Shown one piece after another: positions 1 through 64,000 of a stretch of 64,000 nt of DNA (position 1 is its first letter; every line of letters starts with the position of its first letter). Below the pieces are notes generated by a model. That model worked only from the letters and a program-made list of their open reading frames with translations, did no database searches and was not told where the DNA came from. The position numbers and the translations under genes are program-made. The stretch is from Patescibacteria group bacterium (GTDB lineage: Bacteria; Patescibacteriota; Patescibacteriia; Patescibacteriales; UBA12465): contig JBAZNJ010000001.1 in assembly GCA_041649315.1 (NCBI GenBank), forward strand, positions 69,869 to 133,868, read 5' to 3'.

Positions 1-131
1 CCAAAAATAAAGTAAGCCGACGCGCCGGCGAGAATGAGTACGGCTATAATAATCAGAAACTTCTTCTTGAAGATTACGCCAAAAATCCCTCGTTTCGCTT
101 TCCGGCTCTCTTCTAATATTGATTGGGGCAT
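1..131 (-). CDS. hypothetical membrane-anchored protein, N-terminal fragment (gene runs off window start)
   Basis: ATG at 131-129 (minus). It reads MPQSILEESRKAKRGIFGVIFKKKFLIIIAVLILAGASAYFIF, a short polar head followed by one hydrophobic helix. The frame stays open to position 1. Confidence 0.4.
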   Translation of the reverse strand, partial: MPQSILEESRKAKRGIFGVIFKKKFLIIIAVLILAGASAYFIF

Positions 132-237
132 AAAGTTATCACAAAAAAATATACAAAATTATTTAAATTTCTCTAACTAATTGGAGCAAAACCATAATAA
201 TCAATTTCGTTAATTGATAAGAGTAAACTCCGCTGCT

Positions 238-936
238 TTAATTAATAAGAACGAACTCCGCGACCTTTCGATCAGTAATCTCCGGATTAAGCCAGATCGT
301 AATCATCTTATCGGCCGTAATATCACTAAGTGTCGCCTCGATCATTTCCCGGACACGGCCAGACGCGCGGTCGCCATTATTCGTATTGGCCGCCGTATCC
401 GACTTTAGCATCCGAATCCCGACCGGAATAACTATTTTCTCTTCACCGGTACTCATTTCCTGCAAGCGCGCCAACATCTGCGCCCGGGTCTCACTATCCG
501 CGGCCCCGCCGGCCATCATCCGACCGCCGCCCGCCGCCGGTCCGCCGCCAGGCATCATCCCGCCGGTCGGCCGTCCACCGCCACCGGTCGGGATTGCCCC
601 GGCCGCTCCGGTTAAGGAAACCGCGACCGCCGCTGACTCTTCTGAATCGCTTTTATCTTTAAAGCCACCTTCATTATCCTCGCCGTCTTCCGCATTTAAT
701 CCGTCCGGTCTCTGCCCGACTAAATCAAATTTTAAAATCGTCACTTCGTTACCTAAAACCGACTTTACTAGGCCGCGGAAGTCCGCTTCCCGTTCCGGCT
801 GGCCGAAATCCGGCCGACGCATTTCTCCGGACGGTTGATTCTGACCGCCAAGGTCACCTTTCCCTATTCGAGCGCAGGCGCTAAAAAACACTAAAACGAC
901 GAAAAGAGCCATAAAAACAAGCAAAATTCGCTTCAT
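238..936 (-). CDS. secreted/lipoprotein-like protein with Gly/Pro/Met-rich low-complexity core
   Basis: ORF 238..993. An internal Met gives MKRILLVFMALFVVLVFFSAC, a signal peptide with a possible lipobox (FSAC). The central region is GGGRPTGGMMPGGGPAAGGGRMMAGG. Confidence 0.55.
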   Translation of the reverse strand: MKRILLVFMALFVVLVFFSACARIGKGDLGGQNQPSGEMRRPDFGQPEREADFRGLVKSVLGNEVTILKFDLVGQRPDGLNAEDGEDNEGGFKDKSDSEESAAVAVSLTGAAGAIPTGGGGRPTGGMMPGGGPAAGGGRMMAGGAADSETRAQMLARLQEMSTGEEKIVIPVGIRMLKSDTAANTNNGDRASGRVREMIEATLSDITADKMITIWLNPEITDRKVAEFVLIN

Positions 937-1239
937 AATTTTATTATAAAAATTTAAAAATAAATCATGTTTTACATCGTCATATCTAAGCAAACTCTAA
1001 ATTAGCCACTATTTTATTTAATCACATCAAGCCCAAACTAATACATCCGAACATGCTAATGGCCTTAAAATTAATACGCTGGCGGAAGGGATTTTCTTCC
1101 AAAAATTACCTGTTTTCTTCTAAAAAACAAAAACAGCCCTGCGGAGCCGCCTTTGTTCTTTTAATAAATTAAATATTAAAATTCACTAAATTTTAATCCC
1201 TCTCTCTGGAATTGTTTAATCTATTTCTAAAATTTTATT

Positions 1240-1764
1240 TTATTCCTGAAGATTGGAATTCCCTGGACATCCGGACTTAGAGCCATGCCCCCGGCCCGGA
1301 CCAAAACCGAAGCCGTTTCCCAGGCCCTCAAGACCAAAACCATTCCCACGGCCTTCAAGACCAAGACCTTCCATTATACCGTCAGCCCGTTGTCTCAGCT
1401 GATGGGCTTCAACAAACTGAGAAAAATTTTCCGCCGTAATTTTATCGGCTAAGGGGCAATCTTCTCCAGCCGCCGCTAGCCAGGCCTGGTAATCTCCATT
1501 TTCCAAGGCCGCCTGGATAGCGCTTTGGCGCGCTTCCATTTCCGCCCGATGCGCTTCCATTTCCGTTTTCTGTTCTTCGGTCAATTCCGGCCTGGCCATT
1601 TTTTCCGTCTTTTCCAGCCGCGGCCCATCACCAAAACGCCCCCGTTTAAAAGATAAAGAATCACTAGAATTTTCCGTTGCCGCGCTAGCCGTGATTATTC
1701 CAACGCCAGCTAAAGCTAAAATTGATAAAACCACCGCGCTTTTAATAAATTTTGTTTTTTTCAT
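1240..1764 (-). CDS. secreted hypothetical protein with C-terminal GNGFG repeats
   Basis: ORF 1240..1839. An internal Met gives MKKTKFIKSAVVLSILALAGVGIITASA, a signal peptide. The C-terminus is GLGLEGRGNGFGLEGLGNGFGFGPGRGHG. Confidence 0.5.
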   Translation of the reverse strand: MKKTKFIKSAVVLSILALAGVGIITASAATENSSDSLSFKRGRFGDGPRLEKTEKMARPELTEEQKTEMEAHRAEMEARQSAIQAALENGDYQAWLAAAGEDCPLADKITAENFSQFVEAHQLRQRADGIMEGLGLEGRGNGFGLEGLGNGFGFGPGRGHGSKSGCPGNSNLQE

Positions 1765-1918
1765 AATTTTATGATTTCCATCCAGGCTCCCGGGCGTCCG
1801 GATAGAAAAATTAATTTTAAGGCTTGTCGCCAGAGCCACGGACTCTTTAGGCCTCTTAGAGTTTCGGACTCTCAGTGGGTCCCTCGCTTAGTATTACGCC
1901 GGAACAAAATTTTTTCTT

Positions 1919-2764
1919 CTAAAATTTTCTAAAATGACGCCCTTCCGGCAATCGTGGCGATCCGGAAAAATCCGGCGGCTGGCAATCGCCGGGCCGGCAA
2001 TCAAAACGTACCCCGGCCGGCGATCGCGGCCGAGTAAAAAATCCGTGCCCGGGCGCGCCGAGCGGACGGATAACTTTAGCTTGAAAATTATTTTTTCCGG
2101 AGACCTCGCCGATAATCTTCAAAGGCATGCCGACACCTATCTCCAGCATCATCAAACGGACTTCGCCAGCCTGCTCCATAAAAGCAACTTGCCATTCTTT
2201 ACCGGACGGATCAAGTAGAACTAAATTTCCGCCTTCTGTCGCATCAACCACTACGCCAGCCAAGCGGCCTTCCTCTGGCGCGGACCAAAAGTCAATCTGC
2301 GGATTAAAAATTTCACCATATAAAGGCATTCGCCGCCCTAAAACATCATCGATTATCCGTCCTAAACCGACTTTATAAAAAACCAGGCCTAGAAACAAAC
2401 AAGCCAAAAGCCCGCCGATAACCACAAATGTCAAAGGATAAAGGTAACCTTTTTTCGTATGCTTGAAATTATAATAGACAATAAAGACGAACAAGCCGAA
2501 AAAAACTAACCAAAAATATGGCAAAGTCAAAAAGAAAAATTCCCAAAAACCCTTGTCGGTCGAGGCGCGCAAGGCCCAGTCATTATGACGAAAAAGATAA
2601 AGAAAAACTGCTACGGCCATCGCGCCGAGCAAGAGCGCTAAGATGCCCGCTATCCATATTATCCAATTCTTTAGTAAAAAACGCCAACGCGGCTTTGGCG
2701 CCAAATGCTTTTCCTCAATCTTGTTGAGTAATTTTTGATTAAAATCTTTATTAATATTATCCAT
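1919..2764 (-). CDS. polytopic membrane protein, possible anti-sigma factor partner
   Basis: It lies 104 nt downstream of the ECF sigma gene on the same strand. It has a short cytoplasmic N-terminus, several hydrophobic helices and an extracytoplasmic C-terminal domain. The anti-sigma function is inferred from position only. Confidence 0.35.
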   Translation of the reverse strand: MDNINKDFNQKLLNKIEEKHLAPKPRWRFLLKNWIIWIAGILALLLGAMAVAVFLYLFRHNDWALRASTDKGFWEFFFLTLPYFWLVFFGLFVFIVYYNFKHTKKGYLYPLTFVVIGGLLACLFLGLVFYKVGLGRIIDDVLGRRMPLYGEIFNPQIDFWSAPEEGRLAGVVVDATEGGNLVLLDPSGKEWQVAFMEQAGEVRLMMLEIGVGMPLKIIGEVSGKNNFQAKVIRPLGAPGHGFFTRPRSPAGVRFDCRPGDCQPPDFSGSPRLPEGRHFRKF

Positions 2765-2867
2765 ATATTTATTATATTACATTTACCTTCTAAATCGCCG
2801 AAGCTGGCTGGCTGGATAGCTAATTAATTAACTAACCCATCACATCCGAGACAGCCATCGTCTTTAT

Positions 2868-3467
2868 CTAATCATGAAATTTCACGCCGCTCCTTTTTAG
2901 TTCCTGACGAAACTCAAGCTTGGCCTTACTAATGGTTGAAGCAACCGTACCAGCCGGCTTTTTTATAATATCAGCGATTTCTTCATAACTTTTTTCTTCT
3001 AAAAACCGCAACACCAAAACTTCACGAAATTTCGGCGCCAGATGGTCCAAAATTTTTAAAATATTTTCTTTTAAAATCGTTAAATCCGCGGATGCGGCGA
3101 TATCGATATCCGAAGCTAAGCGTCGGGCGGCGGCGTCATCAATATCGACCGCGTAGCCTTCGGGCCGCGCTTTTAAGCGGCGATGGCGGCTGATTACCTG
3201 GTTATGGGTAATCCGGTAAATCCAGGAAGAAAATTTTAAATCACGATCAAACTCATTTAAATTAAGATAAACCTTAATAAATATTTCCTGTAAAATATCT
3301 TCGGCATCCTCCGGGCTCGCCTTAGTCAAACGGCGGATATAAGCGGTCAAACGATTCTTATAACGATCAACCAAATACAAAAAATCGTCCCGATTCTTCA
3401 GGGCTAAATTGACCAATTCTTCATCGCTCTTTTCCGCGATATTTAGCGCGCGCTTTTCTTCCAGCAT
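2868..3467 (-). CDS. RNA polymerase sigma factor, ECF (sigma-70 family group 4)
   Basis: Region 2-like EDAEDILQEIFIKVYLNLNEFDRDLKFSSWIYRITHNQVISRHRR. Region 4-like REVLVLRFLEEKSYEEIADIIKKPAGTVASTISKAK. Confidence 0.85.
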   Translation of the reverse strand: MLEEKRALNIAEKSDEELVNLALKNRDDFLYLVDRYKNRLTAYIRRLTKASPEDAEDILQEIFIKVYLNLNEFDRDLKFSSWIYRITHNQVISRHRRLKARPEGYAVDIDDAAARRLASDIDIAASADLTILKENILKILDHLAPKFREVLVLRFLEEKSYEEIADIIKKPAGTVASTISKAKLEFRQELKRSGVKFHD

Positions 3468-3632
3468 ATCTTTATTATACCATTACCGGGTCAGATATAA
3501 TACGCCGGGGCAAAGGATTTTCTTCTCTTCCGCTTATAAAATCGGGTCAGCCGTCAGACAGTCAGACGACCGATTATCAAACGAGCAAACTCTTACTAGA
3601 TTAACGACTAATAAATTGCGCCGCGCTTAAAT

Positions 3633-3672
3633 AAAAAACCGCTTGCCTTTGATTAAACAAGCGGTTTTGTTG
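3633..3672 (-). terminator. rho-independent terminator (bidirectional hairpin) after the PurN-like gene
   Basis: The 9-bp stem aaccgcttg (3637-3645) pairs with caagcggtt (3658-3666). On the minus strand it is followed by a T-run. Confidence 0.6.
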
Positions 3673-3724
3673 ATCCAATCCGATTTTAAAATTAAATCAG
3701 AAAATCGGCTAGATCGGAATATTC

Positions 3725-4468
3725 TTAAAAATAATGCTCTGAAAAATTATTACCACCCCGGGGCGGAAATTTTTCCGCCAAAAATTTCTGACGATTTATT
3801 TCCAAAAGCTTCCGGGCGGCCATTTCTACGGCCTGGGGTAACATGATATGCTCGTACTCAAGAACATATTTTTGCAATTCTTCCGCCAACTCTTCGGGCA
3901 CTTCCGCGGTCGGAATATTAACCAAGGAACTGATAATACTGGCCGGGATCTCAATACCGGCCTTTAATAACGCTACTCCCTCATCATACTTTTCTCCAAC
4001 CTCATGGATTGTTGGAAAAGTATAAAAAGCGTCGCCAATGTTCTTCCGGCCGCGGCTTATCAGGTCTAAAATATTTTCTAAGACCCGCTTATGCGGCTCT
4101 AACCCATACATTCCCCGTCCGCCGGCGATTTCTAGATCAGCCGGGTGGATGTTGTATATCTTCGCTCCTTCAACCATCGGGATTTTAACCACGCAACCAA
4201 CTAAAAATATTAAATCTATTTCTAAGCGCCCGCAAATATTTCGAAAGCCCAGTTCAAATTCCGACCGGCTGATTTTCTGGCAATCAAGGATTATTTCCGG
4301 AATCTTGAAAACTCTGGCTTTTTCCAAACATCCTGCGCCTTCGCGGGTACTGACTAAACCCCTGATTTCAACGTCCGGTAAACGGTTAATCGCGGCCGCG
4401 CGCATTATAGCATTCGCGTCACTTCCGGTTCCCGAAGCGACCAATAATAAATTTACTTTTGTTTTCAT
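3725..4468 (-). CDS. formyltransferase-fold protein (PurN-like)
   Basis: N-terminal LLLVASGTGSDANAIMRA, then IDLIFLVGCVVKIP and KIYNIHPADL. This matches the formyl_trans_N pattern (SGsGsN ... NIHPSLLP). Confidence 0.55.
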   Translation of the reverse strand: MKTKVNLLLVASGTGSDANAIMRAAAINRLPDVEIRGLVSTREGAGCLEKARVFKIPEIILDCQKISRSEFELGFRNICGRLEIDLIFLVGCVVKIPMVEGAKIYNIHPADLEIAGGRGMYGLEPHKRVLENILDLISRGRKNIGDAFYTFPTIHEVGEKYDEGVALLKAGIEIPASIISSLVNIPTAEVPEELAEELQKYVLEYEHIMLPQAVEMAARKLLEINRQKFLAEKFPPRGGNNFSEHYF

Positions 4469-4693
4469 TATTCTTTTATTTAAATGTTAAAGATCATGTA
4501 TTTATTCCCGATTAACACGGAAAAATATCATCAAACCTTAGCATCTTCGAGCTATCTCGTCAAGACACAATATTGTGCCATTTTGTTAGCCAAGCCATAA
4601 TGTTGTGCTATATTGTTATATTAAAACCAATTTAACCGATTCAAAAAACCGGAACCCTAGCTAAGGATTCCGGCCACTAACTCATTATACCTA

Positions 4694-6127
4694 TTACCCG
4701 AACATCAACCAAGCCGGCTTGAAAATAAGCAATAAACCAATAAGCAACATCAATAAACCGCCGACTAAACGCGCCGCCCGGACATATTTCGTAGTTACTC
4801 CAGTTATCTCTAAAGTAATCATGGCAACGAGGAATATTAAAAGATCATCAAGCATGAAGAAAAAGATATAACCGGAAATATAAAGATAATAGCGCCAAGT
4901 CGGCATATCGCTTAATACTAAAACCTGCGTATAAACCGCCGGTAAGCCAGCCGAACAGACAAGCTCGACTAAATTAACCACAAAAGCTAAAATAATTATT
5001 CCGCCGAGCGCCAACCAAAAGCTATTTTGATGCACGGCCAGTTTAAGCCGCTCCATAGTCCGGTGCTTCCGTTCTTCGTCGCCGACTTTGCAAGCCGCGT
5101 CTTTATTAGTAAAAAATTCTTTTAAGCTATAGCCGCCGCCGCCGAGCGCCAAGAGACCGATTAAAATCCGCACCCAGAATATAAAACCTAAGAATAAAAT
5201 TAAATTCAGCCAGGCGGCCATGAATAAGAAATAAACCGCGGCTGAAGCGACGATAAAAGCGATTCCTAAGATCCACATCCGCTTCCGATCTTTCATGCCC
5301 AGGAGTAAGCTGATTAAAAACAATAAAGCCCACATCGCGCAAGGATTAAAACCGTCAAGCACGCCCATAGCGACAGTCAATAGGGGTAAAGAAAAACTTA
5401 AAGCGTCAACCTCGCCCAAAAGCGGCAATTTAATTATTTTCTTCTCTTGCTCCACTTTTTTACTAGTCTCATCGGCCGCGCTAGGCGCTAAAGTCATAAC
5501 ATCGGCCTCCGTCAAATCTATAGCTGTTTGGGACGATTCATCCGATTCTGCCGGATCGCTTGAGTTAATCGGCTCAACCGGTCTGGTCGGCTCGGTAATT
5601 ACTGCCGGTTCATCCGGTGCGACCGGAGCTACAACCGGCTCTTCCTCAACAATACCAGAATTAACCCCAGCTAAAGCCGCGACTAAATCCGGACAAATAC
5701 TGGTAGAACATTCGGCCACACGTTTTTCAATCGCCACCGAAGTCATCCCATTAGCATAACCAATAAAAGCTTCATCGCCGATAGTTAAGAACGGCACGCC
5801 GTCCACGCGCGCATCCAATTCCTTTCCGATTTTTTGCAAAAGCAAAGCATTAGCCCGATTATTATAAATTTCGTAAGTATAAATTTTTAAATTCGGATAT
5901 TCTTCTGATAAAGATCCAAACAAAAATTCTTCTTCCTCGGCGCAATGCGGGCAACCGTCGCCATAAAAAAAATAGGCATTTAGGGTTTCCGTCGATGGAG
6001 CCAGGCCCCCAGTTTGTGCGGCCGTGGCCTTGACTGGCAAAAACCCAACCATAAAAAATAGCCCTAGCAAAAAAATTCCGCCGATTATTTTTTTAATATT
6101 AATTATTTTTTTTATCTTTAAAAACAT
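4694..6127 (-). CDS. thioredoxin-like domain fused to DsbD/CcdA-type thiol:disulfide transmembrane domain
   Basis: Signal/TM segment, then the CPHC redox motif (FFYGDGCPHCAEEE) and a Pro/Glu-rich linker. The polytopic C-terminal half contains GFNPCAMWALLFL, as in DsbD/CcdA. Confidence 0.7.
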   Translation of the reverse strand: MFLKIKKIINIKKIIGGIFLLGLFFMVGFLPVKATAAQTGGLAPSTETLNAYFFYGDGCPHCAEEEEFLFGSLSEEYPNLKIYTYEIYNNRANALLLQKIGKELDARVDGVPFLTIGDEAFIGYANGMTSVAIEKRVAECSTSICPDLVAALAGVNSGIVEEEPVVAPVAPDEPAVITEPTRPVEPINSSDPAESDESSQTAIDLTEADVMTLAPSAADETSKKVEQEKKIIKLPLLGEVDALSFSLPLLTVAMGVLDGFNPCAMWALLFLISLLLGMKDRKRMWILGIAFIVASAAVYFLFMAAWLNLILFLGFIFWVRILIGLLALGGGGYSLKEFFTNKDAACKVGDEERKHRTMERLKLAVHQNSFWLALGGIIILAFVVNLVELVCSAGLPAVYTQVLVLSDMPTWRYYLYISGYIFFFMLDDLLIFLVAMITLEITGVTTKYVRAARLVGGLLMLLIGLLLIFKPAWLMFG

Positions 6128-6153
6128 ATTCGTTATAATTAATTCTTACTGAT

Positions 6154-6444
6154 TTATTCTATGGATTTATTTTTTAAAATCTTTATTGCCTTGCCTTCAG
6201 TCAAAGCCGAGGCGATCTTTTCGGAAGCAGCATAAAGAATCCGCTGATAAGTACTCGGCGATGTCGCCATTTTTTTGGCCGCCGTTCGCTGATCAAGGTC
6301 TTTCAAGTGCCGTAAGCGATAGGCCTCTACTTCTTCCGCTGTTAATTCAACTACCTCAAGATTCCGCAAAGGCACTCCTTGCGGCTTGAAATAAGTAATA
6401 TTCGGATTAAAGCCGACTTTCCGGCATAACCTTGGCCTAGGCAT
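6154..6444 (-). CDS. DUF134 (UPF0251) family predicted DNA-binding protein
   Basis: MPRPRLCRKVGFNPNITYFKPQGVP ... LTAEEVEAYRLRHLKDLDQRTAAKKMATSPSTYQRIL is the characteristic DUF134 start plus an HTH. Confidence 0.8.
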   Translation of the reverse strand: MPRPRLCRKVGFNPNITYFKPQGVPLRNLEVVELTAEEVEAYRLRHLKDLDQRTAAKKMATSPSTYQRILYAASEKIASALTEGKAIKILKNKSIE

Positions 6445-6646
6445 AATTATTGAAAAATTATAACAAATTTTTTATTCTTTGTCTAAAACTTTTTATCTAA
6501 AATACTCTGTCTAAAGACGCTATATTCGCTTTTCGCTTATCGAAATTCAGTAGCAATCTTAATCGTCTAAATGTCTAAATGCTTAAATACTAAAAAAGGC
6601 CGCTTCCCGGCCCCTTTTTTAAAAAGAGGCCGGCCGACGCGCCTTC

Positions 6647-6904
6647 TTATTTCTTCTCTTTCAAAGACGCTCTTTCCGCTTTAATCGCTTCTAACTCCTC
6701 TGAAAGCATCTTTTCCTCATCCTCTAAAGATAGGGGCTGGCCTCCGAAAAAACGACCACCACGGCCGCAACCTCGTCCGCATCCGCGTCCTAAACCGCGT
6801 CCACGGCTAGAACTAGCGGATTTTTGCGCACCAGCACAATTTCCTAAGCCCCGGCCGGTCATCGGGCCCTGTCCTAAGGGGCCGGTACCATTCATTCTTG
6901 GCAT
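6647..6904 (-). CDS. DUF5320 family protein
   Basis: MPRMNGTGPLGQGPMTGRGLGNC ... with a C-terminal coiled coil (LEDEEKMLSEELEAIKAERASLKEKK). This family is typically a neighbour of DUF134. Confidence 0.7.
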   Translation of the reverse strand: MPRMNGTGPLGQGPMTGRGLGNCAGAQKSASSSRGRGLGRGCGRGCGRGGRFFGGQPLSLEDEEKMLSEELEAIKAERASLKEKK

Positions 6905-7065
6905 ATATTTATTGTTTTACTTTTATAATAGGCGATCCGACCTTTATTTGGTCGCCTATTATGAGTATATACCCATAATAAATAAAAGTCAAGCCCCGGC
7001 AGAGCCAGGGCTTAAAAACGATATTTACGTGATTTGTTTGATCGATCTAAATTAATCAATCTTAA

Positions 7066-8589
7066 CTATTTAATCTTAATCAGATTTTTCCCGCTCATCT
7101 CTCGCGGCGCCTCAAGTCCGATTACCTCTAAAATCGTCGGCGCGATATCTTTCAACCCGCCACCTTTCATAATTTTAGCTTTTTTTAATTTCTTATTATT
7201 AGAAACAATGATAATTGGCACCGGATTGGTCGTATGGCTTGTCGCCGTGGCCGGATTCTTGTCTTCAGCATTGCCATGATCAGCGATAAGCAAACAGGTA
7301 TAATCATTATTCAAAGCCGCCCGGACAATTTTCCCCTGCGCTTTATCAACCGCTTCAACCGCTTTAATAATCGCCTTGGCCTTAGCGGTATGACCAACCA
7401 TATCGCAATTAACCAGATTAACAATAATTAAATCATAGCGTTGCCGACCGATTTCTTTAACTAATCGGCACGCGATCTTGCCAGCGCTCATTTCCGGCTG
7501 ATAATCATAAGTCGGAACTTTTGGCGAAGGAATCAAAATCCGCTCTTCACCCGGGTTTGCTTTTTCAGTCTGACCGTTAAAGAAAAAAGTCACATGGGCA
7601 TATTTTTCCGTTTCACTGATCCGTAATTGTTTCAAGCCGGCGCGGCTCACGACTTCACCTAATAAATTTTTAAGCGGCGCGTCTGAAAAAGCGACTTGGG
7701 CCGGAAAAGGACGGTAATATTGGGTCATGGCCGTAAAATTTATCGGTATAAATTTCCGTTTAAAGCCGGTAAATTTCTTTTCAATTATCGCCTGCGTTAA
7801 TTGGCGCGGCCGATCAGTTCGGAAGTTGAAAAAAATCACGCTGTCTTTTGGCTTAAAACCAGAGTGACCAGAGATCCTGGTCGGCTTAATAAACTCATCG
7901 GTCTTCCCGCTTTGATAACTATCTTTAACCGCGGCTAAAGCATCGGAAAATTCCGGCCCGCGGCCAAGAGCGATGCAATCATAAGCAAGTTTAGTCCGCG
8001 CCCAACGCTTGTCCCGATCCATGGCGTAATAACGGCCGCTAAGCGTCGCGATTTTTCCTAAGCCGAGCGCTTTCATTTTCTTTTTTAAAGCGACAATATG
8101 CTTCAAACTCTCTTTAACCGGCGCGTCGCGGCCATCGGTAATTACATGGATTAAAACCTCTTTAAAATTTTTCTTTTTACATAAATCCAAAAGCGCGAAA
8201 AGATGACTGATATGAGCATGGACACCTTGCGTCTGGAGTAAACCGATTAAATGGAGCTTGCTTTTATTTTTCTTAGCTTTTTCAATCGCCGCAACCAAGG
8301 CCTTATTCCGAAAAAAACTCTTGTCGGCAATCGCCCGATTAATTTTAGTCATTGATTGAAGAATAATCCGACCGGAACCGAGCGTTAAATGGCCGACTTC
8401 GGAATTTCCCTGGAAACCCTTATCTAAACCAACCGCTTCCCCGCTGGCCGCCAAAAGGCCAGACGGATAATTTTTAACATAAAAATCATTATGCGGTGTC
8501 CGGGCACGCTTGATAAAATTATTTTTACTTTTCGGATTATAGCCCCAGCCGTCGCGGATGATTAAAATGACAGGATTCTCTGTTTTCAT
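7066..8589 (-). CDS. gpmI: 2,3-bisphosphoglycerate-independent phosphoglycerate mutase
   Basis: Full-length (507 aa) with all iPGM signature motifs: IIRDGWG, GNSEVGHLTLGSGR, NLVNCDMVGHT, ADHGNAE and SHTTNPVP. Confidence 0.93.
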   Translation of the reverse strand: MKTENPVILIIRDGWGYNPKSKNNFIKRARTPHNDFYVKNYPSGLLAASGEAVGLDKGFQGNSEVGHLTLGSGRIILQSMTKINRAIADKSFFRNKALVAAIEKAKKNKSKLHLIGLLQTQGVHAHISHLFALLDLCKKKNFKEVLIHVITDGRDAPVKESLKHIVALKKKMKALGLGKIATLSGRYYAMDRDKRWARTKLAYDCIALGRGPEFSDALAAVKDSYQSGKTDEFIKPTRISGHSGFKPKDSVIFFNFRTDRPRQLTQAIIEKKFTGFKRKFIPINFTAMTQYYRPFPAQVAFSDAPLKNLLGEVVSRAGLKQLRISETEKYAHVTFFFNGQTEKANPGEERILIPSPKVPTYDYQPEMSAGKIACRLVKEIGRQRYDLIIVNLVNCDMVGHTAKAKAIIKAVEAVDKAQGKIVRAALNNDYTCLLIADHGNAEDKNPATATSHTTNPVPIIIVSNNKKLKKAKIMKGGGLKDIAPTILEVIGLEAPREMSGKNLIKIK

Positions 8590-8661
8590 ATTATAATTAT
8601 ATATTAATTTTATTTAACGAAATTTCAGCCGTCCGACGTCGCGTATTTAAAAACCACGGGC

Positions 8662-9012
8662 CTAAACTTGAAGAGCGCTCTTTGCCTGTCTCTTATACCC
8701 GTCTATTAAATATAAAACTCCCGGAATAAACGGAACGGCCAAATTGATGCTAAGATTCGCTTCCGTTAAAAGCCCGACAACAAAACCGATCATAATCGAA
8801 ACAATTATAAGCCATCCTCCAACTTTAGGATATTTCCAGCCAAGAAGTAAGCCAATAAAAACTAAGGGTATCATGGCGAGCGCGGAATTTTCCCATAATG
8901 AATAATCCGGATTAGTAAACGGCAAAGGATTGCCATAACCGAAATAAAAAGGCAAAGCGAAAATTAAAATGCCTAATGCTAATATTCTGGCGGTCCATTT
9001 GATTATTTTCAT
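8662..9012 (-). CDS. small polytopic membrane protein, hypothetical
   Basis: A 116-aa ORF with about four hydrophobic helices. Confidence 0.5.
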   Translation of the reverse strand: MKIIKWTARILALGILIFALPFYFGYGNPLPFTNPDYSLWENSALAMIPLVFIGLLLGWKYPKVGGWLIIVSIMIGFVVGLLTEANLSINLAVPFIPGVLYLIDGYKRQAKSALQV

Positions 9013-9156
9013 ATGGATTATAAGATTAATTTAATTAACTTAATAAGGATATCTAGAATAGCCGCCATCTGAAATATTCGCCTAAAGCGCAATTTTTACT
9101 TAATATCTATTTTAATTATACCAAAAAATCGCTCAAAGAGCGATTTTGATTCAGTG

Positions 9157-9243
9157 CGGAGAGGGTGGGATTTGAACCCACGGTTGGCTTGCACCAACGA
9201 CAGTTTTCAAGACTGTTCCATTAAACCGCTCTGGCACCTCTCC
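9157..9243 (-). tRNA. tRNA-Ser (anticodon UGA)
   Basis: The reverse complement reads GGAGAGGTGCCAGAGCGG ... ACAGT-CTTGAAA-ACTGT, then a long variable arm, GTGGGTTCAAATCCCAC and CCTCTCC-G. No CCA is encoded. A terminator hairpin follows at 9124-9147. Confidence 0.9.
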
Positions 9244-9460
9244 TTATTTTCCTAAAAACTTTAACACAAAAACTTCTTGAAAACAAGCCCAAAACTAAGC
9301 TAAACGCAAAAATTAAAATTAAACAAGTAAACATAAAACAAACAATAAAAACCGCACTAATAATAAAAAACCCGCCTTATTTATAGCGGGTTTAAGCCGG
9401 ATTTCCGGCAAATATTTTCTGAGAAGTCGACTTTTTTGATTTTATGTCAAAGAACGTGGG

Positions 9461-11032
9461 TTAAGCCGCTTCCAATAATTTTTTAATGATAATATTTTTA
9501 TGCTCAAGCGGGATTTTTTCAAAGGCCTGAGCTTTTTCTCTTTCGGTTCGGGCTTTAAGAGCTAATTCCTCTTGAATCAACTTAGCCAAACCGTTATTTG
9601 TAATTTTTTCTCTTTCGAGCTGTTCATGGGCAATAAGTAGATCTAAAAAGTTTAAATTTAATTTTTTTATATCAACCACTACCTTTTCGGCTAATTTCGG
9701 TTGATTATAGTTCAAAGCTAATTGATAAACACAGACAAGTTGATCCGCGCTCTGAGCAGCTACTTTATACATATCAAGAATAGTCCTATTCCGATTCCGT
9801 CGGCTCTGGCAATGTTTCACTACCCGACCAAGATGATTAAAATTATCTCCGGCCGCCCGACGCAAAGCTCCTTCCATCTTTTTCTTATTTTCCTTGCTCA
9901 GTAAGGAAAAAATGCGCTCCAGAGTTTCAAACCGGACGCCTGATTCAATAATCCGGCTAAAAAAATTACTAACTTCAAAGGGGCGATTTTTAGTAATCAA
10001 TTCGCAGGCTTCTTCGGCTTGGGTAGCTGTTTCAATCGTATTAATTAATTCAGTAAAGGCACGGCGAAATATTTTAGGAAATTCTCCCGACTTCAAACAA
10101 ACAATTCTCAACCAGGAAAAATCATAAGACGCGACATCCAGCATTTCTTCTAGACCGGCGGCCTTAGCTTCCGGATCCTGAATACGGCTCACGGAATTAT
10201 TAAGCTGGGAAAAAGTGCAATCATTGGCTTTAATATTTTTTATAACCAATGATTTCAATTTTTTATCTGATCCATATTGAACTAAGATTTCCAGCCAATC
10301 CTCAATCCCTAAAACCAATTTTTCAATCTTGGAAAACAGCATCATCTTTAATGCTGTCCTGGTCTTTTCGCTATAATAGGCATCAAACAGTTCTTGCTGT
10401 TTCAATTCATATTCGGCCGCGGCCCGGACGATTTCCCGGCGTAAAGGTGAGCCTGGGCGGGAACGACGATGCGTTCTTAAAAGTTGCGGGAAACTAACCG
10501 CAAACTTAAACATTTTTTTCAAACCTTTATTTTTATAAGTAGCCGGAATATTCGGCAAACCGATAAATTTTTCCGCGACGGAAAAATCATTTATTAAAGA
10601 AAAAACCTCCTCAATCTGGATTAATGTCGGTTCTAGCTCATAACTCAGAACTGATATCTTTTCTTCTAGGGTTTTTGCTTGACGACGCATGTCCGACAAA
10701 AATTTTCCCCGCATTTCTAGATAACCTTCAGCTAACTTATAGCCGGTTTGAAGATTCTGAAAGCTCTCAGCGCGACGATACATTTCGCTAAGCGCCATCT
10801 TTTTTATCGCTTCTGATGAATATTTATTCATCTCCAAAAACATTTTCCAACCCCAGAAATCCGGAGCAATCTTATTAAGATGCCCGTCTAATTCATTGCG
10901 ACGGCCAAGCGGCAAATAAAAATAAAGCTGGGCCAATTCTTCGCGGCTTATATATAATAAACCGAATATTTCTATCATCCAAAACCAAAAAATAGAATTT
11001 GTTTCTTGGCATGACCCCATTTCTTCGGACAC
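9461..11032 (-). pseudogene. IS-interrupted gene, distal part (all-alpha protein of unknown function); present ORF starts at a GTG inside the IS left inverted repeat
   Basis: The first 8 codons and two bases of the ninth (VSEEMGSCQ) are encoded by IS positions 11032-11007. From ETNSIFWFW onward the frame continues the N-terminal fragment at 12318-12215 exactly once the IS and one TCT copy are removed. Confidence 0.8.
11007..11032. repeat. IS left terminal inverted repeat
   Basis: tggcatgaccccatttcttcggacac is the exact reverse complement of 12189-12214. Confidence 0.95.
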
Positions 11033-11104
11033 GGTATTCCATATAAAGCGGTTAGGGATTAATATATAAAGAGACGAATTAATTAACTAAGCAGACCGCT
11101 AAAT

Positions 11105-11353
11105 ATGGCTAAGAAGATAGAACAAGAAATAAGAGATAAAATAGTCGAGAAAATAAAAAACGACGGGATGTCCGCCGCTAAAGCCGCCCAAGAATTCGGT
11201 ATTTCGACTAATACTATATACAATTGGCTGGGGAGAGGAAAAATCGGTTTCGATACTCTGGAAATCGGAAAGCTGAAGCGAGAAAACCAGCAATTAAAGA
11301 TGATCATTGCCGAATTGATGCTTGATTCGAGCAAGGGGAAAAAAAATCGCTAA
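11105..11353 (+). CDS. IS3-family transposase OrfA (HTH)
   Basis: MAKKIEQEIRDKIVEKIKNDGMSAAKAAQEFGISTNTIYNWL ... followed by a leucine-zipper-like LKRENQQLKMIIAEL. Confidence 0.85.
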   Translation: MAKKIEQEIRDKIVEKIKNDGMSAAKAAQEFGISTNTIYNWLGRGKIGFDTLEIGKLKRENQQLKMIIAELMLDSSKGKKNR

Positions 11354-12173
11354 AGCCAGAAAATTAGCGGTTGAGAGAAATGGGATGATTGATAAAAAGA
11401 AACTGGCTAGTAAACTAGGCATAGCCCGATCGACTCTGTATTATGAATCGAAAAAGAAAACCAGAGACGAAGAGATTAAAAAGGAGATTGTCGAAATGAT
11501 GGAATCTAATCCCGCCTATGGCTATAGGCGAGTGGCCATTGCTCTCAATATGAACGAGAAGCCAGTGGCGAGGATAATGAGAGATAATGGATTGAAACCG
11601 CGTTTGTGCCGTAGAAAATGGCAGAAGAAAGGTGATATTGGTCTGCCAGTTGCACAATATACTAATGAGATTAAGAAGATTGAGATACTAGAACCGAATA
11701 CTGTTTGGATAGCTGATTTCACCTATATAAAATATCGAACATCTTGGCTCTATCTGGCGACGGTGATGGATAGCTATACCGGAGAAGTAATCGGCTCGGC
11801 GATATCAAACAGACATAATCGATTTCTGGTTAAATCCGCCGCGCTTGATGCCATTAAAAAAAGAGGCCTCTTGCCTCAATACTTCCATACTGATCAGGGC
11901 TCTGAATATCAGAGCGAAGAACATGCTGACTTTCTCGCTAGATTAGGGGTAACTGTTTCAATGAGCAAGAAAGGATCTCCTTGGGAAAATGGCCACCAGG
12001 AATCGTTCTTCTCGCACTATAAACTGGAACTGGGGAATGTTAACAGATTTGAAAGCGAAGGAGAGTTGATTGCTAATATTTATAATCAGATATATTATTT
12101 TAATAACGTAAGGATTAAGACGAAACTCAGGATGGCCCCAGCCAAGTTTTACGAACTGACCGCCAAAGGTTGA
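11322..12173 (+). CDS. IS3-family transposase OrfB (integrase core, DDE)
   Basis: WIADFTYIKY ... HTDQGSEYQS ... GSPWENGHQESFFSHYKLE is the rve domain pattern. The frame is +1 relative to orfA. An internal ATG lies at 11385. Confidence 0.85.
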   Translation: MIRARGKKIAKARKLAVERNGMIDKKKLASKLGIARSTLYYESKKKTRDEEIKKEIVEMMESNPAYGYRRVAIALNMNEKPVARIMRDNGLKPRLCRRKWQKKGDIGLPVAQYTNEIKKIEILEPNTVWIADFTYIKYRTSWLYLATVMDSYTGEVIGSAISNRHNRFLVKSAALDAIKKRGLLPQYFHTDQGSEYQSEEHADFLARLGVTVSMSKKGSPWENGHQESFFSHYKLELGNVNRFESEGELIANIYNQIYYFNNVRIKTKLRMAPAKFYELTAKG

Positions 12174-12188
12174 TTTATGTGGACAAGC

Positions 12189-12214
12189 GTGTCCGAAGAA
12201 ATGGGGTCATGCCA
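12189..12214. repeat. IS right terminal inverted repeat
   Basis: gtgtccgaagaaatggggtcatgcca is the exact reverse complement of 11007-11032. Confidence 0.95.
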
Positions 12215-12318
12215 TCTATTATTTTAGCTTCGTTAGCATCGCGACCGTTTAATATTTTCACGAGGCCCTTACTTAAGCCTAAATTCATCCTGATCTTAAA
12301 GTTCATTGTTGTTTCCAT
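12215..12318 (-). pseudogene. N-terminal 34 codons of the IS-interrupted gene
   Basis: ATG at 12318-12316. It reads METTMNFKIRMNLGLSKGLVKILNGRDANEAKII plus 'ga'. After IS removal it joins in frame to ETNSIFWFW at 11005 and downward. Confidence 0.75.
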
Positions 12319-12658
12319 GATATATATTTTTTGGTTATTATTTAATTTTTAATTTACGTTTATTGATAAAATCTAGCGGTTAAAGAGCTAATTACCCTTT
12401 TAAAACCCTAAAAAAGAGCTCGCTAAAATTATCAATAAGGTTCATTTTAAATTATCATTATCCTCTTAATTTGTCAACGACGCTGGCGGATTTGCTGGTG
12501 GATTTTAAATATGGTATTTGCAAATTCGAACGCATAAAAACAGGGTGCCAAAAACCCTGTTTTACTAAATATTTTATCTAAATTTTAGTTTTTTTATTAA
12601 TCAAATACCAAAATCAGCCAAGCCGGGCCTAAATTGAACAAAAAATTAAACAGTCGTT

Positions 12659-12817
12659 TTAGAATTTAGGAATCAAATCAAAGACCGCGAGAAAAAAAGC
12701 GCTGGCCACGACTAGCCCGGCAATAAAACCGGCGAAAGAGGAAGCGATCATCTTCCCGATTCGCCATTTAAAATTCCGCTCCTCGTTAACCACCAATTCT
12801 TTTAAGACCTTGCTCAT
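12659..12817 (-). CDS. 52-aa tail-anchored small membrane protein (paralog 1)
   Basis: MSKVLKELVVNEERNFKWRIGKMIASSFAGFIAGLVVASAFFLAVFDLIPKF. It is below the ORF-track size cutoff. By hand alignment it shares 29/52 identities with the ORF at 13380-13538. Confidence 0.6.
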   Translation of the reverse strand: MSKVLKELVVNEERNFKWRIGKMIASSFAGFIAGLVVASAFFLAVFDLIPKF

Positions 12818-12905
12818 ATTTTTAAAATTAATAAAGCTAATTTAATTTTAGCATTTTAACCGGTTAGCGGTCAATAATCACATTTTCGGACTATTTAACG
12901 CCTGA

Positions 12906-12934
12906 TTGACAAAAAATCTTTTCCGCCGTAATAT
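12906..12934 (+). promoter_or_regulatory. sigma-70-type promoter candidate
   Basis: TTGACA (12906-12911), a 17-nt spacer, then TAATAT (12929-12934). It lies about 30 nt upstream of the ATG at 12963. Confidence 0.5.
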
Positions 12935-12962
12935 ATGGCAAAGAACCTTAAAAATTAAGAAA

Positions 12963-13319
12963 ATGAAAAATAAAGAAGTAATACGGGGGACTATAATCGC
13001 CCTCATTTTCCTAACTCTAATTTCCTGGGTAATACCAATAGTCGGACCTTCAATTTTATCTTATTTTTCCGGAAAAAACGCCTACCGGAACCGCAAATTG
13101 TATGGGCTTAAAGCCCAACATATAATAGTGGCCGTAACCTTAGGTAATGTTATCGCCTTAGCTATAATTGGCCTAATCATATTAAACGGAATTAAAATCG
13201 AGATTGATTTTATTATGAAAATGACCTCACTATTCTTCATAATATTATCATTGTTGTTTCCATTTATAACTTACGTTTTGGGGGAATGCTCACTCCCGCC
13301 GAAAAAAGAAAATAGCTAA
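12963..13319 (+). CDS. small polytopic membrane protein, hypothetical
   Basis: ORF 12906..13319. The track start is the TTG of the -35 box, so the likely true start is MKNKEVIRGTIIALIFL at 12963. It has 3-4 hydrophobic helices. Confidence 0.5.
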   Translation: MKNKEVIRGTIIALIFLTLISWVIPIVGPSILSYFSGKNAYRNRKLYGLKAQHIIVAVTLGNVIALAIIGLIILNGIKIEIDFIMKMTSLFFIILSLLFPFITYVLGECSLPPKKENS

Positions 13320-13330
13320 AAAAATAAAAA

Positions 13331-13355
13331 AAGCGGTTTTTAAAAACCGCTTTTT
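13331..13355 (+). terminator. rho-independent terminator (bidirectional)
   Basis: gcggtt (13333-13338) pairs with aaccgc (13445-13450 would be wrong; correct span 13345-13350). An A-run precedes the hairpin and a T-run follows it. Confidence 0.6.
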
Positions 13356-13379
13356 CATTAGCTGATTTTCTGCTTAATC

Positions 13380-13538
13380 CTATTGTTTCATGGCAATATC
13401 AAAAACTACTAAAAAAAATACGGCGGCCACCAAAAAACCGGCGATAAATCCAGATAAAGACGAAGCGTTTATTACCCCGATTTTCCATTTATAATTCTTC
13501 TTTTCGTTGGACACGAACTCTTCTCCAATCTTTGACAT
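13380..13538 (-). CDS. 52-aa tail-anchored small membrane protein (paralog 2)
   Basis: MSKIGEEFVSNEKKNYKWKIGVINASSLSGFIAGFLVAAVFFLVVFDIAMKQ. It has the same length and architecture as the ORF at 12659-12817. Confidence 0.6.
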   Translation of the reverse strand: MSKIGEEFVSNEKKNYKWKIGVINASSLSGFIAGFLVAAVFFLVVFDIAMKQ

Positions 13539-13668
13539 AGATTTTAATTAATTTTATTAAGTACTTACATTTTAACATTTTTATGATTTTTAGGCAAATA
13601 AATAGCTCTTATATAATGCTCATCTTTTTAATACACAAAAACCAGGTGAACCCTGGTTTCTTTACATG

Positions 13669-13739
13669 CACGGGATGAGGGAATCGAACCCCCGCCAACG
13701 GTTTTGGAGACCGTCGTACTACCACTATACGAATCCCGC
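13669..13739 (-). tRNA. tRNA-Trp (anticodon CCA)
   Basis: The reverse complement reads GCGGGAT TC GTAT..., ACGGT-CTCCAAA-ACCGT, GGGGGTTCGATTCCCTC and ATCCCGT-G. Terminator hairpins flank it on both sides. Confidence 0.85.
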
Positions 13740-13794
13740 AAAAATACTCCGAATCGGAGTATTAATGTTAAAAAATAATCCGCTGTTTTAAAAT

Positions 13795-14988
13795 TTACTT
13801 CCCGATTTTTTTTCTTAAATCCTTTCTTTCCTCAAACTCTTCTATATCTTCCTTAATTTCTTTTAATTCTTTCTTTGCTTCTTTCCATTCTTTCGCGCTC
13901 TCTTTTTTCTTATTATCACAATCGGGCATTTCCAAAGTATCGCAAAATTCTAACTCATAAAGATGAAAAACCGTAACCGCCAAAGCGACAATGAGCGGCC
14001 CTAAAATTACCCCCCAGAAGCCGAAAAGCATTATTCCGCCTAAGATAGAGAAAAGCACAAAAATCGGATTAACCTCGGCTCGATCTTTAATCATATAAGC
14101 GCGGATGATGTTATCAGTTGTTCCGATAATCAGGAAGCCCCAAAGTAGAATAAAAATCCCCTGCCAAACATTTCCGGCTAAAAGATAATAGAGGCCGACC
14201 GGGAAATAAAAAATCATTGAACCGACATAAGGAATAAGAGAGAGTAAGGCGATTATAATTCCGGCTAAGAGCGCCGGAAAACCGACAATTGCGAAACCAA
14301 GCGCCCCGACCAGGCCTTGGGCGGCGGCGGCCACAAAAGTTGAAATAAAAATCGTATAACTCACCGAGCGAAATTTCCGGAACAATTCATTGTCATACTG
14401 GTTCGGCAAAGGCGAAAGATACATCAGGCGTTCTAATATTTTAGGCCCATCAACAAAGAAAAAGAACATGGTTAAAATTATAAATACTAAAGAAATTATA
14501 AAATTCGTTGTTCCTTTAACAAAAATCGTTGCCCCGGAAATCAACCAATTGCTTGATTTTTGTAAAACGCTCAAAGCTGTTTCCTTAAAAGCGTCATTAT
14601 TAAAATCATACTTACCAAGGTTCAGATGCCGCAAAGGACCATCAGCAAAAAAATCCTTTTGGAAAAAATCATTAACACTATTATTATTAAAAAATTCCAC
14701 GGCTGAATTATAAGCGGTAATTGATTTACTTCCGCCGTAAATTAATAAACGGGTAAGCGGTACGATAATCAGAGCCACTAATAATAAACACATCAAAATC
14801 GCCGCCAAATTACGGCGGCCTCTTAAAAATTTAGTGAACCAGGTAAACGGCGTATAAAAGACCGAGACCAGAAGAGCCGCGATCAGAATCTCCACCAAGA
14901 AAGGTTTTAACAATAAGTAAGAACCGGCAATCACCAGGAGCACGAGAATAAGCAAGAACGGTTTAGTTAAACTTTTTGGCTTAGGCAT
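13795..14988 (-). CDS. AI-2E family transporter (PerM/UPF0118)
   Basis: Eight-TM-like profile. It contains IPYVGSMIFYFPVGLYYLLAGNVWQGIFILLWGFLIIGTTDNIIRAYMI, typical of the family, and has a charged C-terminal tail. Confidence 0.75.
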   Translation of the reverse strand: MPKPKSLTKPFLLILVLLVIAGSYLLLKPFLVEILIAALLVSVFYTPFTWFTKFLRGRRNLAAILMCLLLVALIIVPLTRLLIYGGSKSITAYNSAVEFFNNNSVNDFFQKDFFADGPLRHLNLGKYDFNNDAFKETALSVLQKSSNWLISGATIFVKGTTNFIISLVFIILTMFFFFVDGPKILERLMYLSPLPNQYDNELFRKFRSVSYTIFISTFVAAAAQGLVGALGFAIVGFPALLAGIIIALLSLIPYVGSMIFYFPVGLYYLLAGNVWQGIFILLWGFLIIGTTDNIIRAYMIKDRAEVNPIFVLFSILGGIMLFGFWGVILGPLIVALAVTVFHLYELEFCDTLEMPDCDNKKKESAKEWKEAKKELKEIKEDIEEFEERKDLRKKIGK

Positions 14989-15080
14989 AAATTTATAGCC
15001 GTCCGGACGGACCGGCGTTAAAGGGGCTTATCTGAAAACTTTTTAAATATTAAACGACCGCCCCTTAAATAGCTTAAAGT

Positions 15081-15236
15081 TTATTTAATTTCCTTATGAA
15101 GTGTGTGTTTTTTACATTTCCGGCAATATTTCTTCATTTCCAAACGATCTTTAAGAAGTTTTTTATTCTTGCGTGAATGGTAGTTAGTCGTCTTGCAAAC
15201 CGTGCATTCCAGCTTAATCATGTTGTCTTGTGACAT
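15081..15236 (-). CDS. rpmG: 50S ribosomal protein L33
   Basis: Hand translation gives [51 protein letters not shown], with the CxxC...CxxC L33 pattern. At 51 aa it is absent from the ORF track. Confidence 0.9.
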
Positions 15237-15372
15237 ATTCGTTTTACTTTAAATTAATTATCCCAATACCGGGGGCTAAATCAGGCTCCGGGCCAATGGC
15301 CTTAAGACCGACCGCTATTTTAACAATATAAAAAAATCCATTAAAAGTCAACTGGCAAAGCTGTTTTTTCCT

Positions 15373-16329
15373 CTATTTTTGGCAATATCGGCAATAATGC
15401 GTTCCCCGGCCGGCGAGCTTGATTTTGCTTATCGCTTTACCACAGGCCGGACAAGCCGCGCCGCCCCGGCCATAGACTTTAAGCCGGCGGGAAAAATTCC
15501 CTTTTTTACCACGAGAATCGCGATAATTATTAAAAGTCGTGCCACGGGCCTTAATCGCCTGCTTAAGTATTCGCTTAATCGTCTGATAAAGCTTTTTAAC
15601 TTCTGCCGCGCTTAAAGAATTTGCCGAACGATTCGGACGCAAACGCGCCGCCCATAAGGACTCATCCGCATAAATATTCCCCAGGCCGGCTAAAGTTTTC
15701 TGGTCAAGCAGAACAGCTTTTATTTTGTTTTTTCTTTTACTTAACATCAGTCGGAAAGCCGCCAAAGAAAAATCCGGGCTTAAAGGTTCGGGACCGTAAC
15801 CGGCCGCTAAGATTTTTCCCAGCGCCGCCTTATCCACTAATTTAAGATAGCCGAATTTTCTTAAATCATTAAAAAAGAGTCGACCGCCGCCGAAAAAATC
15901 AAAGATTGCCCGAGTATGTTTATTCGGATAGATTTCGGATTTTAATTCTTTATCCGACTCTGAATTATCACTATGACCGCCAATAATGGGCCGCCCGACA
16001 TCGGCCGAGAAATAAATCAGCTGGCCGGTCATCTTTAGATGGATTAAAAGATAGTTAAAACCGGATTTTTCCGGAGTTAAATTAAAAATCAGCAATTTCC
16101 CTCGCCGATCTATTGAGCTAATTTGTCGGCTAGCTAAATTTTTTGCGAAAAAAACCGCGGGTGAAGCGGCTGTTTTTAGAACTGAATTTTTAGTCGAATC
16201 CGAAACGGCTGCAACGGAAGTGATGGAAACCATTTTTGGCTCCAAGATATCCACGGACTTAATCTTTTTTCCGACAAGCACCGCCGCCAAATCGCGCCGG
16301 ATGGTCTCGACTTCCGGTAATTCCGGCAT
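15373..16329 (-). CDS. mutM: formamidopyrimidine-DNA glycosylase
   Basis: N-terminal MPELPEVETIRRDL. H2TH motif LLDQKTLAGLGNIYADESLWAARL. C-terminal zinc finger CPACGKAISKIKLAGRGTHYCRYCQ. It appears to carry internal insertions relative to typical ~270-aa Fpg proteins. Confidence 0.9.
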   Translation of the reverse strand: MPELPEVETIRRDLAAVLVGKKIKSVDILEPKMVSITSVAAVSDSTKNSVLKTAASPAVFFAKNLASRQISSIDRRGKLLIFNLTPEKSGFNYLLIHLKMTGQLIYFSADVGRPIIGGHSDNSESDKELKSEIYPNKHTRAIFDFFGGGRLFFNDLRKFGYLKLVDKAALGKILAAGYGPEPLSPDFSLAAFRLMLSKRKNKIKAVLLDQKTLAGLGNIYADESLWAARLRPNRSANSLSAAEVKKLYQTIKRILKQAIKARGTTFNNYRDSRGKKGNFSRRLKVYGRGGAACPACGKAISKIKLAGRGTHYCRYCQK

Positions 16330-16454
16330 ACTAAAAGGAAAGTAAGGCGATAATGATTATCGTTAAAGCGATAAGCTCAATCGCGAAAATTTTTATGAGA
16401 TCCGTACCGATCCGATCCGGATTAATTAAAGGTTTGAAAGCCATAAATTTAAGG

Positions 16455-16538
16455 TGGGCCGAGTAGGATTCGAACCTACGAAGGCGCAAGGCCAGCAGAT
16501 TTACAGTCTGCCCCAGTTGACCGCTTTGGTATCGACCC
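16455..16538 (-). tRNA. tRNA-Tyr (anticodon GUA)
   Basis: The reverse complement reads GGGTCGATACCAAAGCGG ... GCAGA-CTGTAAA-TCTGC, then a long variable arm, TAGGTTCGAATCCTA and TCGGCCC-A. Confidence 0.9.
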
Positions 16539-16659
16539 TTAAACGTTCGCGGCCCCTTGGCCGCGAAAAATAGATAACGGATTTTCAATACTTTCTTTCC
16601 GCCTTCCTATAATAAAGAAAAATAAAATCGCTGTCAAACCGCCGCTAACAAAACCCTGA

Positions 16660-17046
16660 CTAACCTTTCTGTAAAGTATTAATCAAGAGACTCGTGGCCG
16701 CATAAGCCATAAAAATCACCGCCAAGCCGATGGCCGACCAGATAATAATATCCTTCCCTTTCTTAACTTTCTCCTGGTTGCCCGAAGAAAGCATCCAGGT
16801 GAGGCCGCCATAGACGAACATTAAAAGCGCCAAAGAACCGACCACGCCGAGAATAGAGTTAATCACCCGGCCAATCAAAACTTGCGGCGAATCAACCGTC
16901 GCACCGAGGGGGTTGCAAAGAGTTAAGGATCCGGGGCCGCAATTGGTGTTGGTATTTGCGTCGGACGCGGTTTTTTCGCTTTGCGCGCCAACCGCACTAG
17001 CCAGTAAAATTCCTAAAAAAACAAAAATAATTAGATATTTTTTCAT
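16660..17046 (-). CDS. TrbC/VirB2-like pilin-family small membrane protein
   Basis: Signal peptide MKKYLIIFVFLGILLASAVGAQS, a Cys pair in the mature N-terminus, and two TM helices separated by SSGNQEKVKKGKD. This architecture is common in CPR T4SS-pilin-like paralogs. Confidence 0.5.
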   Translation of the reverse strand: MKKYLIIFVFLGILLASAVGAQSEKTASDANTNTNCGPGSLTLCNPLGATVDSPQVLIGRVINSILGVVGSLALLMFVYGGLTWMLSSGNQEKVKKGKDIIIWSAIGLAVIFMAYAATSLLINTLQKG

Positions 17047-17143
17047 AAATTTATTGATGTTTATATTATACCACAGAAAATAAAAAATAAAAAAGGGGCG
17101 ATTTTTAAAATCGTCCCTCTTAAACTATGTTTTAAATTTACCG

Positions 17144-18478
17144 CTAAGTGGCTACCTGTCTAATAATTAAAACGGGTTTCTCGTTGTGTAAATTTTTTAT
17201 TTTGAATTCGTAAAGGTTTGGCCATTTTCCTGGCTCCCAGGAATTAGCTACGGTTCCATCCCGATAAATCAGGGAGAATCTGGCTTTTTGGCCTCGATCA
17301 AAGTCGTAAGAACAACCATTAGGAATTTTATTCCATTGACTTTCCTCCCCCTCTTTAAGATCAATCAAATGCACTCCCGGCTGACGGACAATCACCTGAT
17401 TCTGAGCGGCGATTGAATCAGCCCCTCTTTGAAAACGGGCCCGGTGCAAAGAATCAAGAGCGGCTTGGTGCTTTTGATTTTCAGCTTCAGCTAATTCTCT
17501 TGGCGTAACCAATTGAATTAAATCAGCTTCAACCCAGCATTTCAATCCTTTAACAAAAGAGTTGTTATTTCTAGGCAGTTGAATTTGAATAAAACCTTGG
17601 CCTTGAAAATGTTTGACCTCTTCTTTGTGGTTAAAAATTTTTACCACTGTGTTATGAGAAATATAAACATTAGTATCTCTCAGGTCCAAGATCTCCGCTT
17701 CAACGCTTTCTATGCTACGACCCTTTTTTCTCAACTTTCGTTTTTCTTTTCTTGTTTCCACCTTCTTAAAGCTGGCAATATAAGCAACCGGGATATCCTT
17801 TATAGCATGCCCATAAGTAACCGCTGCTTCTGCTTCGTTATTAATACTCCCTCTGTCCTTCCAGGTTATAGCTACTTCTCCCCAAGAAGATACATATCTT
17901 GTCGTAGATCTAAAGCTATCCGGACAAAAATGTTTCCAGCCTAATGTTAGACACATAATAATCACCATAGGGAAGATTATCTTATCCAACACATTAATTT
18001 TAACCGACATTCCCAAGAGAACAAACCATAACAAGACGGCTCCAAACAAAAATTTAAATGAAATTATGTCCGGATATAACAGGCTGATAAATCCGATAAG
18101 GGCAACCCAAGAAACTAAAACTTTCAATCCCTTAGGGACTACCGCGGAACTTACTCTAAATGTTCTTAAAACAATTCCGGCTGGCAACCAGGTTAGCAAT
18201 AATGCAGATAAGGCGACCACAAAAGCAAAGGCTGTAAAACCGGGGGCATTGATAATTAGAGATGAGATCATTAATACCAATGATGACAAAGTTAGATAGA
18301 CTATTATTCTAACATAGATACCCGCCCCGCCTAAAAAAGCACGCCAAACGACCGGAAAATAACGGGCAATGGCTCTGGGAATAGCACGAAGTTGATTAAC
18401 TATCCAAGTCCTGAAAGCCCTCCAGAAAATCAACATTCCTAAGAAGGCTAAAACAATAATTACAATAATAAAATTCAT
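17144..18478 (-). CDS. polytopic membrane protein with C-terminal soluble domain, hypothetical
   Basis: ORF 17144..18493. The likely start is ATG at 18478 (MNFIIVIIVLAFL), preceded by GGAGGAAAG. It has about 6 TM helices followed by a ~230-aa soluble region. Confidence 0.5.
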   Translation of the reverse strand: MNFIIVIIVLAFLGMLIFWRAFRTWIVNQLRAIPRAIARYFPVVWRAFLGGAGIYVRIIVYLTLSSLVLMISSLIINAPGFTAFAFVVALSALLLTWLPAGIVLRTFRVSSAVVPKGLKVLVSWVALIGFISLLYPDIISFKFLFGAVLLWFVLLGMSVKINVLDKIIFPMVIIMCLTLGWKHFCPDSFRSTTRYVSSWGEVAITWKDRGSINNEAEAAVTYGHAIKDIPVAYIASFKKVETRKEKRKLRKKGRSIESVEAEILDLRDTNVYISHNTVVKIFNHKEEVKHFQGQGFIQIQLPRNNNSFVKGLKCWVEADLIQLVTPRELAEAENQKHQAALDSLHRARFQRGADSIAAQNQVIVRQPGVHLIDLKEGEESQWNKIPNGCSYDFDRGQKARFSLIYRDGTVANSWEPGKWPNLYEFKIKNLHNEKPVLIIRQVAT

Positions 18479-18502
18479 TTTTCTTTCCTCCAATTTTTTA
18501 CG

Positions 18503-19147
18503 TTAAATTTCACCATCTGCTAATTTTTCTAACCAGGTCTTTCTTTTGAAAAAAGACTCTGCATCTTTTACGACGGCACCTTTTTCTGCGGCTGTCTTTA
18601 CTTTAGTAAATACTTTTTTCCCAACTGCCTCAGTTTTAACAGCAATAGTGTCAATCGCGCCGGAAGCGGCAAAAAATTCTTTTATTTGGTAGTTCTCCAT
18701 TTTAGCCAACATGGCTAAAATATACGCTCCTTCAACATTGGTTTTGGCCGATCCTCTAGTGGGAATAGATGATTTACCGCTATCTCCCTTCTTCTCTGTT
18801 CCGCCATCCTTTTTATCGCTTTTAGAAGAAGTCGTTTTAGCTGAAACATTGGTATTCTCCTCATTATTACCAATAATCCTCACGATTCGGTCTCGTTGTG
18901 ATGGCTTATAACTATTAATGATTCTACAAATCCGATAAATGTTTTGGGCACTTACGCCTAAATTACTAACCGCATAAGCGGCGGCTGATTGGAATAAATG
19001 GTTATCGTTTGTGCCAAAACCAAACATTTTTGATTTGATAAAACCTTCGCCATGTTTTTCCACGGCTTGTCCGAACGAATTCATCACTCCAACGATAAAA
19101 CCTTCAATACTCCCAGAAATAGCAGCATTCTTAAATAATGTACTCAT
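18503..19147 (-). CDS. hypothetical protein with central Ser/Lys/Gly-rich linker
   Basis: A 214-aa ORF with a strong SD (AGGAGG) upstream. It ends 24 nt upstream of the next gene's start, which suggests co-transcription. Confidence 0.5.
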   Translation of the reverse strand: MSTLFKNAAISGSIEGFIVGVMNSFGQAVEKHGEGFIKSKMFGFGTNDNHLFQSAAAYAVSNLGVSAQNIYRICRIINSYKPSQRDRIVRIIGNNEENTNVSAKTTSSKSDKKDGGTEKKGDSGKSSIPTRGSAKTNVEGAYILAMLAKMENYQIKEFFAASGAIDTIAVKTEAVGKKVFTKVKTAAEKGAVVKDAESFFKRKTWLEKLADGEI

Positions 19148-19381
19148 GATAAAACCTCCTATTATTTTAGTTATTAATTATTTTTTGTTAAAGAGCAATT
19201 TTTGCCAAGGCATCCATTACTCATGATATTCCGACTATTATATCACTTTTAAAGATTTTTGTCAATTAAAAAAAATTAAATTAGCTAAAATTAGATAAAA
19301 ATCATAAAAACTATTGAAAAAATTAAAAATAAAGATTAAAATAATAAGATTTTTGAACTTTAATAATTTGGAGAATTAATC

Positions 19382-20380
19382 ATGGAAAAAAACAAAAAAA
19401 TTACTAGATGGTTTTACTTAATCATTTTATTCTGCTTGATAATAACGACAGCTATTATCTTCTTAGTATTTAAATTCCCGTGGATCTTTGTTGCCTCTCC
19501 GATCATTTTTATACTTGTCGTTATAGCGACCAAAAATATTGGCCGAATCATCGTGCTTGAGAACGAGGAGTGCTTAGTGAAAATTTTTGGCATTTATATT
19601 GGTCATCCCTTGAGGCCGGGCAAATATTTCTTATTCCCCTACTTCGGTATTGTTGCGTATCATAAGATTAAAATGGATCAACAAAAAATAACCATTAAAT
19701 TTAAAGTCAAATTTTATGATTGTACAGCAAATTTATCGGCTGATTTATATTTCGCAGTGGAAAACTCCGCGAAGTTTTACTACGAATCTGGCGCAACAAA
19801 TTTAATAAGACAACAGAGTGAAAATTTGGTAGATGTATTTTCTCGTTATTTTTTCTGGGGGATTTACTTAAAGTTGGCGGCAAAAATGGCGCCAATTTAT
19901 TCATTGGAATTCCTAACAACTGCAAAATATTCCACCGTCATCTCTCCCTATGCCAAATTAATGGTCAATTACGACCACGGAAAAACATTTCCTCAAAATT
20001 ATCGACAACTTAGGGAAATAATAACCGACCTGCCGGCGGAGAAAGATCTTCATCATCTCTATAAAAGTAGCTTTTTCTATTATACCCTAAAAAATATCGG
20101 TGTCCGTCCGCTTAAAATAAAAATCTACGGATTTGAAGAAGCAATAAAACAACAGGAGCAAGAGATAGAACAGGAGAAACAGCGAGAAGAAAGAAAAAAA
20201 CGGGAAGCCTACAAGCAAGAAAAAATAGCGGAAGCTACAGCTAGTAGCCAAGACATTTGCGAAAATTGTCTCACAATTAACCCTATACGTTGTAAGTATT
20301 GTAAGCGATGCCTTAAGTGCTATGGAAACTATAGTGGAGAATGTGATGATTGTTATTTTGACAGTTCTGATGATGATTAA
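19382..20380 (+). CDS. SPFH/band-7-like membrane protein with coiled coil and C-terminal Cys-rich zinc-ribbon-like tail
   Basis: Two N-terminal TM helices, then an SPFH-like IIVLENEECLVKIFGIYIGHPLRPGKYFLFPYFGIVAYHKI. The coiled coil is QQEQEIEQEKQREERKKREAYKQEK. The tail is CENC..CKYCKRCLKC..CDDC. Confidence 0.5.
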   Translation: MEKNKKITRWFYLIILFCLIITTAIIFLVFKFPWIFVASPIIFILVVIATKNIGRIIVLENEECLVKIFGIYIGHPLRPGKYFLFPYFGIVAYHKIKMDQQKITIKFKVKFYDCTANLSADLYFAVENSAKFYYESGATNLIRQQSENLVDVFSRYFFWGIYLKLAAKMAPIYSLEFLTTAKYSTVISPYAKLMVNYDHGKTFPQNYRQLREIITDLPAEKDLHHLYKSSFFYYTLKNIGVRPLKIKIYGFEEAIKQQEQEIEQEKQREERKKREAYKQEKIAEATASSQDICENCLTINPIRCKYCKRCLKCYGNYSGECDDCYFDSSDDD

Positions 20381-20471
20381 AAATGATAGTTAATATAGGC
20401 TGGGAATCTAAACCCCAGCTTTTTTATTATTCACAAAAACAAAAAACAACCCCATTAGGGGTCGTCTTTCT

Positions 20472-20494
20472 CTGAGCCGTTGACCGGGATTGAA
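20472..20494. repeat. att copy A: displaced 3' end of tRNA-Thr(GGU)
   Basis: ctgagccgttgaccgggattgaa is identical to 31114-31136. A terminator hairpin lies immediately to its left (20440-20471). Confidence 0.85.
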
Positions 20495-20666
20495 GCACCG
20501 GACGGAAAATTAAGAAATGAAATAAAATTAGCAAGGATTAACTAAGATCAGTATAAATCCAGTTTCTCATCCTTCATCAATCTTAGACTACTTTACATAA
20601 ATTCCTCATCTCTTGGACACAATATGGCCAGGGCTATATAGGGACGAAGCGAACTAACGCGCTCTG

Positions 20667-20768
20667 TTGACTTTTTTTATATATATGCTATATTATACAC
20701 ATACCTGCCCGAGGTTAATTCGGGATAACTCTCCACAAAAACCTGACTCTGTCAGGTTTTTGTTTTTT
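20667..20768 (+). ncRNA. candidate small RNA (promoter + two hairpins + terminator), antisense to the 3' end of the NYN gene
   Basis: TTGACT (20667-20672), a 16-18 nt spacer, then TATATT/TATTAT (20689-20696). A hairpin cccgag/ttcggg follows. The terminator stem is acctgac/gtcaggt (20741-20757) followed by TTTTTGTTTTTT. Confidence 0.25.
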
Positions 20769-21420
20769 CTATCTTTGCTATATACTTCTTTATGTTCTGA
20801 GCGTTAACAACTAAATTCGCAGATTCTCTTAATTTGGTAGTAATATATCCTCCTTTTATAATAATTACCTTCTTACCCTTTTTTCGTAAAAAATTGTTTA
20901 AATAAACAAAATCCGCATCCCCGGAAAATATACAAAATGTATCATAATGATCCAACATTTTTATAGCATCGACTGAAATTTCCACGTCAAAATTACATTT
21001 TCTAATTTCTACATAATTTTGACCATCGCCATCAGTTAAAACATATTTTAAAATTTCCGCTTCATTTAGTTTGATATAGTGTTTAATTTTTTGTAAATCT
21101 TTTGTCACCACATTTCTTTTTCCAAATATTTTTCTCAGCACATAAGTAAAACTTAGAGACCCTGTGCTTTTATGATCTTCTCCATAATATACTCTAGCCC
21201 GTTCGCTAAAAAGATTGACGAATGTTTTTAACTTCTGAAGATCTATCATTATTTTTTCATCATCGGCAATTAACTTATTATTCCAATCCTGATCATCATT
21301 TTCAAACCACTTATTTACATTAGAAAAATCTATAAAAGAAAAAATTCTTCCATGTTCTGATGTAATTTCCAGTTCTCCGCAAACGAATTGTTTTTTTAAT
21401 TCTGGTAAATCCATAATCAA
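20752..21420 (-). CDS. NYN-domain (LabA/DUF88-like, PIN-fold) protein
   Basis: FSFIDFSNV near the N-terminus and DVEISVDAIKMLDHYDTFCIFSGDADFVYLNNFLRKKGKKVIII match the NYN/LabA acidic-residue pattern. Confidence 0.6.
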   Translation of the reverse strand: MIMDLPELKKQFVCGELEITSEHGRIFSFIDFSNVNKWFENDDQDWNNKLIADDEKIMIDLQKLKTFVNLFSERARVYYGEDHKSTGSLSFTYVLRKIFGKRNVVTKDLQKIKHYIKLNEAEILKYVLTDGDGQNYVEIRKCNFDVEISVDAIKMLDHYDTFCIFSGDADFVYLNNFLRKKGKKVIIIKGGYITTKLRESANLVVNAQNIKKYIAKIEKTKT

Positions 21421-21488
21421 ATTATATCATCTTGATTTTAATAATCAAAATACCAAAAAAACAACCCCCTAAGGGGTCGTCTTTCTCG

Positions 21489-21512
21489 GAGCCGTTGACC
21501 GGGATTGAACCG
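21489..21512. repeat. att copy B: displaced 3' end of tRNA-Thr(GGU)
   Basis: gagccgttgaccgggattgaaccg is identical to 31116-31139. A terminator hairpin lies to its left (21455-21488) and is homologous to the one beside copy A. Confidence 0.85.
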
Positions 21513-21702
21513 ATGCCGGCCAATTTTAGGAAAGTAAATAAATAAAAGGAAAAATTGATTTCAACCGATGAACAAAGGATTTCTCTGTTTCTCAATCATT
21601 AACAAACTTAGACTACTTCACATAAATTCTTCACCTCTTGGACACAATATGGCCACAATGTGGCCAGGACTATATAGGGGGAGGTGAAAAAGTTAAATAG
21701 AA

Positions 21703-21897
21703 CTACTTACTTTCGTTATCAACTTGTTCTTTTAATTTTCTTATGCTGGCGCTACTCTCATTAAATTTCTCGATTACCTCCTGCGCTACTCTCTGCGGTG
21801 TTCCCTGCGATGCATGATCGTCACAATGTTTGCCGTTATCTCTGACGACAGCAGGCGATATGTTACTAATTAACTGTGAAAATAAAGAAGACATCAT
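21703..21897 (-). CDS. 64-aa hypothetical protein (last gene of island operon)
   Basis: The ORF starts 15 nt after the protease-like gene ends. No recognisable motif. Confidence 0.4.
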   Translation of the reverse strand: MMSSLFSQLISNISPAVVRDNGKHCDDHASQGTPQRVAQEVIEKFNESSASIRKLKEQVDNESK

Positions 21898-21912
21898 ATA
21901 TTTCTATTATTT

Positions 21913-22902
21913 CTATAAAAATTTAATTACTTTTCTTTTTACGTTGCCTATATTGGCTTTAAAATGATCCCATAGTTCTATCGGTAAGCCAGCACTTTCG
22001 GCGTTATCAACCTTAAAAAACCAATCTCTCAATTCTTCTCTTCGAATAGCAAATCCGTGATCTGGATATTCCCAAACAAGTTTTTTAATCACCATATCAG
22101 CTATTTTTTCTCTTAGACTATCCTTCTTAACATATTTTAGCATGTTCTTTGATAATAACTCCTTGCCATACATTTGGGCGATGGATAAAAGCCTTAAAGC
22201 TGTATTATATATTTTTACATCTTGTTTTGCTATCATCGGCGATATTAAATTAGCTACAAATTTTCCGGCAATATCCAAACATTTTTCAGATGAAATCCTA
22301 TATTCTTCTATCAATTGCGTTGCTAATATTTTTTGTTTATCTATCGCCGTGCTTATAATTGTATCTAAAGATTTAGCTATATCTAACGCTGATATTGTAA
22401 CCATCTCATCGTCAGGATGTTTCATCGGCTTATCGAGTGGCCCCAACTCAGATATACAAGACATTATAAGTTTATCCGCAGCCAAACACATCATTGTCCC
22501 AGAACTTTTAGCTTCCTGCGCAATAGCAATTTCAATCGTTTCATATTTTTCTCTAAGCATATCCATAATTTTAACAGCCGAATATACATTGCCGCCCGGG
22601 GTATCTAAATAAATCAAAAGCGATTTTTTAAATTCCGTTTTATTTTTTAAAATCTCGTATATTTTTATTTCATCATCTTGATTTATAGAATAGTGAAAAT
22701 TTCCGATCTCGTCTTTAGAATATAACATCAATAAAACATCTTTATCCTTTTTGAAATCATCTAATGTCACCTGACCTATGCCTTCGCTGGGCAGATCATC
22801 TTTCTTCTGAGCCGGCGCTGGGGCAACTCTTAAAGCCACTCCCGGAGATATATCTACTGGCTTTGTATCTGTTGGTTTCGCGGATGTTATGTTTTCCCCC
22901 AT
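21913..22902 (-). CDS. SDH-family / ClpP-fold (S49-like) serine protease-like protein
   Basis: LIYLDTPGGNVYSAVKIMDML ... IAIAQEAKSSGTMMCLAADKLIMSCISELGPLDKPM matches the pattern xTPGG ... AxSxGTxxxLxADxIxM ... LGPxDP of Clp-fold serine proteinases. The N-terminal ~45 aa are low-complexity. Confidence 0.6.
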   Translation of the reverse strand: MGENITSAKPTDTKPVDISPGVALRVAPAPAQKKDDLPSEGIGQVTLDDFKKDKDVLLMLYSKDEIGNFHYSINQDDEIKIYEILKNKTEFKKSLLIYLDTPGGNVYSAVKIMDMLREKYETIEIAIAQEAKSSGTMMCLAADKLIMSCISELGPLDKPMKHPDDEMVTISALDIAKSLDTIISTAIDKQKILATQLIEEYRISSEKCLDIAGKFVANLISPMIAKQDVKIYNTALRLLSIAQMYGKELLSKNMLKYVKKDSLREKIADMVIKKLVWEYPDHGFAIRREELRDWFFKVDNAESAGLPIELWDHFKANIGNVKRKVIKFL

Positions 22903-23007
22903 ATTTCAAATCATTAGTATCTTTGATGATTTAAATCTACCATATTTTCCAATCAATATCAAGGATAATTGTAAAAAGGTAAAACTATACAAAATATTTA
23001 ATTTCTC

Positions 23008-23376
23008 TTATTTTATATGGATATTTCTCGGTCTAATTTTCCTTAACATACAACCAGCCAACCAATAAGAGAATAAGGATATAAACTCAAACCAAAAATT
23101 AAAAATTATTTCCCAACCATAAACCATAATCAAAATGGCAACAATGCTGAAATAAATCAAATTATAAATCAAACTCCCAATTCCTCTCTCCCAAAATTTT
23201 ATAACAAAAAATAATAAAACAAAAAAGATTACATATATTTTTGATGTTAGCCAGGTATCTGCTACCGCTTGCCCAAAAGCTGATGCGGCGATTTTTTCAG
23301 CCTCGCTAATCGTTTTATGAATAAAATCCCAACTACTAAATGTATTAAGTGCTTGAGCTAAATCTTTATCCGGCAT
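23008..23376 (-). CDS. small 3-TM membrane protein, hypothetical
   Basis: A 122-aa ORF. Its start lies 1 nt after the upstream gene's stop. It has three hydrophobic helices. Confidence 0.5.
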   Translation of the reverse strand: MPDKDLAQALNTFSSWDFIHKTISEAEKIAASAFGQAVADTWLTSKIYVIFFVLLFFVIKFWERGIGSLIYNLIYFSIVAILIMVYGWEIIFNFWFEFISLFSYWLAGCMLRKIRPRNIHIK

Positions 23377-23377
23377 A

Positions 23378-24412
23378 TCATTTTAAGCGCGTTACCACGC
23401 GAGAAAATTTATAATCTGATACAGTTTTAGTATCTTTAACAAAATTAAGATGCGTCTTAATTACATAATTTAGGTTATCCATACATTTAACTGCGGCCTT
23501 CTTATATTTATCCATTTCAGCCAAATCATTTTTTGGGTGAACCAACTCATTCGCTAAATCCGCAATGTCAGTCAATTTTTTTTCTGCTGTTTTATTTATG
23601 AGTAGTTTTTTAAATAAATTTTTATTTCGACAAGATTTTACCAAGGCATAAATTCCTTTTGACATTGGCTTGCCGCCTGCCCCACTTTTTCCTTCTTTTT
23701 TATAAATTTCAAATACGCTTCCTTTATTGATAAGTATATTTACCAGCGCTTGCTCCGCGGCTATCCGGCACATAACAATAGACGGGTAAAAATCACCCAA
23801 GATATAGAATTCTTGAGCTTTTATAAATAAATCAAAATAATTACCATCATAAACCATAACTCCGCGATATCTTTGAGTTGTTGTAATGTATCTTGACCAC
23901 ATAGCTGGCAACTCTTTTTTTAAACCATTTTGCCATTGTTGCATAAATTCGCCTTTTTCCTGCCTACGCATTTTTAATGGTAAATACCCACCGCCCCTAA
24001 CTTTAAAAGTCCTGCGGACTTGAAATTTCTCATCAAGATCTTTGCGTTCTTTGAAATTAGTCTTTAAAAGCCACCAGCTGCTATTAAATCTGACAACTAA
24101 AATAGTCGCATTGCGCTTACTAATTTTCTTACTTTTCCAGCCAATATCCTTTATATCTTTTATGTCCAAGCTAATTTTCTTTCCCGTGTCATTTGGGTTT
24201 GATTTTTTTTCTTTGAACTCAATCATGATTTCGAAATCATCATCAAGATAAATATTCGAACTATTATTATCTAATATTTCTATGAGCGCCGATGAAAAAA
24301 GAGATGTATTTCTTTTCTTAAGTTCTGGGTCTATAAATTCCTCTTTTACTTTATTTATAAATTGACCAAAACTTTCGCTGTTTACTACATTTTGGTTAGG
24401 TATTATTAACAT
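23378..24412 (-). CDS. hypothetical protein with DUF4145/HEPN-like C-terminal helical domain
   Basis: The C-terminal region reads FYPSIVMCRIAAEQALVNIL ... LTDIADLANELVHPKN ... AAVKCMDNLNYVIK. This resembles the DUF4145 pattern (helix with R..lE, later l..lGN...H). N and H are present, but R and G are replaced by A. This is a by-eye call. Confidence 0.35.
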   Translation of the reverse strand: MLIIPNQNVVNSESFGQFINKVKEEFIDPELKKRNTSLFSSALIEILDNNSSNIYLDDDFEIMIEFKEKKSNPNDTGKKISLDIKDIKDIGWKSKKISKRNATILVVRFNSSWWLLKTNFKERKDLDEKFQVRRTFKVRGGGYLPLKMRRQEKGEFMQQWQNGLKKELPAMWSRYITTTQRYRGVMVYDGNYFDLFIKAQEFYILGDFYPSIVMCRIAAEQALVNILINKGSVFEIYKKEGKSGAGGKPMSKGIYALVKSCRNKNLFKKLLINKTAEKKLTDIADLANELVHPKNDLAEMDKYKKAAVKCMDNLNYVIKTHLNFVKDTKTVSDYKFSRVVTRLK

Positions 24413-24422
24413 AAATTGTAAT

Positions 24423-26186
24423 TTATTTTCGCTTTAATTTTTCCCTCCAAAAATCATTATATACTTTATCTAAAAATTTATTGCTGGGTTGATTACCATT
24501 AATTCTTGTCACATAGGACACAAACCCTTGGCTCTTGTCATTTTTAATATTATTAAAAATATCTTCAATTTCAATTTTATCTTTGACAACCTCGTATACT
24601 TCCAACTCATCGATATTTAAAAGATGATAATCAAAATCTTTTAAGCCGATTAAATCTGTATTCTTCTCTTCCATTTTTGACAACAAATTTGCAACTTTTT
24701 CTTTATAAATTGCGGACGAAGCGAGCGGTATTTCTAAAAAGACAATCACCGGAATAAAAGTTTTCCCTCTTAAATTTTTAAGTTCTTCATATTGATCAAT
24801 ATCTTTTATAGTCTTAAACATTTCTACCACAGAAGCAGCAATTTTTTTTAATTCATTATTAACTATTGCTTCAAGATCACCCGTCTGCCTACTTAACAAC
24901 GCGAACTGGTATGCCTTGGCTTCAAATAAATAACATTTATTTTCTTTTATAATATACCAATCTGTGAACATATTGCTCCCCCTTGAGTAAGAAAATTCCG
25001 AATTAACATTTGCTAAACCATAAATATCTTTTAATATTAATCCAACATATTGCTCAAAAATTTTTCCAAAATATGTCCGATAATGTAAATGCATTTTTTT
25101 ATCTCTGCCCGTTGTTTCAAAATAATTATGAAACCACCAAAAAATTCCACTATAAATTTTAAACATGTAGGTAGACACGTTGGGCATTATATAGGCATCC
25201 TGTGAATTTATATTTTCCTTTACTAACGGAAAAATGAATAATGGATTAAATCTATTTTTTGTATAAACCGAGCTCAAGTCATCATTCAGTTCTTTATCTA
25301 AATCTTTAAACTTTTTATAATCTGCGGCAACAATCTCTAAAAAACTATTAACTTTTTCCTCTGTGTAAATATTTTCAAATTCTGGTATCTTTGCGGTAGC
25401 TAAATAGGAAGATGAAAATATAATACGATCTTTCACCCCAGCAAGAAAACCAAAACCAATCTGTAAATATTCCTCCATCGTAATTTTATTTTCCTTAAAA
25501 AATATGTCTGAAAGCTTTTCAAACTTATCTGGAATTATTTTACCGGCCAAATCGAAGAAGAAAACAATGTTTCTGGACATTAGACATAACTGATTAAACT
25601 GAAAACTGCTCATCTGCTCATACCACATTCTAACCATAAACGAGAGAAAATCATCATTATCAAATTTTTTCATTCCCTCATTAATCTTCACTAAATCTGG
25701 GCTGATTAATTTATTATTATAAATATTGCATAACACAAACAAGGAATATGGGTTATCTTTAAAATTATCACCACTGTCATCGCTTGCGCCAGACAATATT
25801 AGCATATTAGCTATGTAAGCTAACGAAAATTGAGAAATAAGAATATCTGTATTTTCTTCGCGATATCCAATTCTTCCCAATCCTTCAGTATTTCCTTGAA
25901 ATACATATCGAGAAATATCTCCTATTAATATTAAATTATCCCTTAAACTATACCTTTTTAAAACTGATTTAAAATCCTGTTCAGTAACTTCGCCTTCTCC
26001 TTTGACAGACAGGAGCCTGCCGATATCATCATCAATCGGATGCTTAATTCCTTTTTTATCTGTTATAGCTATTTTAGGGATTAATAATCTCCCTATACCC
26101 AAGACATCTTTATTCATACAGCATTTTTTATATTTTTTACCGCTACCACAATGGCACGGCTTATTGACCAAATTACCAATCCCCAT
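24423..26186 (-). CDS. SEC-C motif protein with PD-(D/E)xK nuclease-like C-terminal region
   Basis: The N-terminal CHCGSGKKYKKCC is the SEC-C metal-binding motif. Later, FGKIFEQYVG ... FTDWYIIKENKCYLFEAKAY fits the E ... D ... ExK restriction-endonuclease-fold pattern. Confidence 0.5.
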   Translation of the reverse strand: MGIGNLVNKPCHCGSGKKYKKCCMNKDVLGIGRLLIPKIAITDKKGIKHPIDDDIGRLLSVKGEGEVTEQDFKSVLKRYSLRDNLILIGDISRYVFQGNTEGLGRIGYREENTDILISQFSLAYIANMLILSGASDDSGDNFKDNPYSLFVLCNIYNNKLISPDLVKINEGMKKFDNDDFLSFMVRMWYEQMSSFQFNQLCLMSRNIVFFFDLAGKIIPDKFEKLSDIFFKENKITMEEYLQIGFGFLAGVKDRIIFSSSYLATAKIPEFENIYTEEKVNSFLEIVAADYKKFKDLDKELNDDLSSVYTKNRFNPLFIFPLVKENINSQDAYIMPNVSTYMFKIYSGIFWWFHNYFETTGRDKKMHLHYRTYFGKIFEQYVGLILKDIYGLANVNSEFSYSRGSNMFTDWYIIKENKCYLFEAKAYQFALLSRQTGDLEAIVNNELKKIAASVVEMFKTIKDIDQYEELKNLRGKTFIPVIVFLEIPLASSAIYKEKVANLLSKMEEKNTDLIGLKDFDYHLLNIDELEVYEVVKDKIEIEDIFNNIKNDKSQGFVSYVTRINGNQPSNKFLDKVYNDFWREKLKRK

Positions 26187-26189
26187 AGT

Positions 26190-27149
26190 TTAGATCTTAG
26201 TTTTTTCCTTATTTATAGATTTCTTTATCTCAATCATTTCCTCGAACTCCTTCTTGCCCTTTGCGTAACAATACTGAAAAGACAACCCCGGGCGGATTAA
26301 ATTAAATCGTTGCACATCATTATCTTTAATTCTCTTTCTAATTACTTTTTTACCAGATACTGGCTCCACAAGTTCTATTAAGACTTTAGGGGATAAAGGA
26401 AAATAATGCTTTCTCTCTAAGAAGGTATAACCATAAATGTTTGGAAGCTCTGGCGATAACTCTATCACTGGCGTATCAGAGGTAATAAACTCTTTTTCGT
26501 CTACCGCTATATACACCCTCCAGTTTTTATTGAATATTACATTAGCAAATCCCTCTAAGTGCTCAATAAATAAAAGTTGCTCGACATTATTAAAACTTAA
26601 ATCATAGTTACCGGTTTGCATTAATTTAACATACCAATCAATATCTTCATCATCCATATCCAACCCTTCTTTTTTCTTGAGTTCTTTGGCTATTGTTTTT
26701 ATGTGATCTTTATATCCGTCCATGGATGCTCTAAATTTTTCCGTTTCTTTATAAAAATGGGAGCTTATTCTATTTATCTTTTCTCTAAAATGTTTACTCC
26801 GTATCCATAATGAACTCATAAATAAGGATACAAAATACATTTGTCGGCTATCTAACTGCTGATTGTTTAGTATACTTTTTTCTAACTTGTTAAGCGCGGG
26901 AGCCGCTTTATCTTCAATACCCTGAAAAATATCTTCAATTTTCTGGCTGGCCTCATCTTGTTTCCCAGTATCTACTGCATAAAAAAACTTCTCGTAGCAT
27001 ACGCCGCTATAAGGGCGTGCCGGGTTTAATTTAACATTTTTTATATCAAGAACCTCTATAAAGTTCTTTTCATTAGCAAATCTTTTTAGGTAAAAACGAG
27101 GGACCCAATGCTGATCTTCCACTATTATATTTTGGTTATTGTTTGCCAT
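26190..27149 (-). CDS. DUF4238 family protein
   Basis: The N-terminal QHWVPRFYLKRFA is the hallmark H-x-V/I-P-x-F-Y-L-x-x-F start of DUF4238. Its length (319 aa) is typical of the family. Confidence 0.65.
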   Translation of the reverse strand: MANNNQNIIVEDQHWVPRFYLKRFANEKNFIEVLDIKNVKLNPARPYSGVCYEKFFYAVDTGKQDEASQKIEDIFQGIEDKAAPALNKLEKSILNNQQLDSRQMYFVSLFMSSLWIRSKHFREKINRISSHFYKETEKFRASMDGYKDHIKTIAKELKKKEGLDMDDEDIDWYVKLMQTGNYDLSFNNVEQLLFIEHLEGFANVIFNKNWRVYIAVDEKEFITSDTPVIELSPELPNIYGYTFLERKHYFPLSPKVLIELVEPVSGKKVIRKRIKDNDVQRFNLIRPGLSFQYCYAKGKKEFEEMIEIKKSINKEKTKI

Positions 27150-27393
27150 ATAACTGATAGGGTGCGCTTATTTAAGAGACTATTTTAGCTTGCCCGCTGT
27201 TAAAATTATATGCCCCTTTTTCAACCATGTCTATGTATGAAATGAAAAATATGTGCCACGTCTTTTTCACCCTAAAAAATACGATTTTCATTAAAAAATG
27301 GCTAATTTAAAATAAAAAATCAAAAAAATAACAATTTTAAAAGATCCAAAATGCTATTATTGAGTTTTATGCACCTTTATGGTAGATTATAAG

Positions 27394-27552
27394 TGCGAAA
27401 CCACAATTGAATTTTCGAAAGACGTGCTTTAAGAGCATGGTCTCTTGTATACAGGAACGGGCACTCCGACCCATACAAGAGGCAGTCTTTCGGGACACCA
27501 ATTGTGGTTTCGCAACCAGGTCGGGTGTCCGTTTTTGTTTTCGGGCACTTTT
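27394..27552 (+). ncRNA. structured RNA of unknown class (riboswitch-like leader or stand-alone ncRNA)
   Basis: Nested pairings: P1 27395-27409/27499-27513 (15 bp, perfect); P1a 27416-27423/27485-27492 (8 bp); P2 27424-27428/27434-27438; P3 27440-27450/27473-27483 (11 bp). G.U pairs occur only in the plus-strand reading. Alternative hairpins follow at 27491-27498/27525-27531 and 27525-27531/27542-27548, the latter followed by TTTT. Confidence 0.55.
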
Positions 27553-27572
27553 ACAAATTAATAAATAAAAAT

Positions 27573-27971
27573 ATGAAAAAAATTGTCTTATTCGTGACAC
27601 CACTTATCCTATTGCCGGGTTCCTGCCTGGCTGCTGGCTCAAATTCGAATGAATACAACTGGGGCTTAATAATTGGATCTATTATTGTTGGGGGCATTTT
27701 TAGTTTAGCGATCTCTATTGGACAAGATAAAAATCAAAATGCCAAAGGAAACATGTGGTATAAGGAAATACACATGCCAAAAACAGCTAAATTTATAAAA
27801 ACCACTATTGCGATATTAGGATTTTACTTGCTCTATACTTTTATAGCCAACCTGCTATTTCCTGAGCAACGAAACGAAATCAGAATTTTATTAGTCGTCT
27901 TGGCAACCGTTTTAACGATCTATGCCCACAAAAAATTCTTTAATAAAAATGGACAACAAAATAAAACTTAA
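27573..27971 (+). CDS. small membrane/secreted protein, hypothetical
   Basis: ORF 27504..27971. The likely start is ATG at 27573 (MKKIVLFVTPLILLPGSCLAAGS), a signal peptide with a possible lipobox, followed by 3 TM helices. Confidence 0.5.
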   Translation: MKKIVLFVTPLILLPGSCLAAGSNSNEYNWGLIIGSIIVGGIFSLAISIGQDKNQNAKGNMWYKEIHMPKTAKFIKTTIAILGFYLLYTFIANLLFPEQRNEIRILLVVLATVLTIYAHKKFFNKNGQQNKT

Positions 27972-28527
27972 TTACATAAAATGCCCTAACTGCCAGAATA
28001 TTCTTGATCTATCTTTTGTTAAGAGCGTTTGTCCTAATCCGCTCTGTGGCTTCAATTTCAACGATTTAGAGGCCTTATTAGATCAAGACGAGGGAAAGCT
28101 ACGTCAGGCCCTTATAAACGCTACTAAGAGCAAAGATGTCCATGGGATAAAGCTCCTTGCCACGGCCGTTAAATTTAATATGCCTGGCTACTTGACACAT
28201 TTTATTGAATGCAGTTGGGGTGCCCATTATCAAACGCTTTTTAAAGATTTCATTACTCTTTATCTTGACGATCTCAACGTCTTGAAAATGATATTGTCAT
28301 CCGACGTTATCTGTCCCGCAAAAAATAATGTGGTGACCTCGAAAAATGGATATAAAATCTTTCTCGGGTTATACCAATACCTGATGAAAGTTCATAGTCC
28401 TGATATTAGAAATTTTCTAAGGCTTGAATTTCCGGGGTTTTACAGAAAATGGTATAAGGAAATACTTGCCAAGAACCACCGACCAAAAACTACTGATAAA
28501 AACATCAACCAAACCGCGCTCATCTAA
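27949..28527 (+). CDS. hypothetical protein with N-terminal zinc-ribbon
   Basis: ORF 27922..28527. The likely start is MDNKIKLNYIKCPNCQNILDLSFVKSVCPNPLCGF, which carries CxxC...CxxxxC. Confidence 0.45.
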   Translation: MDNKIKLNYIKCPNCQNILDLSFVKSVCPNPLCGFNFNDLEALLDQDEGKLRQALINATKSKDVHGIKLLATAVKFNMPGYLTHFIECSWGAHYQTLFKDFITLYLDDLNVLKMILSSDVICPAKNNVVTSKNGYKIFLGLYQYLMKVHSPDIRNFLRLEFPGFYRKWYKEILAKNHRPKTTDKNINQTALI

Positions 28528-28551
28528 ACTCCCCGAAGCGGGGAGTTTTTT
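28528..28551 (+). terminator. rho-independent terminator
   Basis: The 8-bp stem actccccg (28528-28535) pairs with cggggagt (28539-28546), followed by TTTTT. Confidence 0.7.
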
Positions 28552-28593
28552 ATTGCTAATCACGGAAAAAGTGATAAAATACATAGTAATACT

Positions 28594-29238
28594 ATGAAAA
28601 ATTCTTTCGGACAAAAAATATTAAATAATCTGCTAACTATGTTAGCGGATGAAAAATTCAGAGAAGAAGTCATATCTATAAGAAAAAAGTTTCAAATACC
28701 AGAAACCGGCATTGATGATAGTTATAAAGAACGACATGGCCGTCATGCGTTTCTGAGTTGTGCCGAAAATTTAGAAAAACTTAGGGTTAAATATAAATTA
28801 AATGAGCATTACGGCATCTTTCTAATGTATATTGTAATATTCGGCAAGAGGCCAAATAAAAGCATTCTTAACGATACATCACCATTCGAACTTATGCATT
28901 ATCAAGAAAAAAGCGGCCTAAATTGCGCCGCTATTAAAATATACCAGGAAACTACGATCAAAGATATACAAAATAATTGGGATATCATAAAGAAATTTAG
29001 CGAAGAAACATACGAACGCGAAGTAAAAGCCAAACAAAGGCCCATTAACAATGCTGAGAGGGACTTTTATATTAGAAAGTTAAAAAACTGGGGTTTTAAA
29101 AATCGACAGACATCACAGATTATAAATAATATTTTTCCACAAGAGGGAGTAATCTCATATACAGATATTCCAAAAATAACAGAAAGAAACAAAAGAAAGG
29201 CGGCTAAGCTATTACAAAATACCAATAAAACCAAGTAA
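28594..29238 (+). CDS. hypothetical protein
   Basis: A 214-aa ORF with no motif I recognise and a basic C-terminus. Confidence 0.45.
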   Translation: MKNSFGQKILNNLLTMLADEKFREEVISIRKKFQIPETGIDDSYKERHGRHAFLSCAENLEKLRVKYKLNEHYGIFLMYIVIFGKRPNKSILNDTSPFELMHYQEKSGLNCAAIKIYQETTIKDIQNNWDIIKKFSEETYEREVKAKQRPINNAERDFYIRKLKNWGFKNRQTSQIINNIFPQEGVISYTDIPKITERNKRKAAKLLQNTNKTK

Positions 29239-29261
29239 AATTTGCTCTTCTATATCGATAC

Positions 29262-29291
29262 CGCTGGGAGGATGTCCGCCCAGCGTTTTTT
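29262..29291 (+). terminator. rho-independent terminator
   Basis: The stem cgctggg (29262-29268) pairs with cccagcg (29279-29285), followed by TTTTTT. Confidence 0.7.
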
Positions 29292-29509
29292 ATTTATATA
29301 ATGGAGTTATCGTGCCCCAGCCCTACATCCGGGCAGCCGGAGCGATCCAAAATAATTTGCGGCGGAAGGATGTTTAAAAACGGATCCTCACACCTCAAGC
29401 AGATAGTTATCAACCTAACAAGGCAAAAGGCAAGAATAATAAATGATAACTGCTTAGGGGGAGAAATGGCTTAACCCATGGGGGTTTGGTAATACAATAG
29501 AATAACAAT

Positions 29510-29671
29510 ATGAGAAATCTACATTATAAATTATTTAGTTATCGACTAAACCCAAAAACTGTAAAACAACTCAAAAAAATAAAAAAAGAAAAAGGATTAA
29601 CCTATAATCTACTATTTGTTGATCTTTTAAAAAATTATAAAAAACACAAACCCAAAAAACCAAAATCTTAA
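29510..29671 (+). CDS. 53-aa basic protein, possibly ribbon-helix-helix-type regulator
   Basis: Hand translation gives MRNLHYKLFSYRLNPKTVKQLKKIKKEKGLTYNLLFVDLLKNYKKHKPKKPKS. It is below the ORF-track cutoff and sits upstream of xis-int. Confidence 0.35.
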   Translation: MRNLHYKLFSYRLNPKTVKQLKKIKKEKGLTYNLLFVDLLKNYKKHKPKKPKS

Positions 29672-29748
29672 AAAATAACCCGGTTTATGATAGGATTATA
29701 TAGTCCAATAGCCAACCGGCTATCCCTATATAGTCCTTTAAAAAATAA

Positions 29749-29949
29749 ATGTTTGGCTCAGCGTCCGACAAGTTAATAACCCCTGACGAGTTAGCAGATT
29801 TCCTAAGGATCTCCCGGGCTTCGGTCTACCGCTTGGTGGACGGCCGGAAACTTTCTTTTTGCAAAGTGGGAGGATCGTTAAGGTTTAGAGCGGAAGATAT
29901 AGATAGATACTTAAAAGCGGTCTGCGTTGAGCCGATAAATAAATTATGA
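29749..29949 (+). CDS. xis: excisionase-family helix-turn-helix DNA-binding protein
   Basis: LITPDELADFLRISRASVYRLVDGRKLSFCKVGGSLRFRAEDIDRYL is the classic excisionase/MerR-like HTH. Its stop overlaps the integrase start (ATGA). Confidence 0.8.
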   Translation: MFGSASDKLITPDELADFLRISRASVYRLVDGRKLSFCKVGGSLRFRAEDIDRYLKAVCVEPINKL

Positions 29950-31064
29950 GCGTAAATAAGCGCGGCAAAAAATATTGGATCGATTTCCGCTTTAACCGGC
30001 AAAGATATCGGCATCCCAGCCCGGACAATAGTTTGGCCGGAGCTAAGGCGTATGAGGCCTTGCTGAGGCAAAAACTGGCTCGTGGCGAGCCAATAACCGA
30101 AGAAAAAGCCAAAATAACGACCTTCGCGGAATTCAGCCGAAAATGGTTTGATGTCTATGTTAAAAATAACAATAAACCATCCGAGATCGCCAATAAGGAA
30201 AGCGCCTTGCGGATCCACCTAATTCCCTTCTTTGATAAAAAAGAAATAGATAAAATATCCAACCTGGATATTGAAAACTACAAGGCTAAAGAAATTTCTA
30301 CCGGATTATCAAATAAAAGCATCAACAATATACTGATAATCCTAAATAAATGCTTAGGCACGGCCGAGGAATGGGGAGAAATAGACAAAAAACCGAAAGT
30401 GAAACTCCTAAAAGTCCAGCCGCAAAAATTTGACTTCCTAACCGGCGAAGAGGCCGAGGCGCTTCTGAAAAATTCTGATGGCTGGCTACACGAGATGATC
30501 TTGATTGCTCTAAAGACCGGCCTAAGGTTTGGCGAGCTGATCGCTCTGGACTGGGACGACCTTGATTTCACTGCGAAAAATATAATTGTCCGACGCGGCG
30601 TAGCTAATGGCATATTAGGAAGCACTAAAAGCAATAAAATAAGGACGATCCCAATGGCCGGCGAAATTATCGAACTAATGATGAAAAGATACCAATCAAA
30701 AGGATTAGTCTTTCCGCCCAGCCATGACAGCTACCTAACTCACAATCTTTGTCATAAGGAGCTTAAAAGAGCTTGCCGGCGCGCCGGGCTAAGAGAAATC
30801 GGCTGGCATACTCTAAGGCATAGCTTCGCCTCCCATTTAGCGCAGAACGGCGTCTCTCTGAAAGTTATTCAAGAACTGCTCGGCCATTCCAACATCGTTA
30901 CTACAATGCGCTACTCCCACTTAACCGCCGCTTCCCTGATCGAGGCCATTAAAACTCTGGATGGGAGTAAAAATGGCCGAACCATAGAACTTGGCCACAA
31001 TATGGCCACAATCCCGACTGAACAGGTAAAAATTCCTGCTATTTCCAGCATCAATTTATCATAA
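29946..31064 (+). CDS. int: tyrosine recombinase / phage-type integrase
   Basis: The C-terminal catalytic region reads GLRFGELIALDWDDL ... HTLRHSFASHLAQNGVSLKVIQELLGHSNIVTTMRYSH, giving the R..HxxR..Y residues. It lies adjacent to the tRNA. Confidence 0.9.
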   Translation: MSVNKRGKKYWIDFRFNRQRYRHPSPDNSLAGAKAYEALLRQKLARGEPITEEKAKITTFAEFSRKWFDVYVKNNNKPSEIANKESALRIHLIPFFDKKEIDKISNLDIENYKAKEISTGLSNKSINNILIILNKCLGTAEEWGEIDKKPKVKLLKVQPQKFDFLTGEEAEALLKNSDGWLHEMILIALKTGLRFGELIALDWDDLDFTAKNIIVRRGVANGILGSTKSNKIRTIPMAGEIIELMMKRYQSKGLVFPPSHDSYLTHNLCHKELKRACRRAGLREIGWHTLRHSFASHLAQNGVSLKVIQELLGHSNIVTTMRYSHLTAASLIEAIKTLDGSKNGRTIELGHNMATIPTEQVKIPAISSINLS

Positions 31065-31116
31065 TTTTCTTTTATTTTAAACAAAAAATCGCCTATCAGA
31101 CGATTTTTCCAAACTG

Positions 31117-31189
31117 AGCCGTTGACCGGGATTGAACCGGTGACCTTCTCCTTACCATGGAGATGCTCTACCAGCTGAGCTACAACGGC
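31117..31189 (-). tRNA. tRNA-Thr (anticodon GGU), integration target
   Basis: The reverse complement reads GCCGTTG TA GCTCAGCTGGTAGAGC A TCTCC-ATGGTAA-GGAGA AGGTC ACCGGTTCAATCCCGGT CAACGGC-T. Confidence 0.9.
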
Positions 31190-32001
31190 GCAACTTCTAA
31201 ATTTTCAACCTCCTCCTCCCTTTCCCCGAGCTTCTGATTTTCCGGGTTTACTTCCCGTAATTTTTCTAAACATTCTCTCGCCAACGCTTTATCTTTTCTT
31301 ATTATACTTAAATCCAAAATTAAATCAAGATAACGGGGATTGTTCGGTTCAAAATCTAAAGCGGTCCGGATATTTTCTAAAGCCGCCTCGTCTTCCCCCG
31401 CGTCTTTTTCTACATTAGCCAAACAAAAAAGTATTTCCTGTGGCGTAATTTCTTCAACTTCTTCTCCGTCTTTTATTTTCTGGCGGGCCAATTTCAAGGA
31501 ATATTCATAGGTCTGGCGCGCTTCCGACCATTTCTTCCGGGTCTCATAAAGCTCGCCGAGCGCAAAAAAAGCCGGTAAATTCTTTTGATCCAAGCTTATC
31601 GCTTCCACTAATTTTTCTTCGGCCTGGTTAAAATCTTCTTTTTCCATTAGCTCGGCGGCGGCAGCCAAAAGCTCCTCAATTTTTTCCCGGCGCTTCGGCC
31701 AGGCCCAGCCACTAGATAATTTATGCGCGGTCTTGGCTTTCTTAAGGCGCCCATACCAAATCCCAAGCAAATTACTCAAGCGCCGACGCAAAAATAACCA
31801 AACGCGGCCAAAAAAACCGCTCCAACGCGCCACATCGCGTTCTACCCGCTGTTTAATAATCTGCTCTTTAAATTTAGCTTCTTTCTCGCCGGGAATATTG
31901 TTAACATCCAAAATCGCCAGAATCGGAAATTTCCGGATTATAATAAACAGGGCAACGACCAAGGCCAGCCCGATAAAAATAAGAGAAATTATAGTCGACA
32001 T
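31180..32001 (-). CDS. N-terminally anchored TPR-repeat protein
   Basis: One TM helix followed by TPR-like helices (AFFALGELYETRKKWSEARQTYEYSLKLA; ALENIRTALDFEPNNPRYL). The last 10 nt overlap the 5' end of tRNA-Thr. Confidence 0.6.
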   Translation of the reverse strand: MSTIISLIFIGLALVVALFIIIRKFPILAILDVNNIPGEKEAKFKEQIIKQRVERDVARWSGFFGRVWLFLRRRLSNLLGIWYGRLKKAKTAHKLSSGWAWPKRREKIEELLAAAAELMEKEDFNQAEEKLVEAISLDQKNLPAFFALGELYETRKKWSEARQTYEYSLKLARQKIKDGEEVEEITPQEILFCLANVEKDAGEDEAALENIRTALDFEPNNPRYLDLILDLSIIRKDKALARECLEKLREVNPENQKLGEREEEVENLEVAPL

Positions 32002-32720
32002 ATTTTAGAGAATTCTTCTGCTTTTAAGCTCGCCCCGCCGACCAGGAGCCCATCGACATTCGGCTGGCCGAGAAAATTCGCGGCATTAGACGCGTCCACG
32101 CTTCCGCCATAAAGGACCGGAATATTTTTTTTAAGAATCACGGCCGTCCGGCGCTTAATAAATTTATTAATATCTTCCGCCTCGGTCGGAACTATCGGCA
32201 CGCCGGTACCGATCGCCCATAACGGCTCATAAGCAATAATTAAATCGCTCGCTTTCTTTATCTTTACGCCTTTTAGGGCGCGACTAAGCTCGCCGCTTAA
32301 ATATTTCTTAGCTAAGCCCGCTTTTTTCTCGGCTAATTTTTCGCCAACGCAAAGAACCGGAATCAGGCCGGCACCGAGAGCTGTCTTAATCTTAGCGTTG
32401 ATAATTGCGGAATTTTCATGCAAACCAGAACGGCGTTCGCTATGCCCTAAAATAACATATTTGACGCCGAGCGTTTTTAGATTAAACGCCGAGACCTCGC
32501 CGGTATAGGCACCCTTAAGCGCCGCAGCACTATCTTGCGCGCCCAAGATTAAAGGGCTTGATTTTAAAATCGGTCCGACAAAAGGCAAAGCTAAATAATC
32601 CGGGCAAACAAGAACTTGATTCTTGGTCTTAGTAATCTTTCGAGCTAGGGCCTTCGCTAAAACTAAGGACTCTTTAAGATTAAGCTGCATTTTCCAATTG
32701 GCGATAATAATTTTTTGCAT
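31989..32720 (-). CDS. tpiA: triosephosphate isomerase
   Basis: Motifs ANWKM, GHSERR, AYEPLWAIGTG, YGGSV and GGASL. Confidence 0.92.
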   Translation of the reverse strand: MQKIIIANWKMQLNLKESLVLAKALARKITKTKNQVLVCPDYLALPFVGPILKSSPLILGAQDSAAALKGAYTGEVSAFNLKTLGVKYVILGHSERRSGLHENSAIINAKIKTALGAGLIPVLCVGEKLAEKKAGLAKKYLSGELSRALKGVKIKKASDLIIAYEPLWAIGTGVPIVPTEAEDINKFIKRRTAVILKKNIPVLYGGSVDASNAANFLGQPNVDGLLVGGASLKAEEFSKICRL

Positions 32721-32728
32721 AAATAGAG

Positions 32729-33658
32729 TTATTTTTTAACCTGAGCCCGGGACCATTCAAGCGTCCGCCTAATTCCTTCCTTAAAATCCATCTCCGGCTC
32801 CCAATCTAAAACTTCTTTGGCTCGACGAACACTTAAACAGCTCCGCCGTTGTTCCCCTAATTTGGCCGGCGCCTCCTTTATTTTTAAAGGCGCGCCCAAA
32901 ACATCCCCAATCTCTTTCCTAATTCCTAAGACGCTGATTTCCCGACCGGAAGCGATATTGATTTCACCGCGGCAGTCAATCTCTTTGGCGGCCACTAGCG
33001 CTCGAACTACATCGCCGACATAAACAAAATCGCGGGTCTGCTCGCCGTCGCCAAACTGCGTGCTAGTAAGCCCATGAACCGCATCATCAACAAAAATAGA
33101 AACCACGCCGGCTTCTCCGCCCTTAAACTGGCGCGGCCCATAGACATTAGCAAAACGCAAAATCGTATAATTTAAACCATAAACCTGGAAATAACAATTA
33201 AGATATTTTTCAAACGCTAATTTATGGATGCCGTAAAAAGAAAGCGGATAGACCGGCGCCGTTTCCGGGGTCGGAATTTCCTCGGCGTCGCCGTAAACCG
33301 CGCCGCCGGTCGAGGAAAAAATTATTTTCTTAACTTTATTCAGCCGGCAATTCTCTAAAACATTAAAACCGCCTCTTAAATTTATCTCATTATCAAAACG
33401 TGGATTATCCATTGATTTTCGGACATCCATTTGCGCCGCCAAGTGATAAACGATATCAAATTTTTCCCGGCGAAAAATTCGCGCCAGGCGCGGCGAACAA
33501 ATACTTACTTTATAAAAGCGCGCGGCCGGGTTTAAATATTCTTTTTTCCCGGAAGATAAGTCGTCAATCACGACAACTTCTTCCTCGGCGGCAACCAAGG
33601 CGTCAACTAGCGTCGAACCGATGAAACCGGCGCCGCCGGTGACTAAAATTTTAGACAT
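32729..33658 (-). CDS. NAD-dependent epimerase/dehydratase (GalE-like)
   Basis: ILVTGGAGFIGS Rossmann motif and YGIHK catalytic YxxxK. Confidence 0.8.
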   Translation of the reverse strand: MSKILVTGGAGFIGSTLVDALVAAEEEVVVIDDLSSGKKEYLNPAARFYKVSICSPRLARIFRREKFDIVYHLAAQMDVRKSMDNPRFDNEINLRGGFNVLENCRLNKVKKIIFSSTGGAVYGDAEEIPTPETAPVYPLSFYGIHKLAFEKYLNCYFQVYGLNYTILRFANVYGPRQFKGGEAGVVSIFVDDAVHGLTSTQFGDGEQTRDFVYVGDVVRALVAAKEIDCRGEINIASGREISVLGIRKEIGDVLGAPLKIKEAPAKLGEQRRSCLSVRRAKEVLDWEPEMDFKEGIRRTLEWSRAQVKK

Positions 33659-33969
33659 AAATTTTTACAGGCGCTAAATATATTCTTATCATATTACCAT
33701 AATAACACTATTTTTCTTTTTAAAAAAGCGATTTGCCAAGTCCGTCTTTTTTTGCTAAAATAATAATGGATAACAGCTTTAAAATTTAGCTAAAATGCCC
33801 TAAATCCGCCCCCTATTTCATTCCCGAAAAAAGCGGAAAATAAGGGAATTTTTTGTTTTATAAACAAGCGAATGAGTGAAAAAAAATTAATTTTTTTTCC
33901 GAATGAGCGCAGTTTAAATCAAAGCCCGTATCCAGAACTAATAAAACTAATTAAAGTGCTCTAATCGAT

Positions 33970-36063
33970 ATGGCTAAAAATGTACAAAAAGATTCAGCTA
34001 AAGACGCTAAAAAAAGTGGCGCTTACGGCGCCGAACAAATCACGGTTTTAGAAGGTTTGGACCCGGTCCGCAAACGGCCAGGCATGTATATCGGCTCAAC
34101 TTCCGCCGCCGGACTACATCATTTAATTTGGGAAGTTGTTGATAACTCAATTGACGAAGCCATGGCCGGACACGCCACGGAGATTTCGGTTTCTTTACTA
34201 CCGGGCGGCCTAGTTGAAGTAAAAGATAACGGCCGCGGTATTCCGGTAGAAAAACATAAAGTAACCGGCGTTTCGGCTTTGGAAACGGTCCTAACAAAAC
34301 TGCACGCCGGCGGAAAATTCGGCGGCGATAGCGGCTATAAAGTTTCCGGCGGCCTCCATGGCGTCGGCGTTTCCGTGGTCAACGCTTTGAGCGAGTATTT
34401 AAAAGCGGAAGTGCGGCGCGATGGAAAAATCTGGCAACAGGAATACAAAATCGGCAAACCGCAAAAAGCGGCTAAAGCGGTCGGAACCTGTAAAGACACG
34501 GGAACGACGATAACCTTTAAAGCTGATGCGACGATTTTTACCGAACTAGAATATAGCTGGGGAAAAATTTTAGATCGTCTGCGCCAACAGGCCTACCTAA
34601 CTAAAGGCATTACGATTAAAGTTTTTGATAAACGCCCGGATCATCGGGAAAAAAGATATAAGTTTCATTTTGAAGGCGGAATTAAATCTTATATTAAATC
34701 TTTACATCGCAATAAGAACGTTAAGAATGAAAGCGTTTTTTATGTTGATAAGGATGTGAGCGGCTGTAAAGTTGAGTTGGCTCTGCAATATAACGACGAA
34801 TATAATGAAACCTTATTAGCTTTTGCCAATAATATCCATAACCCTGAAGGCGGAACGCATGTCGTCGGCTTCCGGACCGCTTTAACCCGAACGCTAAATA
34901 ACTATGCCCGGGCAAAAAATCTAATTAAAGAAAAACAAGAAAACCTGACCGGCGAAGACGTGCGCGAAGGATTAACTGTAATCGTGAGTGTTAAATTGCC
35001 TGAACCGCAATTTGAGGGTCAAACCAAAGGCAAACTCGGCAATGCGGAAATGAAGGGCTATGTTGAAACAATCTTTGGCGAAACTTTTAATACTTTTTTA
35101 GAGGAGCACCCGAAAGAAGGGGAAGCGATTATCGGTAAATGCGTCCTATCGGCGCAAGCACGTTTGGCCGCGCGTTCGGCCCGAGCTACGATTCTACGCA
35201 AAGGCGCCTTGGAGGGCTTAACTTTACCGGGCAAATTAGCCGACTGCTCCAGCCGTCATCCGGAAGAATGCGAATTATATATTGTTGAGGGCGATAGTGC
35301 TGGCGGGTCGGCCAAACAAGGCCGGAATCGTAAATTCCAGGCGATCCTGCCTCTGCGCGGAAAAATTTTAAATGTTGAACGGGCGCGGCTTGATAAGATG
35401 CTCGCAAATAATGAGATTAAAAACCTGGTTATCGCGCTCGGTACAAATATTGACGATCAATTTGATCTAGAAAAATTAAGATACCACCGGATAATAATCA
35501 TGACCGATGCTGATGTTGACGGCTCCCATATCCGGACTCTTCTTTTAACCCTCTTCTTCCGCCATTTTAACCCTTTAGTAACTAACGGCAATCTTTATAT
35601 CGCCCAACCCCCTTTATATCAGTTAAAAAAAGGCGCGACGATCCGCTATGCTTATAGCGAGGAAGAAAAAGAAAAAATAATTGGCGAACTCGGCGGCAAT
35701 GTTGAGGAAGCGGCGGAAGTCGGCGAAGAAAATGATGCTGGTGAAACTTTAGCGATTGAGGAAATAAACGAAACAGTCGAAGGAGAAAAGGCCGGCAAAA
35801 AAGGCAAAGATAAAGAAGAGGCCACTGATCCGAAAAAATCAAATAAGATTACGATCCAGCGCTATAAAGGTTTAGGTGAAATGAACCCGGAACAGCTTTG
35901 GGAAACAACTATGGACCCGGAACGCCGAATCGTTAAGCAAGTAACAACCGAAGACGCGGCTAAGGCTGATATGGTCTTCGACATGCTAATGGGCGATAAT
36001 GTCGCGCCGCGCAAAAACTTCATCCAGACGCACGCTAAGAAAGTAGAGAATCTTGATGTTTAA
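33970..36063 (+). CDS. gyrB: DNA gyrase subunit B
   Basis: Motifs YGAEQITVLEGLDPVRKRPGMYIG, HHLIWEVVDNSIDEA, LYIVEGDSAGGSAKQGR, IMTDADVDGSHI and QRYKGLGEMNPEQLWETTM. Confidence 0.95.
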   Translation: MAKNVQKDSAKDAKKSGAYGAEQITVLEGLDPVRKRPGMYIGSTSAAGLHHLIWEVVDNSIDEAMAGHATEISVSLLPGGLVEVKDNGRGIPVEKHKVTGVSALETVLTKLHAGGKFGGDSGYKVSGGLHGVGVSVVNALSEYLKAEVRRDGKIWQQEYKIGKPQKAAKAVGTCKDTGTTITFKADATIFTELEYSWGKILDRLRQQAYLTKGITIKVFDKRPDHREKRYKFHFEGGIKSYIKSLHRNKNVKNESVFYVDKDVSGCKVELALQYNDEYNETLLAFANNIHNPEGGTHVVGFRTALTRTLNNYARAKNLIKEKQENLTGEDVREGLTVIVSVKLPEPQFEGQTKGKLGNAEMKGYVETIFGETFNTFLEEHPKEGEAIIGKCVLSAQARLAARSARATILRKGALEGLTLPGKLADCSSRHPEECELYIVEGDSAGGSAKQGRNRKFQAILPLRGKILNVERARLDKMLANNEIKNLVIALGTNIDDQFDLEKLRYHRIIIMTDADVDGSHIRTLLLTLFFRHFNPLVTNGNLYIAQPPLYQLKKGATIRYAYSEEEKEKIIGELGGNVEEAAEVGEENDAGETLAIEEINETVEGEKAGKKGKDKEEATDPKKSNKITIQRYKGLGEMNPEQLWETTMDPERRIVKQVTTEDAAKADMVFDMLMGDNVAPRKNFIQTHAKKVENLDV

Positions 36064-36082
36064 AAATTAGAAATTTAATTTT

Positions 36083-36514
36083 ATGTATATCTACCTCATC
36101 TGCCCGATTGTTGCCTTTATCTTGGCCCAAGGAACAAAAACCTTACTGAAATCTTTCCAGCGCAAAGTCGGTTGGCAAGATATTTTCGCTTATTCCGATA
36201 TGCCCTCCGGCCATACCGCGGTCGTTATCGCTTTAACGGTCATTCTTGGCTTAAAACTCGGCATCAGCTCTCCGATTTTCGCGGCCGCTTTTGTTTTCGC
36301 GACTATCGTTATTGTCGATGCTATCGGCTTTCGAAATTATCTCGGCCAGCATGGCAAAACCTTGAATATCTTAGTTAAAGATTTAAAAGAAGACGAATTC
36401 CTGGATCGGACTTATCCAAAACTTTTGGAACGAATCGGACATACGCCGGCGCAGGTTATTGTTGGGGGGCTCATCGGCGCGCTGACCAGTGTCTTAATAT
36501 TCTTTCTTTTCTAG
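36083..36514 (+). CDS. divergent PAP2 family membrane protein (YuiD/DUF212-like)
   Basis: MPSGHTAVVIAL and the overall 4-TM layout fit the acid phosphatase/vanadium-haloperoxidase-related family. Confidence 0.65.
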   Translation: MYIYLICPIVAFILAQGTKTLLKSFQRKVGWQDIFAYSDMPSGHTAVVIALTVILGLKLGISSPIFAAAFVFATIVIVDAIGFRNYLGQHGKTLNILVKDLKEDEFLDRTYPKLLERIGHTPAQVIVGGLIGALTSVLIFFLF

Positions 36515-36594
36515 CTCAGCAGAAATCTCAATCTCGGACCTTCTAATCATTAATAATCTTAAAATAAAAAATCCCGGCATAATATACTGGGATT

Positions 36595-36945
36595 TTATTT
36601 TGGTTTTTTTTGAATATAGGCATCCTCATTGAATAAATCGCCTATCCGCCCGGAACTAACATGAATAACTCCGATAAAAGATTCAATTTCATGTGGGCGT
36701 ATCCGGACAATCCGGCGCCCAATCTTAATCCCGATTACTCGAACACAAAGGTTTAAAAACCTTAATGCCGGGATTCCTAATTCATGGAACTTTTCTCTAT
36801 TCCATTTCTGCCCTTGAACGGCAGAAAAGATCTTTTCCACGCCCCGACGGCTTTCCCTTTCCTCCTGGCTTAATCCTAAGCCCAGAGCTTCATTTAAAGC
36901 GGTTAAAGTCTGACTTTCCCGCTTATTTAAGATTATTTTTTTCAT
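36595..36945 (-). CDS. hypothetical protein
   Basis: A 116-aa ORF with no recognised motif. Confidence 0.4.
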   Translation of the reverse strand: MKKIILNKRESQTLTALNEALGLGLSQEERESRRGVEKIFSAVQGQKWNREKFHELGIPALRFLNLCVRVIGIKIGRRIVRIRPHEIESFIGVIHVSSGRIGDLFNEDAYIQKKPK

Positions 36946-37063
36946 TATATATGATTTTTAAATTACTATTCTATTTCCGTTAATCCTAAATCTAAATAAT
37001 GATAATGTCAACCCCGACCGATAACCGCAATTTAAGGAAACTAGAGGAATGTTTTTTTTAAAA

Positions 37064-38002
37064 TTAAATGCTTTTCCTAAAGCGTTCCAATAAATTTTCA
37101 CCAGTCATTCCGGCTGTTTTTTCTAATCCTAAAATTCCTAAAATCGTCGGAACAATATCGGCTAAGGTTCCAGAAGGTGAAGATAAACTTAAATCGCCGC
37201 TGATCGTATCATTCGGATCAATCGCCCGGCCTTTAAACTTATTGCCGACAATGATAACCGGCACTGGGTTATCCGTCATCTCCCGATCCATTAATTCTGT
37301 ATCGGCAATACGTGTCTTTTCCGCGTTGCCGCACGCGGCGGAAATAAATAAAACCCCATCGCGAGATAGAACGGCCTCAACGATTTTCTCCAATTTATAA
37401 TCAAGCGCGGCGGCAGTTTTTCTGACAGCTTCAAAATCCGCATTGGCGGCCGCTAAATCAAGCGCCGGCAAAACCGCCATGATAAAATCAAAGGTCGGTT
37501 CTTGCTTAATGCTCTTTAATAATTCTTTAGTAATTCGGCGAGAAGGATTTTTAAAACGAAAACCATGCCAATTTATTTCCGAAGAAACGATCTGCCGCTC
37601 CTCGTTTTTCATCTGCTCTTCAACGCGTCCGTTAAAAAAATAAGTTAAGGCCGCGAATCTTTCCGTCTCAGTAATTTTTTTCTGCCTCAATCCGGCATCC
37701 GCTAAAATTCCACTTAAAGATGAAAGCGGTCCCCCGTTTTCCAAATCCATTTCTCGACCGGTTCCTAATTCTAAATAACGTGCATTCAAGCCTTTATCGC
37801 CGACGGCTAGTAGAGCGGACGGATATTCTTTAATTAAATTTAAAAAAATCGGGGTCTTGGCTGTTGAAATAGCATTGCCGGCGCCAGCCGGCGCAATTCC
37901 CCAGCCATCTAGAAGCAACAAAACCACGGGTCGCGACCGCGACCCGGAATCGGGGATATTTGAATCTGGTTCTGGCGGGACCAAAGAGTTATTCTCTTTC
38001 AT
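37064..38002 (-). CDS. iPGM-like metalloenzyme-superfamily paralog lacking the transferase domain and catalytic residues
   Basis: The ends align by eye with gpmI: LLLDGWGIAP with IIRDGWGYNP, and DNPVPVIIVG...LADIVPTILGILGLEKTAGMTGENLL with TNPVPIIIVS...LKDIAPTILEVIGLEAPREMSGKNLI. The protein is ~195 aa shorter than gpmI, and the nucleophile and metal ligands are substituted. Confidence 0.6.
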   Translation of the reverse strand: MKENNSLVPPEPDSNIPDSGSRSRPVVLLLLDGWGIAPAGAGNAISTAKTPIFLNLIKEYPSALLAVGDKGLNARYLELGTGREMDLENGGPLSSLSGILADAGLRQKKITETERFAALTYFFNGRVEEQMKNEERQIVSSEINWHGFRFKNPSRRITKELLKSIKQEPTFDFIMAVLPALDLAAANADFEAVRKTAAALDYKLEKIVEAVLSRDGVLFISAACGNAEKTRIADTELMDREMTDNPVPVIIVGNKFKGRAIDPNDTISGDLSLSSPSGTLADIVPTILGILGLEKTAGMTGENLLERFRKSI

Positions 38003-38117
38003 AAAAAATTAATAGATATTGAAAAAGTGAAATCTCTCGCTTAGAAAGAATGAAACCTCTCATTTCATCTGGATATTATCATTTTATCTTATTATTATTT
38101 CATCTAGATTCCAGGCG

Positions 38118-39371
38118 TTAAGCTTTGATAATATTTTCTATCTCCATTAAACGATTATATTTCGCCAAACGTTCGCCGCGCGATAAAGAGCCGGCCTTTA
38201 AATAATCCGCCCCGGACGCAACCGCTAAATCAGTAATAAAATCATCCGTTGTCTCGCCGCTACGATGAGAAACAATAATCTTATATCCGTGCTTCTGAGC
38301 TAATTTAAGGCAATCGACCGTCTCGCTTAAAGTTCCGACCTGATTCGGCTTGATGATTATCGCGTTTGCCGCCTTTTCTTTTAATCCCTGGCGCAAACGA
38401 TTAGAATTAGTAACATATAAATCATCGCCGACAATCAAAAGCTTGCCGCCTAAAGCGGCCGTAAGTTCCCGCCAGCCGGCCCAATCATCCTCGTCTAAAC
38501 CATCCTCCAAATACAGGAAAGGATATTTTCTAAGCCAGGCATCGTATAAGCCAATTAGGTTAGCCGAAGTAAAATTAACTTTATCCAGAGGAAAAACATA
38601 TTGGCGCGATTCTTTATCATAAAGAACCGAAGAGCCGACGTCAACACCGAGACGCAGATCTTCGCCGGGCTTATAGCCGGCGCGAACCGCGGCGGCTAAA
38701 ATAAATTCAATCGCCTCAATACTGGAATCTAAATCCGGCGCGTAACCGCCTTCCGCCCCGACATCAGTATCATAACCAGCTTCCTTTAAAACTTTTGCGA
38801 GTTCATGAAAAATCTCCGCTCCTTGGCGCACCATCGCGGCGGCCGAATCTGCTTTAGGCACGATTAAAAATTCCTGGAAATCAAGGTTTGTATCGGCGTG
38901 TTTGCCGCCGTTAAAAATGTTAAACAGTGGCGTGGGAATTTTCGGCGCGGAAAAAGAAAAAGCATCTTTTAGATAAGCGAATAATTCCTGACCTTGGCTA
39001 GCGGCCGCGGCGCGGGCTAACGCTAAAGAAACCGCTAAGATAGCATTGGCGCCAAGATTCTTCTTATTAGGCGTGCCGTCTAATTCAATCAATAATTTAT
39101 CTAAAGCCGCTTGATTATCAGCTTTTTGACCGATAAGCTGCGGAGCGATTATTTCATTAACCTTAGCCACGGCCTTCAGAACCCCTTGGCCTCCATAGCG
39201 CTTAAGGTCGCCATCGCGCAATTCCACGGCTTCATGCCGTCCGGTAGAGGCGCCGGACGGAACCGCCGCCTTTGCTTCAGTCCCGTCAGATAAAAAAACC
39301 TTAGCTTCAACCGTCGGATTGCCGCGCGAATCTAAAATTTCACGGGCGATGATATTTTTTATTTTAGCCAT
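38118..39371 (-). CDS. eno: enolase
   Basis: Motifs AREILDSRGNPTVE, SGASTG, IKPNQVGTLSET and SHRSGETTD. Confidence 0.95.
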   Translation of the reverse strand: MAKIKNIIAREILDSRGNPTVEAKVFLSDGTEAKAAVPSGASTGRHEAVELRDGDLKRYGGQGVLKAVAKVNEIIAPQLIGQKADNQAALDKLLIELDGTPNKKNLGANAILAVSLALARAAAASQGQELFAYLKDAFSFSAPKIPTPLFNIFNGGKHADTNLDFQEFLIVPKADSAAAMVRQGAEIFHELAKVLKEAGYDTDVGAEGGYAPDLDSSIEAIEFILAAAVRAGYKPGEDLRLGVDVGSSVLYDKESRQYVFPLDKVNFTSANLIGLYDAWLRKYPFLYLEDGLDEDDWAGWRELTAALGGKLLIVGDDLYVTNSNRLRQGLKEKAANAIIIKPNQVGTLSETVDCLKLAQKHGYKIIVSHRSGETTDDFITDLAVASGADYLKAGSLSRGERLAKYNRLMEIENIIKA

Positions 39372-39398
39372 AAATATAAATATTTAATTTTTTAATCA

Positions 39399-40577
39399 CT
39401 ACTTCACAATCTTATCCAAACCCGGCATCTTACCTCCGCCAAGATAAGTAAGCATCGCCCCGCCGGCCGTGGAAATCCAATCAACATATTCTGCCATTCC
39501 GGTTTTTTCCAAAGCGGCCACGGTCTCGCCGCCGCCAATAACGCCATAGGCGCGGCCGGAAGAACGCGCGGCGACTAAACGAGCGATAGCCAGAGTACCA
39601 TGGCTGAAACTTGATTCTTCAAATTTCCCCATCGGTCCGTTCCAAACCAAGGTCCGCGCTTTTTTCAAATAACCAGCATAGGCGCTAATCGTTTCCGGAC
39701 CAATGTCAAAAATTTGATCAGTCCTTAAAAGCGCTGATATCTTTTTTAAACGCGCCCGGCCCTTAGAATCCTTAACAATGACATCGCCCGGCAAAACTAT
39801 CTTGGAAGCCAAAACGCTCCGCGGAAAAAATTTCTTCACCGCCATCTCGCTAATTTTCCCCTTATCAATTAACGACCGGCCGACTTCTAACTTCTGAAAT
39901 TTAAAAAAATTATTAGCTAGAGCGCCGCCGAGTAATATCTTATCGGCCAACGGATAAAGTTTAGCTAAAAGCGGGGCTTTAGTTTCAATCTTCGCGCCGC
40001 CCATCACGACAACCAGCGGTTTTTTCGGCTTTAAGATCCGGCTAAGGGCGATAATCTCTTTTTCCAGCAATAAACCGGCGTAAGACGGCAAATATTTTTT
40101 AATCGCCGCCACCGAGGCTTGGGCGCGATGGGAAACCGCAAAAGCATCATTAACATAAACATCAGCCAAGGCCGCCAAAGATCGAGCAAAAGCCGAGTCA
40201 TTATTATATTCCCCTTGATAAAAACGTAAATTTTCTAACAACGCGATTTCTCCGTCTCTCATCTTTTTTAATGCTGCTGCGGTTCGCGGGCTTAAAGGAT
40301 CGGAAAAGAATCTTACCGGCTTCTTTAATAATTTTTTCAAACGGGCCGCAACCGGACGCACTGAATATCCTTCTTCTCGGCCTTTCGGCTTGCCTAAATG
40401 AGTTGCGATTATCAACCGCGCCCTATGTACGACTAAGAATTCTATTGTTTCTAAAACCGCCTTAATTTTATGATCTTCAATTATTTTCCCGTCTTGAAGC
40501 GGTACATTAAAGTCAACCCGTAAAAAAACCGTCCGGCCGCTCAAGCTTTTTATTTTACTCAAAGAATTAATCTTCAT
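39399..40577 (-). CDS. pgk: phosphoglycerate kinase
   Basis: Motifs VFLRVDFNVP, ATHLGKPKG, NDAFAVSHRAQAS, WNGPMGKFE and STAGGAMLTYLGG. Confidence 0.93.
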   Translation of the reverse strand: MKINSLSKIKSLSGRTVFLRVDFNVPLQDGKIIEDHKIKAVLETIEFLVVHRARLIIATHLGKPKGREEGYSVRPVAARLKKLLKKPVRFFSDPLSPRTAAALKKMRDGEIALLENLRFYQGEYNNDSAFARSLAALADVYVNDAFAVSHRAQASVAAIKKYLPSYAGLLLEKEIIALSRILKPKKPLVVVMGGAKIETKAPLLAKLYPLADKILLGGALANNFFKFQKLEVGRSLIDKGKISEMAVKKFFPRSVLASKIVLPGDVIVKDSKGRARLKKISALLRTDQIFDIGPETISAYAGYLKKARTLVWNGPMGKFEESSFSHGTLAIARLVAARSSGRAYGVIGGGETVAALEKTGMAEYVDWISTAGGAMLTYLGGGKMPGLDKIVK

Positions 40578-40646
40578 AATCTATTTTGAATTTAAACTGA
40601 TGATTTACGGATAAATCATCGTCTTATAAGCCAATAATCAAAAATT

Positions 40647-41783
40647 TTATTTTGCTGGCGCGCTTAATTTAACTTCCGCGGTTTTTTCCTCTCCGGCGCG
40701 CAGATAAGTTAAAATAATCTTATCGCCCGGACGATAGGCCGTTAGAATATCAACTAAATCATTAGCCACGTTTATTTCCTGATTGTTAACCCAGATAATC
40801 ACATCGCCGGCCTTAAGCCCGGCCGCCTCGGCCGGACTCCCCTTCAAGACCGCCGGCGCATCTGGCCCGGAATAAAGCCAGGCGCCTTTATCAATATTCA
40901 AAGAAGCGGTTTTTACCCGGCTTAAATCTAAATAATTAACGCCTAAAATCGGTCGGGATGGAGCATCCTCTTTAAAAACCTGCCAAAAAGGCGCATAAGA
41001 AAAAGCTGGAATTACCTCTTGGTCAGCAGTAACCAAAGCGGCTAAATCACCAGCCAGATTAAAGACCAGGGAACCCTTTAAATCGCTTTCCGGACCGGCT
41101 AAATCTAAACGGACGCTTAATGAATCGCTACTAGAAATCACCGGACTAGAAAAAGCCGTTAAAGCGGTCGGCTGGACCGAACTCAAATCCTTAATCGCCA
41201 ACAAGGTATCGCCAAGCGCTAATTCGGAACGGGCGGCAATCTTCCGAACCGGTAAATTCGTTGCCCCGGCTAAATGAAAAATCAATAAGTCGCCCGGCAA
41301 TTCCGGCGCCTCAGCTATTTCATCAATCTCATACAAGCGCCGATCGCCGCCGATGGCGACATAATCCGCCGCCAAAAAATTTTTCTTAGCTTCCGTCGTC
41401 GGAACGGCCATTACCCAACCGTCAGCCGTGATAACCAAACCAATAAATAAGGGATCATTTAAATCATAATAATCCGTTCCGGCCGCTCCGGCTTTTCCCT
41501 CAGGAAAAACCCCCATTAAAACCGGCCGTAAACCGGCTAAAGTTTCTACCACTTTCACGTCCTGGTTAACCACGACTTTCTTGGCATCCCGAATAACTAA
41601 ACCGGAATTGGACTCAGCTAAATCCGCTACGTTTATTTCATTATTGAAATAAGGGATAGAAAAATCCTTAAGGATGTAAACACGAGTTATTATTTCCCCT
41701 AAGACCCCGGCACTCAAACCGCACAGAACAGAAATCAAGACAATCGACCAAAAACGCTTGCTAGTTTTAAACTGATTGGACAT
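40647..41783 (-). CDS. membrane-anchored HtrA-like protein with C-terminal PDZ domain (catalytic triad not evident)
   Basis: An N-terminal TM helix. The PDZ region is GSPAEAAGLKAGDVIIWVNNQEINVANDLVDILTAYRPGDKIILTYLR. The trypsin-like region lacks a recognisable TNAHV or GNSGGP motif. Confidence 0.55.
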   Translation of the reverse strand: MSNQFKTSKRFWSIVLISVLCGLSAGVLGEIITRVYILKDFSIPYFNNEINVADLAESNSGLVIRDAKKVVVNQDVKVVETLAGLRPVLMGVFPEGKAGAAGTDYYDLNDPLFIGLVITADGWVMAVPTTEAKKNFLAADYVAIGGDRRLYEIDEIAEAPELPGDLLIFHLAGATNLPVRKIAARSELALGDTLLAIKDLSSVQPTALTAFSSPVISSSDSLSVRLDLAGPESDLKGSLVFNLAGDLAALVTADQEVIPAFSYAPFWQVFKEDAPSRPILGVNYLDLSRVKTASLNIDKGAWLYSGPDAPAVLKGSPAEAAGLKAGDVIIWVNNQEINVANDLVDILTAYRPGDKIILTYLRAGEEKTAEVKLSAPAK

Positions 41784-41795
41784 AAGATTTTTAAA

Positions 41796-42548
41796 CTAAA
41801 GCCAACGGGCTGTTAATAATAAGATAACCACGGCACCGGCGCTTAAAATTATCGGCAGTCGCAAGGCCCGACTATTTAAATTATTGCGCCAATATAAACG
41901 AACGGCCGCTAAGACTAAATAATAGAAGATTGCCAGAAGCAGAGCTAAAACATTAAAGTCAAGCGGTAAAAAAGATAAAACCCAAGCTAATTCCGTTAAA
42001 ATCAAGGTTCCGGTTATTATTAAGAGACCAGTTCCCTCCCAAGTAATCCGCCGCAAAAAAAGAAACTGGATAAATAACAAATAAACCAAGGCCATAAAAA
42101 TAAGCAACATCAGAGGCAAGGGCCAATTAATGAAAACCGGCAGATCAAACAACACGGCGGCAGCGGCAAAAACCGTTAAAAAGCCGCCGCTGGCGAACAA
42201 GGCGCCAAAACGGTTAGTCATCTCATCACTCGCTAAACGGCGATAATGATAAAGATCTTTAAAATAAGAAAAAGCAAACCAGGCAACCAATAAAAAAATA
42301 AATTGAATCCAAAAACGATTGATGATTATGGCGGAATAAAGAGAGAAACTTAAAAAAAATAAAAGGGGCGCGATCACGAAAGGCGGCCAGCCCCTATCCG
42401 GAGCGCTGATTAATTTAGCGCTTAAGATAATCAGCAAGGCGCCGAAAGATAGACAAACAAAAAATAAATCAGGACGCCATAAAAAGACCTGGCCTAAAAT
42501 CCATAAAGAAAGCGGCAAAGCTAAGATTAACCAACGACGATCGTTCAT
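41796..42548 (-). CDS. polytopic membrane protein, hypothetical
   Basis: A 250-aa ORF, hydrophobic throughout with about 7-8 helices. Confidence 0.5.
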   Translation of the reverse strand: MNDRRWLILALPLSLWILGQVFLWRPDLFFVCLSFGALLIILSAKLISAPDRGWPPFVIAPLLFFLSFSLYSAIIINRFWIQFIFLLVAWFAFSYFKDLYHYRRLASDEMTNRFGALFASGGFLTVFAAAAVLFDLPVFINWPLPLMLLIFMALVYLLFIQFLFLRRITWEGTGLLIITGTLILTELAWVLSFLPLDFNVLALLLAIFYYLVLAAVRLYWRNNLNSRALRLPIILSAGAVVILLLTARWL

Positions 42549-42554
42549 AAAATA

Positions 42555-45104
42555 TTAATTCGGTATAATTTCTTCCGCGGCCGGATCGGGCGGCGGTGCG
42601 GTTTCGGTCCCCGAGGTCTCGGGAACAATCTCATCAGGCGGCGGACCGGATGGATATTCTTCAAGAGGCGGAGTCGGTTCAGCCGGAACTTCCTCAGTAA
42701 TAATATATCCCTCATCTAAAGGACCGGGTTCTCCCGGGAAAATCCCTTCATCCGGCAGACCGGGAGAACTTTCTCCGCCCGGGAAAGCCGGCGAAGAAGA
42801 ATTATCAACCTCGCCGTCAACCGCCGGCATCGGAGTAATAATATAATCATAACCGCCGGCCGTAAGCTCTAAGGATTTAGCTTCGACTAAAGAATCAAGA
42901 TTATTGATTTTCAAAAACTTATTGGAAAAAGTATAAAGGTTATCTCCGATATATAAGGACCGCTTAACCGTGTTGTCATAATAGGAATAGCCGCGCCAAT
43001 AATCGGCCTGAGTAAAATTTCCGCCGGCCGAATGATCAATCCGGCCCTTTTCTTCCAATGAATTATCATTTAAAGAAAACACTAAGGCGCCGGCAAAAGA
43101 AAGCCTGCCCTGGCCGTCATGCAGGACGGCCGGAATGGATAAAATATTTTTTTCTGCTGAATATAAAAAGGCCTTATGATCATAGAGCGCGATCGAATCA
43201 CTACGGGAATCCCCGATTAAATAGCTATCTAATTCTTTCGGGTTTCCTAAATCCGTAAAATCAAACAAGCTAAGCTTTAGACCTTTAATCTTTACGCCGC
43301 CGTCCGCGCTAACTTCAGTATCACGTCCAAGACCGAGAAGCTTATTCCCGTCTTTATCGATCGGATGAAGATAATTCGAGAAACCAGGAATCTTAATCGC
43401 ACCTAAAACCTTAGGGGTAGATGGATCACTTAAACTAATAACAAATAAAGGATCAACCTGCTTAAAAGTTACCAAATAAACTCGGGCGCCGATAAAGCGA
43501 GCGGCATAAATCCTTTCCGTCGTCGCCAGATTTTCCAAAGCGCCGACTAACTTTAAATCCTTATCCAAAACATAAATATTACTATAAGAATCTTGTTCAG
43601 CCGTCTCTAAGCGCGACCATTGGCGATTGCGCGTCGTCGCCAAACGGAAATATTCTCCGGATTCATCCATGGAAAATTGGTTAAGAAGCTGGCCGTTGAC
43701 CTCGCCCATCGCCGCGTAATCAATCCGACGGCCCTTAACAGCGATCTTATGGATAATAGTTTTTTCCATCTCTTTGGATTTCTCAAACAATTTCTGCTCT
43801 AAAGCGCTATCGATTTCCGTCTGCCAAACCGCGGCTGTTTCCTTGTCTAAAGAATTCAAATAACGATCGACAATCTGGGCAATCTTATATTTCTTTTCGT
43901 TCTTAGTTAAAATAAAATCAGCGGCTGTTTCAATCGCTTTTATTTTATCCTGCTCGGCCGCGGCTAATTTAAGGTAAACCAAATCTTTTTTGACTTCCTG
44001 CTCTAAATCATACTCATTCAAATACTGAGTATAGGTAAGATAAATATTATCCTGGGAAACATAAATATTCTGGCTGCTGTCTAAAAGATAGGACTGGCCG
44101 CTCACGGCCTCCCCGTTACTCGCCATATTGATAGCCGTAATGTTTGTAAAATTATAATAATCGTAAGGGATATCAAAATAATAAACTTCTGGTGCAAAGC
44201 ATTTCGCGGTTGTATCGCAGTTCGCGGCCAAAACCTGACCGTTCTCAATTAAGCGCGGCACAGCCGGTTCATCAAGAATATAATTCGCGTAAGTATCGGT
44301 TAAAAGATAAACATAATCACCGATCAAACGGGCGTCGCGATAAGTCCCCTCAAAATCTAAATCGCGCACCTGTTTCGGGTCGCTTGGATCAGACACATCA
44401 AAAACCTTGAAAAAGGTATAGGGGCTTTGGCGGCGGAAAGTCGCGTACAGGGGCTGAGCGTAAATCTGATCATCGGCCCCGAAAACGGCCAAAAAATCTC
44501 CTTGGATAAAAATATCCTGCGGCCGGGACTTAAAAGTTATTTTGCTTATCACTGTGGCTTCACCGGCCGGAACCGCCTTGATAATCGAAAGTTCATTACG
44601 GACCAGTGCGAAAATATATTCGCCGTCGGTCTTAATAATATCCGCCTCATCCACGCCGACAACCTGATTATTGGTCGCGGAATAATCTAAGGCGTTATTC
44701 GGCGTGCTAGCCGTTGTGCCGCCACTATCCGCAGCTAAATTTTGGCTTGAAGCGCTTTCAGCAACCGGGGCGGCCGCCGGCGCCGCCACTCCCGCGGTCC
44801 GTGTCGCGCCATCAGATAAAACCAGATCTCTAGTAACCGCGCCGTAATTATCAACGCTATTATTATTCCTTAAAAATTCCGTTAATTCATTATAATCATT
44901 AAATCTCTTCATCCGACCGGAATAATTCTCGTTTTCCGACGTAGAAACAGCCGGCTCTTCAATTCCTATCGGTTCAACGACCGTCGGTTTCGGCTTTTTT
45001 TGCAAAGAAAAAGCGCAACCGCTAGTCGCCAAGGCCAAAAACAATAACAATAAGGATAATTTTAATTTAATTTTAGATAAATTTTTTAAGAAAAATTTAG
45101 CCAT
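42555..45104 (-). CDS. secreted beta-propeller domain protein (COG4880-like)
   Basis: Signal peptide/lipobox LLLLFLALATSGC. NNQVVGVDEADIIKTDGEYIF is typical of the 'beta propeller domain' family. The C-terminal tail is Pro/Glu-rich. Confidence 0.6.
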   Translation of the reverse strand: MAKFFLKNLSKIKLKLSLLLLFLALATSGCAFSLQKKPKPTVVEPIGIEEPAVSTSENENYSGRMKRFNDYNELTEFLRNNNSVDNYGAVTRDLVLSDGATRTAGVAAPAAAPVAESASSQNLAADSGGTTASTPNNALDYSATNNQVVGVDEADIIKTDGEYIFALVRNELSIIKAVPAGEATVISKITFKSRPQDIFIQGDFLAVFGADDQIYAQPLYATFRRQSPYTFFKVFDVSDPSDPKQVRDLDFEGTYRDARLIGDYVYLLTDTYANYILDEPAVPRLIENGQVLAANCDTTAKCFAPEVYYFDIPYDYYNFTNITAINMASNGEAVSGQSYLLDSSQNIYVSQDNIYLTYTQYLNEYDLEQEVKKDLVYLKLAAAEQDKIKAIETAADFILTKNEKKYKIAQIVDRYLNSLDKETAAVWQTEIDSALEQKLFEKSKEMEKTIIHKIAVKGRRIDYAAMGEVNGQLLNQFSMDESGEYFRLATTRNRQWSRLETAEQDSYSNIYVLDKDLKLVGALENLATTERIYAARFIGARVYLVTFKQVDPLFVISLSDPSTPKVLGAIKIPGFSNYLHPIDKDGNKLLGLGRDTEVSADGGVKIKGLKLSLFDFTDLGNPKELDSYLIGDSRSDSIALYDHKAFLYSAEKNILSIPAVLHDGQGRLSFAGALVFSLNDNSLEEKGRIDHSAGGNFTQADYWRGYSYYDNTVKRSLYIGDNLYTFSNKFLKINNLDSLVEAKSLELTAGGYDYIITPMPAVDGEVDNSSSPAFPGGESSPGLPDEGIFPGEPGPLDEGYIITEEVPAEPTPPLEEYPSGPPPDEIVPETSGTETAPPPDPAAEEIIPN

Positions 45105-45312
45105 ATTTTTAAAAATTAATGATAAAATAATGATAAATCAGGATAAAAATGGCATTTAACGGTAATTTTCCTGGCAACTCTGACAACAATCTTAACAACC
45201 TTTAAAATTATAGCATAAATCAAAATTTTCTTTAATTTTCTTTAAAGTTCTTATCTTTTTTGTTTGCATCGGTAAAACCTTAAAAATAAATATCAACTTA
45301 ACGCCAAGCAGC

Positions 45313-46053
45313 TTATTTAATAACCACCTCTGTCCCGGCTTCAACCCGCTCATAAAGATATTGCGCCGGACCAACGCCGAGACGGATACAACCGTGCGAA
45401 ACCGGGTGCCCAAGATGGTCCTCGCCTTCACGATAGCCCCCCGGCCAAACCGGAAGTTCATGGATTCCGATTCGCCCACGATCCAAACCGAGCCAATACG
45501 GCATCCATAAGCCATAACTCTTAGACCAAGCATTTTCTATCTTATTAATAATCTTAAAGGCTCCGGTCGGAGTTGGCATACTCGGCTTTCCAGTAGAAAC
45601 AGGAAAGTCCTTCCAGGCCCGCCCGGAAACTAAAAGAGTCAAACGCTGATTAGCTAAATCAATTTCTATCTTTCGGTCTAATCTTTTCGGCTCAGCCGAA
45701 TTCGGATCATAAGCCCAGTCGATTTCTTCGCTGTCAGAATAGCCATCATTATCCGTGTCCGGATTGAAAGGATCAGTCCCAAATTCTATTTCAAAATAAT
45801 CACTCAGCCCGTCGGCGTCAACATCGCTTTCCTTAATCTTTTCCGGCGCTGGATTGAATGGCGAATAACCGCTAGCGATTTCCGCTTCATCATCATAACC
45901 GTCACCGTCGGTATCGATAATTTCCGCTGCCTGAAGCGGGTTATCGCAGTTTGATAATAAAGCAATAAATCCGAAAGCGCTTATCAGGCCTAAAGTAATC
46001 GCCGAAAATAAAACTTTTTTAGTCCCAAATTTTTTATTTTTATTTTTTTCCAT
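45313..46053 (-). CDS. L,D-transpeptidase (YkuD) with N-terminal Ca-binding-type Asp repeats
   Basis: The catalytic motif reads IGIHELP...GHPVSHGCIRL. Repeats are DTDGDGYDDEAE, DVDADGLSDYFE and DTDNDGYSDSEE. Confidence 0.8.
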   Translation of the reverse strand: MEKNKNKKFGTKKVLFSAITLGLISAFGFIALLSNCDNPLQAAEIIDTDGDGYDDEAEIASGYSPFNPAPEKIKESDVDADGLSDYFEIEFGTDPFNPDTDNDGYSDSEEIDWAYDPNSAEPKRLDRKIEIDLANQRLTLLVSGRAWKDFPVSTGKPSMPTPTGAFKIINKIENAWSKSYGLWMPYWLGLDRGRIGIHELPVWPGGYREGEDHLGHPVSHGCIRLGVGPAQYLYERVEAGTEVVIK

Positions 46054-46068
46054 GTTTAAAAAATTATT

Positions 46069-47772
46069 TTATTTCCGAAGAGAATATTCGCAACCGCAAA
46101 ATTTCTGGCGATAAAATCCTTTTTCCTTCGCAAATTCATGGGAACGGCGATAGCCGTCGTCGGCCTGAAAATCTTCATCTAAAAAAGCGACGCCACTTTC
46201 CGCCGCTAAAACGCGGCTAATTTTCCGAATCGCCTCTCCGTCTTTATAAGGGCTAACCAATAAAGTCGTGCTAAAAAAATCAAATTTTTTTTCTCGCGCC
46301 AATCGCGCGGTTTTAGCTAAACGATCGCGATAACAAATCAGGCAGCGCGGGCCGCATTCCGGATCATTTTCCCGCCCCCTTATCTTCGCCTGCCAGACCG
46401 GATGATTATAGGGTTCAATAATTAATGGAATCCTGAATTTCGCCGCCATTTTTTTGACATATAACAAGCGCTTCTCATATTCTTCTGGGGAATTCAAGTT
46501 AGAATTATAAAAATACCAAGTTAAATCAAAGCGCGGCTGTAAACGCTCGCGACTAATATAAGACCCGCAAGGCGCGCAACAAATATGAAGGAGTAGGCGC
46601 GGCAAACGCGTTTGACGACCGGAAAATTTCCTAAGAGAAAAGAACATTACCAACAACAACATTAAAACGCCTAAAATTACTAAAGCCCAAAACTTTCCTC
46701 GGCTCTGCAAAAACAGGCCGCTTAAACCGAAGGCCAAGGCAAAAAAATAAAAAATCAACACGGTTTTCTGCGGGCTTAAACCCGCCGCCAATAGACGATG
46801 ATGGAGATGCGCGCGATCCGCCGTCCGAAAAGGATTCTTGCCTTTTAATAAACGTCTAAAAATCGTCCAAGCGACATCTAAAACCGGCAAACCCATTATT
46901 AAAAGCGCAATCGCGATTTTCCCGCCGGAAATTATTGCCAAAACGCCAAGAACATAACCGACAAGCAAAGAGCCGCCCTCGCCTAAAAATATTTTGGCCG
47001 GATGCCAGTTAAAAATTAGGAAGCCCAAGCAAGCGGCGAAAAACAGTAAAGCAGCAAAGGCGATATCCGGCTGGTAATAGCGCGTCGTCAAGGTGAATAA
47101 AAAAATAACTAAACCGCCAATAGCCCCGATGCCGGAGACCAACCCGTCAACGCCGTCTAAAAGCTTGGTCGTGTACATCATGCCTAAAAGCCAAAAAAAT
47201 ATCAGTAACGGCGAAACAAAAACCAAGGGCCGTAAATCAATTACGCCGCCAGCCGGATTGCTGATTTTCGCGATTTCCACTCCGCCTAAAATCACAGCGC
47301 CGATCGCTAAAAGCGGAAAAATAATCTGGCGCGACGGCTTTAAATCATATTTATCATCCAAAACCCCGCCGATAATTAAGAATAAGGCACCAAGCGCAAA
47401 ACCAAGTAAATGATTAAAACGCAGATCACCGGCCAAAAAACGATCGGAAAATAAAAACAATAAAATAAAATAAACAATAAAAATAGCGACACCGCCTAAA
47501 AGCGGGGTCGCTTGCCTATGGATCTTGCGACTGAGTTTTGGCACATTTTCGTCGTCCATTGACGCCACAAATTTCCCGCCAACGCCCGCTACCGCTTGGC
47601 CGTCCGACGCTAAGGCGGCTTGGCCGTTCACTTCTGCTACCGCTGAATCGCTAAGCGCGCCGGGGCTATCCGGCTGATCAATAATCTTAAAATAAACGGC
47701 GATTCTTTTAATTAATAAAGTCAGAAGCGCCGTTAAAATTAAAGCAATTAAAAAAATAAAAAAATAAAACAT
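46069..47772 (-). CDS. fusion ORF: MraY/WecA-family (glycosyltransferase 4) polytopic domain + QueH (DUF208) epoxyqueuosine reductase domain
   Basis: The N-terminal ~380 aa contain RKIHRQATPLLGG, DGVDGL and NWHPAKIFLGEGGSLLVGY. The C-terminal ~180 aa contain LLLHICCAPCGSY, PRCLICYRDRL, LLVSPYKD and FCGCEYS. The frame is continuous with no stop. Confidence 0.7.
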   Translation of the reverse strand: MFYFFIFLIALILTALLTLLIKRIAVYFKIIDQPDSPGALSDSAVAEVNGQAALASDGQAVAGVGGKFVASMDDENVPKLSRKIHRQATPLLGGVAIFIVYFILLFLFSDRFLAGDLRFNHLLGFALGALFLIIGGVLDDKYDLKPSRQIIFPLLAIGAVILGGVEIAKISNPAGGVIDLRPLVFVSPLLIFFWLLGMMYTTKLLDGVDGLVSGIGAIGGLVIFLFTLTTRYYQPDIAFAALLFFAACLGFLIFNWHPAKIFLGEGGSLLVGYVLGVLAIISGGKIAIALLIMGLPVLDVAWTIFRRLLKGKNPFRTADRAHLHHRLLAAGLSPQKTVLIFYFFALAFGLSGLFLQSRGKFWALVILGVLMLLLVMFFSLRKFSGRQTRLPRLLLHICCAPCGSYISRERLQPRFDLTWYFYNSNLNSPEEYEKRLLYVKKMAAKFRIPLIIEPYNHPVWQAKIRGRENDPECGPRCLICYRDRLAKTARLAREKKFDFFSTTLLVSPYKDGEAIRKISRVLAAESGVAFLDEDFQADDGYRRSHEFAKEKGFYRQKFCGCEYSLRK

Positions 47773-47888
47773 ATTATAATTCCTTCCCGTTTTATACTAC
47801 CCGCGATCTTTTTATAATTTTCTGTCTATTATAATTTCTATAATTTCTGTTATCTAAATAACACGACAACCTTTTATAATTTAGGATT

Positions 47889-50624
47889 CTACAATTCCCG
47901 GCCCTTTTCAATCTCAACGGCCGCCCGATTATTGATAAGCACAGTATCGCGGCGCTTAAGCTCGCCGGTCAAAATTTTATCAGCAATAATATTTTCAATC
48001 TTATCCTGTAATAAGCGTCGGAGCGGCCGGGCGCCGAATTTCGGGTCATAGCCCTCCTGCGCCAAAATCGCCACGCCGTCTTTATCCGCTTTCAAATCAA
48101 TGCCTTTATCTGATAAATTCCGCTTCATCTTCTTAAGCATCAAAGTCGTAATCGCGAAAACATCTTCTTCGCTCAATGGTTTAAAAACAATAATCCCATC
48201 AAAACGATTGATAAGTTCCGGCCGGAGATATTTATTAAGATGATTATCAATAAGCTCCTGCTTAATGATACTTAAGGAGGTTTGCGCTCTAATCTGATCT
48301 TGGATAAAAACCGCACCGATATTGGAAGTCGCGATAATGATTGATTCCGTAAAACTGATTGTCCGCCCCTGGCCGTCGGTCAGGCGGCCGTCATCTAAAA
48401 GCTGGAGAAAAAGATTCAAGACATCGGGATGCGCTTTCTCAATTTCATCAAACAAAATCAAAGAAAAAGGTTTTTTCCGTACCGCTTCGGTCAAATATCC
48501 CAAAGTTCCGTCCACGTCGCCGATCATCTTCTTAACGCTGTCAGCTAATTGATATTCGCTCATATCTAAGCGAATCAGATACTCTTCATTGCCGAAATAA
48601 ATTTCGCTCACGGATTTTGCCAATTCAGTCTTACCGACGCCAGTCGGACCTAAGAATAAAAAACTGGCAATCGGACGTTTAACGTCTTTCATTTCCGCTC
48701 GCGCCCGGCGCAAAGCGGCCGAAACCGCCTCAACCGCTTCAACCTGATCGACTAAGCGCTTATGGATTTCATTTTCTAAATTTAATAATTTTTCTTTTTC
48801 CGAAGCCGTGGCCTGATTAGCCGGAATCCCAGTAAGCTCACTAATTGCTAAAGCCACTGCTTCCCGGCCGCAAAAAGATTCCTCCGGATTATCCTTGGCT
48901 TTCTTAGCCACCAAAGACGCGGCTTTTTCTAATAAATTAAGGGCTTTAAGCGGCAAGGCCTTATCACGCAAATACCGGGACGACATCCGAACCGCCGCTT
49001 CCAAAGCTTCGTAGACGATATAAATATCATATTTCCCTTCCAAGAACCCAACCTTAGTTTCTAACATCTGAATCGCTTCATTTTCTTCCGGCTCTTTGAC
49101 GCCGATCGTCGTCATCGCTTCGCCTATGGCCCTGCGTTCAATATAGCGGGCATAATTTTCCGTGGTCGCGGCCGCGATACAATATAAATTTTTCCGACCG
49201 ATTGCTTCCGCTAAAACCTCGGATAAATCCAAGCTCTCCTGACTACCGGCGCTGATACCAATCAAATTTTCAATATTATCAAGATATAAAATTATATTGC
49301 CGGAGTGCCGAACTTCATTCAAGCTTGATAATAAGCGTTCCTCGGCCTGACCCGGGTCGGCGCCCGATATCAGCCGGGAAACATCAAGCTCAACCAGGCG
49401 CTTATCCTTTAAAAATTCCGGCACATTCTCTTCAACCATTAGTTGAGCTAAGCCCTCGACAATCGCGCTCTTGCCGACGCCGGTCGGACCGACTAATAAG
49501 ACGCCATTATGTCCGCCGGACAAGGCCTCAAAAATCGCGTTGATTTCTTTATCTCGCCCGACGCAAATATCCGAAGCGCCATACTTTGCTTTCACGGTTA
49601 AATCATGGGAAAAATGATCAAGGGTCGGCGTGGCTACGGCGGTATAAGCCCGATTCATATTGCCCCCCGGTTTTAAAAGCGCCGAACGCCGATATTCATG
49701 ATATCTTTCAACTAAACGGCGGTTAACCCTAAACCAAACCGCAGTATTTTTAATCTTATCTTTATCAATTTCCAATTCATATAATATTTCTTCCAATATC
49801 GGGTCTTTCTCGCAACAAAAAGAAATAATATTCAAAACATCAACGCTATTTTGTCGCAAATTATAAGCATCGGCAAAAGCTAGAACTAAAACCTCTTCTA
49901 AGGCCGGGGCTAATTCACCGCGACCGGCACCGGATTCGTCCTGCGGCTTGGCTAAGCGCCGATCAACCATCTCCACTAAGCGTTTCGCGTCCACATTCAA
50001 ACGGATGAATAAATTCTGGATTTCCTTATTTTTCAAGAGAACCCGGAAAAGATGGATAATCGCAGTTTCGCTTTGGCGCAATTTAAGCGCCAAAAGATAA
50101 GCGTCTTCCACGGCTTGGCGCGCCGAGCGGGAATAGGCCGCGGCCACATTAAATTTTTTACCGCCGCTTTTTTTTATTCGTCCGTCGCGTTTAGCCGCCC
50201 GACGGCGCGATCTTTCATTTTCCGCCTGCTCGAATAAACGATAATTTATTTTCTTGGCTGCCATTTTGGCCTCGCTGTTCTTGTAAATTAAAAACAAATC
50301 AAACCATAAGGAAAGCAAGAAAACCAGAATTAAAGGATCGGGCGCCCGCCAAAAAAATAATAATTTAATCGGCGCGGCCGTCCAGATAGATTGATTTAAG
50401 AATAACCAATAAACAAAAGCCGCCCAACCGCCGAAAATTATTAACCAAGTTAAAAACATCAACAGGCGATCAATCTTTTGTTTGCCCCGATCAAGCAGAA
50501 TCAAAGATTTTTTTAAATTTGCGCCCCAATGCAAAAAACGACCCAAAAACCAGGCGCCGCGCCCCCCGCGTTCCTGTTCTTCGGTAAAAGTTATTTCCTT
50601 TAATTTTATAGTTAAATCCGGCAT
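47889..50624 (-). CDS. Clp/Hsp100 AAA+ ATPase (ClpC/ClpB-like) with N-terminal transmembrane segment
   Basis: Two Walker A motifs: [19 protein letters not shown] and [15 protein letters not shown]. Also [11 protein letters not shown] and GARPLRRL. The N-terminal ~120 aa contain two hydrophobic helices (LLMFLTWLIIFGGWAAFVYWLFL and LILVFLLSLWFDLFLIY). Confidence 0.8.
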   Translation of the reverse strand: MPDLTIKLKEITFTEEQERGGRGAWFLGRFLHWGANLKKSLILLDRGKQKIDRLLMFLTWLIIFGGWAAFVYWLFLNQSIWTAAPIKLLFFWRAPDPLILVFLLSLWFDLFLIYKNSEAKMAAKKINYRLFEQAENERSRRRAAKRDGRIKKSGGKKFNVAAAYSRSARQAVEDAYLLALKLRQSETAIIHLFRVLLKNKEIQNLFIRLNVDAKRLVEMVDRRLAKPQDESGAGRGELAPALEEVLVLAFADAYNLRQNSVDVLNIISFCCEKDPILEEILYELEIDKDKIKNTAVWFRVNRRLVERYHEYRRSALLKPGGNMNRAYTAVATPTLDHFSHDLTVKAKYGASDICVGRDKEINAIFEALSGGHNGVLLVGPTGVGKSAIVEGLAQLMVEENVPEFLKDKRLVELDVSRLISGADPGQAEERLLSSLNEVRHSGNIILYLDNIENLIGISAGSQESLDLSEVLAEAIGRKNLYCIAAATTENYARYIERRAIGEAMTTIGVKEPEENEAIQMLETKVGFLEGKYDIYIVYEALEAAVRMSSRYLRDKALPLKALNLLEKAASLVAKKAKDNPEESFCGREAVALAISELTGIPANQATASEKEKLLNLENEIHKRLVDQVEAVEAVSAALRRARAEMKDVKRPIASFLFLGPTGVGKTELAKSVSEIYFGNEEYLIRLDMSEYQLADSVKKMIGDVDGTLGYLTEAVRKKPFSLILFDEIEKAHPDVLNLFLQLLDDGRLTDGQGRTISFTESIIIATSNIGAVFIQDQIRAQTSLSIIKQELIDNHLNKYLRPELINRFDGIIVFKPLSEEDVFAITTLMLKKMKRNLSDKGIDLKADKDGVAILAQEGYDPKFGARPLRRLLQDKIENIIADKILTGELKRRDTVLINNRAAVEIEKGREL

Positions 50625-50630
50625 AAAAAA

Positions 50631-50999
50631 TTATTTCAAAAACTGAAAGGCTAAAGCGATAAGCAATAATATCGGCAGGGCCAGCCAAAATATCAAACCA
50701 AGTAAGACAATAATCAGCCATAAAAATAAAACCAAGCCACGAGCGATAATCTGGACTAAGCGGACTAAAAAACTAATTAGCCGACCGGCAAAATCACGCT
50801 GGCCGTACATCGGAACGAAAATATTTTTTGCCCAAACGCTGAAGCCGAGAGAGATTTCCCGATTGCGCAAAAAGCTCCAGGAAACCTTAACCCGCCGGAT
50901 AAAACCGACGCTATACCACCAAATCGGGAAATACAAAATTTCCCCTAAAATCTGGGTAATTATTTTTCCGGAATAAGTTAAAAAATTATGGCTAAACAT
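50631..50999 (-). CDS. small polytopic membrane protein, hypothetical
   Basis: A 122-aa ORF that ends 6 nt upstream of the Clp ATPase start. It is probably co-transcribed with it. Confidence 0.5.
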   Translation of the reverse strand: MFSHNFLTYSGKIITQILGEILYFPIWWYSVGFIRRVKVSWSFLRNREISLGFSVWAKNIFVPMYGQRDFAGRLISFLVRLVQIIARGLVLFLWLIIVLLGLIFWLALPILLLIALAFQFLK

Positions 51000-51084
51000 A
51001 AAAAATCTTCAAAAGAATTTGATTGTCAAAATATCATGTTTTATAACACACTTTCTTTATTATAATAACACGGATTAGCGCCAA

Positions 51085-51113
51085 TTGACAACTAAAAATT
51101 ATTATATTACTAT
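51085..51113 (+). promoter_or_regulatory. sigma-70-type promoter candidate for clpB
   Basis: TTGACA (51085-51090), a 17-nt spacer, then TACTAT (51108-51113). It lies immediately upstream of the CIRCE element. Confidence 0.5.
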
Positions 51114-51117
51114 TAAA

Positions 51118-51144
51118 TTAGCACTCTCTAAGTAGGACTGCTAA
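51118..51144 (+). promoter_or_regulatory. CIRCE operator (HrcA binding site)
   Basis: TTAGCACTC-tctaagtag-GACTGCTAA against the consensus TTAGCACTC-N9-GAGTGCTAA. The left arm is exact, the spacer is 9 nt, and the right arm has one mismatch. It lies 86 nt upstream of the clpB ATG. Confidence 0.75.
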
Positions 51145-51229
51145 AAGATAAAATAAATTTTTAATTATCAAGTGTATTTGTCTCGCGCTGACTCGCCAAA
51201 CAAATATATTTTTATAATTTAATTAACAT

Positions 51230-53869
51230 ATGTTCAATAAATTTACAGACAAATCACAAGAAGCGATTATTAATGCGCAGATTATTGCCTCGGCCTACGG
51301 CCAATCAAATATTGAGGCGCTCCATATTCTTCTTTCCCTGCTCCAACAAAACGAGAGTTTGATCAAACCGGTTTTAGAAAAAATAAAAATCGATCCGGAC
51401 CGAATCGAGGACTATACGATTAAAGCGATCCAAAAATTACCGCGCGTTCGCGTTAACCCGAATACCGGGCCGGTTCAAGCCGTCTCGGGCACGGCGGAAA
51501 CGGCAATGGTTTTAGAACGGGCACAAAAAGAAGCCGACGGTATGAGCGATGAATTTATTTCTACCGAACATATCTTGCTTGCGCTGATCGGCGTGCCGAC
51601 TCCGGCGCAAAAAGTCCTTTTGGATTTTAAGGTCGAATATGAAAAAGTCAAAGAGCTTTTAAAGGATCTACGCGGCGGTCAGACAATTCATGATCCTTTT
51701 CCGGAAAATAAATATAAGGTCTTGGAAAAATATACGACTAATTTAACCGAACTTGCCCGTCAGGAAAAGCTGGATCCGGTTGTCGGACGCGATCAGGAAA
51801 TCCGCCGCATCATGCAGGTCTTGCTCCGTCGCACGAAAAATAATCCGGTTTTGATCGGTGAAGCCGGTACCGGAAAAACGGCAATTGTCGAAGGTCTAGC
51901 CCAGCGCGTCATCGCCGGAGATGTACCGGAAAATTTGAAAAATAAAGAAATTGTTACTTTAGATTTGGGCGCGCTTGTCGCCGGAGCGAAATTCCGCGGC
52001 GAATTTGAGGACCGCTTAAAAGCTGTTTTAAAGGAAGTAAAATCCCAGAACGGCCGGATAATTCTGTTCATTGACGAACTCCATACTTTAATCGGCGCCG
52101 GCGCTTCCGAAGGTTCAATGGACGCTTCTAATATGCTTAAACCGGCGCTCGCCCGCGGCGAACTGCGCACTATTGGCGCGACCACAACTAAAGAATACCA
52201 AAAATATATTGAAAAAGACGCGGCCTTAGAACGACGTTTCCAACCGATCATGGTTAATGAGCCGAGCGTTGACGATACTGTGAGCATGCTCCGGGGCATC
52301 AAGGAAAAATACGAAGTCCATCATGGCGTCCGAATTACCGACGACGCGCTGGTCGCGGCCGCGAAATTATCCAACCGCTACATCAGCGACCGTTTTCTGC
52401 CGGATAAAGCCGTAGATCTGATCGACGAGGCAACTTCTTCACTCCGCATGGAAATCGACTCCATGCCGGACGAACTTGATCAATTAAAGCGCCAAATCAA
52501 ACAATTGGAACTTAACAAAGCCGGACTGGCGACCACGGCTAAAAAATCGCCACGGATCCGAACGCTTAACGCCGAGCTTGCCAAATTACGGGAGAAAGCT
52601 GACCAGCTTGAGCTCCATTGGAATAATGAAAAAAATATCATTTCCCAGATCCGCGCTTCCAAGAAAGACATTGAGGACTTAAAAATAAAAGCGGAAATCT
52701 CCCAGCGCCAAGGCGGCGATCTGACCGAAGTGGCAAAAATTCGTTATAGCTTGATTCCGGAATTGGAAAAGAAAATAAATGATCTCCAGAGCGAACTTCT
52801 AAAAATTCAAAAAAAAGGCCAGCGCATCTTAAAAGAAGAGGTTGATGAGGAAGACATTGCCAAAGTCGTGGCGCGCTGGACCGGCATTCCGGTCAATAAA
52901 ATGCTCCAAGACGAAATCCGGCGCCTAAGCGACGCCGAGAAAGAACTGGCCGAAGAAGTCGTCGGCCAGGACGAAGCGATCAAGGCAGTCGCCAATGCTT
53001 TGCGCCGCAGTCGCGCCGGCATCAGCGAAGAAAAAAAGCCGATTGGCTCCTTCCTCTTCGTCGGACCGACCGGCGTGGGTAAAACCGAACTAGCGAAAGC
53101 GCTCGCCCGCTTTATGTTTGATGACGAAAAAGCGCTCATCCGTTTAGACATGAGTGAATTTATGGAAAAACATAGCGTCGCGAAACTTATCGGCTCGCCG
53201 CCCGGCTACATCGGCCATGATGACGGCGGCCAATTAACCGATAAAGTTCGCCGCCATCCTTATTCTGTCGTGTTATTTGATGAGATTGAAAAAGCGCATC
53301 CGGATATGTTTAACATGCTCCTACAGATTTTAGATGACGGCCGTTTGACCGACTCAAAAGGCCGCGTCGTTAATTTTAAAAACACGATTGTGATCATGAC
53401 TTCTAACTTAGGGAATGAAATAATCAAACAATACTCAATCGGCTTTACCGATGAGAGCGATAAGGATCAGGCGACCCGCCTTAGAACCAGTGAAATGAAA
53501 GAAAAAATCGATAAGATCTTAAAAAACCATTTCAAACTTGAATTCCTAAACCGTATCGACGAGACCGTCCTCTTCCAGAGCTTAAAGCCGGAAGATCTTG
53601 AAAAAATCGTTGATTTAGAATTAACAAAAGTGGCGAAGCGTTTAGGAAATAAAAATATCATAATCAAGATTAGCCCGAAAGTTAAAAAACTCCTGGCGGA
53701 AAAAGGATATGATATAACTTATGGCGCCCGGCCGTTAAAACGAATCATCCAAACCATGATTTTAGACGAATTGGCTCTGGAAATCATTGAAGGAAAAATC
53801 AAGGACGGCGATAAGGTCCGAATTGATTTAAATGATACGGAGGCGGTGGTGTTGAGGGTGGGGGGATAA
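51230..53869 (+). CDS. clpB: chaperone ClpB
   Basis: A Clp_N start ([13 protein letters not shown]), two AAA+ modules ([18 protein letters not shown] and [15 protein letters not shown]), and the long middle coiled coil typical of ClpB. Confidence 0.92.
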
Positions 53870-53965
53870 TGTTTCTGAAAATTTTTTAGCTTACCTCTCA
53901 ACCATGCAAAAATTTTCCTATACAAAAATACTCTCCTAAGCGGGGAGTATTTTTTGATTTAATAG

Positions 53966-54295
53966 CTATAATAATTTTTTTAATTTCTTTTTTAAACTCG
54001 GTAAATCTTCCTTAACAGTCCGCCAAACTTCTTTTTCATCAATATCAAAGTACTGATGAATCAGAAAATTTCGCATACCGACAATATCCAACCATGGGAT
54101 ATCTTGATGCTTATTTTTAAACTCATTTGAAATTTTGTTGGCCGCTTCGCCAATAATTTCAATCCGGCGCGCAACAGCGTCAACAATCGCCCAGGCATAA
54201 GAAAACTTCTCCCAACTAACTTTTTCAGTATATTGCTCAATCAGTTTAATGCTTTCTAAAATATGAGAAATAAAAATTCTATCGTCTTTAACCAT
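53966..54295 (-). CDS. hepT: HepT-like (DUF86, HEPN) toxin
   Basis: RNFLIHQYFDID is the Rx4H HEPN motif in DUF86 context. The gene overlaps the mntA stop by 8 nt. Confidence 0.8.
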   Translation of the reverse strand: MVKDDRIFISHILESIKLIEQYTEKVSWEKFSYAWAIVDAVARRIEIIGEAANKISNEFKNKHQDIPWLDIVGMRNFLIHQYFDIDEKEVWRTVKEDLPSLKKKLKKLL

Positions 54296-54578
54296 AAATT
54301 TTTATTTCATCGCGCCGAACATATTTTTTAAGTAGAGGATGAATAGAGCGATAAGTTAAAAGATCTACTCGCTTCATGGAGGCTGTTTCTAATTCCCTTT
54401 TTAAAGCGACCATGGACAAAAGCCCACCGATTTCTCCCAGTTCCACTAAAATATCAAGGTCGCTACCTACTTTTTCTTCGCCACGCGCAAAAGAGCCAAA
54501 AATAGAGGCCTTTTTGACTTTATATTTTTCTAAAACCGGCGTTATTTTTTTAATTATAGCTTCTATTTTTTTGCTCAT
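54288..54578 (-). CDS. mntA: MntA-like nucleotidyltransferase antitoxin
   Basis: IFGSFARGEEKVGSDLDILVE is the minimal nucleotidyltransferase GS...DxD motif. Confidence 0.8.
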   Translation of the reverse strand: MSKKIEAIIKKITPVLEKYKVKKASIFGSFARGEEKVGSDLDILVELGEIGGLLSMVALKRELETASMKRVDLLTYRSIHPLLKKYVRRDEIKIYG

Positions 54579-54822
54579 AAAATCGTATTAATATTATAAC
54601 ATTCTCTAAAATTTTGTCTAATTGCTATATTGGTCCAACACGCAAATCATTATTCCCCAATTCGTTTACGAATTGGGGGTTTTTATTTTCTCTTATTTTA
54701 GCCAATTTGTCTTTAGAGCTAATCTATATTATAATATACCTACAATATTATATACCTACCGCCGAATGTTCTTTCAGATATTCGGCAAAATCTTAAAATA
54801 TATAAACCACGATAAACAAAAT

Positions 54823-56310
54823 ATGAAAACAAAATCAACTATCCTAACAATTGGTTTAATTATCTTGGCGCTCTTAGTTTTTCCTTCATTAACTAAACCC
54901 GCACGGGCACAAGTAATAATTGATCCGGATTTCAATCCGAACCGAATCATTGAGGACGCGGATCTTTTGAGTTACAATAGCATGACTTTAGCGCAAATCC
55001 AGAATTTCTTGGTCAGCCAGGGTAGTTATTTAGCTAATTATACGACTTTAAATACGCATGGTAATCTAAAAACCGCGGCTGAAATAATTTATGACGCCGC
55101 CTACAATAATTATGACTGCGAAGGCGTAGAATTAAGCGATACTCCAACCGAAACGGAAAAAGCGTCAAAATGCAAACACATCACGACAATCAATCCGAAA
55201 TTTCTTTTAGTCCTTCTACAGAAAGAAGCCAGCTTGATTGAAGACGCTAACCCGACTCCGAGCCGCCTGGATTGGGCGACCGGCTACGGCTGTCCGGATA
55301 ATTGGGTCTGTAATCCGTATTACAAAGGATTCGGCAAACAGGTTAACAGCGCCGCCCTACAATTCTTAGCTTATATGCAAGAGCCGCAAAATTATTCTTA
55401 CCGCGCCGGCCGGACCTATACCTTTACGAACCCCTATGGCACGATTTCTCAAGAGCCCCTAACGGTTACGCCGGCCAACCAAGCCACGGCCGCTCTATAT
55501 AATTACACGCCGCATGTTTTTAATGGAAATTATAATGTCTATAAGCTCTGGAACCGCTATTTCGGCAACAGTACGGCGATTTCTCGTTTCTACCCGGACG
55601 GATCGCTGATTAAGGAAATCAGCAAGCCGGAAGTTTGGCTAATTGAAAATGGCAATAAACGCCATATCGCAAGCTGGTCGGCTTTTATTTCCCGCTTCAA
55701 ACCGAACCAGATTATTGAAGTGAACCCGGGCGAGACCGATAACTACCCGACCGGCGACCAAATAAAATTCTCTAACTATTCTTTAGTCCAGACGCCGGAC
55801 AAAACTATTTATCTTTTAGTCGATAGCGAAAAACGGCCTTTCGCCAGTGAAGCGGCTTTTAAGAAAATTGGGTTTAGTCCGGATGAACTGGAAAGCGCGA
55901 CTTTAGAAGATTTAGCCGGATACGAAATCGGAAAAACGATTACCGCGACTTCGACCTACGCTATCGGCGCCTTGCTGCAAGACAGTAAAACCGGCGAAGT
56001 TTTCTTGGTTGAAAATGGAGAAAAAGCTCCGATTGATAAAATTCTCTTGGAAACAAAATTTGCCGGTCAAGCGATTACTAAAAAAACAACAAAGGAATTA
56101 GCTACTTATCCGACCGTCAGTCCGATTCTTTTAGACGAGGGTTCTTTGGTTCGGACCGCGAACTTTCCTTTGGTTTATCTGATTTCCGGCGGGAAGAAGC
56201 GTCCGGTTGATGACGCGGCTATGGCTAAATTCGGCTATGATCCGAATAATGTTATTACTGTCTCCTCGCAATTTTTATATAATTACGATATGGGGATAGC
56301 GGTTAATTAA
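54823..56310 (+). CDS. secreted hypothetical protein
   Basis: ORF 54622..56310. The likely start is ATG at 54823 (MKTKSTILTIGLIILALLVFPSLTKPARAQ), a signal peptide. Confidence 0.5.
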   Translation: MKTKSTILTIGLIILALLVFPSLTKPARAQVIIDPDFNPNRIIEDADLLSYNSMTLAQIQNFLVSQGSYLANYTTLNTHGNLKTAAEIIYDAAYNNYDCEGVELSDTPTETEKASKCKHITTINPKFLLVLLQKEASLIEDANPTPSRLDWATGYGCPDNWVCNPYYKGFGKQVNSAALQFLAYMQEPQNYSYRAGRTYTFTNPYGTISQEPLTVTPANQATAALYNYTPHVFNGNYNVYKLWNRYFGNSTAISRFYPDGSLIKEISKPEVWLIENGNKRHIASWSAFISRFKPNQIIEVNPGETDNYPTGDQIKFSNYSLVQTPDKTIYLLVDSEKRPFASEAAFKKIGFSPDELESATLEDLAGYEIGKTITATSTYAIGALLQDSKTGEVFLVENGEKAPIDKILLETKFAGQAITKKTTKELATYPTVSPILLDEGSLVRTANFPLVYLISGGKKRPVDDAAMAKFGYDPNNVITVSSQFLYNYDMGIAVN

Positions 56311-56314
56311 TCTT

Positions 56315-57115
56315 ATGCCTTTAATTAAAACCGTTTTATTGCCTCATTCGCCGCTCTTGATTTCGGAAATCGGCCGTGCCAATCATCACTTTCTTGCCAA
56401 AACCACAGCTGCTTATGAACGGTTGGGCGCGGAATTAAAAGAATCCGGCGTGGAGACGATAATAATTATCAGCCCGCACGGCCGGCTAGCAGCCGATTCT
56501 TTTACGATAAACATCGCGCCGGAAATGATTTTTGATTTTAAAGATTTCGGCTTGATTATGCCGCTAAATTTCCTGCCAGGCGACGCCGTCCTGGCCGATC
56601 AAATAAAAGATACAGCGCGGCAAAATTTCCCACTCCGCCTTATTTCTGAGAATCCTCTTGATCATGGCAGCGCCGTCCCCCTATATCTTTTAAAAAACTT
56701 AATCGGGGATTTTAAAACCTTAATTGTTTCTCCGCCAACGGCAAGCGGCCGCGAACAGCTACTGGCTTTTGGCGACGGGTTGCAATCAGTAATTAAAGCT
56801 AGCCCGAAAAAAATCGCCTTAATCGCTTCCGGCGATCTCTCTCATCGCTTGCAGAAAAAATCACCCGGCGGTTATTCGCCGAAAGGCGCGAAATTTGATA
56901 ATAAACTGATTGAATATTTAAGCGACCCGGAAGACGCGGTGGCGGAAATCTTAAAAATGGATGAAAAATTAGTGAAGGACGCGGGCGAATGCGGTTTTAA
57001 ATCTATCTTGATAATGCTCGGCGTTCTAAGTGGCTGGAGCTGGGAACCAGAAGTGCTTGCTTATCAAACGGATTTTGGTGTCGGCTATCTGAGTATGGAT
57101 TTTAAATTAACTTAA
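56315..57115 (+). CDS. class III extradiol dioxygenase subunit B-like (LigB/MEMO-type fold) protein
   Basis: LLPHSPLL, SPHG, DHGSAVPLYLL and SGDLSHRL are spaced as in the LigB family. Confidence 0.55.
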   Translation: MPLIKTVLLPHSPLLISEIGRANHHFLAKTTAAYERLGAELKESGVETIIIISPHGRLAADSFTINIAPEMIFDFKDFGLIMPLNFLPGDAVLADQIKDTARQNFPLRLISENPLDHGSAVPLYLLKNLIGDFKTLIVSPPTASGREQLLAFGDGLQSVIKASPKKIALIASGDLSHRLQKKSPGGYSPKGAKFDNKLIEYLSDPEDAVAEILKMDEKLVKDAGECGFKSILIMLGVLSGWSWEPEVLAYQTDFGVGYLSMDFKLT

Positions 57116-57159
57116 AAAAATAAGCCCTAACTAAAAATCAGGAGGCACAACCTAATTGT

Positions 57160-57525
57160 ATGGACGACCGTAATCTAAACAATAATCCTCAACCGACAAA
57201 GGATAATTTTAAATCATTCTCCGATATCGTTATTAATAGAAAAACCTTGAAAGCGCCGGCCTACCCTTGGCAGGATCTGGCTCTGCGAGTGATTGCCGAA
57301 CTAAGCGTCCCCGGCTTCAAGCGCAATTCTGTTTTTAAGGTCTGCAAAGAAAAGCCGGCCGCAAAAATCTTAACCGCTCTCAATGACACTAAAGAACTAT
57401 GCAAAGACGGTGCGAAATGGAAATATTTTTTTAAGGTTATTGATAACGATGGGCTACCTCTTGATAAGCGCTCGCAGACTGAAGATAACGACCAAACGCT
57501 AAATTATCAGCGCCTTAATCATTGA
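57160..57525 (+). CDS. hypothetical protein
   Basis: A 121-aa ORF with no recognised motif. Confidence 0.4.
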   Translation: MDDRNLNNNPQPTKDNFKSFSDIVINRKTLKAPAYPWQDLALRVIAELSVPGFKRNSVFKVCKEKPAAKILTALNDTKELCKDGAKWKYFFKVIDNDGLPLDKRSQTEDNDQTLNYQRLNH

Positions 57526-57617
57526 TTCCCTCGTTAAGTGGTCAAATTGATAAACGCTATAACTAATAAACGATTTTAATTATTAACACGCCACCCTTAA
57601 TTCTAAATAACAATGAA

Positions 57618-58118
57618 ATGAATAGAATGCCTAAAGAATTAAAAATAATCATTAATCCGGATCCAATCCTGCGAAAAATTTCTCGTCCGATCGCGGATGA
57701 AAAAATACTAGACAGTGCTCTCCAGCGCTTCTTTTTGGATTTGCAGGAGACGATGATAAAAAAAGACGGTGCCGGCTTAGCCGCGCCGCAAGTCGGAAAA
57801 AACATCCGCGCGATTGCTGTTAACGATAACGAAAAAATCCGATTGATGATCAATCCGAAAATAATCAAAAGATCCTGGGCGCGAGAAGTTGAAGAAGAGG
57901 GCTGTCTTTCCGTTTTAAACAAAAAAGGGGAAATCGTCTACGGCCCGGTCGCCCGGCACAAGAAGATAACCTGTGTTTATGAGGATGAAAAAGGTAATAT
58001 AAAAAAAATAAGCGCTGAAAAACTTTTAGCGCGGGTCGTCCAGCATGAAATAGACCACCTGGACGGAATTTTATTTATTGATAAGATCGCTAACGGGAAA
58101 AGGGTTAATCTTGATTAA
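57618..58118 (+). CDS. def: peptide deformylase
   Basis: Motifs GAGLAAPQVG, EGCLS and QHEIDHLDG. Confidence 0.92.
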   Translation: MNRMPKELKIIINPDPILRKISRPIADEKILDSALQRFFLDLQETMIKKDGAGLAAPQVGKNIRAIAVNDNEKIRLMINPKIIKRSWAREVEEEGCLSVLNKKGEIVYGPVARHKKITCVYEDEKGNIKKISAEKLLARVVQHEIDHLDGILFIDKIANGKRVNLD

Positions 58119-58137
58119 AAATTTTAATTTTAAATTT

Positions 58138-58791
58138 TTAATCTTTTAATTTTAAATTTTTTAATCTTTCCCAACGGCTTTTTCGTTTTTCCTTAATCTT
58201 CTTGATTAACCAAAAAACTCCTATAATCAATAAAAGCCAAGATATTTCTTTATAATAAAATCGCAACCGTTCCTGATTCGCGCCGATGAAATAACCGAGC
58301 GCCGCCAGAATACTAACCCAGATCGCCGAACCGGCCGCGGTCAAAAATACAAAACGGCCGAAAGGCATGCGGCAGAAACCGGCCGGCAAGGAAACGAGCT
58401 GTCTCACCACCGGAATAAGGCGCCCAATAAAAGTCGCGGCTGAAGCATTGGCTAAAAAATATTTTTCTGCCCGAGCGACTTTTTTCGGACTAATCATCAG
58501 CCAACGGGCATAACGCGTGGCCGCTAATTTATACACGAGTACTCGGCCTAAAAAAAGTCCGATAAAATAATTAATAATCGCACCTAAAACACTACCGACT
58601 ATTCCGGCGATAATAATCAAAAAAATATTCATTTCTCCCCGGCTCGCCAAATAAGCGGCCGGCGGCACCACGATTTCCGAAGGAAAAGGAAAAAGAGAGC
58701 TTTCAATCGTCATTAAAATCCCGACGCCCGCATAGCCGAGCCCTTGCGTAATATTCAAAGCCCAATTAAAAAAATCAGCTAACATAATCAT
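58138..58791 (-). CDS. DedA family membrane protein
   Basis: FPFPSEIVVPPAAYLA ... GSVLGAIINYFIG ... RLIPVVRQLVSLPAG, typical of DedA/SNARE-associated proteins. Confidence 0.8.
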   Translation of the reverse strand: MIMLADFFNWALNITQGLGYAGVGILMTIESSLFPFPSEIVVPPAAYLASRGEMNIFLIIIAGIVGSVLGAIINYFIGLFLGRVLVYKLAATRYARWLMISPKKVARAEKYFLANASAATFIGRLIPVVRQLVSLPAGFCRMPFGRFVFLTAAGSAIWVSILAALGYFIGANQERLRFYYKEISWLLLIIGVFWLIKKIKEKRKSRWERLKNLKLKD

Positions 58792-58850
58792 TAAATAATT
58801 ATTTCCAACCGAAATAACACCGTTTTTAATATATCATTGTTTTCCCTCTT

Positions 58851-59828
58851 ATGTCCATTACTGATAAACAAGAGCATAGTAAAAATCCCATCCGGGTTAT
58901 TTTTATGGGCACACCGGATTTTGCTTTGCCAGGATTGCACGCTTTAGCCGACACGCCAGATTTTGAGATAGTCGGCGTTTTTACCCAACCGGACAAACCG
59001 GCCGGCCGCGGCCAAATTATGACACCGCCACCGATAAAAATGCTATCCGAAAAATTATCAACGAAAGCAGGGGAAAATAATAAAAATTCCTGGCCAATCT
59101 ATCAACCAGTAAAAATCAAAACTGAAACCGAAACTATAAAAGCATTAGTACCGGATTTAATCGTGGTCATTGCCTATGGTCAGATTATTCCTCCAGCTAT
59201 CTTAGATATTCCACGCTTTGGTTGTATTAATGTTCATGCTTCCCTTTTACCAAAGTACCGCGGCGCGGCCTGCTTGAACGCGCCAATTTTAAACGGCGAC
59301 ACGACGACCGGCGTAACGATAATGAAAATGGATGCCGGCCTTGACACCGGGCCAATCTTACGGCAAGCTAAAATAAACTTAAACGGCCGGGAAACTTTGG
59401 AAGAATTACACGACCACTTGGCGGCTAAGGGTGCGGAAATATTAATTCCGACTTTGCGTGATTTTACGGCCGGGCGGATTAAGCCGCAAAGGCAGGATAA
59501 TAAAGCGGCGACTTATGTCCGGACTTTGAAAAAAAGCGACGGCCGAATCGACTGGACTAAACCGGCTAAAGAAATTGAGCGGTTAATCCGGGCTTATAAT
59601 CCCTGGCCGGGAGCTTATACGGAATGGGACGGAAAAATTATAAAAATAATCACGGCCGCGCCGGAGACATTATTGAAAAATAGCCGGCCGGCCGGAACTT
59701 TTTTTCGGCACCAAGGGAAATTAGCCATCAGCTGTGGACAAGATTCTTTAGTTATATTAAAATTACAAGCGGCCGGAAAAAAGGCCATGACCGCGGCGGA
59801 ATTTTTAAACGGCTATAAGATAAAATAA
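58851..59828 (+). CDS. fmt: methionyl-tRNA formyltransferase
   Basis: Motifs VIFMGTPDFALP, VFTQPDKPAGRG, INVHASLLPKYRGAA and IDWTKPAKEIERLIRAYNPWPGAYT. Confidence 0.92.
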   Translation: MSITDKQEHSKNPIRVIFMGTPDFALPGLHALADTPDFEIVGVFTQPDKPAGRGQIMTPPPIKMLSEKLSTKAGENNKNSWPIYQPVKIKTETETIKALVPDLIVVIAYGQIIPPAILDIPRFGCINVHASLLPKYRGAACLNAPILNGDTTTGVTIMKMDAGLDTGPILRQAKINLNGRETLEELHDHLAAKGAEILIPTLRDFTAGRIKPQRQDNKAATYVRTLKKSDGRIDWTKPAKEIERLIRAYNPWPGAYTEWDGKIIKIITAAPETLLKNSRPAGTFFRHQGKLAISCGQDSLVILKLQAAGKKAMTAAEFLNGYKIK

Positions 59829-59832
59829 TTTT

Positions 59833-59904
59833 GGTCCCTTCGTCTAACGGTTAGGACGCCAGGTTCTCATCCTGGTAATAGGGGTTCGATTCCCCTAGGG
59901 ACTA
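59833..59904 (+). tRNA. tRNA-Glu (anticodon CUC)
   Basis: GGTCCCT TC GTCTAACGGTTAGGAC G CCAGG-TTCTCAT-CCTGG TAAT AGGGGTTCGATTCCCCT AGGGACT-A. Confidence 0.85.
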
Positions 59905-59922
59905 CAAAACTAAAATAAATAT

Positions 59923-60096
59923 ATGAAAAAACATCAAAATGTTTTAAACGGAATCTATGGTCTCGCTTTTATAGGCGCCCTGGTCTATTACCTCCAACAC
60001 GCCACGACATTCTGGACCGGCGTAATAGGATTTTTAAAGGCCTTGGTTTGGCCGGCGTTTCTAGTTTATAGACTATTGGAATTCTTAAAAATGTAA
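59923..60096 (+). CDS. 57-aa small membrane protein, hypothetical
   Basis: Hand translation gives MKKHQNVLNGIYGLAFIGALVYYLQHATTFWTGVIGFLKALVWPAFLVYRLLEFLKM, with two hydrophobic helices. It is below the ORF-track cutoff. Confidence 0.4.
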   Translation: MKKHQNVLNGIYGLAFIGALVYYLQHATTFWTGVIGFLKALVWPAFLVYRLLEFLKM

Positions 60097-60192
60097 CTAA
60101 ATATCCATTAGCATCCCCTTGTCAAAAATAAAATCTTTTGTTATTATCAAATCGTGATTAAAATGGCTTACCTAAGCCGTTTTATTTAAACC

Positions 60193-60268
60193 GCGCCTAT
60201 AGCTCAGTTGGTAGAGCAGTTGCCTTTTAAGCAAACGGTCGCAGGTTCGAATCCTGCTGGGCGCACCA
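60193..60268 (+). tRNA. tRNA-Lys (anticodon UUU), CCA encoded
   Basis: GCGCCTA TA GCTCAGTTGGTAGAGC A GTTGC-CTTTTAA-GCAAA CGGTC GCAGGTTCGAATCCTGC TGGGCGC-A-CCA. Confidence 0.9.
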
Positions 60269-60484
60269 CTAAATAAAACCGTCTAACTATAATCCCCTTT
60301 TATGGGGATTTTTTTATATCTTGACTAATATTTAAAAATGTTTTATAATATTTAGTTCTTTAAAAAACAATAAATTGAGTTAATCGCGGGACTTATTTAT
60401 TATACAATCCTATTATTAAAAAATGATTGCTTGTAAAAAATAAAGCCCGCAATTAACTTGATTTATTAATTAAAAACAAAAAAA

Positions 60485-61330
60485 ATGAAAATAAAACAAA
60501 TTTTATCTATTTTCTTTTTGCTTATATCTATATGTGCGGCATTCGCGCAAATACCTATAAAAACAGAAGACGAAAAAATAAATCTCAATCTTTATGCCGG
60601 CGCTTTATCAATACCAGTATTAAGTATTGATAGTTTAAGCCTTAATCCTTATTTAAGCGCCCGGATTGGAATGCTGATGGCTTGGGAAATAAACCCCTAT
60701 ATTGATCTGAAGCTACAAGGCGTTTCTCAATCAGAAAACGGCTTTAATAATAAAGTTTGGAGTACGGTTTTAATGGTAATAAAACCAACAAAAAAATTAA
60801 ATGTTCAATTTGGATTCTTGCCAACCCTGGCTTGCGAACAGCGTCCATCACCGAATAGCGCCGATGGTCAATTTGAAACCTGGACGCAGAGCCAGATACC
60901 GGGAAGCGCATTCGGTATCAAGGCTAAATACTCTTTAACGGAAAAAATAAAAATCGGAGGCGGCGTTTCCTGTAAAAATAAGCGGCCAGAATATCAAGTT
61001 AAAGCAGAACTATGCCAAAATGCCTTATCAGTATTTTATGAAGAAGGGAGTAAAAGATTCGGCCTAATTTTAACATCGAACTCCGGTCCAATATCAGAAA
61101 CTTTTGTTTTTCGTTCAGATTCATTACTGGGAAACACTCTTGCCGTGTCATTGAACCGGGGTTATCTTATTTATAACGACCTCGGATACAGTCTGGCAAA
61201 AAAATCCTTAGTTAGAGGAGAGATAGGGATATTAAAAAAAATTAAGAGCCGTTATTTTAAAGGTCTATTCGGCCCTGGCTATTGCTACGAGAGCCGCTCG
61301 ATAGCGTTTACTTTATTCATACATATTTAA
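60485..61330 (+). CDS. secreted protein with beta-barrel-like alternating pattern, hypothetical
   Basis: Signal peptide MKIKQILSIFFLLISICAAFAQ. The rest shows alternating hydrophobic/polar strands with frequent G/N/S turns. The gene sits in an AT-rich context. Confidence 0.4.
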   Translation: MKIKQILSIFFLLISICAAFAQIPIKTEDEKINLNLYAGALSIPVLSIDSLSLNPYLSARIGMLMAWEINPYIDLKLQGVSQSENGFNNKVWSTVLMVIKPTKKLNVQFGFLPTLACEQRPSPNSADGQFETWTQSQIPGSAFGIKAKYSLTEKIKIGGGVSCKNKRPEYQVKAELCQNALSVFYEEGSKRFGLILTSNSGPISETFVFRSDSLLGNTLAVSLNRGYLIYNDLGYSLAKKSLVRGEIGILKKIKSRYFKGLFGPGYCYESRSIAFTLFIHI

Positions 61331-61481
61331 AGAGGAGCTTAGCTTCTCTTTTTTCTTGCCAAACTAATAAAAATCTTTTATATTAATTACAGAACCTCAA
61401 GCGTCGATTTAGCCAAGTTAATTAACAAAACAAATAGTCGACCTATTTACTATATTACTTTTGGTATGCTATAATTAAATC

Positions 61482-62105
61482 ATGCCAATAAAAAAAACAA
61501 AATCTAAAATAATTACTGAATTATATTTGAGAAAAAAATTCTCCATGGTTCAAATCGCCTCTGAGCTCAAAATGTCCCCTTCAAGTATTAGATATTGGTT
61601 AGATAAAAATAATGTGAAAAGAAGAACAATTAATGAAGCAATAAATACTTGGTATTTGACTAAACTCCATAAAAAACCTTTCCAATTAAAAACTAAATTT
61701 ACTACCAAAGAAAGAGAGCTGAAAGTGGCTGGGATCATGTTATACTGGGGAGAGGGGGGAAAAACAAAAAACATGGTCAGATTCACAAATAGCGACCCAG
61801 AAATGATTCTCACATTTCTTAACTTTCTAAGAAAAATCTGTGGAGTCCAAGAAGAAAGATTAAAGGCGTTAATCCATATGTACCCGGATCATAATGAAGA
61901 TAAATTAAAACTATTCTGGATAAACACAACGAAGATACCTAAAGAACGTTTTTATAAATCATTTATTCATGAAGGCAGAAAAGGTACATATAAGAAAAAA
62001 TCAAAATATGGGACCTTGGCCATTTATTATTCAGATCAACGGCTTTTGAAAACAATACTAGAATGGATTAATGATTATAAAAATAAACTTAATTCGCCGG
62101 AGTAG
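61482..62105 (+). CDS. HTH + LAGLIDADG-like (homing-endonuclease-like) protein
   Basis: N-terminal HTH-like FSMVQIASELKMSPSSIRYWL, then AGIMLYWGEGGKTKNMVRFTNSDPEMILTFLNFLRKICGV, which resembles LAGLIDADG-type modules (by eye). The stop codon lies inside tRNA-Thr(UGU). Confidence 0.35.
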   Translation: MPIKKTKSKIITELYLRKKFSMVQIASELKMSPSSIRYWLDKNNVKRRTINEAINTWYLTKLHKKPFQLKTKFTTKERELKVAGIMLYWGEGGKTKNMVRFTNSDPEMILTFLNFLRKICGVQEERLKALIHMYPDHNEDKLKLFWINTTKIPKERFYKSFIHEGRKGTYKKKSKYGTLAIYYSDQRLLKTILEWINDYKNKLNSPE

Positions 62106-62167
62106 CTCAAAGGTAGAGCAATCGCCTTGTAAGCGATCGGTTGGGGGTTCAATTCCTCTCTCCGGCT
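62096..62167 (+). tRNA. tRNA-Thr (anticodon UGU)
   Basis: GCCGGAG TA GCTCAAAGGTAGAGC A ATCGC-CTTGTAA-GCGAT CGGTT GGGGGTTCAATTCCTCT CTCCGGC-T. Confidence 0.85.
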
Positions 62168-62182
62168 CATTTTAAACCACGC

Positions 62183-62208
62183 AAATCCGCCGTTTCCGGC
62201 GGATTTTT
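62183..62208 (+). terminator. rho-independent terminator after tRNA-Thr(UGU)
   Basis: The 10-bp stem aaatccgccg (62183-62192) pairs with cggcggattt (62197-62206). The loop is tttc and a T-run follows. Confidence 0.7.
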
Positions 62209-62417
62209 GCTCATAGCACCAATATAACGGAATTAACATCCATGTATAATGTGGACAAGCTGCGTAAAAACTGCGCACAAGAACAGCTTGAAAACTTAGC
62301 CCTAATAGGTTAAGATTAAAAGCGTTAAAATATTTGATTTTTTCTTATTATCTTTTTAGCTAAACGCTAAATATTTTTAATTAAACTTCAAGCTATTCTT
62401 GATCTATCTCTAAAAAC

Positions 62418-63836
62418 ATGGCGACCAACGAACAAAATTTAAGCGCAAAAATTCCACCGCATAGTTTAGAAGCCGAAGAATCACTACTCGGTTCTCTTTT
62501 GATTGATAAAGACGCGATTATCCGAGTCGCTGACAGCGTCATGCCGCAAGATTTTTATAAGGATGCTAATAAGGAAATTTACGACACGATTAAGGAGCTT
62601 TACGGCAATCAAGAACCGATTGATATTATTACCTTATCTAACCGCTTAGAAGAAAAAAAGAAATTAGCAACAGTTGGCGGCCGGACTTATCTGGCTCAAC
62701 TATCAAACGCGGTGGCTACTTCCGGCAATGTCGTAAATTACGCGAATATTGTCCAGCGGAAAGCGACTTTGCGCCGGCTTCAACAAGCAGCCGCAGAAAT
62801 TTCCAATATCAGCTTTGACGAAGAACGGGATATTGACGAGGTCTTGGATGAAACCGAAAAAAAAGTTTTCGGCGTTTCGCGCAAATATTTAAAAAACGCT
62901 TTTCTCCCCTTGGACAATCTCTTAAATTCCGCTTTTGATCGGATTGATGAACTCCATAAACATGGCGGAAAATTGCGCGGCCTGCCGACCGGCTTTCCGG
63001 ATTTGGATAATCTTTTAGCCGGACTACAAAAATCGGATTTGATTATTTTGGCCGCCCGGCCTTCGGTCGGTAAAACTTCCCTGGCGCTAGATATTGCCCG
63101 TCAAGCGGCGATAAAAAGCAAGGAGGGCGTCGGCATCTTTTCTTTAGAAATGAGCAAGGAACAATTGGTCGATCGCCTACTCTGTTCTCAAGCGAACGTG
63201 AGCTTGTGGAAAATGCGCACCGGTAATTTATCTGATAAGGAAGGTGACAATGATTTTGCCCGTATCGGTGAAGCGATGGGTAAATTAGCGGAAGCGCCTA
63301 TTTATATTGACGACTCCGGCACTCTATCAATCATGGAAATCCGCGCCAAAGCCCGGCGCCTGCAGATGGAAAAAGGATTAGGATTAATCGTTATTGACTA
63401 TTTACAATTAATGGAAGGCCGGGGGAAATACGGCGACAACCGCGTCCAGGAAATCGCGGAAATCAGTCGCGGTTTGAAATCGATTGCTCGCGAACTTAAT
63501 GTCCCAATCCTAGCTTTAGCTCAGTTATCCCGCGCCGTGGAAATGACGCACCCGGCGATTCCGCGCTTATCGCATCTGCGCGACTCCGGTTCAATTGAAC
63601 AAGACGCTGACGTCGTAATGTTTATTTATCGTAAAGCGGCCGATCGCGGTTATAATCCGAACGACCTGCCGCTTGAAGACCGCTACCGAGCAGAAATTCA
63701 TATCGCCAAACATCGCAACGGGCCGACCGGCAAAGTTGATTTATATTTTGATGAAACGACCGTAAGCTTCAAAAATATGGCAAAAAATATTAAAGAAGCT
63801 AAAGAAGTGCCCGGTCCGGCTGAAGTTGAATTCTAA
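62418..63836 (+). CDS. dnaB: replicative DNA helicase
   Basis: Motifs PPHSLEAEESLLGSLL, GLPTGFPDLD, LIILAARPSVGKTSLAL, LIVIDYLQLM, AQLSRAVE and LRDSGSIEQDADVV. Confidence 0.95.
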   Translation: MATNEQNLSAKIPPHSLEAEESLLGSLLIDKDAIIRVADSVMPQDFYKDANKEIYDTIKELYGNQEPIDIITLSNRLEEKKKLATVGGRTYLAQLSNAVATSGNVVNYANIVQRKATLRRLQQAAAEISNISFDEERDIDEVLDETEKKVFGVSRKYLKNAFLPLDNLLNSAFDRIDELHKHGGKLRGLPTGFPDLDNLLAGLQKSDLIILAARPSVGKTSLALDIARQAAIKSKEGVGIFSLEMSKEQLVDRLLCSQANVSLWKMRTGNLSDKEGDNDFARIGEAMGKLAEAPIYIDDSGTLSIMEIRAKARRLQMEKGLGLIVIDYLQLMEGRGKYGDNRVQEIAEISRGLKSIARELNVPILALAQLSRAVEMTHPAIPRLSHLRDSGSIEQDADVVMFIYRKAADRGYNPNDLPLEDRYRAEIHIAKHRNGPTGKVDLYFDETTVSFKNMAKNIKEAKEVPGPAEVEF

Positions 63837-63928
63837 TATCTAATTTCTAATTTCAAAATCCCTGCCTGCCGGTAGGCAAGATATTGGAAATTTTAACAAA
63901 CAATCTTTTAATTTTTAATGATAATTTT

Positions 63929-64000
63929 ATGTTCAGCAAACTGAAACAATTCAAAGACCTGCGCAGCCAGGCGAAAACCATGCAAAGCGCTTTGGCTCAA
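63929..64000 (+). CDS. probable YbaB/EbfC-family nucleoid-associated protein, N-terminal fragment (runs off window end)
   Basis: MFSKLKQFKDLRSQAKTMQSALAQ resembles the YbaB N-terminal helix. Only 24 codons are visible. Confidence 0.35.
   Translation, partial: MFSKLKQFKDLRSQAKTMQSALAQ

Follow-up and report, generated by a model that had tools for sequence, protein, structure and literature searches.

A repeated tRNA-Thr end at the boundaries of a probable tandem insertion

Why does the 3′ end of a tRNA-Thr(GGU) gene recur twice beyond the gene itself, and how did the DNA between the copies arrive? We analysed a 64,000-nt stretch of DNA (the window), in which positions 20474-31139 are very probably a tandem array of two integrative-element segments, A and B, lodged in the 3′ end of this gene and inserted by a tyrosine integrase from a single family found across Patescibacteria. 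The accretion of elements in tandem at a tRNA gene is a kind of feature already known, and this instance was confirmed as real; such an array represents an ordinary, well-known route by which bacterial genomes gain foreign genes. The first-pass annotation had proposed tandem elements at one attB in tRNA-Thr(GGU), which is supported by the repeats, the junctions and the relatives.

31116-31189, minus strand: intact tRNA-Thr(GGU), whose last 24 nt (31116-31139) form the proximal att core
21489-21512, plus strand: orphan copy J2 of the tRNA 3′ end, the A/B element junction, 24/24
20474-20494, plus strand: orphan copy J1, 21 nt of the tRNA 3′ end, marking the outer edge of the array
21489-31139: element B, 9.65 kb, with int, xis and both arms
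20474-21488: element A, 1.0 kb, att-flanked and integrase-less, with an NYN gene as its only protein gene

ARAGORN placed the tRNA-Thr(GGU) at 31116-31189 on the minus strand, Rfam scored it as a tRNA at 68.6 bits, and an alignment of 76 nt with the tRNA of the relative L090 showed no differences. The 24-mer GAGCCGTTGACCGGGATTGAACCG was found exactly at 31116-31139 and, as claimed before, at 21489-21512; at 20474-20497 it had 2 mismatches. The outermost copy had been described as 23/23 at 20472-20494. Its 21 tRNA nucleotides (20474-20494) stand, but the other two are a flanking CT (20472-20473) outside the tRNA; the CT just downstream of the intact tRNA (31114-31115) also matches this flank. 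Alignment upheld the three copies as direct repeats.

The window was drawn from a 377-kb MAG contig, and the repeats might have arisen by chance or through faulty assembly, for instance a mis-join at a repeat. This explanation is effectively refuted. None of 100 shuffles gave even one match to GAGCCGTTGACCGGGATTGAACCG, indicating that no extra copy of the tRNA end is expected by chance; the repeats are shorter than typical assembly k-mers; the J2 junction was reproduced in a contig from another sample (L099, 99.6% over 1672 nt); and the architecture recurs in other assemblies. L099 was the sole same-strain contig, and it has the same J2 junction.

Empty, single and tandem sites in relatives

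The gene order TIM-TPR-tRNAThr...pilin-tRNATyr-Fpg was conserved among relatives, and the gap between tRNA-Thr and tRNA-Tyr measured 68 nt in L007, 561 nt in L002, 2.4 kb in L006 and 14.6 kb in the window. The array does not include the T4SS_pilin gene at 16660-17046, which is syntenic in relatives. Three states of the site were found among the relatives. In L002 the site was empty, with tRNA-Thr followed by a terminator, the pilin gene and tRNA-Tyr. In L084 a single 6.8-kb element lay between the tRNA and one orphan copy and had the same distal arm. In L093 the tRNA was followed by a 1.16-kb segment, an orphan copy, and then a terminator and the NYN gene, which is the same tandem layout as in the window. 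Element B was absent from L002, L006, L007 and L090, a comparison at genus-level distance. A strain-level empty attB was not found among the relatives. One metagenome scan, which yielded two distal junctions of other genomes, and scans of viral contigs gave no attP or excised circle.

Arms and terminators at the three junctions

Both orphan copies are followed by homologous arms, in which GGMCACAAT repeats lie at a distance of about 125-140 nt from the core. Five copies of this motif occur in the 64-kb window, all of them in att arms and on the plus strand, and the repeats are presumed to be arm-type Int binding sites.

30992-31012, plus strand: candidate arm-type sites in the P arm of B, GGCCACAAT twice with an 11-bp period
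21513-21680, plus strand: P′ arm of B, GGACACAAT/GGCCACAAT repeats at 21639-21665, 127 nt from the core
20495-20666, plus strand: P′ arm of A, one GGACACAAT site (20614-20629), 120 nt from the core
31078-31110, minus strand: TB-type hairpin and U-run directly behind the intact tRNA, in the P arm of B
21455-21486, minus strand: T0-type terminator behind J2, in the P arm of A
20441-20470, minus strand: T0-type terminator behind J1

The candidate sites in the P arm of B are 124 nt from the core, inside the 3′ end of int, where they encode LGHNMAT; in L081, L084, L085, L086 and L087 the motif is conserved at the same place. The P′ arms of A and B are alike (69 nt at 87%, 108 nt at 74%). That of B resembles the distal arms of independent elements, with about 80% identity to that of L084 and 90% to that of L088, and that of A aligns with both the B arm and the L084 arm. 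On the P side of element A, no arm motif was present. The array has two attR-type junctions, J1 and J2, whose homologous element arms share the arm motif, and one attL-type junction, at which int and xis adjoin the intact tRNA.

Folding and alignment bore out the earlier observation that a homologous terminator comes after each orphan copy on the minus strand. The J2 terminator (minus strand, 21486-21455) forms 14 pairs with -21.5 kcal/mol (z = -3.9), and the J1 terminator (minus strand, 20470-20441) forms 13 pairs with -19.7 kcal/mol (z = -4.3). In relatives the T0-type terminator of J2 is always linked to an NYN gene, and in L090, L093 and L100 it lies between the tRNA end and NYN. We presume that the J1 terminator originally served tRNA-Thr and was moved away by the insertions; its opening bases (AGAGAAAGAC) are similar to the sequence that follows the tRNA in L002, where the site is empty. 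The TB-type hairpin and U-run behind the intact tRNA (about 31083-31109) is weaker (-11.3 kcal/mol, z = -2.1) and was not called by a simple terminator scan. In L081 and L087 its homologues are located in the int-tRNA interval, and in L084 and L088 at the distal junction. The intact tRNA had been said to carry a different, island-derived terminator. It is indeed different, and an element-borne terminator behind the rebuilt tRNA is supported, but the island origin cannot rest on terminator type alone, since the types are swapped between proximal and distal positions in L084, where the terminator type of element A adjoins an int.

These features suggest an attP in which a 21-24-nt copy of the tRNA 3′ end would be flanked by a P arm, with the terminator next to int, and by a P′ arm of roughly 170 nt, with GGMCACAAT repeats in both arms about 125 nt from the core. 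Recombination in the shared core would rebuild the tRNA from the copy of the element, so that element B would have supplied the core at 31116-31139. Integration would also hand the tRNA the terminator of the element and push the original 3′ end and its terminator to the far end. If the system is still active, Int and Xis of B are predicted to excise either B alone (J2 x tRNA junction) or A and B together (J1 x tRNA junction). A is unlikely to be excised by itself, because its P side lacks an arm motif.

The first-pass annotation had read the array as two successive integrations, an older and a younger. Its tandem reading holds, but the order of events is unreadable from the layout: either att site is open to a second element, and both could also have come together as a pre-formed composite. 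The J1 and J2 terminators resemble each other more than either resembles the terminators of other NYN blocks. The simple two-step model does not account for this by itself and would need an added step of gene conversion, or A having arisen in this lineage. The one-step alternative, a single integration of an A+B composite that was already joined in a donor, was excised through its outermost att sites and brought J2 with it, is improbable. Co-transfer of CIME-ICE tandems is documented (PMC5704250), the attP predicted for the composite (P arm of B plus P′ arm of A) has motifs on both sides, and L093 shows such a composite in another genome. However, no identical composite was found elsewhere; the proximal segment of L093 is unrelated to B, its NYN element is 3.2 kb as compared with 1 kb in the window, and B-like parts (L087, L088) and NYN-block parts (L090, L100) occur separately.

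Element B carries an integration module and low-GC cargo

On the reading of the array as two integrative-element segments, B appears complete for integration and excision, as judged from its int, its xis and both arms.

29946-31064, plus strand: tyrosine integrase (int), 372 aa, convergent with the tRNA; PF00589 (E = 7e-38) and PF14659
29749-29949, plus strand: HTH_17 excisionase-type protein, 66 aa; PF12728 (E = 1.4e-14) and PHROG excisionase families
27574-29671, plus strand: backbone genes for a probable lipoprotein and for 201-aa zinc-ribbon, 214-aa and 53-aa proteins
27394-27514, no strand assigned: branched G+C-rich hairpin of 120 nt (inverted repeat I2), intergenic between cargo and backbone
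21703-27149, minus strand: low-GC cargo, six proteins (Pfam, NCBIfam, PHROGs)

Alignment of Int with XerA (4A8E) showed that the R, H-x-x-R, H and Y motifs are kept (GLR, HTLRHSF, GHS and MRY), a complete tyrosine-recombinase set (R, H-x-x-R, H/W, Y). The protein matched Xer, P2 and HP1 structures with E of about 1e-17 and shared only 27-31% identity with the phage integrases in INPHARED. The gene ends 52 nt from the tRNA, at the tRNA-proximal edge of an element flanked by the intact tRNA and the 24/24 repeat. Its start is overlapped by the stop of the excisionase gene, copies of which lie upstream of int in L081, L083, L084 and L087 (57-68% identity). The profile matches to PF00589 and HTH_17 confirmed the earlier proposal of a retained xis/int module. 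The label RHH-like, given to the adjoining 53-aa ORF (29510-29671), could not be confirmed: there was no Pfam or NCBIfam match, and the only PHROG hit was function-unknown.

The probable lipoprotein gene has its real start at ATG 27574. The 201-aa, 214-aa and 53-aa proteins are common to the closest element, that of L087 (67%, 40% and 63% by tblastn). Apart from the PHROG noted above, the backbone genes gave no family matches in Pfam, NCBIfam or PHROGs. Only 5 homologues of the 214-aa protein were found, and its AF2 model (pLDDT 82) had no matching PDB fold. The hairpin at 27394-27514 is very stable (MFE -64.3 kcal/mol, z = -9.0); it had no Rfam match and no relative among the fetched loci or viral contigs.

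The cargo comprises DUF4238 (319 aa), SEC-C (587 aa) and 344-aa proteins, a 122-aa membrane protein, an SDH/ClpP-like serine protease (329 aa) and a 64-aa protein. The SEC-C protein is weakly GapS1-like (NCBIfam E = 1e-7, far below the cut-off), and the cargo as a whole looks defence-related. Its G+C content is 0.29-0.34, as compared with about 0.43 in the flanks. Assignment of B as a prophage was rejected, as no capsid, terminase, tail or Zot was detected with PHROGs, Pfam and NCBIfam; the sole virion-like signal was a weak similarity of the SDH-type protease to a ClpP-like head maturation protease. No recognisable replication genes were detected in B with the same three resources. Assignment of the array as an ICE or IME was also rejected: no relaxase, coupling protein, T4SS or oriT was present within 20474-31139.

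Integrases 75-83% identical to that of B occupy the same tRNA-Thr in L081, L084 and L087, with unrelated cargo that differs in each genome. These genomes bear on an alternative in which int-xis is an ancient, vertically inherited dock at tRNA-Thr and only the cargo behind it turns over. We consider this unlikely. The module could be an old resident, since int dS is saturated like that of host genes, the G+C content of the int region (0.45, against 0.29-0.37 in the cargo and about 0.43 in the flanks) is host-like, and int identity ranks roughly with host identity, although the values (83, 79 and 75%) track the TIM identity of the same hosts (69, 62 and 64%) only loosely; the wholly different cargo in each genome would also fit. 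On the other hand, int is missing from the equally related hosts L090, L093, L002 and L006, and in L084 and the window each int is paired with a matching P′ arm on the far side of its cargo, which is what movement of whole elements would produce. Moreover, the sister element of L081 is a complete inovirus-like prophage with Zot and RCR Rep.

Element A carries an NYN gene and a candidate small RNA

Element A adjoins B, is bounded by J1 and J2 as a CIME would be, and contains no integrase or transfer genes.

20752-21414, minus strand: NYN (LabA-like, PIN-fold) nuclease gene, 220 aa from the second Met; PF01936 (E = 9e-14)
20667-20772, plus strand: candidate convergent sRNA gene with a promoter-like TTGACT-16-TATATT (20667-20694)

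The NYN protein also matched the PADLOC NYN model (E = 6e-7), and proteins 68-91% identical were found in many Patescibacteria. The DNA of the NYN block was 85-87% identical to that of L090, L093 and L100, as compared with 66-76% for adjoining host genes, and NYN dS was 0.63-0.71 as compared with >1.7 or saturation for host genes, indicating that the block moved after the hosts diverged. Homology to these three loci ends exactly at 20667.

The candidate sRNA includes the hairpin CCCGAGGTTAATTCGGG at 20708-20724 and, at 20735-20763, a terminator that it shares with NYN, followed by a U-run. It is about 100% identical among the window, L090, L093 and L100, and in distant NYN cassettes its stems are invariant, with changes in the loop and linker. 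The fold has z = -5.3, and the structure remains a predicted one, with no covariation detected; there was no Rfam match. The hairpin motif was present in 24 NYN loci and in 0 of 90 other loci. This strict co-occurrence and conservation make NYN and the convergent non-coding element a candidate toxin-antitoxin or abortive-infection pair.

In other Patescibacteria the NYN cassette lies between housekeeping genes or inside type I R-M operons, with the NYN gene between hsdM and hsdS. The latter placement suggests a defence or abortive-infection RNase. The anticodon nuclease PrrC is likewise embedded in a type I R-M locus. Unlike PrrC, the NYN protein has an NYN/PIN-like fold and is paired with a conserved convergent non-coding element.

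Element A had been described as now lacking an integrase. It is integrase-less and has no int remnant, but loss is unproven, because the NYN cassette is also integrase-less, with the same terminator and tRNA end, in L090, L093 and L100. Furthermore, A might not be an independent element, since in L090 the NYN block lies directly behind an intact tRNA with its T0-type terminator and has no integrase or distal repeat. It is conceivable, though doubtful, that only B integrated. The NYN block and terminator would then be a resident neighbour of tRNA-Thr, or a homology-facilitated arrival anchored on the invariant tRNA; J1 would be a relic of an older, erased element or a product of local duplication or conversion, and A would never have moved site-specifically. 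Besides the arrangement in L090, this account draws on the sharp distal end of the NYN block (window 20667), kept in four different contexts, on the occurrence of NYN as a free cassette elsewhere, and on the unusual similarity of the J1 and J2 terminators. Against it, J1 has the full attR anatomy (core, 170-nt homologous arm and motif at the right distance), and the NYN element of L093 also ends in such a P′-type arm. In addition, the NYN block of L100 carries a 16-nt tRNA-end remnant at a non-tRNA site, suggesting that block and tRNA end move together, as they would in an attP.

Relation to known tandem islands

Tandem accretion and CIMEs have been published, including the ICESt1/ICESt3-related islands of Streptococcus thermophilus and IME/CIME tandems (PMC5704250). 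As in those tandems, an integrase-bearing element lies beside a unit that has no integrase and is flanked by att repeats, both at the 3′ end of one target gene, with three direct repeats and predicted excision of either the inner element by itself or the whole composite; for the present array, excision and cis-mobilization are predictions from its sequence. Unlike them, the array is in a Patescibacteria (CPR) host and has no conjugation or mobilization genes, and its integrase-less unit is only 1 kb, an NYN and candidate sRNA cassette that also circulates outside att contexts.

The tandem ssrA-specific genomic islands of Dehalococcoides (PMC3146451) are also serial islands behind one small-RNA gene, bounded by short direct repeats of its 3′ end. 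They too have the integration module at the gene-proximal edge, some units without the module, strain-specific cargo, and synteny interrupted relative to relatives. However, in the Dehalococcoides islands the recombinase is a serine enzyme (DsiB) and the repeat is 20 bp of tmRNA, whereas the present array has a tyrosine integrase with an HTH_17 excisionase, a 21-24-nt tRNA-Thr repeat and only two units.

With Lambda/P2/HP1-type attP sites and with tRNA islands and prophages, the array shares SAM-like and catalytic integrase domains, a core formed by the tRNA 3′ end with the gene rebuilt, short repeated motifs about 125 nt either side of the core, and an Xis-type HTH gene upstream of int. It differs from the Lambda/P2/HP1 type in that one candidate arm-site cluster lies inside the int coding sequence.

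Three copies of the tRNA-Thr(GGU) end

The last 24 nt of tRNA-Thr(GGU), GAGCCGTTGACCGGGATTGAACCG, were found in an identical second copy at 21489-21512 (the orphan copy J2), and 21 consecutive nucleotides of the tRNA were repeated at 20474-20494 (the orphan copy J1). The 24-mer gave no match in 100 shuffles. The first-pass annotation, which had counted three copies of the tRNA 3' end, was thus correct in this respect. Its repeat of 23 tRNA nucleotides at J1 is real, but only 21 nt belong to the tRNA and the other 2 nt are shared with sequence flanking the intact gene, which requires a small correction of the coordinates. The tRNA gene and the hairpins behind the three copies are as follows.

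31116-31189, minus strand: tRNA-Thr(GGU), Rfam 68.6 bits
20441-20470, minus strand: terminator behind J1, -19.7 kcal/mol, strong
21455-21486, minus strand: terminator behind J2, -21.5 kcal/mol, strong
~31083-31109, minus strand: hairpin and U-run behind the intact tRNA-Thr, -11.3 kcal/mol, weaker and of another type

Folding of the minus strand and alignment bore out the proposal that homologous terminators follow both orphan copies and a different one follows the intact tRNA. The bases directly 3' of the tRNA in the fetched locus L002 (AGAGAAA...) are similar to those after J1, which fits the J1 terminator being the displaced native terminator of tRNA-Thr. The terminator type alone does not tell a native from an element-borne origin, since the types are interchanged in L084 relative to the window: the two families (31078-31110 versus 20441-20470 and 21455-21486 in the window; 4340-4378 and 11135-11172 in L084) trade proximal and distal junctions between genomes. 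This swapping is an exchange of attP halves among hosts and elements. Mosaicism of attP halves is known for genomic islands, and the interchange between L084 and the window agrees with it (PMC9580842).

Attachment-site arms and predicted mobilization

Each orphan copy has an arm of ~170 nt on its right (the P' arm), and the two arms are homologous to each other (69 nt at 87% and 108 nt at 74%). The motif GGMCACAAT occurs at just five sites across the 64-kb window, each 120-127 nt from the nearest core: one in the arm of J1 (20615), two in the arm of J2 (21640 and 21651, an 11-bp period), and two with equal period and orientation in the last codons of the int gene (30993 and 31004). The cores and these repeats are arranged as in an attP whose core is flanked on both sides by arm-type sites, and we infer the function of the sites from this arrangement. 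The P-arm repeats, two copies of GGCCACAAT at 30992-31012, lie within the integrase ORF, where they code for LGHNMAT, and are kept at the equivalent place in L081, L084, L085, L086, and L087. The C-terminal tail of Int appears to be under DNA-level constraint from its own presumed binding sites. The distal junction of L088, from another metagenome, is 90% identical to the arm of element B (21489-31139, from J2 to the intact tRNA). A scan of one metagenome with the P'-arm pattern found no attP circle and only two distal junctions, those of L088 and of L089, which comes from the same organism as L084.

On the P side of element A (20474-21488, on the J1 side), no copy of the arm motif was present. 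Lacking it, element A is predicted not to excise alone and would exit together with element B by recombination between J1 and the tRNA junction. Such cis-mobilization is that of a CIME, an att-flanked element without an integrase (PMC5704250). In architecture, the array matches integrative elements accreted in tandem with CIMEs (PMC5704250), as well as the ssrA islands that lie in tandem in Dehalococcoides (PMC3146451). Element A had been annotated as the older of two successive insertions. Either order of integration, or import as a composite, would yield the observed junctions, and the layout would not reveal which came first.

That islands lie in tandem at tRNA genes is textbook knowledge. 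The array is a real feature and unremarkable in mechanism, and it mostly confirms the same process in CPR/Patescibacteria, whose mobile elements are little characterised. Its modest interest lies in the CPR host, in att sites whose architecture can be read, and in the NYN-RNA cassette.

Element B and its integrase family

Element B contains the following genes.

element B: tyrosine integrase, 372 aa, all catalytic motifs present
element B: HTH_17 excisionase, its stop overlapping the int start
element B: four small backbone genes with no function assigned
element B, minus strand: low-GC gene block (GC 0.29-0.34 versus ~0.43)

Among the products of the low-GC block are DUF4238, an SDH/ClpP-like protease, and a SEC-C protein of 587 aa that weakly matches GapS1. 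Element B had no genes for virions, conjugation, or replication, and PADLOC detected no known defence system in it. The predicted structure of the 214-aa backbone protein was fair and gave no fold match. Rfam over 20300-31300 returned nothing besides the tRNA.

The integrase family comprises 2145 homologues at E <= 1e-10, Patescibacteria being the most frequent label in the source names shown. The enzyme is an ordinary phage-type tyrosine recombinase, and the nearest phage integrases are 27-31% identical to it. An identical-protein look-up with the integrase and the TPR protein of the window gave no match; the integrase itself is present in the protein collection (P0001). Viral contigs scanned with the integrase protein and the att core also gave no match. 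The three closest homologues with usable context are 83%, 79%, and 75% identical, and all three (L081/L083, L084, and L087) lie at the same tRNA-Thr, beside TPR/TIM, each with xis. The element in L087 has backbone genes in common with element B. L084 carries CTD12/MC8/DUF2326-type conflict genes in a single 6.8-kb element that runs from the tRNA to its one orphan copy and shares the P' arm and GGMCACAAT motif of the window. The int-xis module could be an old resident, since the dS of int is saturated and its GC is host-like.

The family combines a conserved tRNA-Thr(GGU) specificity with a readable attP (core and GGMCACAAT arm repeats). Possible uses are the delineation of islands in CPR MAGs and a site-specific integration tool for organisms without genetics.

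The intergenic region 27394-27514 of element B folds into a 120-nt G+C-rich branched hairpin (MFE -64 kcal/mol, z = -9), with a promoter-like site upstream and a terminator-like hairpin overlapping its 3' half. It had no Rfam match and no homologue among the fetched loci or viral contigs. An sRNA or leader is one possibility; another is a single-stranded DNA signal, for example the origin or packaging signal of a filamentous phage.

A related inovirus-like prophage

The sister element at L081 10001-11107 and upstream (also in L082 and L083) has a 79% identical integrase and lies at the same tRNA-Thr in a Patescibacteria MAG (GCA_027356705.1). Alongside an HTH_17 excisionase and a LexA-like repressor, the element in L081/L083 encodes Zot and a rolling-circle Rep (REP_ORF2-G2P), which makes it an inovirus-like prophage. 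The distal att was not located in the 10 kb fetched. Att-flanked prophages in Patescibacteria have been reported previously (PMC13059738). In one clade, this integrase family would move defence-like islands and an inovirus-like prophage alike.

At L081 11171-11605, the tRNA-Thr(GGU) is interrupted within its anticodon loop, after GGU, by an insertion of ~196 nt, and the 5' half of the tRNA occurs again (11568-11605) 130 nt further on. The interrupted gene gave no tRNA call with ARAGORN and matched no Rfam intron family.

Element A and the NYN block

The single ORF of element A and a candidate RNA beside it are as follows.

20752-21414, minus strand: NYN/LabA-like nuclease, 220 aa
within 20667-20772, plus strand: candidate convergent small RNA of ~65 nt, with a promoter-like site, a 5' hairpin, and a shared terminator

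The block 20667-21515 consists of the tRNA end, a T0-type terminator, the NYN gene, and ~100 nt past its stop. Its DNA is 85-87% identical to the blocks of L090, L093, and L100, against 66-76% for neighbouring host genes; the dS of the NYN block is 0.63-0.71, and that of host genes and int is > 1.7 or saturated. These differences indicate that the NYN block moved after host divergence. The block lies behind an intact tRNA-Thr in L090, without integrase or distal repeat, behind an orphan copy in L093, and among unrelated genes in L100, where a 16-nt remnant of the tRNA end is retained. In L093, tRNA-Thr is followed by an integrase-less segment of 1.16 kb, an orphan copy, a terminator, NYN, more cargo, and, at the end, a truncated P' arm; this order repeats the tandem logic of the window.

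The first-pass annotation held that element A now lacks an integrase. No integrase was present in the NYN blocks of L090, L093, and L100; element A may thus have lost one. The unit may always have relied on an integrase in trans, or may have spread partly via recombination anchored on the invariant tRNA. The terminators of J1 and J2 are closer to each other than to those of other NYN blocks. This likeness does not fit the simple model and points to conversion between the two repeats or to element A having arisen within this lineage.

A candidate small RNA beside NYN

The region 20667-20772, past the NYN stop, is nearly 100% identical in four close blocks and is more conserved than the NYN coding sequence. 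In distant cassettes (NYN 68-77% identical), both hairpin stems are unchanged, and the loops, linker, and promoter spacer differ. The candidate RNA has a promoter-like TTGACT-16-TATATT, of which the -35 and -10 hexamers are kept in all versions, a 5' hairpin (CCCGAGGTTAATTCGGG), and a terminator in common with NYN (fold z = -5.3). The hairpin motif was found in 24 of 25 fetched NYN loci (the contig of the 25th ends early), in none of 90 other loci, and once in the window; the 24 loci come from diverse Patescibacteria. The candidate matched no Rfam family. Covariation analysis found 0 compensatory pairs, the stems being invariant, so the fold remains predicted. Scans of viral contigs with the NYN protein, the sRNA motif, and the element B hairpin gave no match.

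In other Patescibacteria, the NYN cassette lies in type I R-M operons, flanked by hsdM and hsdS (L094-L098 and L101-L108), or between adh_short and a TPR gene (L109-L114). It starts 4-6 nt past the stop of the upstream gene, in R-M operons or beside housekeeping neighbours, a placement that recalls nucleases embedded in R-M loci. Our best guess is that NYN and the RNA would form an RNase-plus-RNA module of defence or addiction, which makes the cassette a candidate new module of this kind. We consider it possible, if on balance doubtful, that element A is the vehicle of an undescribed RNase/RNA-antidote or abortive-infection cassette widespread in Patescibacteria, which spreads both free, in type I R-M operons, and as an att-flanked mini-element parasitising the integrase of larger tRNA-Thr elements. 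The cassette would then consist of a 220-aa NYN (PIN-fold) RNase and a convergent small RNA of ~65 nt, the latter more conserved in sequence than the protein.

Host locus and flanks

Flanking genes place the host in Patescibacteria, near Falkowbacteria. The order TIM, TPR protein, tRNA-Thr(GGU), then T4SS-pilin, tRNA-Tyr, and Fpg is kept in relatives, and the gap between the two tRNAs is 68 nt in L007, 561 nt at the empty site of L002 (a terminator and the pilin gene alone), 2.4 kb in L006, and 14.6 kb in the window. Among these reduced genomes, the interval stands out as a gene-flux hot spot. At L090 13986-15191, a reverse-transcriptase (RVT_1) gene lies just past tRNA-Tyr, with a PIF1-like helicase beyond the NYN block, which is more variable or defence-like content of the same interval.

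No further copy of the att core was present beyond J1. A 332-aa gene left of J1 is 28% identical (E = 2e-17) to the SPFH gene heading the native L090 operon, and the promoter region of the operon (19153-19267) is common to the window, L084, and L090. The region left of J1 is thus native-like, and J1 is the outer edge of the array. A third, older element in the low-GC DNA at 19290-20440 was considered and rejected, the DNA being native-like.

The SPFH-like gene (19382-20380) is inverted relative to L090 and lies in low-GC DNA (0.31), an arrangement indicative of a local rearrangement beside the array. Other low-GC patches in the window (0.33-0.35 versus ~0.43) are at 12001-14000, 54001-55000, and 60001-62000, the last between tRNA-Lys (60193-60268) and tRNA-Thr(UGU) (62096-62168).

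Follow-up and report, generated by a model that had tools for sequence, protein, structure and literature searches.

A Conserved Structured RNA Family of Patescibacteria Mobile Elements With a Candidate Terminator Split Across Its Fold

INTRODUCTION

Almost nothing is known about gene regulation in the mobile elements of the candidate phyla radiation (CPR), to which the ultra-small Patescibacteria belong. A 64,000-nt stretch of a Patescibacteria metagenome-assembled genome (contig JBAZNJ010000001.1, hereafter the window, encoding proteins MFA4999827-60) contains a locus at which this question becomes concrete. A first-pass annotation, made from the sequence alone, has described at 27394-27552 a strongly structured RNA of unrecognized class between a defence-like operon and divergent cargo genes, and has proposed that its 3′ portion may act as an antiterminator/terminator switch ahead of an ATG at 27573. 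Is this RNA conserved, which of its pairings have been maintained, and what could they do for the genes that follow?

The RNA lies in a low-GC island of ∼9.65 kb (21489-31142; 30-36% GC versus ∼43% outside), which is integrated at tRNA-Thr(ggt) (31116-31189) and bounded by a 27-nt direct repeat of the tRNA 3′ end (21489-21515 and 31116-31142). The left side of the island encodes on the minus strand a DUF4238 protein (319 aa), a 587-aa SEC-C protein with a weak GapS1-like match, and three more genes. On the plus strand, the RNA is followed by a gene whose 132-aa product has hydrophobic segments and an N-terminus resembling a signal peptide (27573-27971; start codon placed correctly in the first-pass annotation), and then by genes for a 201-aa Zn-ribbon protein and a 214-aa protein (27922-29238), both of which recur in related islands. 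An ordinary terminator-like site, read from the sequence as a hairpin followed by U6, lies after the 214-aa gene (29263-29296, plus strand); it is missed by the terminator scan because of its 10-nt loop, and ordinary terminators occupy the corresponding position in related islands. An excisionase-like gene (66 aa) and a tyrosine integrase gene (372 aa), identified by PHROG excisionase and NCBIfam tyrosine-recombinase matches, complete the plus-strand side (29749-31064).

FOLD OF THE RNA IN THE WINDOW

The RNA extends over 27394-27541 of the plus strand (∼147 nt, counted from the first nucleotide of P1 through a U-tract), occurs once in the window, and reaches a covariance model score of 155 bits. 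All helices proposed at the outset have been found at the positions given there. P1 pairs 27394-27409 with 27499-27514, which adds U27394-A27514 to the 27395-27409/27499-27513 helix read previously, and has a near-invariant terminus, GCGAAAC/GUUUCGC. It is followed by a 6x6 internal loop (27410-27415/27493-27498) and by P1a (27416-27423/27485-27492), which meets P2 and P3 in a three-way junction with linkers of 0, 1 and 1 nt. P2 (27424-27438, paired as 27424-27428/27434-27438) carries the loop UUAAG, and P3 (27440-27483, paired as 27440-27450/27473-27483) carries a 22-nt loop (27451-27472). The internal loop is variable and rich in A/U on its 5′ side (27410-27415); the 3′ side (27493-27498) forms conserved alignment columns reading GGAYAC, a motif similar to the 5′ half of the pairing segment in the P3 loop and complementary to the tail sequence GUGUCC.

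The structure at 27394-27541 is far above chance expectation. For the plus strand of 27385-27560, RNAfold has given -76.1 kcal/mol compared with a shuffle mean of -42.0 kcal/mol (z = -7.9, with none of 200 shuffles as good), which bears out the description as strongly structured, and the minus strand of the same region is weaker (-61.5 kcal/mol, z = -6.3). No significant second structured RNA has been found at 29296-29500 of the window (z = -1.7).

HOMOLOGUES AND COVARIATION

A search with a DNA pattern based on the conserved 3′ portion has returned 58 metagenome loci, 52 with the full RNA and six being chance matches in G+C-rich coding DNA. Relatives of the 201-aa protein occur in Falkowbacteria, Parcubacteria and Patescibacteria MAGs; in four of these loci the RNA precedes the protein gene on the same strand, and three more island types with the RNA have been reached solely via this protein. 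An obligate link between the two has been rejected, as five protein loci lack the RNA and most RNA loci lack the protein. One IMG/VR viral contig (L209) found with a specific pattern also carries the RNA, and BLAST searches of plasmid and phage collections with the RNA have given no match. A 15-mer scan of viral contigs (60 matches) and a looser P1/U-tract pattern (80 matches) have produced no homologue. Altogether, 52 distinct homologous sequences from Patescibacteria prophage-like elements and integrative islands are available from ∼60 loci, with a length of 143-156 nt from the P1 start to the end of the U-tract.

These homologues preserve the fold with plentiful compensatory change. In the model-based alignment of the 52 sequences, standard pairs fill 94.6% of the cells as compared to 34-50% with the partners slid, two-sided (compensatory) changes are seen in 31 of 48 pairs, the observed covariation has been reached by no shuffle, and an independent MAFFT alignment agrees. 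The signal is distributed over the fold: P1 is paired in 98.3% of cells (two-sided changes in 8 of 15 pairs), P3 in 98.8% (9 of 11), and P1a shows two-sided changes in 7 of its 8 pairs. P2 is retained as a hairpin of 4-9 bp in 47 of 48 homologues, with unrelated sequences of variable length. Across all homologues, 169 G.U cells have been counted against 26 A.C cells, and therefore the plus-strand RNA is the selected molecule, as had been suggested from three G.U pairs in the window. An open reading frame at 27407-27568 has been ruled out as a gene, since 1-nt indels among the homologues and compensatory substitutions in the helices are incompatible with coding.

Rfam 15 (4227 models, family gathering thresholds) has detected only seven tRNAs over the whole window and only tRNAs over twelve homologous loci. 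At E ≤ 10 over 27100-27700, two short chance matches have appeared, both outside the element, in line with the earlier failure to place the RNA in a riboswitch or ribozyme class. A limited full-text literature search has likewise found no description of the RNA family. The comparative sequence data thus indicate a real conserved RNA family of ∼60 loci that matches no Rfam 15 family.

Several known classes have been considered individually and rejected. For a retron msr-msd, the neighboring 319-aa ORF is a DUF4238 protein and no reverse transcriptase, and the neighbors vary between loci. Self-cleaving ribozymes (hammerhead, twister, twister-sister, hatchet, pistol, HDV-like) have no Rfam match at E ≤ 10, and the 0/1/1-nt linkers come without a conserved core. 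A phi29-type pRNA lacks both an Rfam match and a phi29-like packaging module; where terminases occur beside homologues, they are Terminase_6-type large subunits and small subunits, and the island in the window has none. A P4 CI or P1/P7 C4 immunity RNA also has no Rfam match, and in none of the loci has an extra tail-like or loop-like site been found.

A LONG-RANGE HELIX THAT ABUTS THE U-TRACT

The most distinctive part of the RNA is absent from the first-pass annotation: a G+C-rich helix of 13 bp with one bulged nucleotide that connects the P3 loop with the 3′ tail. Its 5′ arm, segment c in the P3 loop (27458-27471, CGGGCACUCCGACC, with U27465 bulged), pairs with segment c′ (27519-27531, GGUCGGGUGUCCG), which follows P1 and a conserved linker AACNA (27514-27518). 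The helix directly abuts the U-tract (27532-27541, UUUUUGUUUU, U5GU4), the T columns of which are invariant or near-invariant; this adjacency is retained in every homologue, and sequence similarity fades 3′ of the U-tract.

In the 52-sequence alignment, the loop-tail helix is paired in 98.2% of cells, with two-sided changes in six pairs. The homologue search pattern fixed most tail positions and left the P3-loop side free, so that the invariance of the tail in most homologues partly reflects the pattern used to find the loci. Independent compensations have been found in the loci ascertained through the protein, namely CCGAUC/GAUCGG in L064 and L067, CGAUU/AAUCG and GACGUCC/GGGCGUC in L063, CUGAUC/GAUCAG in L219, and, in L216, a G-C to G.U change together with a shift of the bulge to the opposite strand. 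Energetically, the loop:tail duplex amounts to -33.1 kcal/mol in the window and to -31.2 kcal/mol on average, compared with -12.6 kcal/mol for shuffled tails, and in none of 48 sequences does any of 200 shuffles do as well. A local hairpin within the P3 loop is formable in 96% of cells with one covarying pair; it has been dismissed, as the long-range helix explains this pair better. Weak covariation accompanies a further pairing, formable in 94% of cells, between UUUUUGU of the U-tract and ACAGGAA (27451-27457), which lies on the 5′ side of the P3 loop.

A G+C-rich helix (27458-27471/27519-27531) directly followed by U5GU4 (27532-27541), kept in all homologues, corresponds to the layout of an intrinsic terminator, and it is the sole universally terminator-like element of the RNA. 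It is no simple short-loop hairpin, since its arms are joined by 47 nt comprising the 3′ strands of P3, P1a and P1, and the consensus terminator scan has not called it.

The tail has three possible partners: the P3 loop, the 3′ side of the internal loop, and a downstream segment. The first-pass annotation had paired 27525-27531 with 27491-27498 as an antiterminator, or with 27542-27548 as a terminator followed by UUUU. Both pairings do exist in the window (the former with 27492-27498), and neither of the proposed roles is supported across the homologues. The internal-loop pairing is formable in 97% of cells with zero compensatory change, and it is broken in both informative sequences with a changed tail, where the P3 loop compensates instead. 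The downstream complement CGGGCAC, followed by UUUU (27542-27552, plus strand), forms in the window a hairpin with 27523-27531 of -11.8 kcal/mol in which the U-tract is the loop. Comparable tail-to-downstream hairpins beat 95% of shuffles in 31 of 46 homologues, in non-homologous sequences and differing registers, and at least five U in the following 8 nt are found after only 7 of 38 (mean 3.05 U, about background). The tail-to-downstream hairpin is thus real and recurrent and generally no canonical terminator, and the conserved terminator-like element is a different one. By far the strongest partner of the tail is the P3 loop, with -33 kcal/mol versus -13 kcal/mol for the internal loop and -11.8 kcal/mol for the downstream hairpin. 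Compared with a nested fold that contains only the terminator, the rod gains 13 kcal/mol in stability on average.

PROMOTER, DOWNSTREAM GENES AND LOCUS TYPES

The RNA has its own promoter. In the window, a -35 box (TTGAGT, 27360-27365) and an extended -10 box (TGG TAGATT, 27380-27388) are found on the plus strand, with a predicted start at ∼27394-27395. In the homologues, the -35 box is TTTACT or TTGAAT and the -10 box TATATT, the latter in invariant or near-invariant columns. Boxes and 17-nt spacer are found at the identical offset in all 45 scored homologues, with 8-10 of 12 consensus matches. Given a sigma-70 promoter in this fixed register, the 5′ end of the transcript is predicted to coincide with P1. 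Similarity between loci starts exactly at the -35 box despite differing upstream neighbors (integrase, tRNA-Ser, host genes, or other cargo), which lends no support to a connection with the upstream defence-like operon.

Wherever downstream sequence is available (48 loci), the RNA is followed by an ORF in the same orientation, at a median of 38.5 nt past the U-tract. No conserved second promoter precedes it, as sites between U-tract and ORF are weaker and not fixed in position; the TTGTTT of the U-tract has been considered as the -35 box of such a promoter and rejected, its spacing to -10 boxes not being fixed. The covarying structure, the universal co-oriented ORF and the missing second promoter together give the picture of a cis-regulatory leader, and the leader position read at the outset is borne out. 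The first downstream ORFs are mostly unrelated between loci, the only common trait being a strongly hydrophobic 19-aa segment in 38 of 48, so that the single pathway expected behind a riboswitch has not been found. Their products range from a secreted protein with an SNase domain and a bPH_2 membrane protein to Zn-ribbon proteins, unannotated proteins, and a protein with Lipoprotein_Ltp domains, the family of the TP-J34 superinfection-exclusion lipoprotein.

Two types of loci have been distinguished. In prophage-like loci, a large serine recombinase gene is divergent from the RNA, which is followed by one or two cargo genes; convergent to these are genes for a small terminase, a ParB-methylase and, in some cases, a large terminase. 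The window belongs to the island-type loci, where a plus-strand core operon begins with the RNA and closes with a recombinase gene beside a tRNA, and varied defence-like cargo lies upstream on the opposite strand. Of 57 loci, 24 contain a recombinase; among those with at least 3 kb on either side, the proportion is 8 of 12. These recombinases belong to two unrelated families. The distance to the att site is 3.6 kb in the window, and in three loci the RNA is located 115-175 nt from a tRNA-Ser 3′ end. In a search for trans targets, no further tail-like or loop-like site has been found within ∼10 kb in any locus. A weak complementarity of the P3 loop to the loop of the ordinary terminator (29266-29278) has been discarded, as it is not reproduced in related islands.

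A SISTER RNA OF THE SAME DESIGN

A second, much more divergent element lies directly upstream of a serine-recombinase gene in six island loci (in L216, for instance, at 7352-7478), with weak model matches of 22-28 bits. It contains a TATAAT box, a rod formed by its 5′ and 3′ strands (MFE -43 to -48 kcal/mol), a tail directly after the rod, and a UUUU run; an internal segment, with GAAAU just 5′ of it, is complementary to the tail. The arms differ between islands and yet stay complementary (GGGCGGUUCUG/CAGAACCGYCC, GGGCAACUAACCG/CGGUUUAGUUGCCC and GGGCGCAGU/ACUGCGUCC), with duplexes of -17 to -23 kcal/mol. As the sister RNA appears to repeat the design with other sequences, it supports the split-terminator layout as a functional principle.

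PROPOSED FUNCTION AND ALTERNATIVE READINGS

With about even confidence, we propose that the RNA is a cis-acting attenuator leader, in which an intrinsic terminator split across a structured scaffold would gate the cargo or core genes of the mobile element. The conserved sigma-70 promoter places the predicted transcript start at P1, and the RNA folds as a rod of P1, internal loop and P1a, capped by the three-way junction with P2 and P3. The loop-tail helix and the U-tract would then act as the intrinsic terminator, both arms being displayed on the scaffold. If the helix forms, transcription would stop at ∼27538-27541 and release an RNA of ∼147 nt; if the loop is occupied, or if the arms are held apart with P3 stacked away from P1, read-through into the cargo or core genes would result, after which the complementary segment just downstream may capture the tail. 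Ordinary hairpin and U-run terminators elsewhere in the same operons have been counted in favor of the attenuator.

The geometry of the fold sets a constraint on this proposal. As P1 is complete before the tail is transcribed, and as the rod is the more stable by 13 kcal/mol, the tail must find the loop on a pre-folded scaffold. By rough geometry, which counts against the attenuator, the arms on a straight rod would be too far apart for the 4-5-nt linker, and for loop and tail to pair, P3 would probably have to fold back on P1a/P1, the conserved internal loop to bend, P1 to fray, or two molecules to take part. Under this constraint, control could naturally be exerted through the scaffold geometry or through occupation of the P3 loop. 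The 47-nt base-paired connector between the arms, which is unlike canonical terminator loops, has been counted against the attenuator as well, and an efficiently formed loop-tail helix would leave the switch constitutively off. The attenuator model assigns no clear role to the tail-to-downstream hairpin, frequent as it is.

An unlikely reading is that of a stable stand-alone sRNA of ∼147 nt acting in trans, either in element immunity or copy control as in P4, or by head-to-tail assembly through loop and tail, with downstream expression as incidental read-through. It would agree with the RNA's own strong promoter and terminator-like 3′ end, its compact fold with conserved unpaired nucleotides, and the adjoining integrase and lysogeny-type genes; the 20-nt complementarity of loop and tail could equally join two molecules. 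An independent sRNA gene would have no need, however, for a co-oriented ORF ∼40 nt downstream at every locus without a conserved promoter, and the neighborhood of ∼10 kb offers no second tail-like or loop-like site in any locus, the 29266-29278 match being weak and confined to the window's island. Distinctly unlikely is an ON-switch of the kind suggested in the first-pass annotation, in which the loop-tail pseudoknot of a ligand- or protein-bound aptamer sequesters the tail as an antiterminator, and the free tail enters the downstream hairpin to terminate or silence. The enrichment of that hairpin in 31 of 46 homologues with differing sequences and registers, and the UUUU behind it in the window, point in this direction, and the conserved unpaired nucleotides of the internal loop, P3 loop and linker would suit a binding pocket. 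Yet the U content after the hairpins is at background with so few U-runs (7 of 38), about one third of the homologues have no such hairpin, and the downstream genes share no pathway; moreover, this ON-switch leaves the invariant U-tract directly 3′ of the pseudoknot arm unexplained.

It appears quite improbable that the RNA is a non-switching 5′ module of the mRNA, such as a stabilizer or insulator whose 5′ helix counteracts 5′-end-dependent decay, or a hitherto undescribed self-cleaving or processed element that gives the variable cargo genes a uniform 5′ end. P1 does begin at the predicted first nucleotide, the promoter-to-U-tract cassette is portable and stands before unrelated genes, and small ribozymes are often phage-associated. 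However, a simple stabilizer needs no covarying three-way junction, no 13-bp long-range helix and no invariant U-tract, and for self-cleavage the junction lacks a hammerhead-like core as well as any ribozyme family match. We give hardly any credence to an element that acts as DNA, in the form of a cruciform or a single-stranded hairpin, such as a site of recombination or packaging or an origin of transfer or replication. The long inverted repeats in mobile elements near recombinase and small-terminase genes, and the proximity to tRNA-Ser in the three loci mentioned above, would suit it, but the excess of G.U over A.C cells reveals selection on the plus-strand RNA only, the promoter is in fixed register with P1, the att site in the window is 3.6 kb away, and the accompanying recombinases come from two unrelated families.

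Returning to the attenuator leader, a wider and more tentative generalization can be formulated. The RNA could represent a new class of signal-responsive switch specific to Patescibacteria mobile elements, in which scaffold geometry or P3-loop occupancy, rather than competition for shared nucleotides, decides on termination. In prophages, its targets would be membrane cargo of the superinfection-exclusion type, and in islands the core excision/integration operon; its sister class would control serine-recombinase genes. The cassette of ∼190 bp from promoter to U-tract is common to elements with differing integrases, insertion sites and cargo, and offers a practical annotation marker for CPR mobile elements; it is also a likely place for the control of prophage cargo and of island excision genes. 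Its anatomy departs from the standard attenuator design, in that the folded scaffold carries the terminator arms and presents one of them in a hairpin loop, and the sister RNA with the same design and other arm sequences suggests a modular principle over a single case.

COMPARISON WITH KNOWN SYSTEMS

Among known RNAs, flavivirus xrRNAs have a P1-closed three-way junction whose P3 loop pairs with a strand 3′ of P1, and phi29 pRNA (RF00044) combines a 5′/3′ helix with a three-way junction and uses complementary loops between molecules. The resemblance of the present RNA to both is one of shape only, as its helices are much longer and it comes without a 5′-end pseudoknot, an Rfam match or phi29-type packaging genes. 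Closer in genomic setting are the P4 CI RNA and the P1/P7 C4 RNA (RF01695), mobile-element RNAs derived from leaders, a loop of which pairs on the same transcription unit and thereby causes premature termination. A leader RNA in a mobile element with a loop complementary to its own transcription unit is also found here; in contrast to these RNAs, there is no covariance-model match, the complementary site is single and in cis, and the linker AAC[C/U/A]A contains no conserved CCA-type processing signal.

In the transcriptional fluoride, preQ1-I and ZTP riboswitches, the 3′ strand of the pseudoknot belongs to the expression platform. Like them, the RNA described here occupies a 5′ leader, has an aptamer-like fold that covaries, forms a pseudoknot with its 3′ tail, and offers the tail alternative partners next to a U-tract. 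It differs in that the pseudoknot helix itself abuts the U-tract and thus looks like a terminator and not like an antiterminator, in the missing Rfam match, and in downstream genes that share a membrane-protein bias only and no pathway. With canonical intrinsic terminators it has in common the G+C-rich helix followed by a U-tract, and the purine/A-rich ACAGGAA 5′ of the upstream arm that can pair with the U-tract, whereas its 47-nt "loop" is locked in three helices with upstream sequence, which results in a pseudoknot topology. The aptamer of the HMP-PP (thiS) riboswitch reportedly sits within an ordinary compact terminator hairpin; here, in contrast, a scaffold of ∼120 nt separates the arms, one of which is shown in a hairpin loop, and the two RNAs have no sequence relationship. 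That riboswitch has been termed a "terminator-embedded aptamer" (PMC6478431), and it sets a precedent for merging sensor and intrinsic terminator in one structure instead of arranging them in series.

Island ends and insertion sites

The 3' end of tRNA-Thr has been found in three copies in the window (20474-20500, 21489-21515, and 31116-31142), each of which is accompanied by a nearby copy of CTTGGNCACAATATGGCCA (20612-20634, 21637-21659, and 30990-31012, respectively). At both left tRNA-Thr copies, CTTGGNCACAATATGGCCA lies ∼138-148 nt downstream; at the right-end copy, which belongs to the tRNA, it lies 126 nt upstream. This arrangement suggests tandem island remnants together with arm-type integrase sites.

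Related loci collected around homologues of the leader RNA have revealed further insertion sites. In L063 and L064, the 3' end of a serine-recombinase ORF (C-terminus ...GIEPT...), with the reading frame as called by a simple ORF finder, enters a tRNA gene encoded on the other strand, and therefore the attachment site overlaps the two genes. A tRNA-Ser gene has been observed upstream of the RNA and on the same strand in L093 (4165-4254), L094 (3532-3619), and L119 (472-561). As only 115-175 nt separate the end of this gene from the RNA, the RNA cassette lies at the extreme edge of the integrated element in these three loci.

Cargo genes and occurrence in another sample

The minus-strand cargo operon of the window (21913-27149) comprises five genes, which encode a DUF4238 protein (319 aa), a 587-aa SEC-C protein whose GapS1-like match is weak, a ClpP/SDH-type protease-like protein (329 aa), and two unknowns of 344 aa and 122 aa. 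The operon has matched no system in PADLOC. The same position in related islands is occupied by other defence-like cargo, namely an OLD-like ATPase, TerB_N, or ResIII together with a methylase. A 1385-bp Logan contig from a different sequencing run (L001, SRR8542065) encodes an identical DUF4238 protein and includes the 5' ∼110 nt of the RNA; therefore, the underlying sample contains the same element or strain.

Signals flanking the plus-strand genes

Between the U-tract of the RNA and the start codon, several loci (e.g., L114 and L118; columns ∼214-245 of the homologue alignment A3) share an A/T-rich, semi-conserved motif that may represent a translation signal or an operator; some of these loci show it as the perfect palindrome TAAATTAATTTA. 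Most ORFs downstream of the RNA are not preceded by an evident Shine-Dalgarno sequence. At the other end of the operon, 3' of the 214-aa gene, a CGCUGGG/CCCAGCG hairpin and a subsequent U6 run (29263-29296) probably terminate the operon. The 10-nt hairpin loop (AGGAUGUCCG) is similar to the tail of the leader RNA, a likeness not seen in related islands. Just 5' of the excisionase-like gene, two copies of TATATAGTCC form a direct repeat (29699-29737), a candidate binding site for a regulator or recombinase.

A second RNA in related islands

Directly 5' of the serine-recombinase gene, related islands carry a second, divergent RNA (L216 7352-7478, L064 6508-6638, L062 6350-6476, L210 ∼7095-7235, L219 ∼8420-8550, and L063 ∼6330-6470). 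A match in Rfam has not been found, and the window holds no copy. Its design is the same as that of the leader RNA: a TATAAT box precedes a 5'/3' rod, an internal segment can pair with the 3' tail by complementarity, and UUUU follows. The arm sequences vary from island to island.
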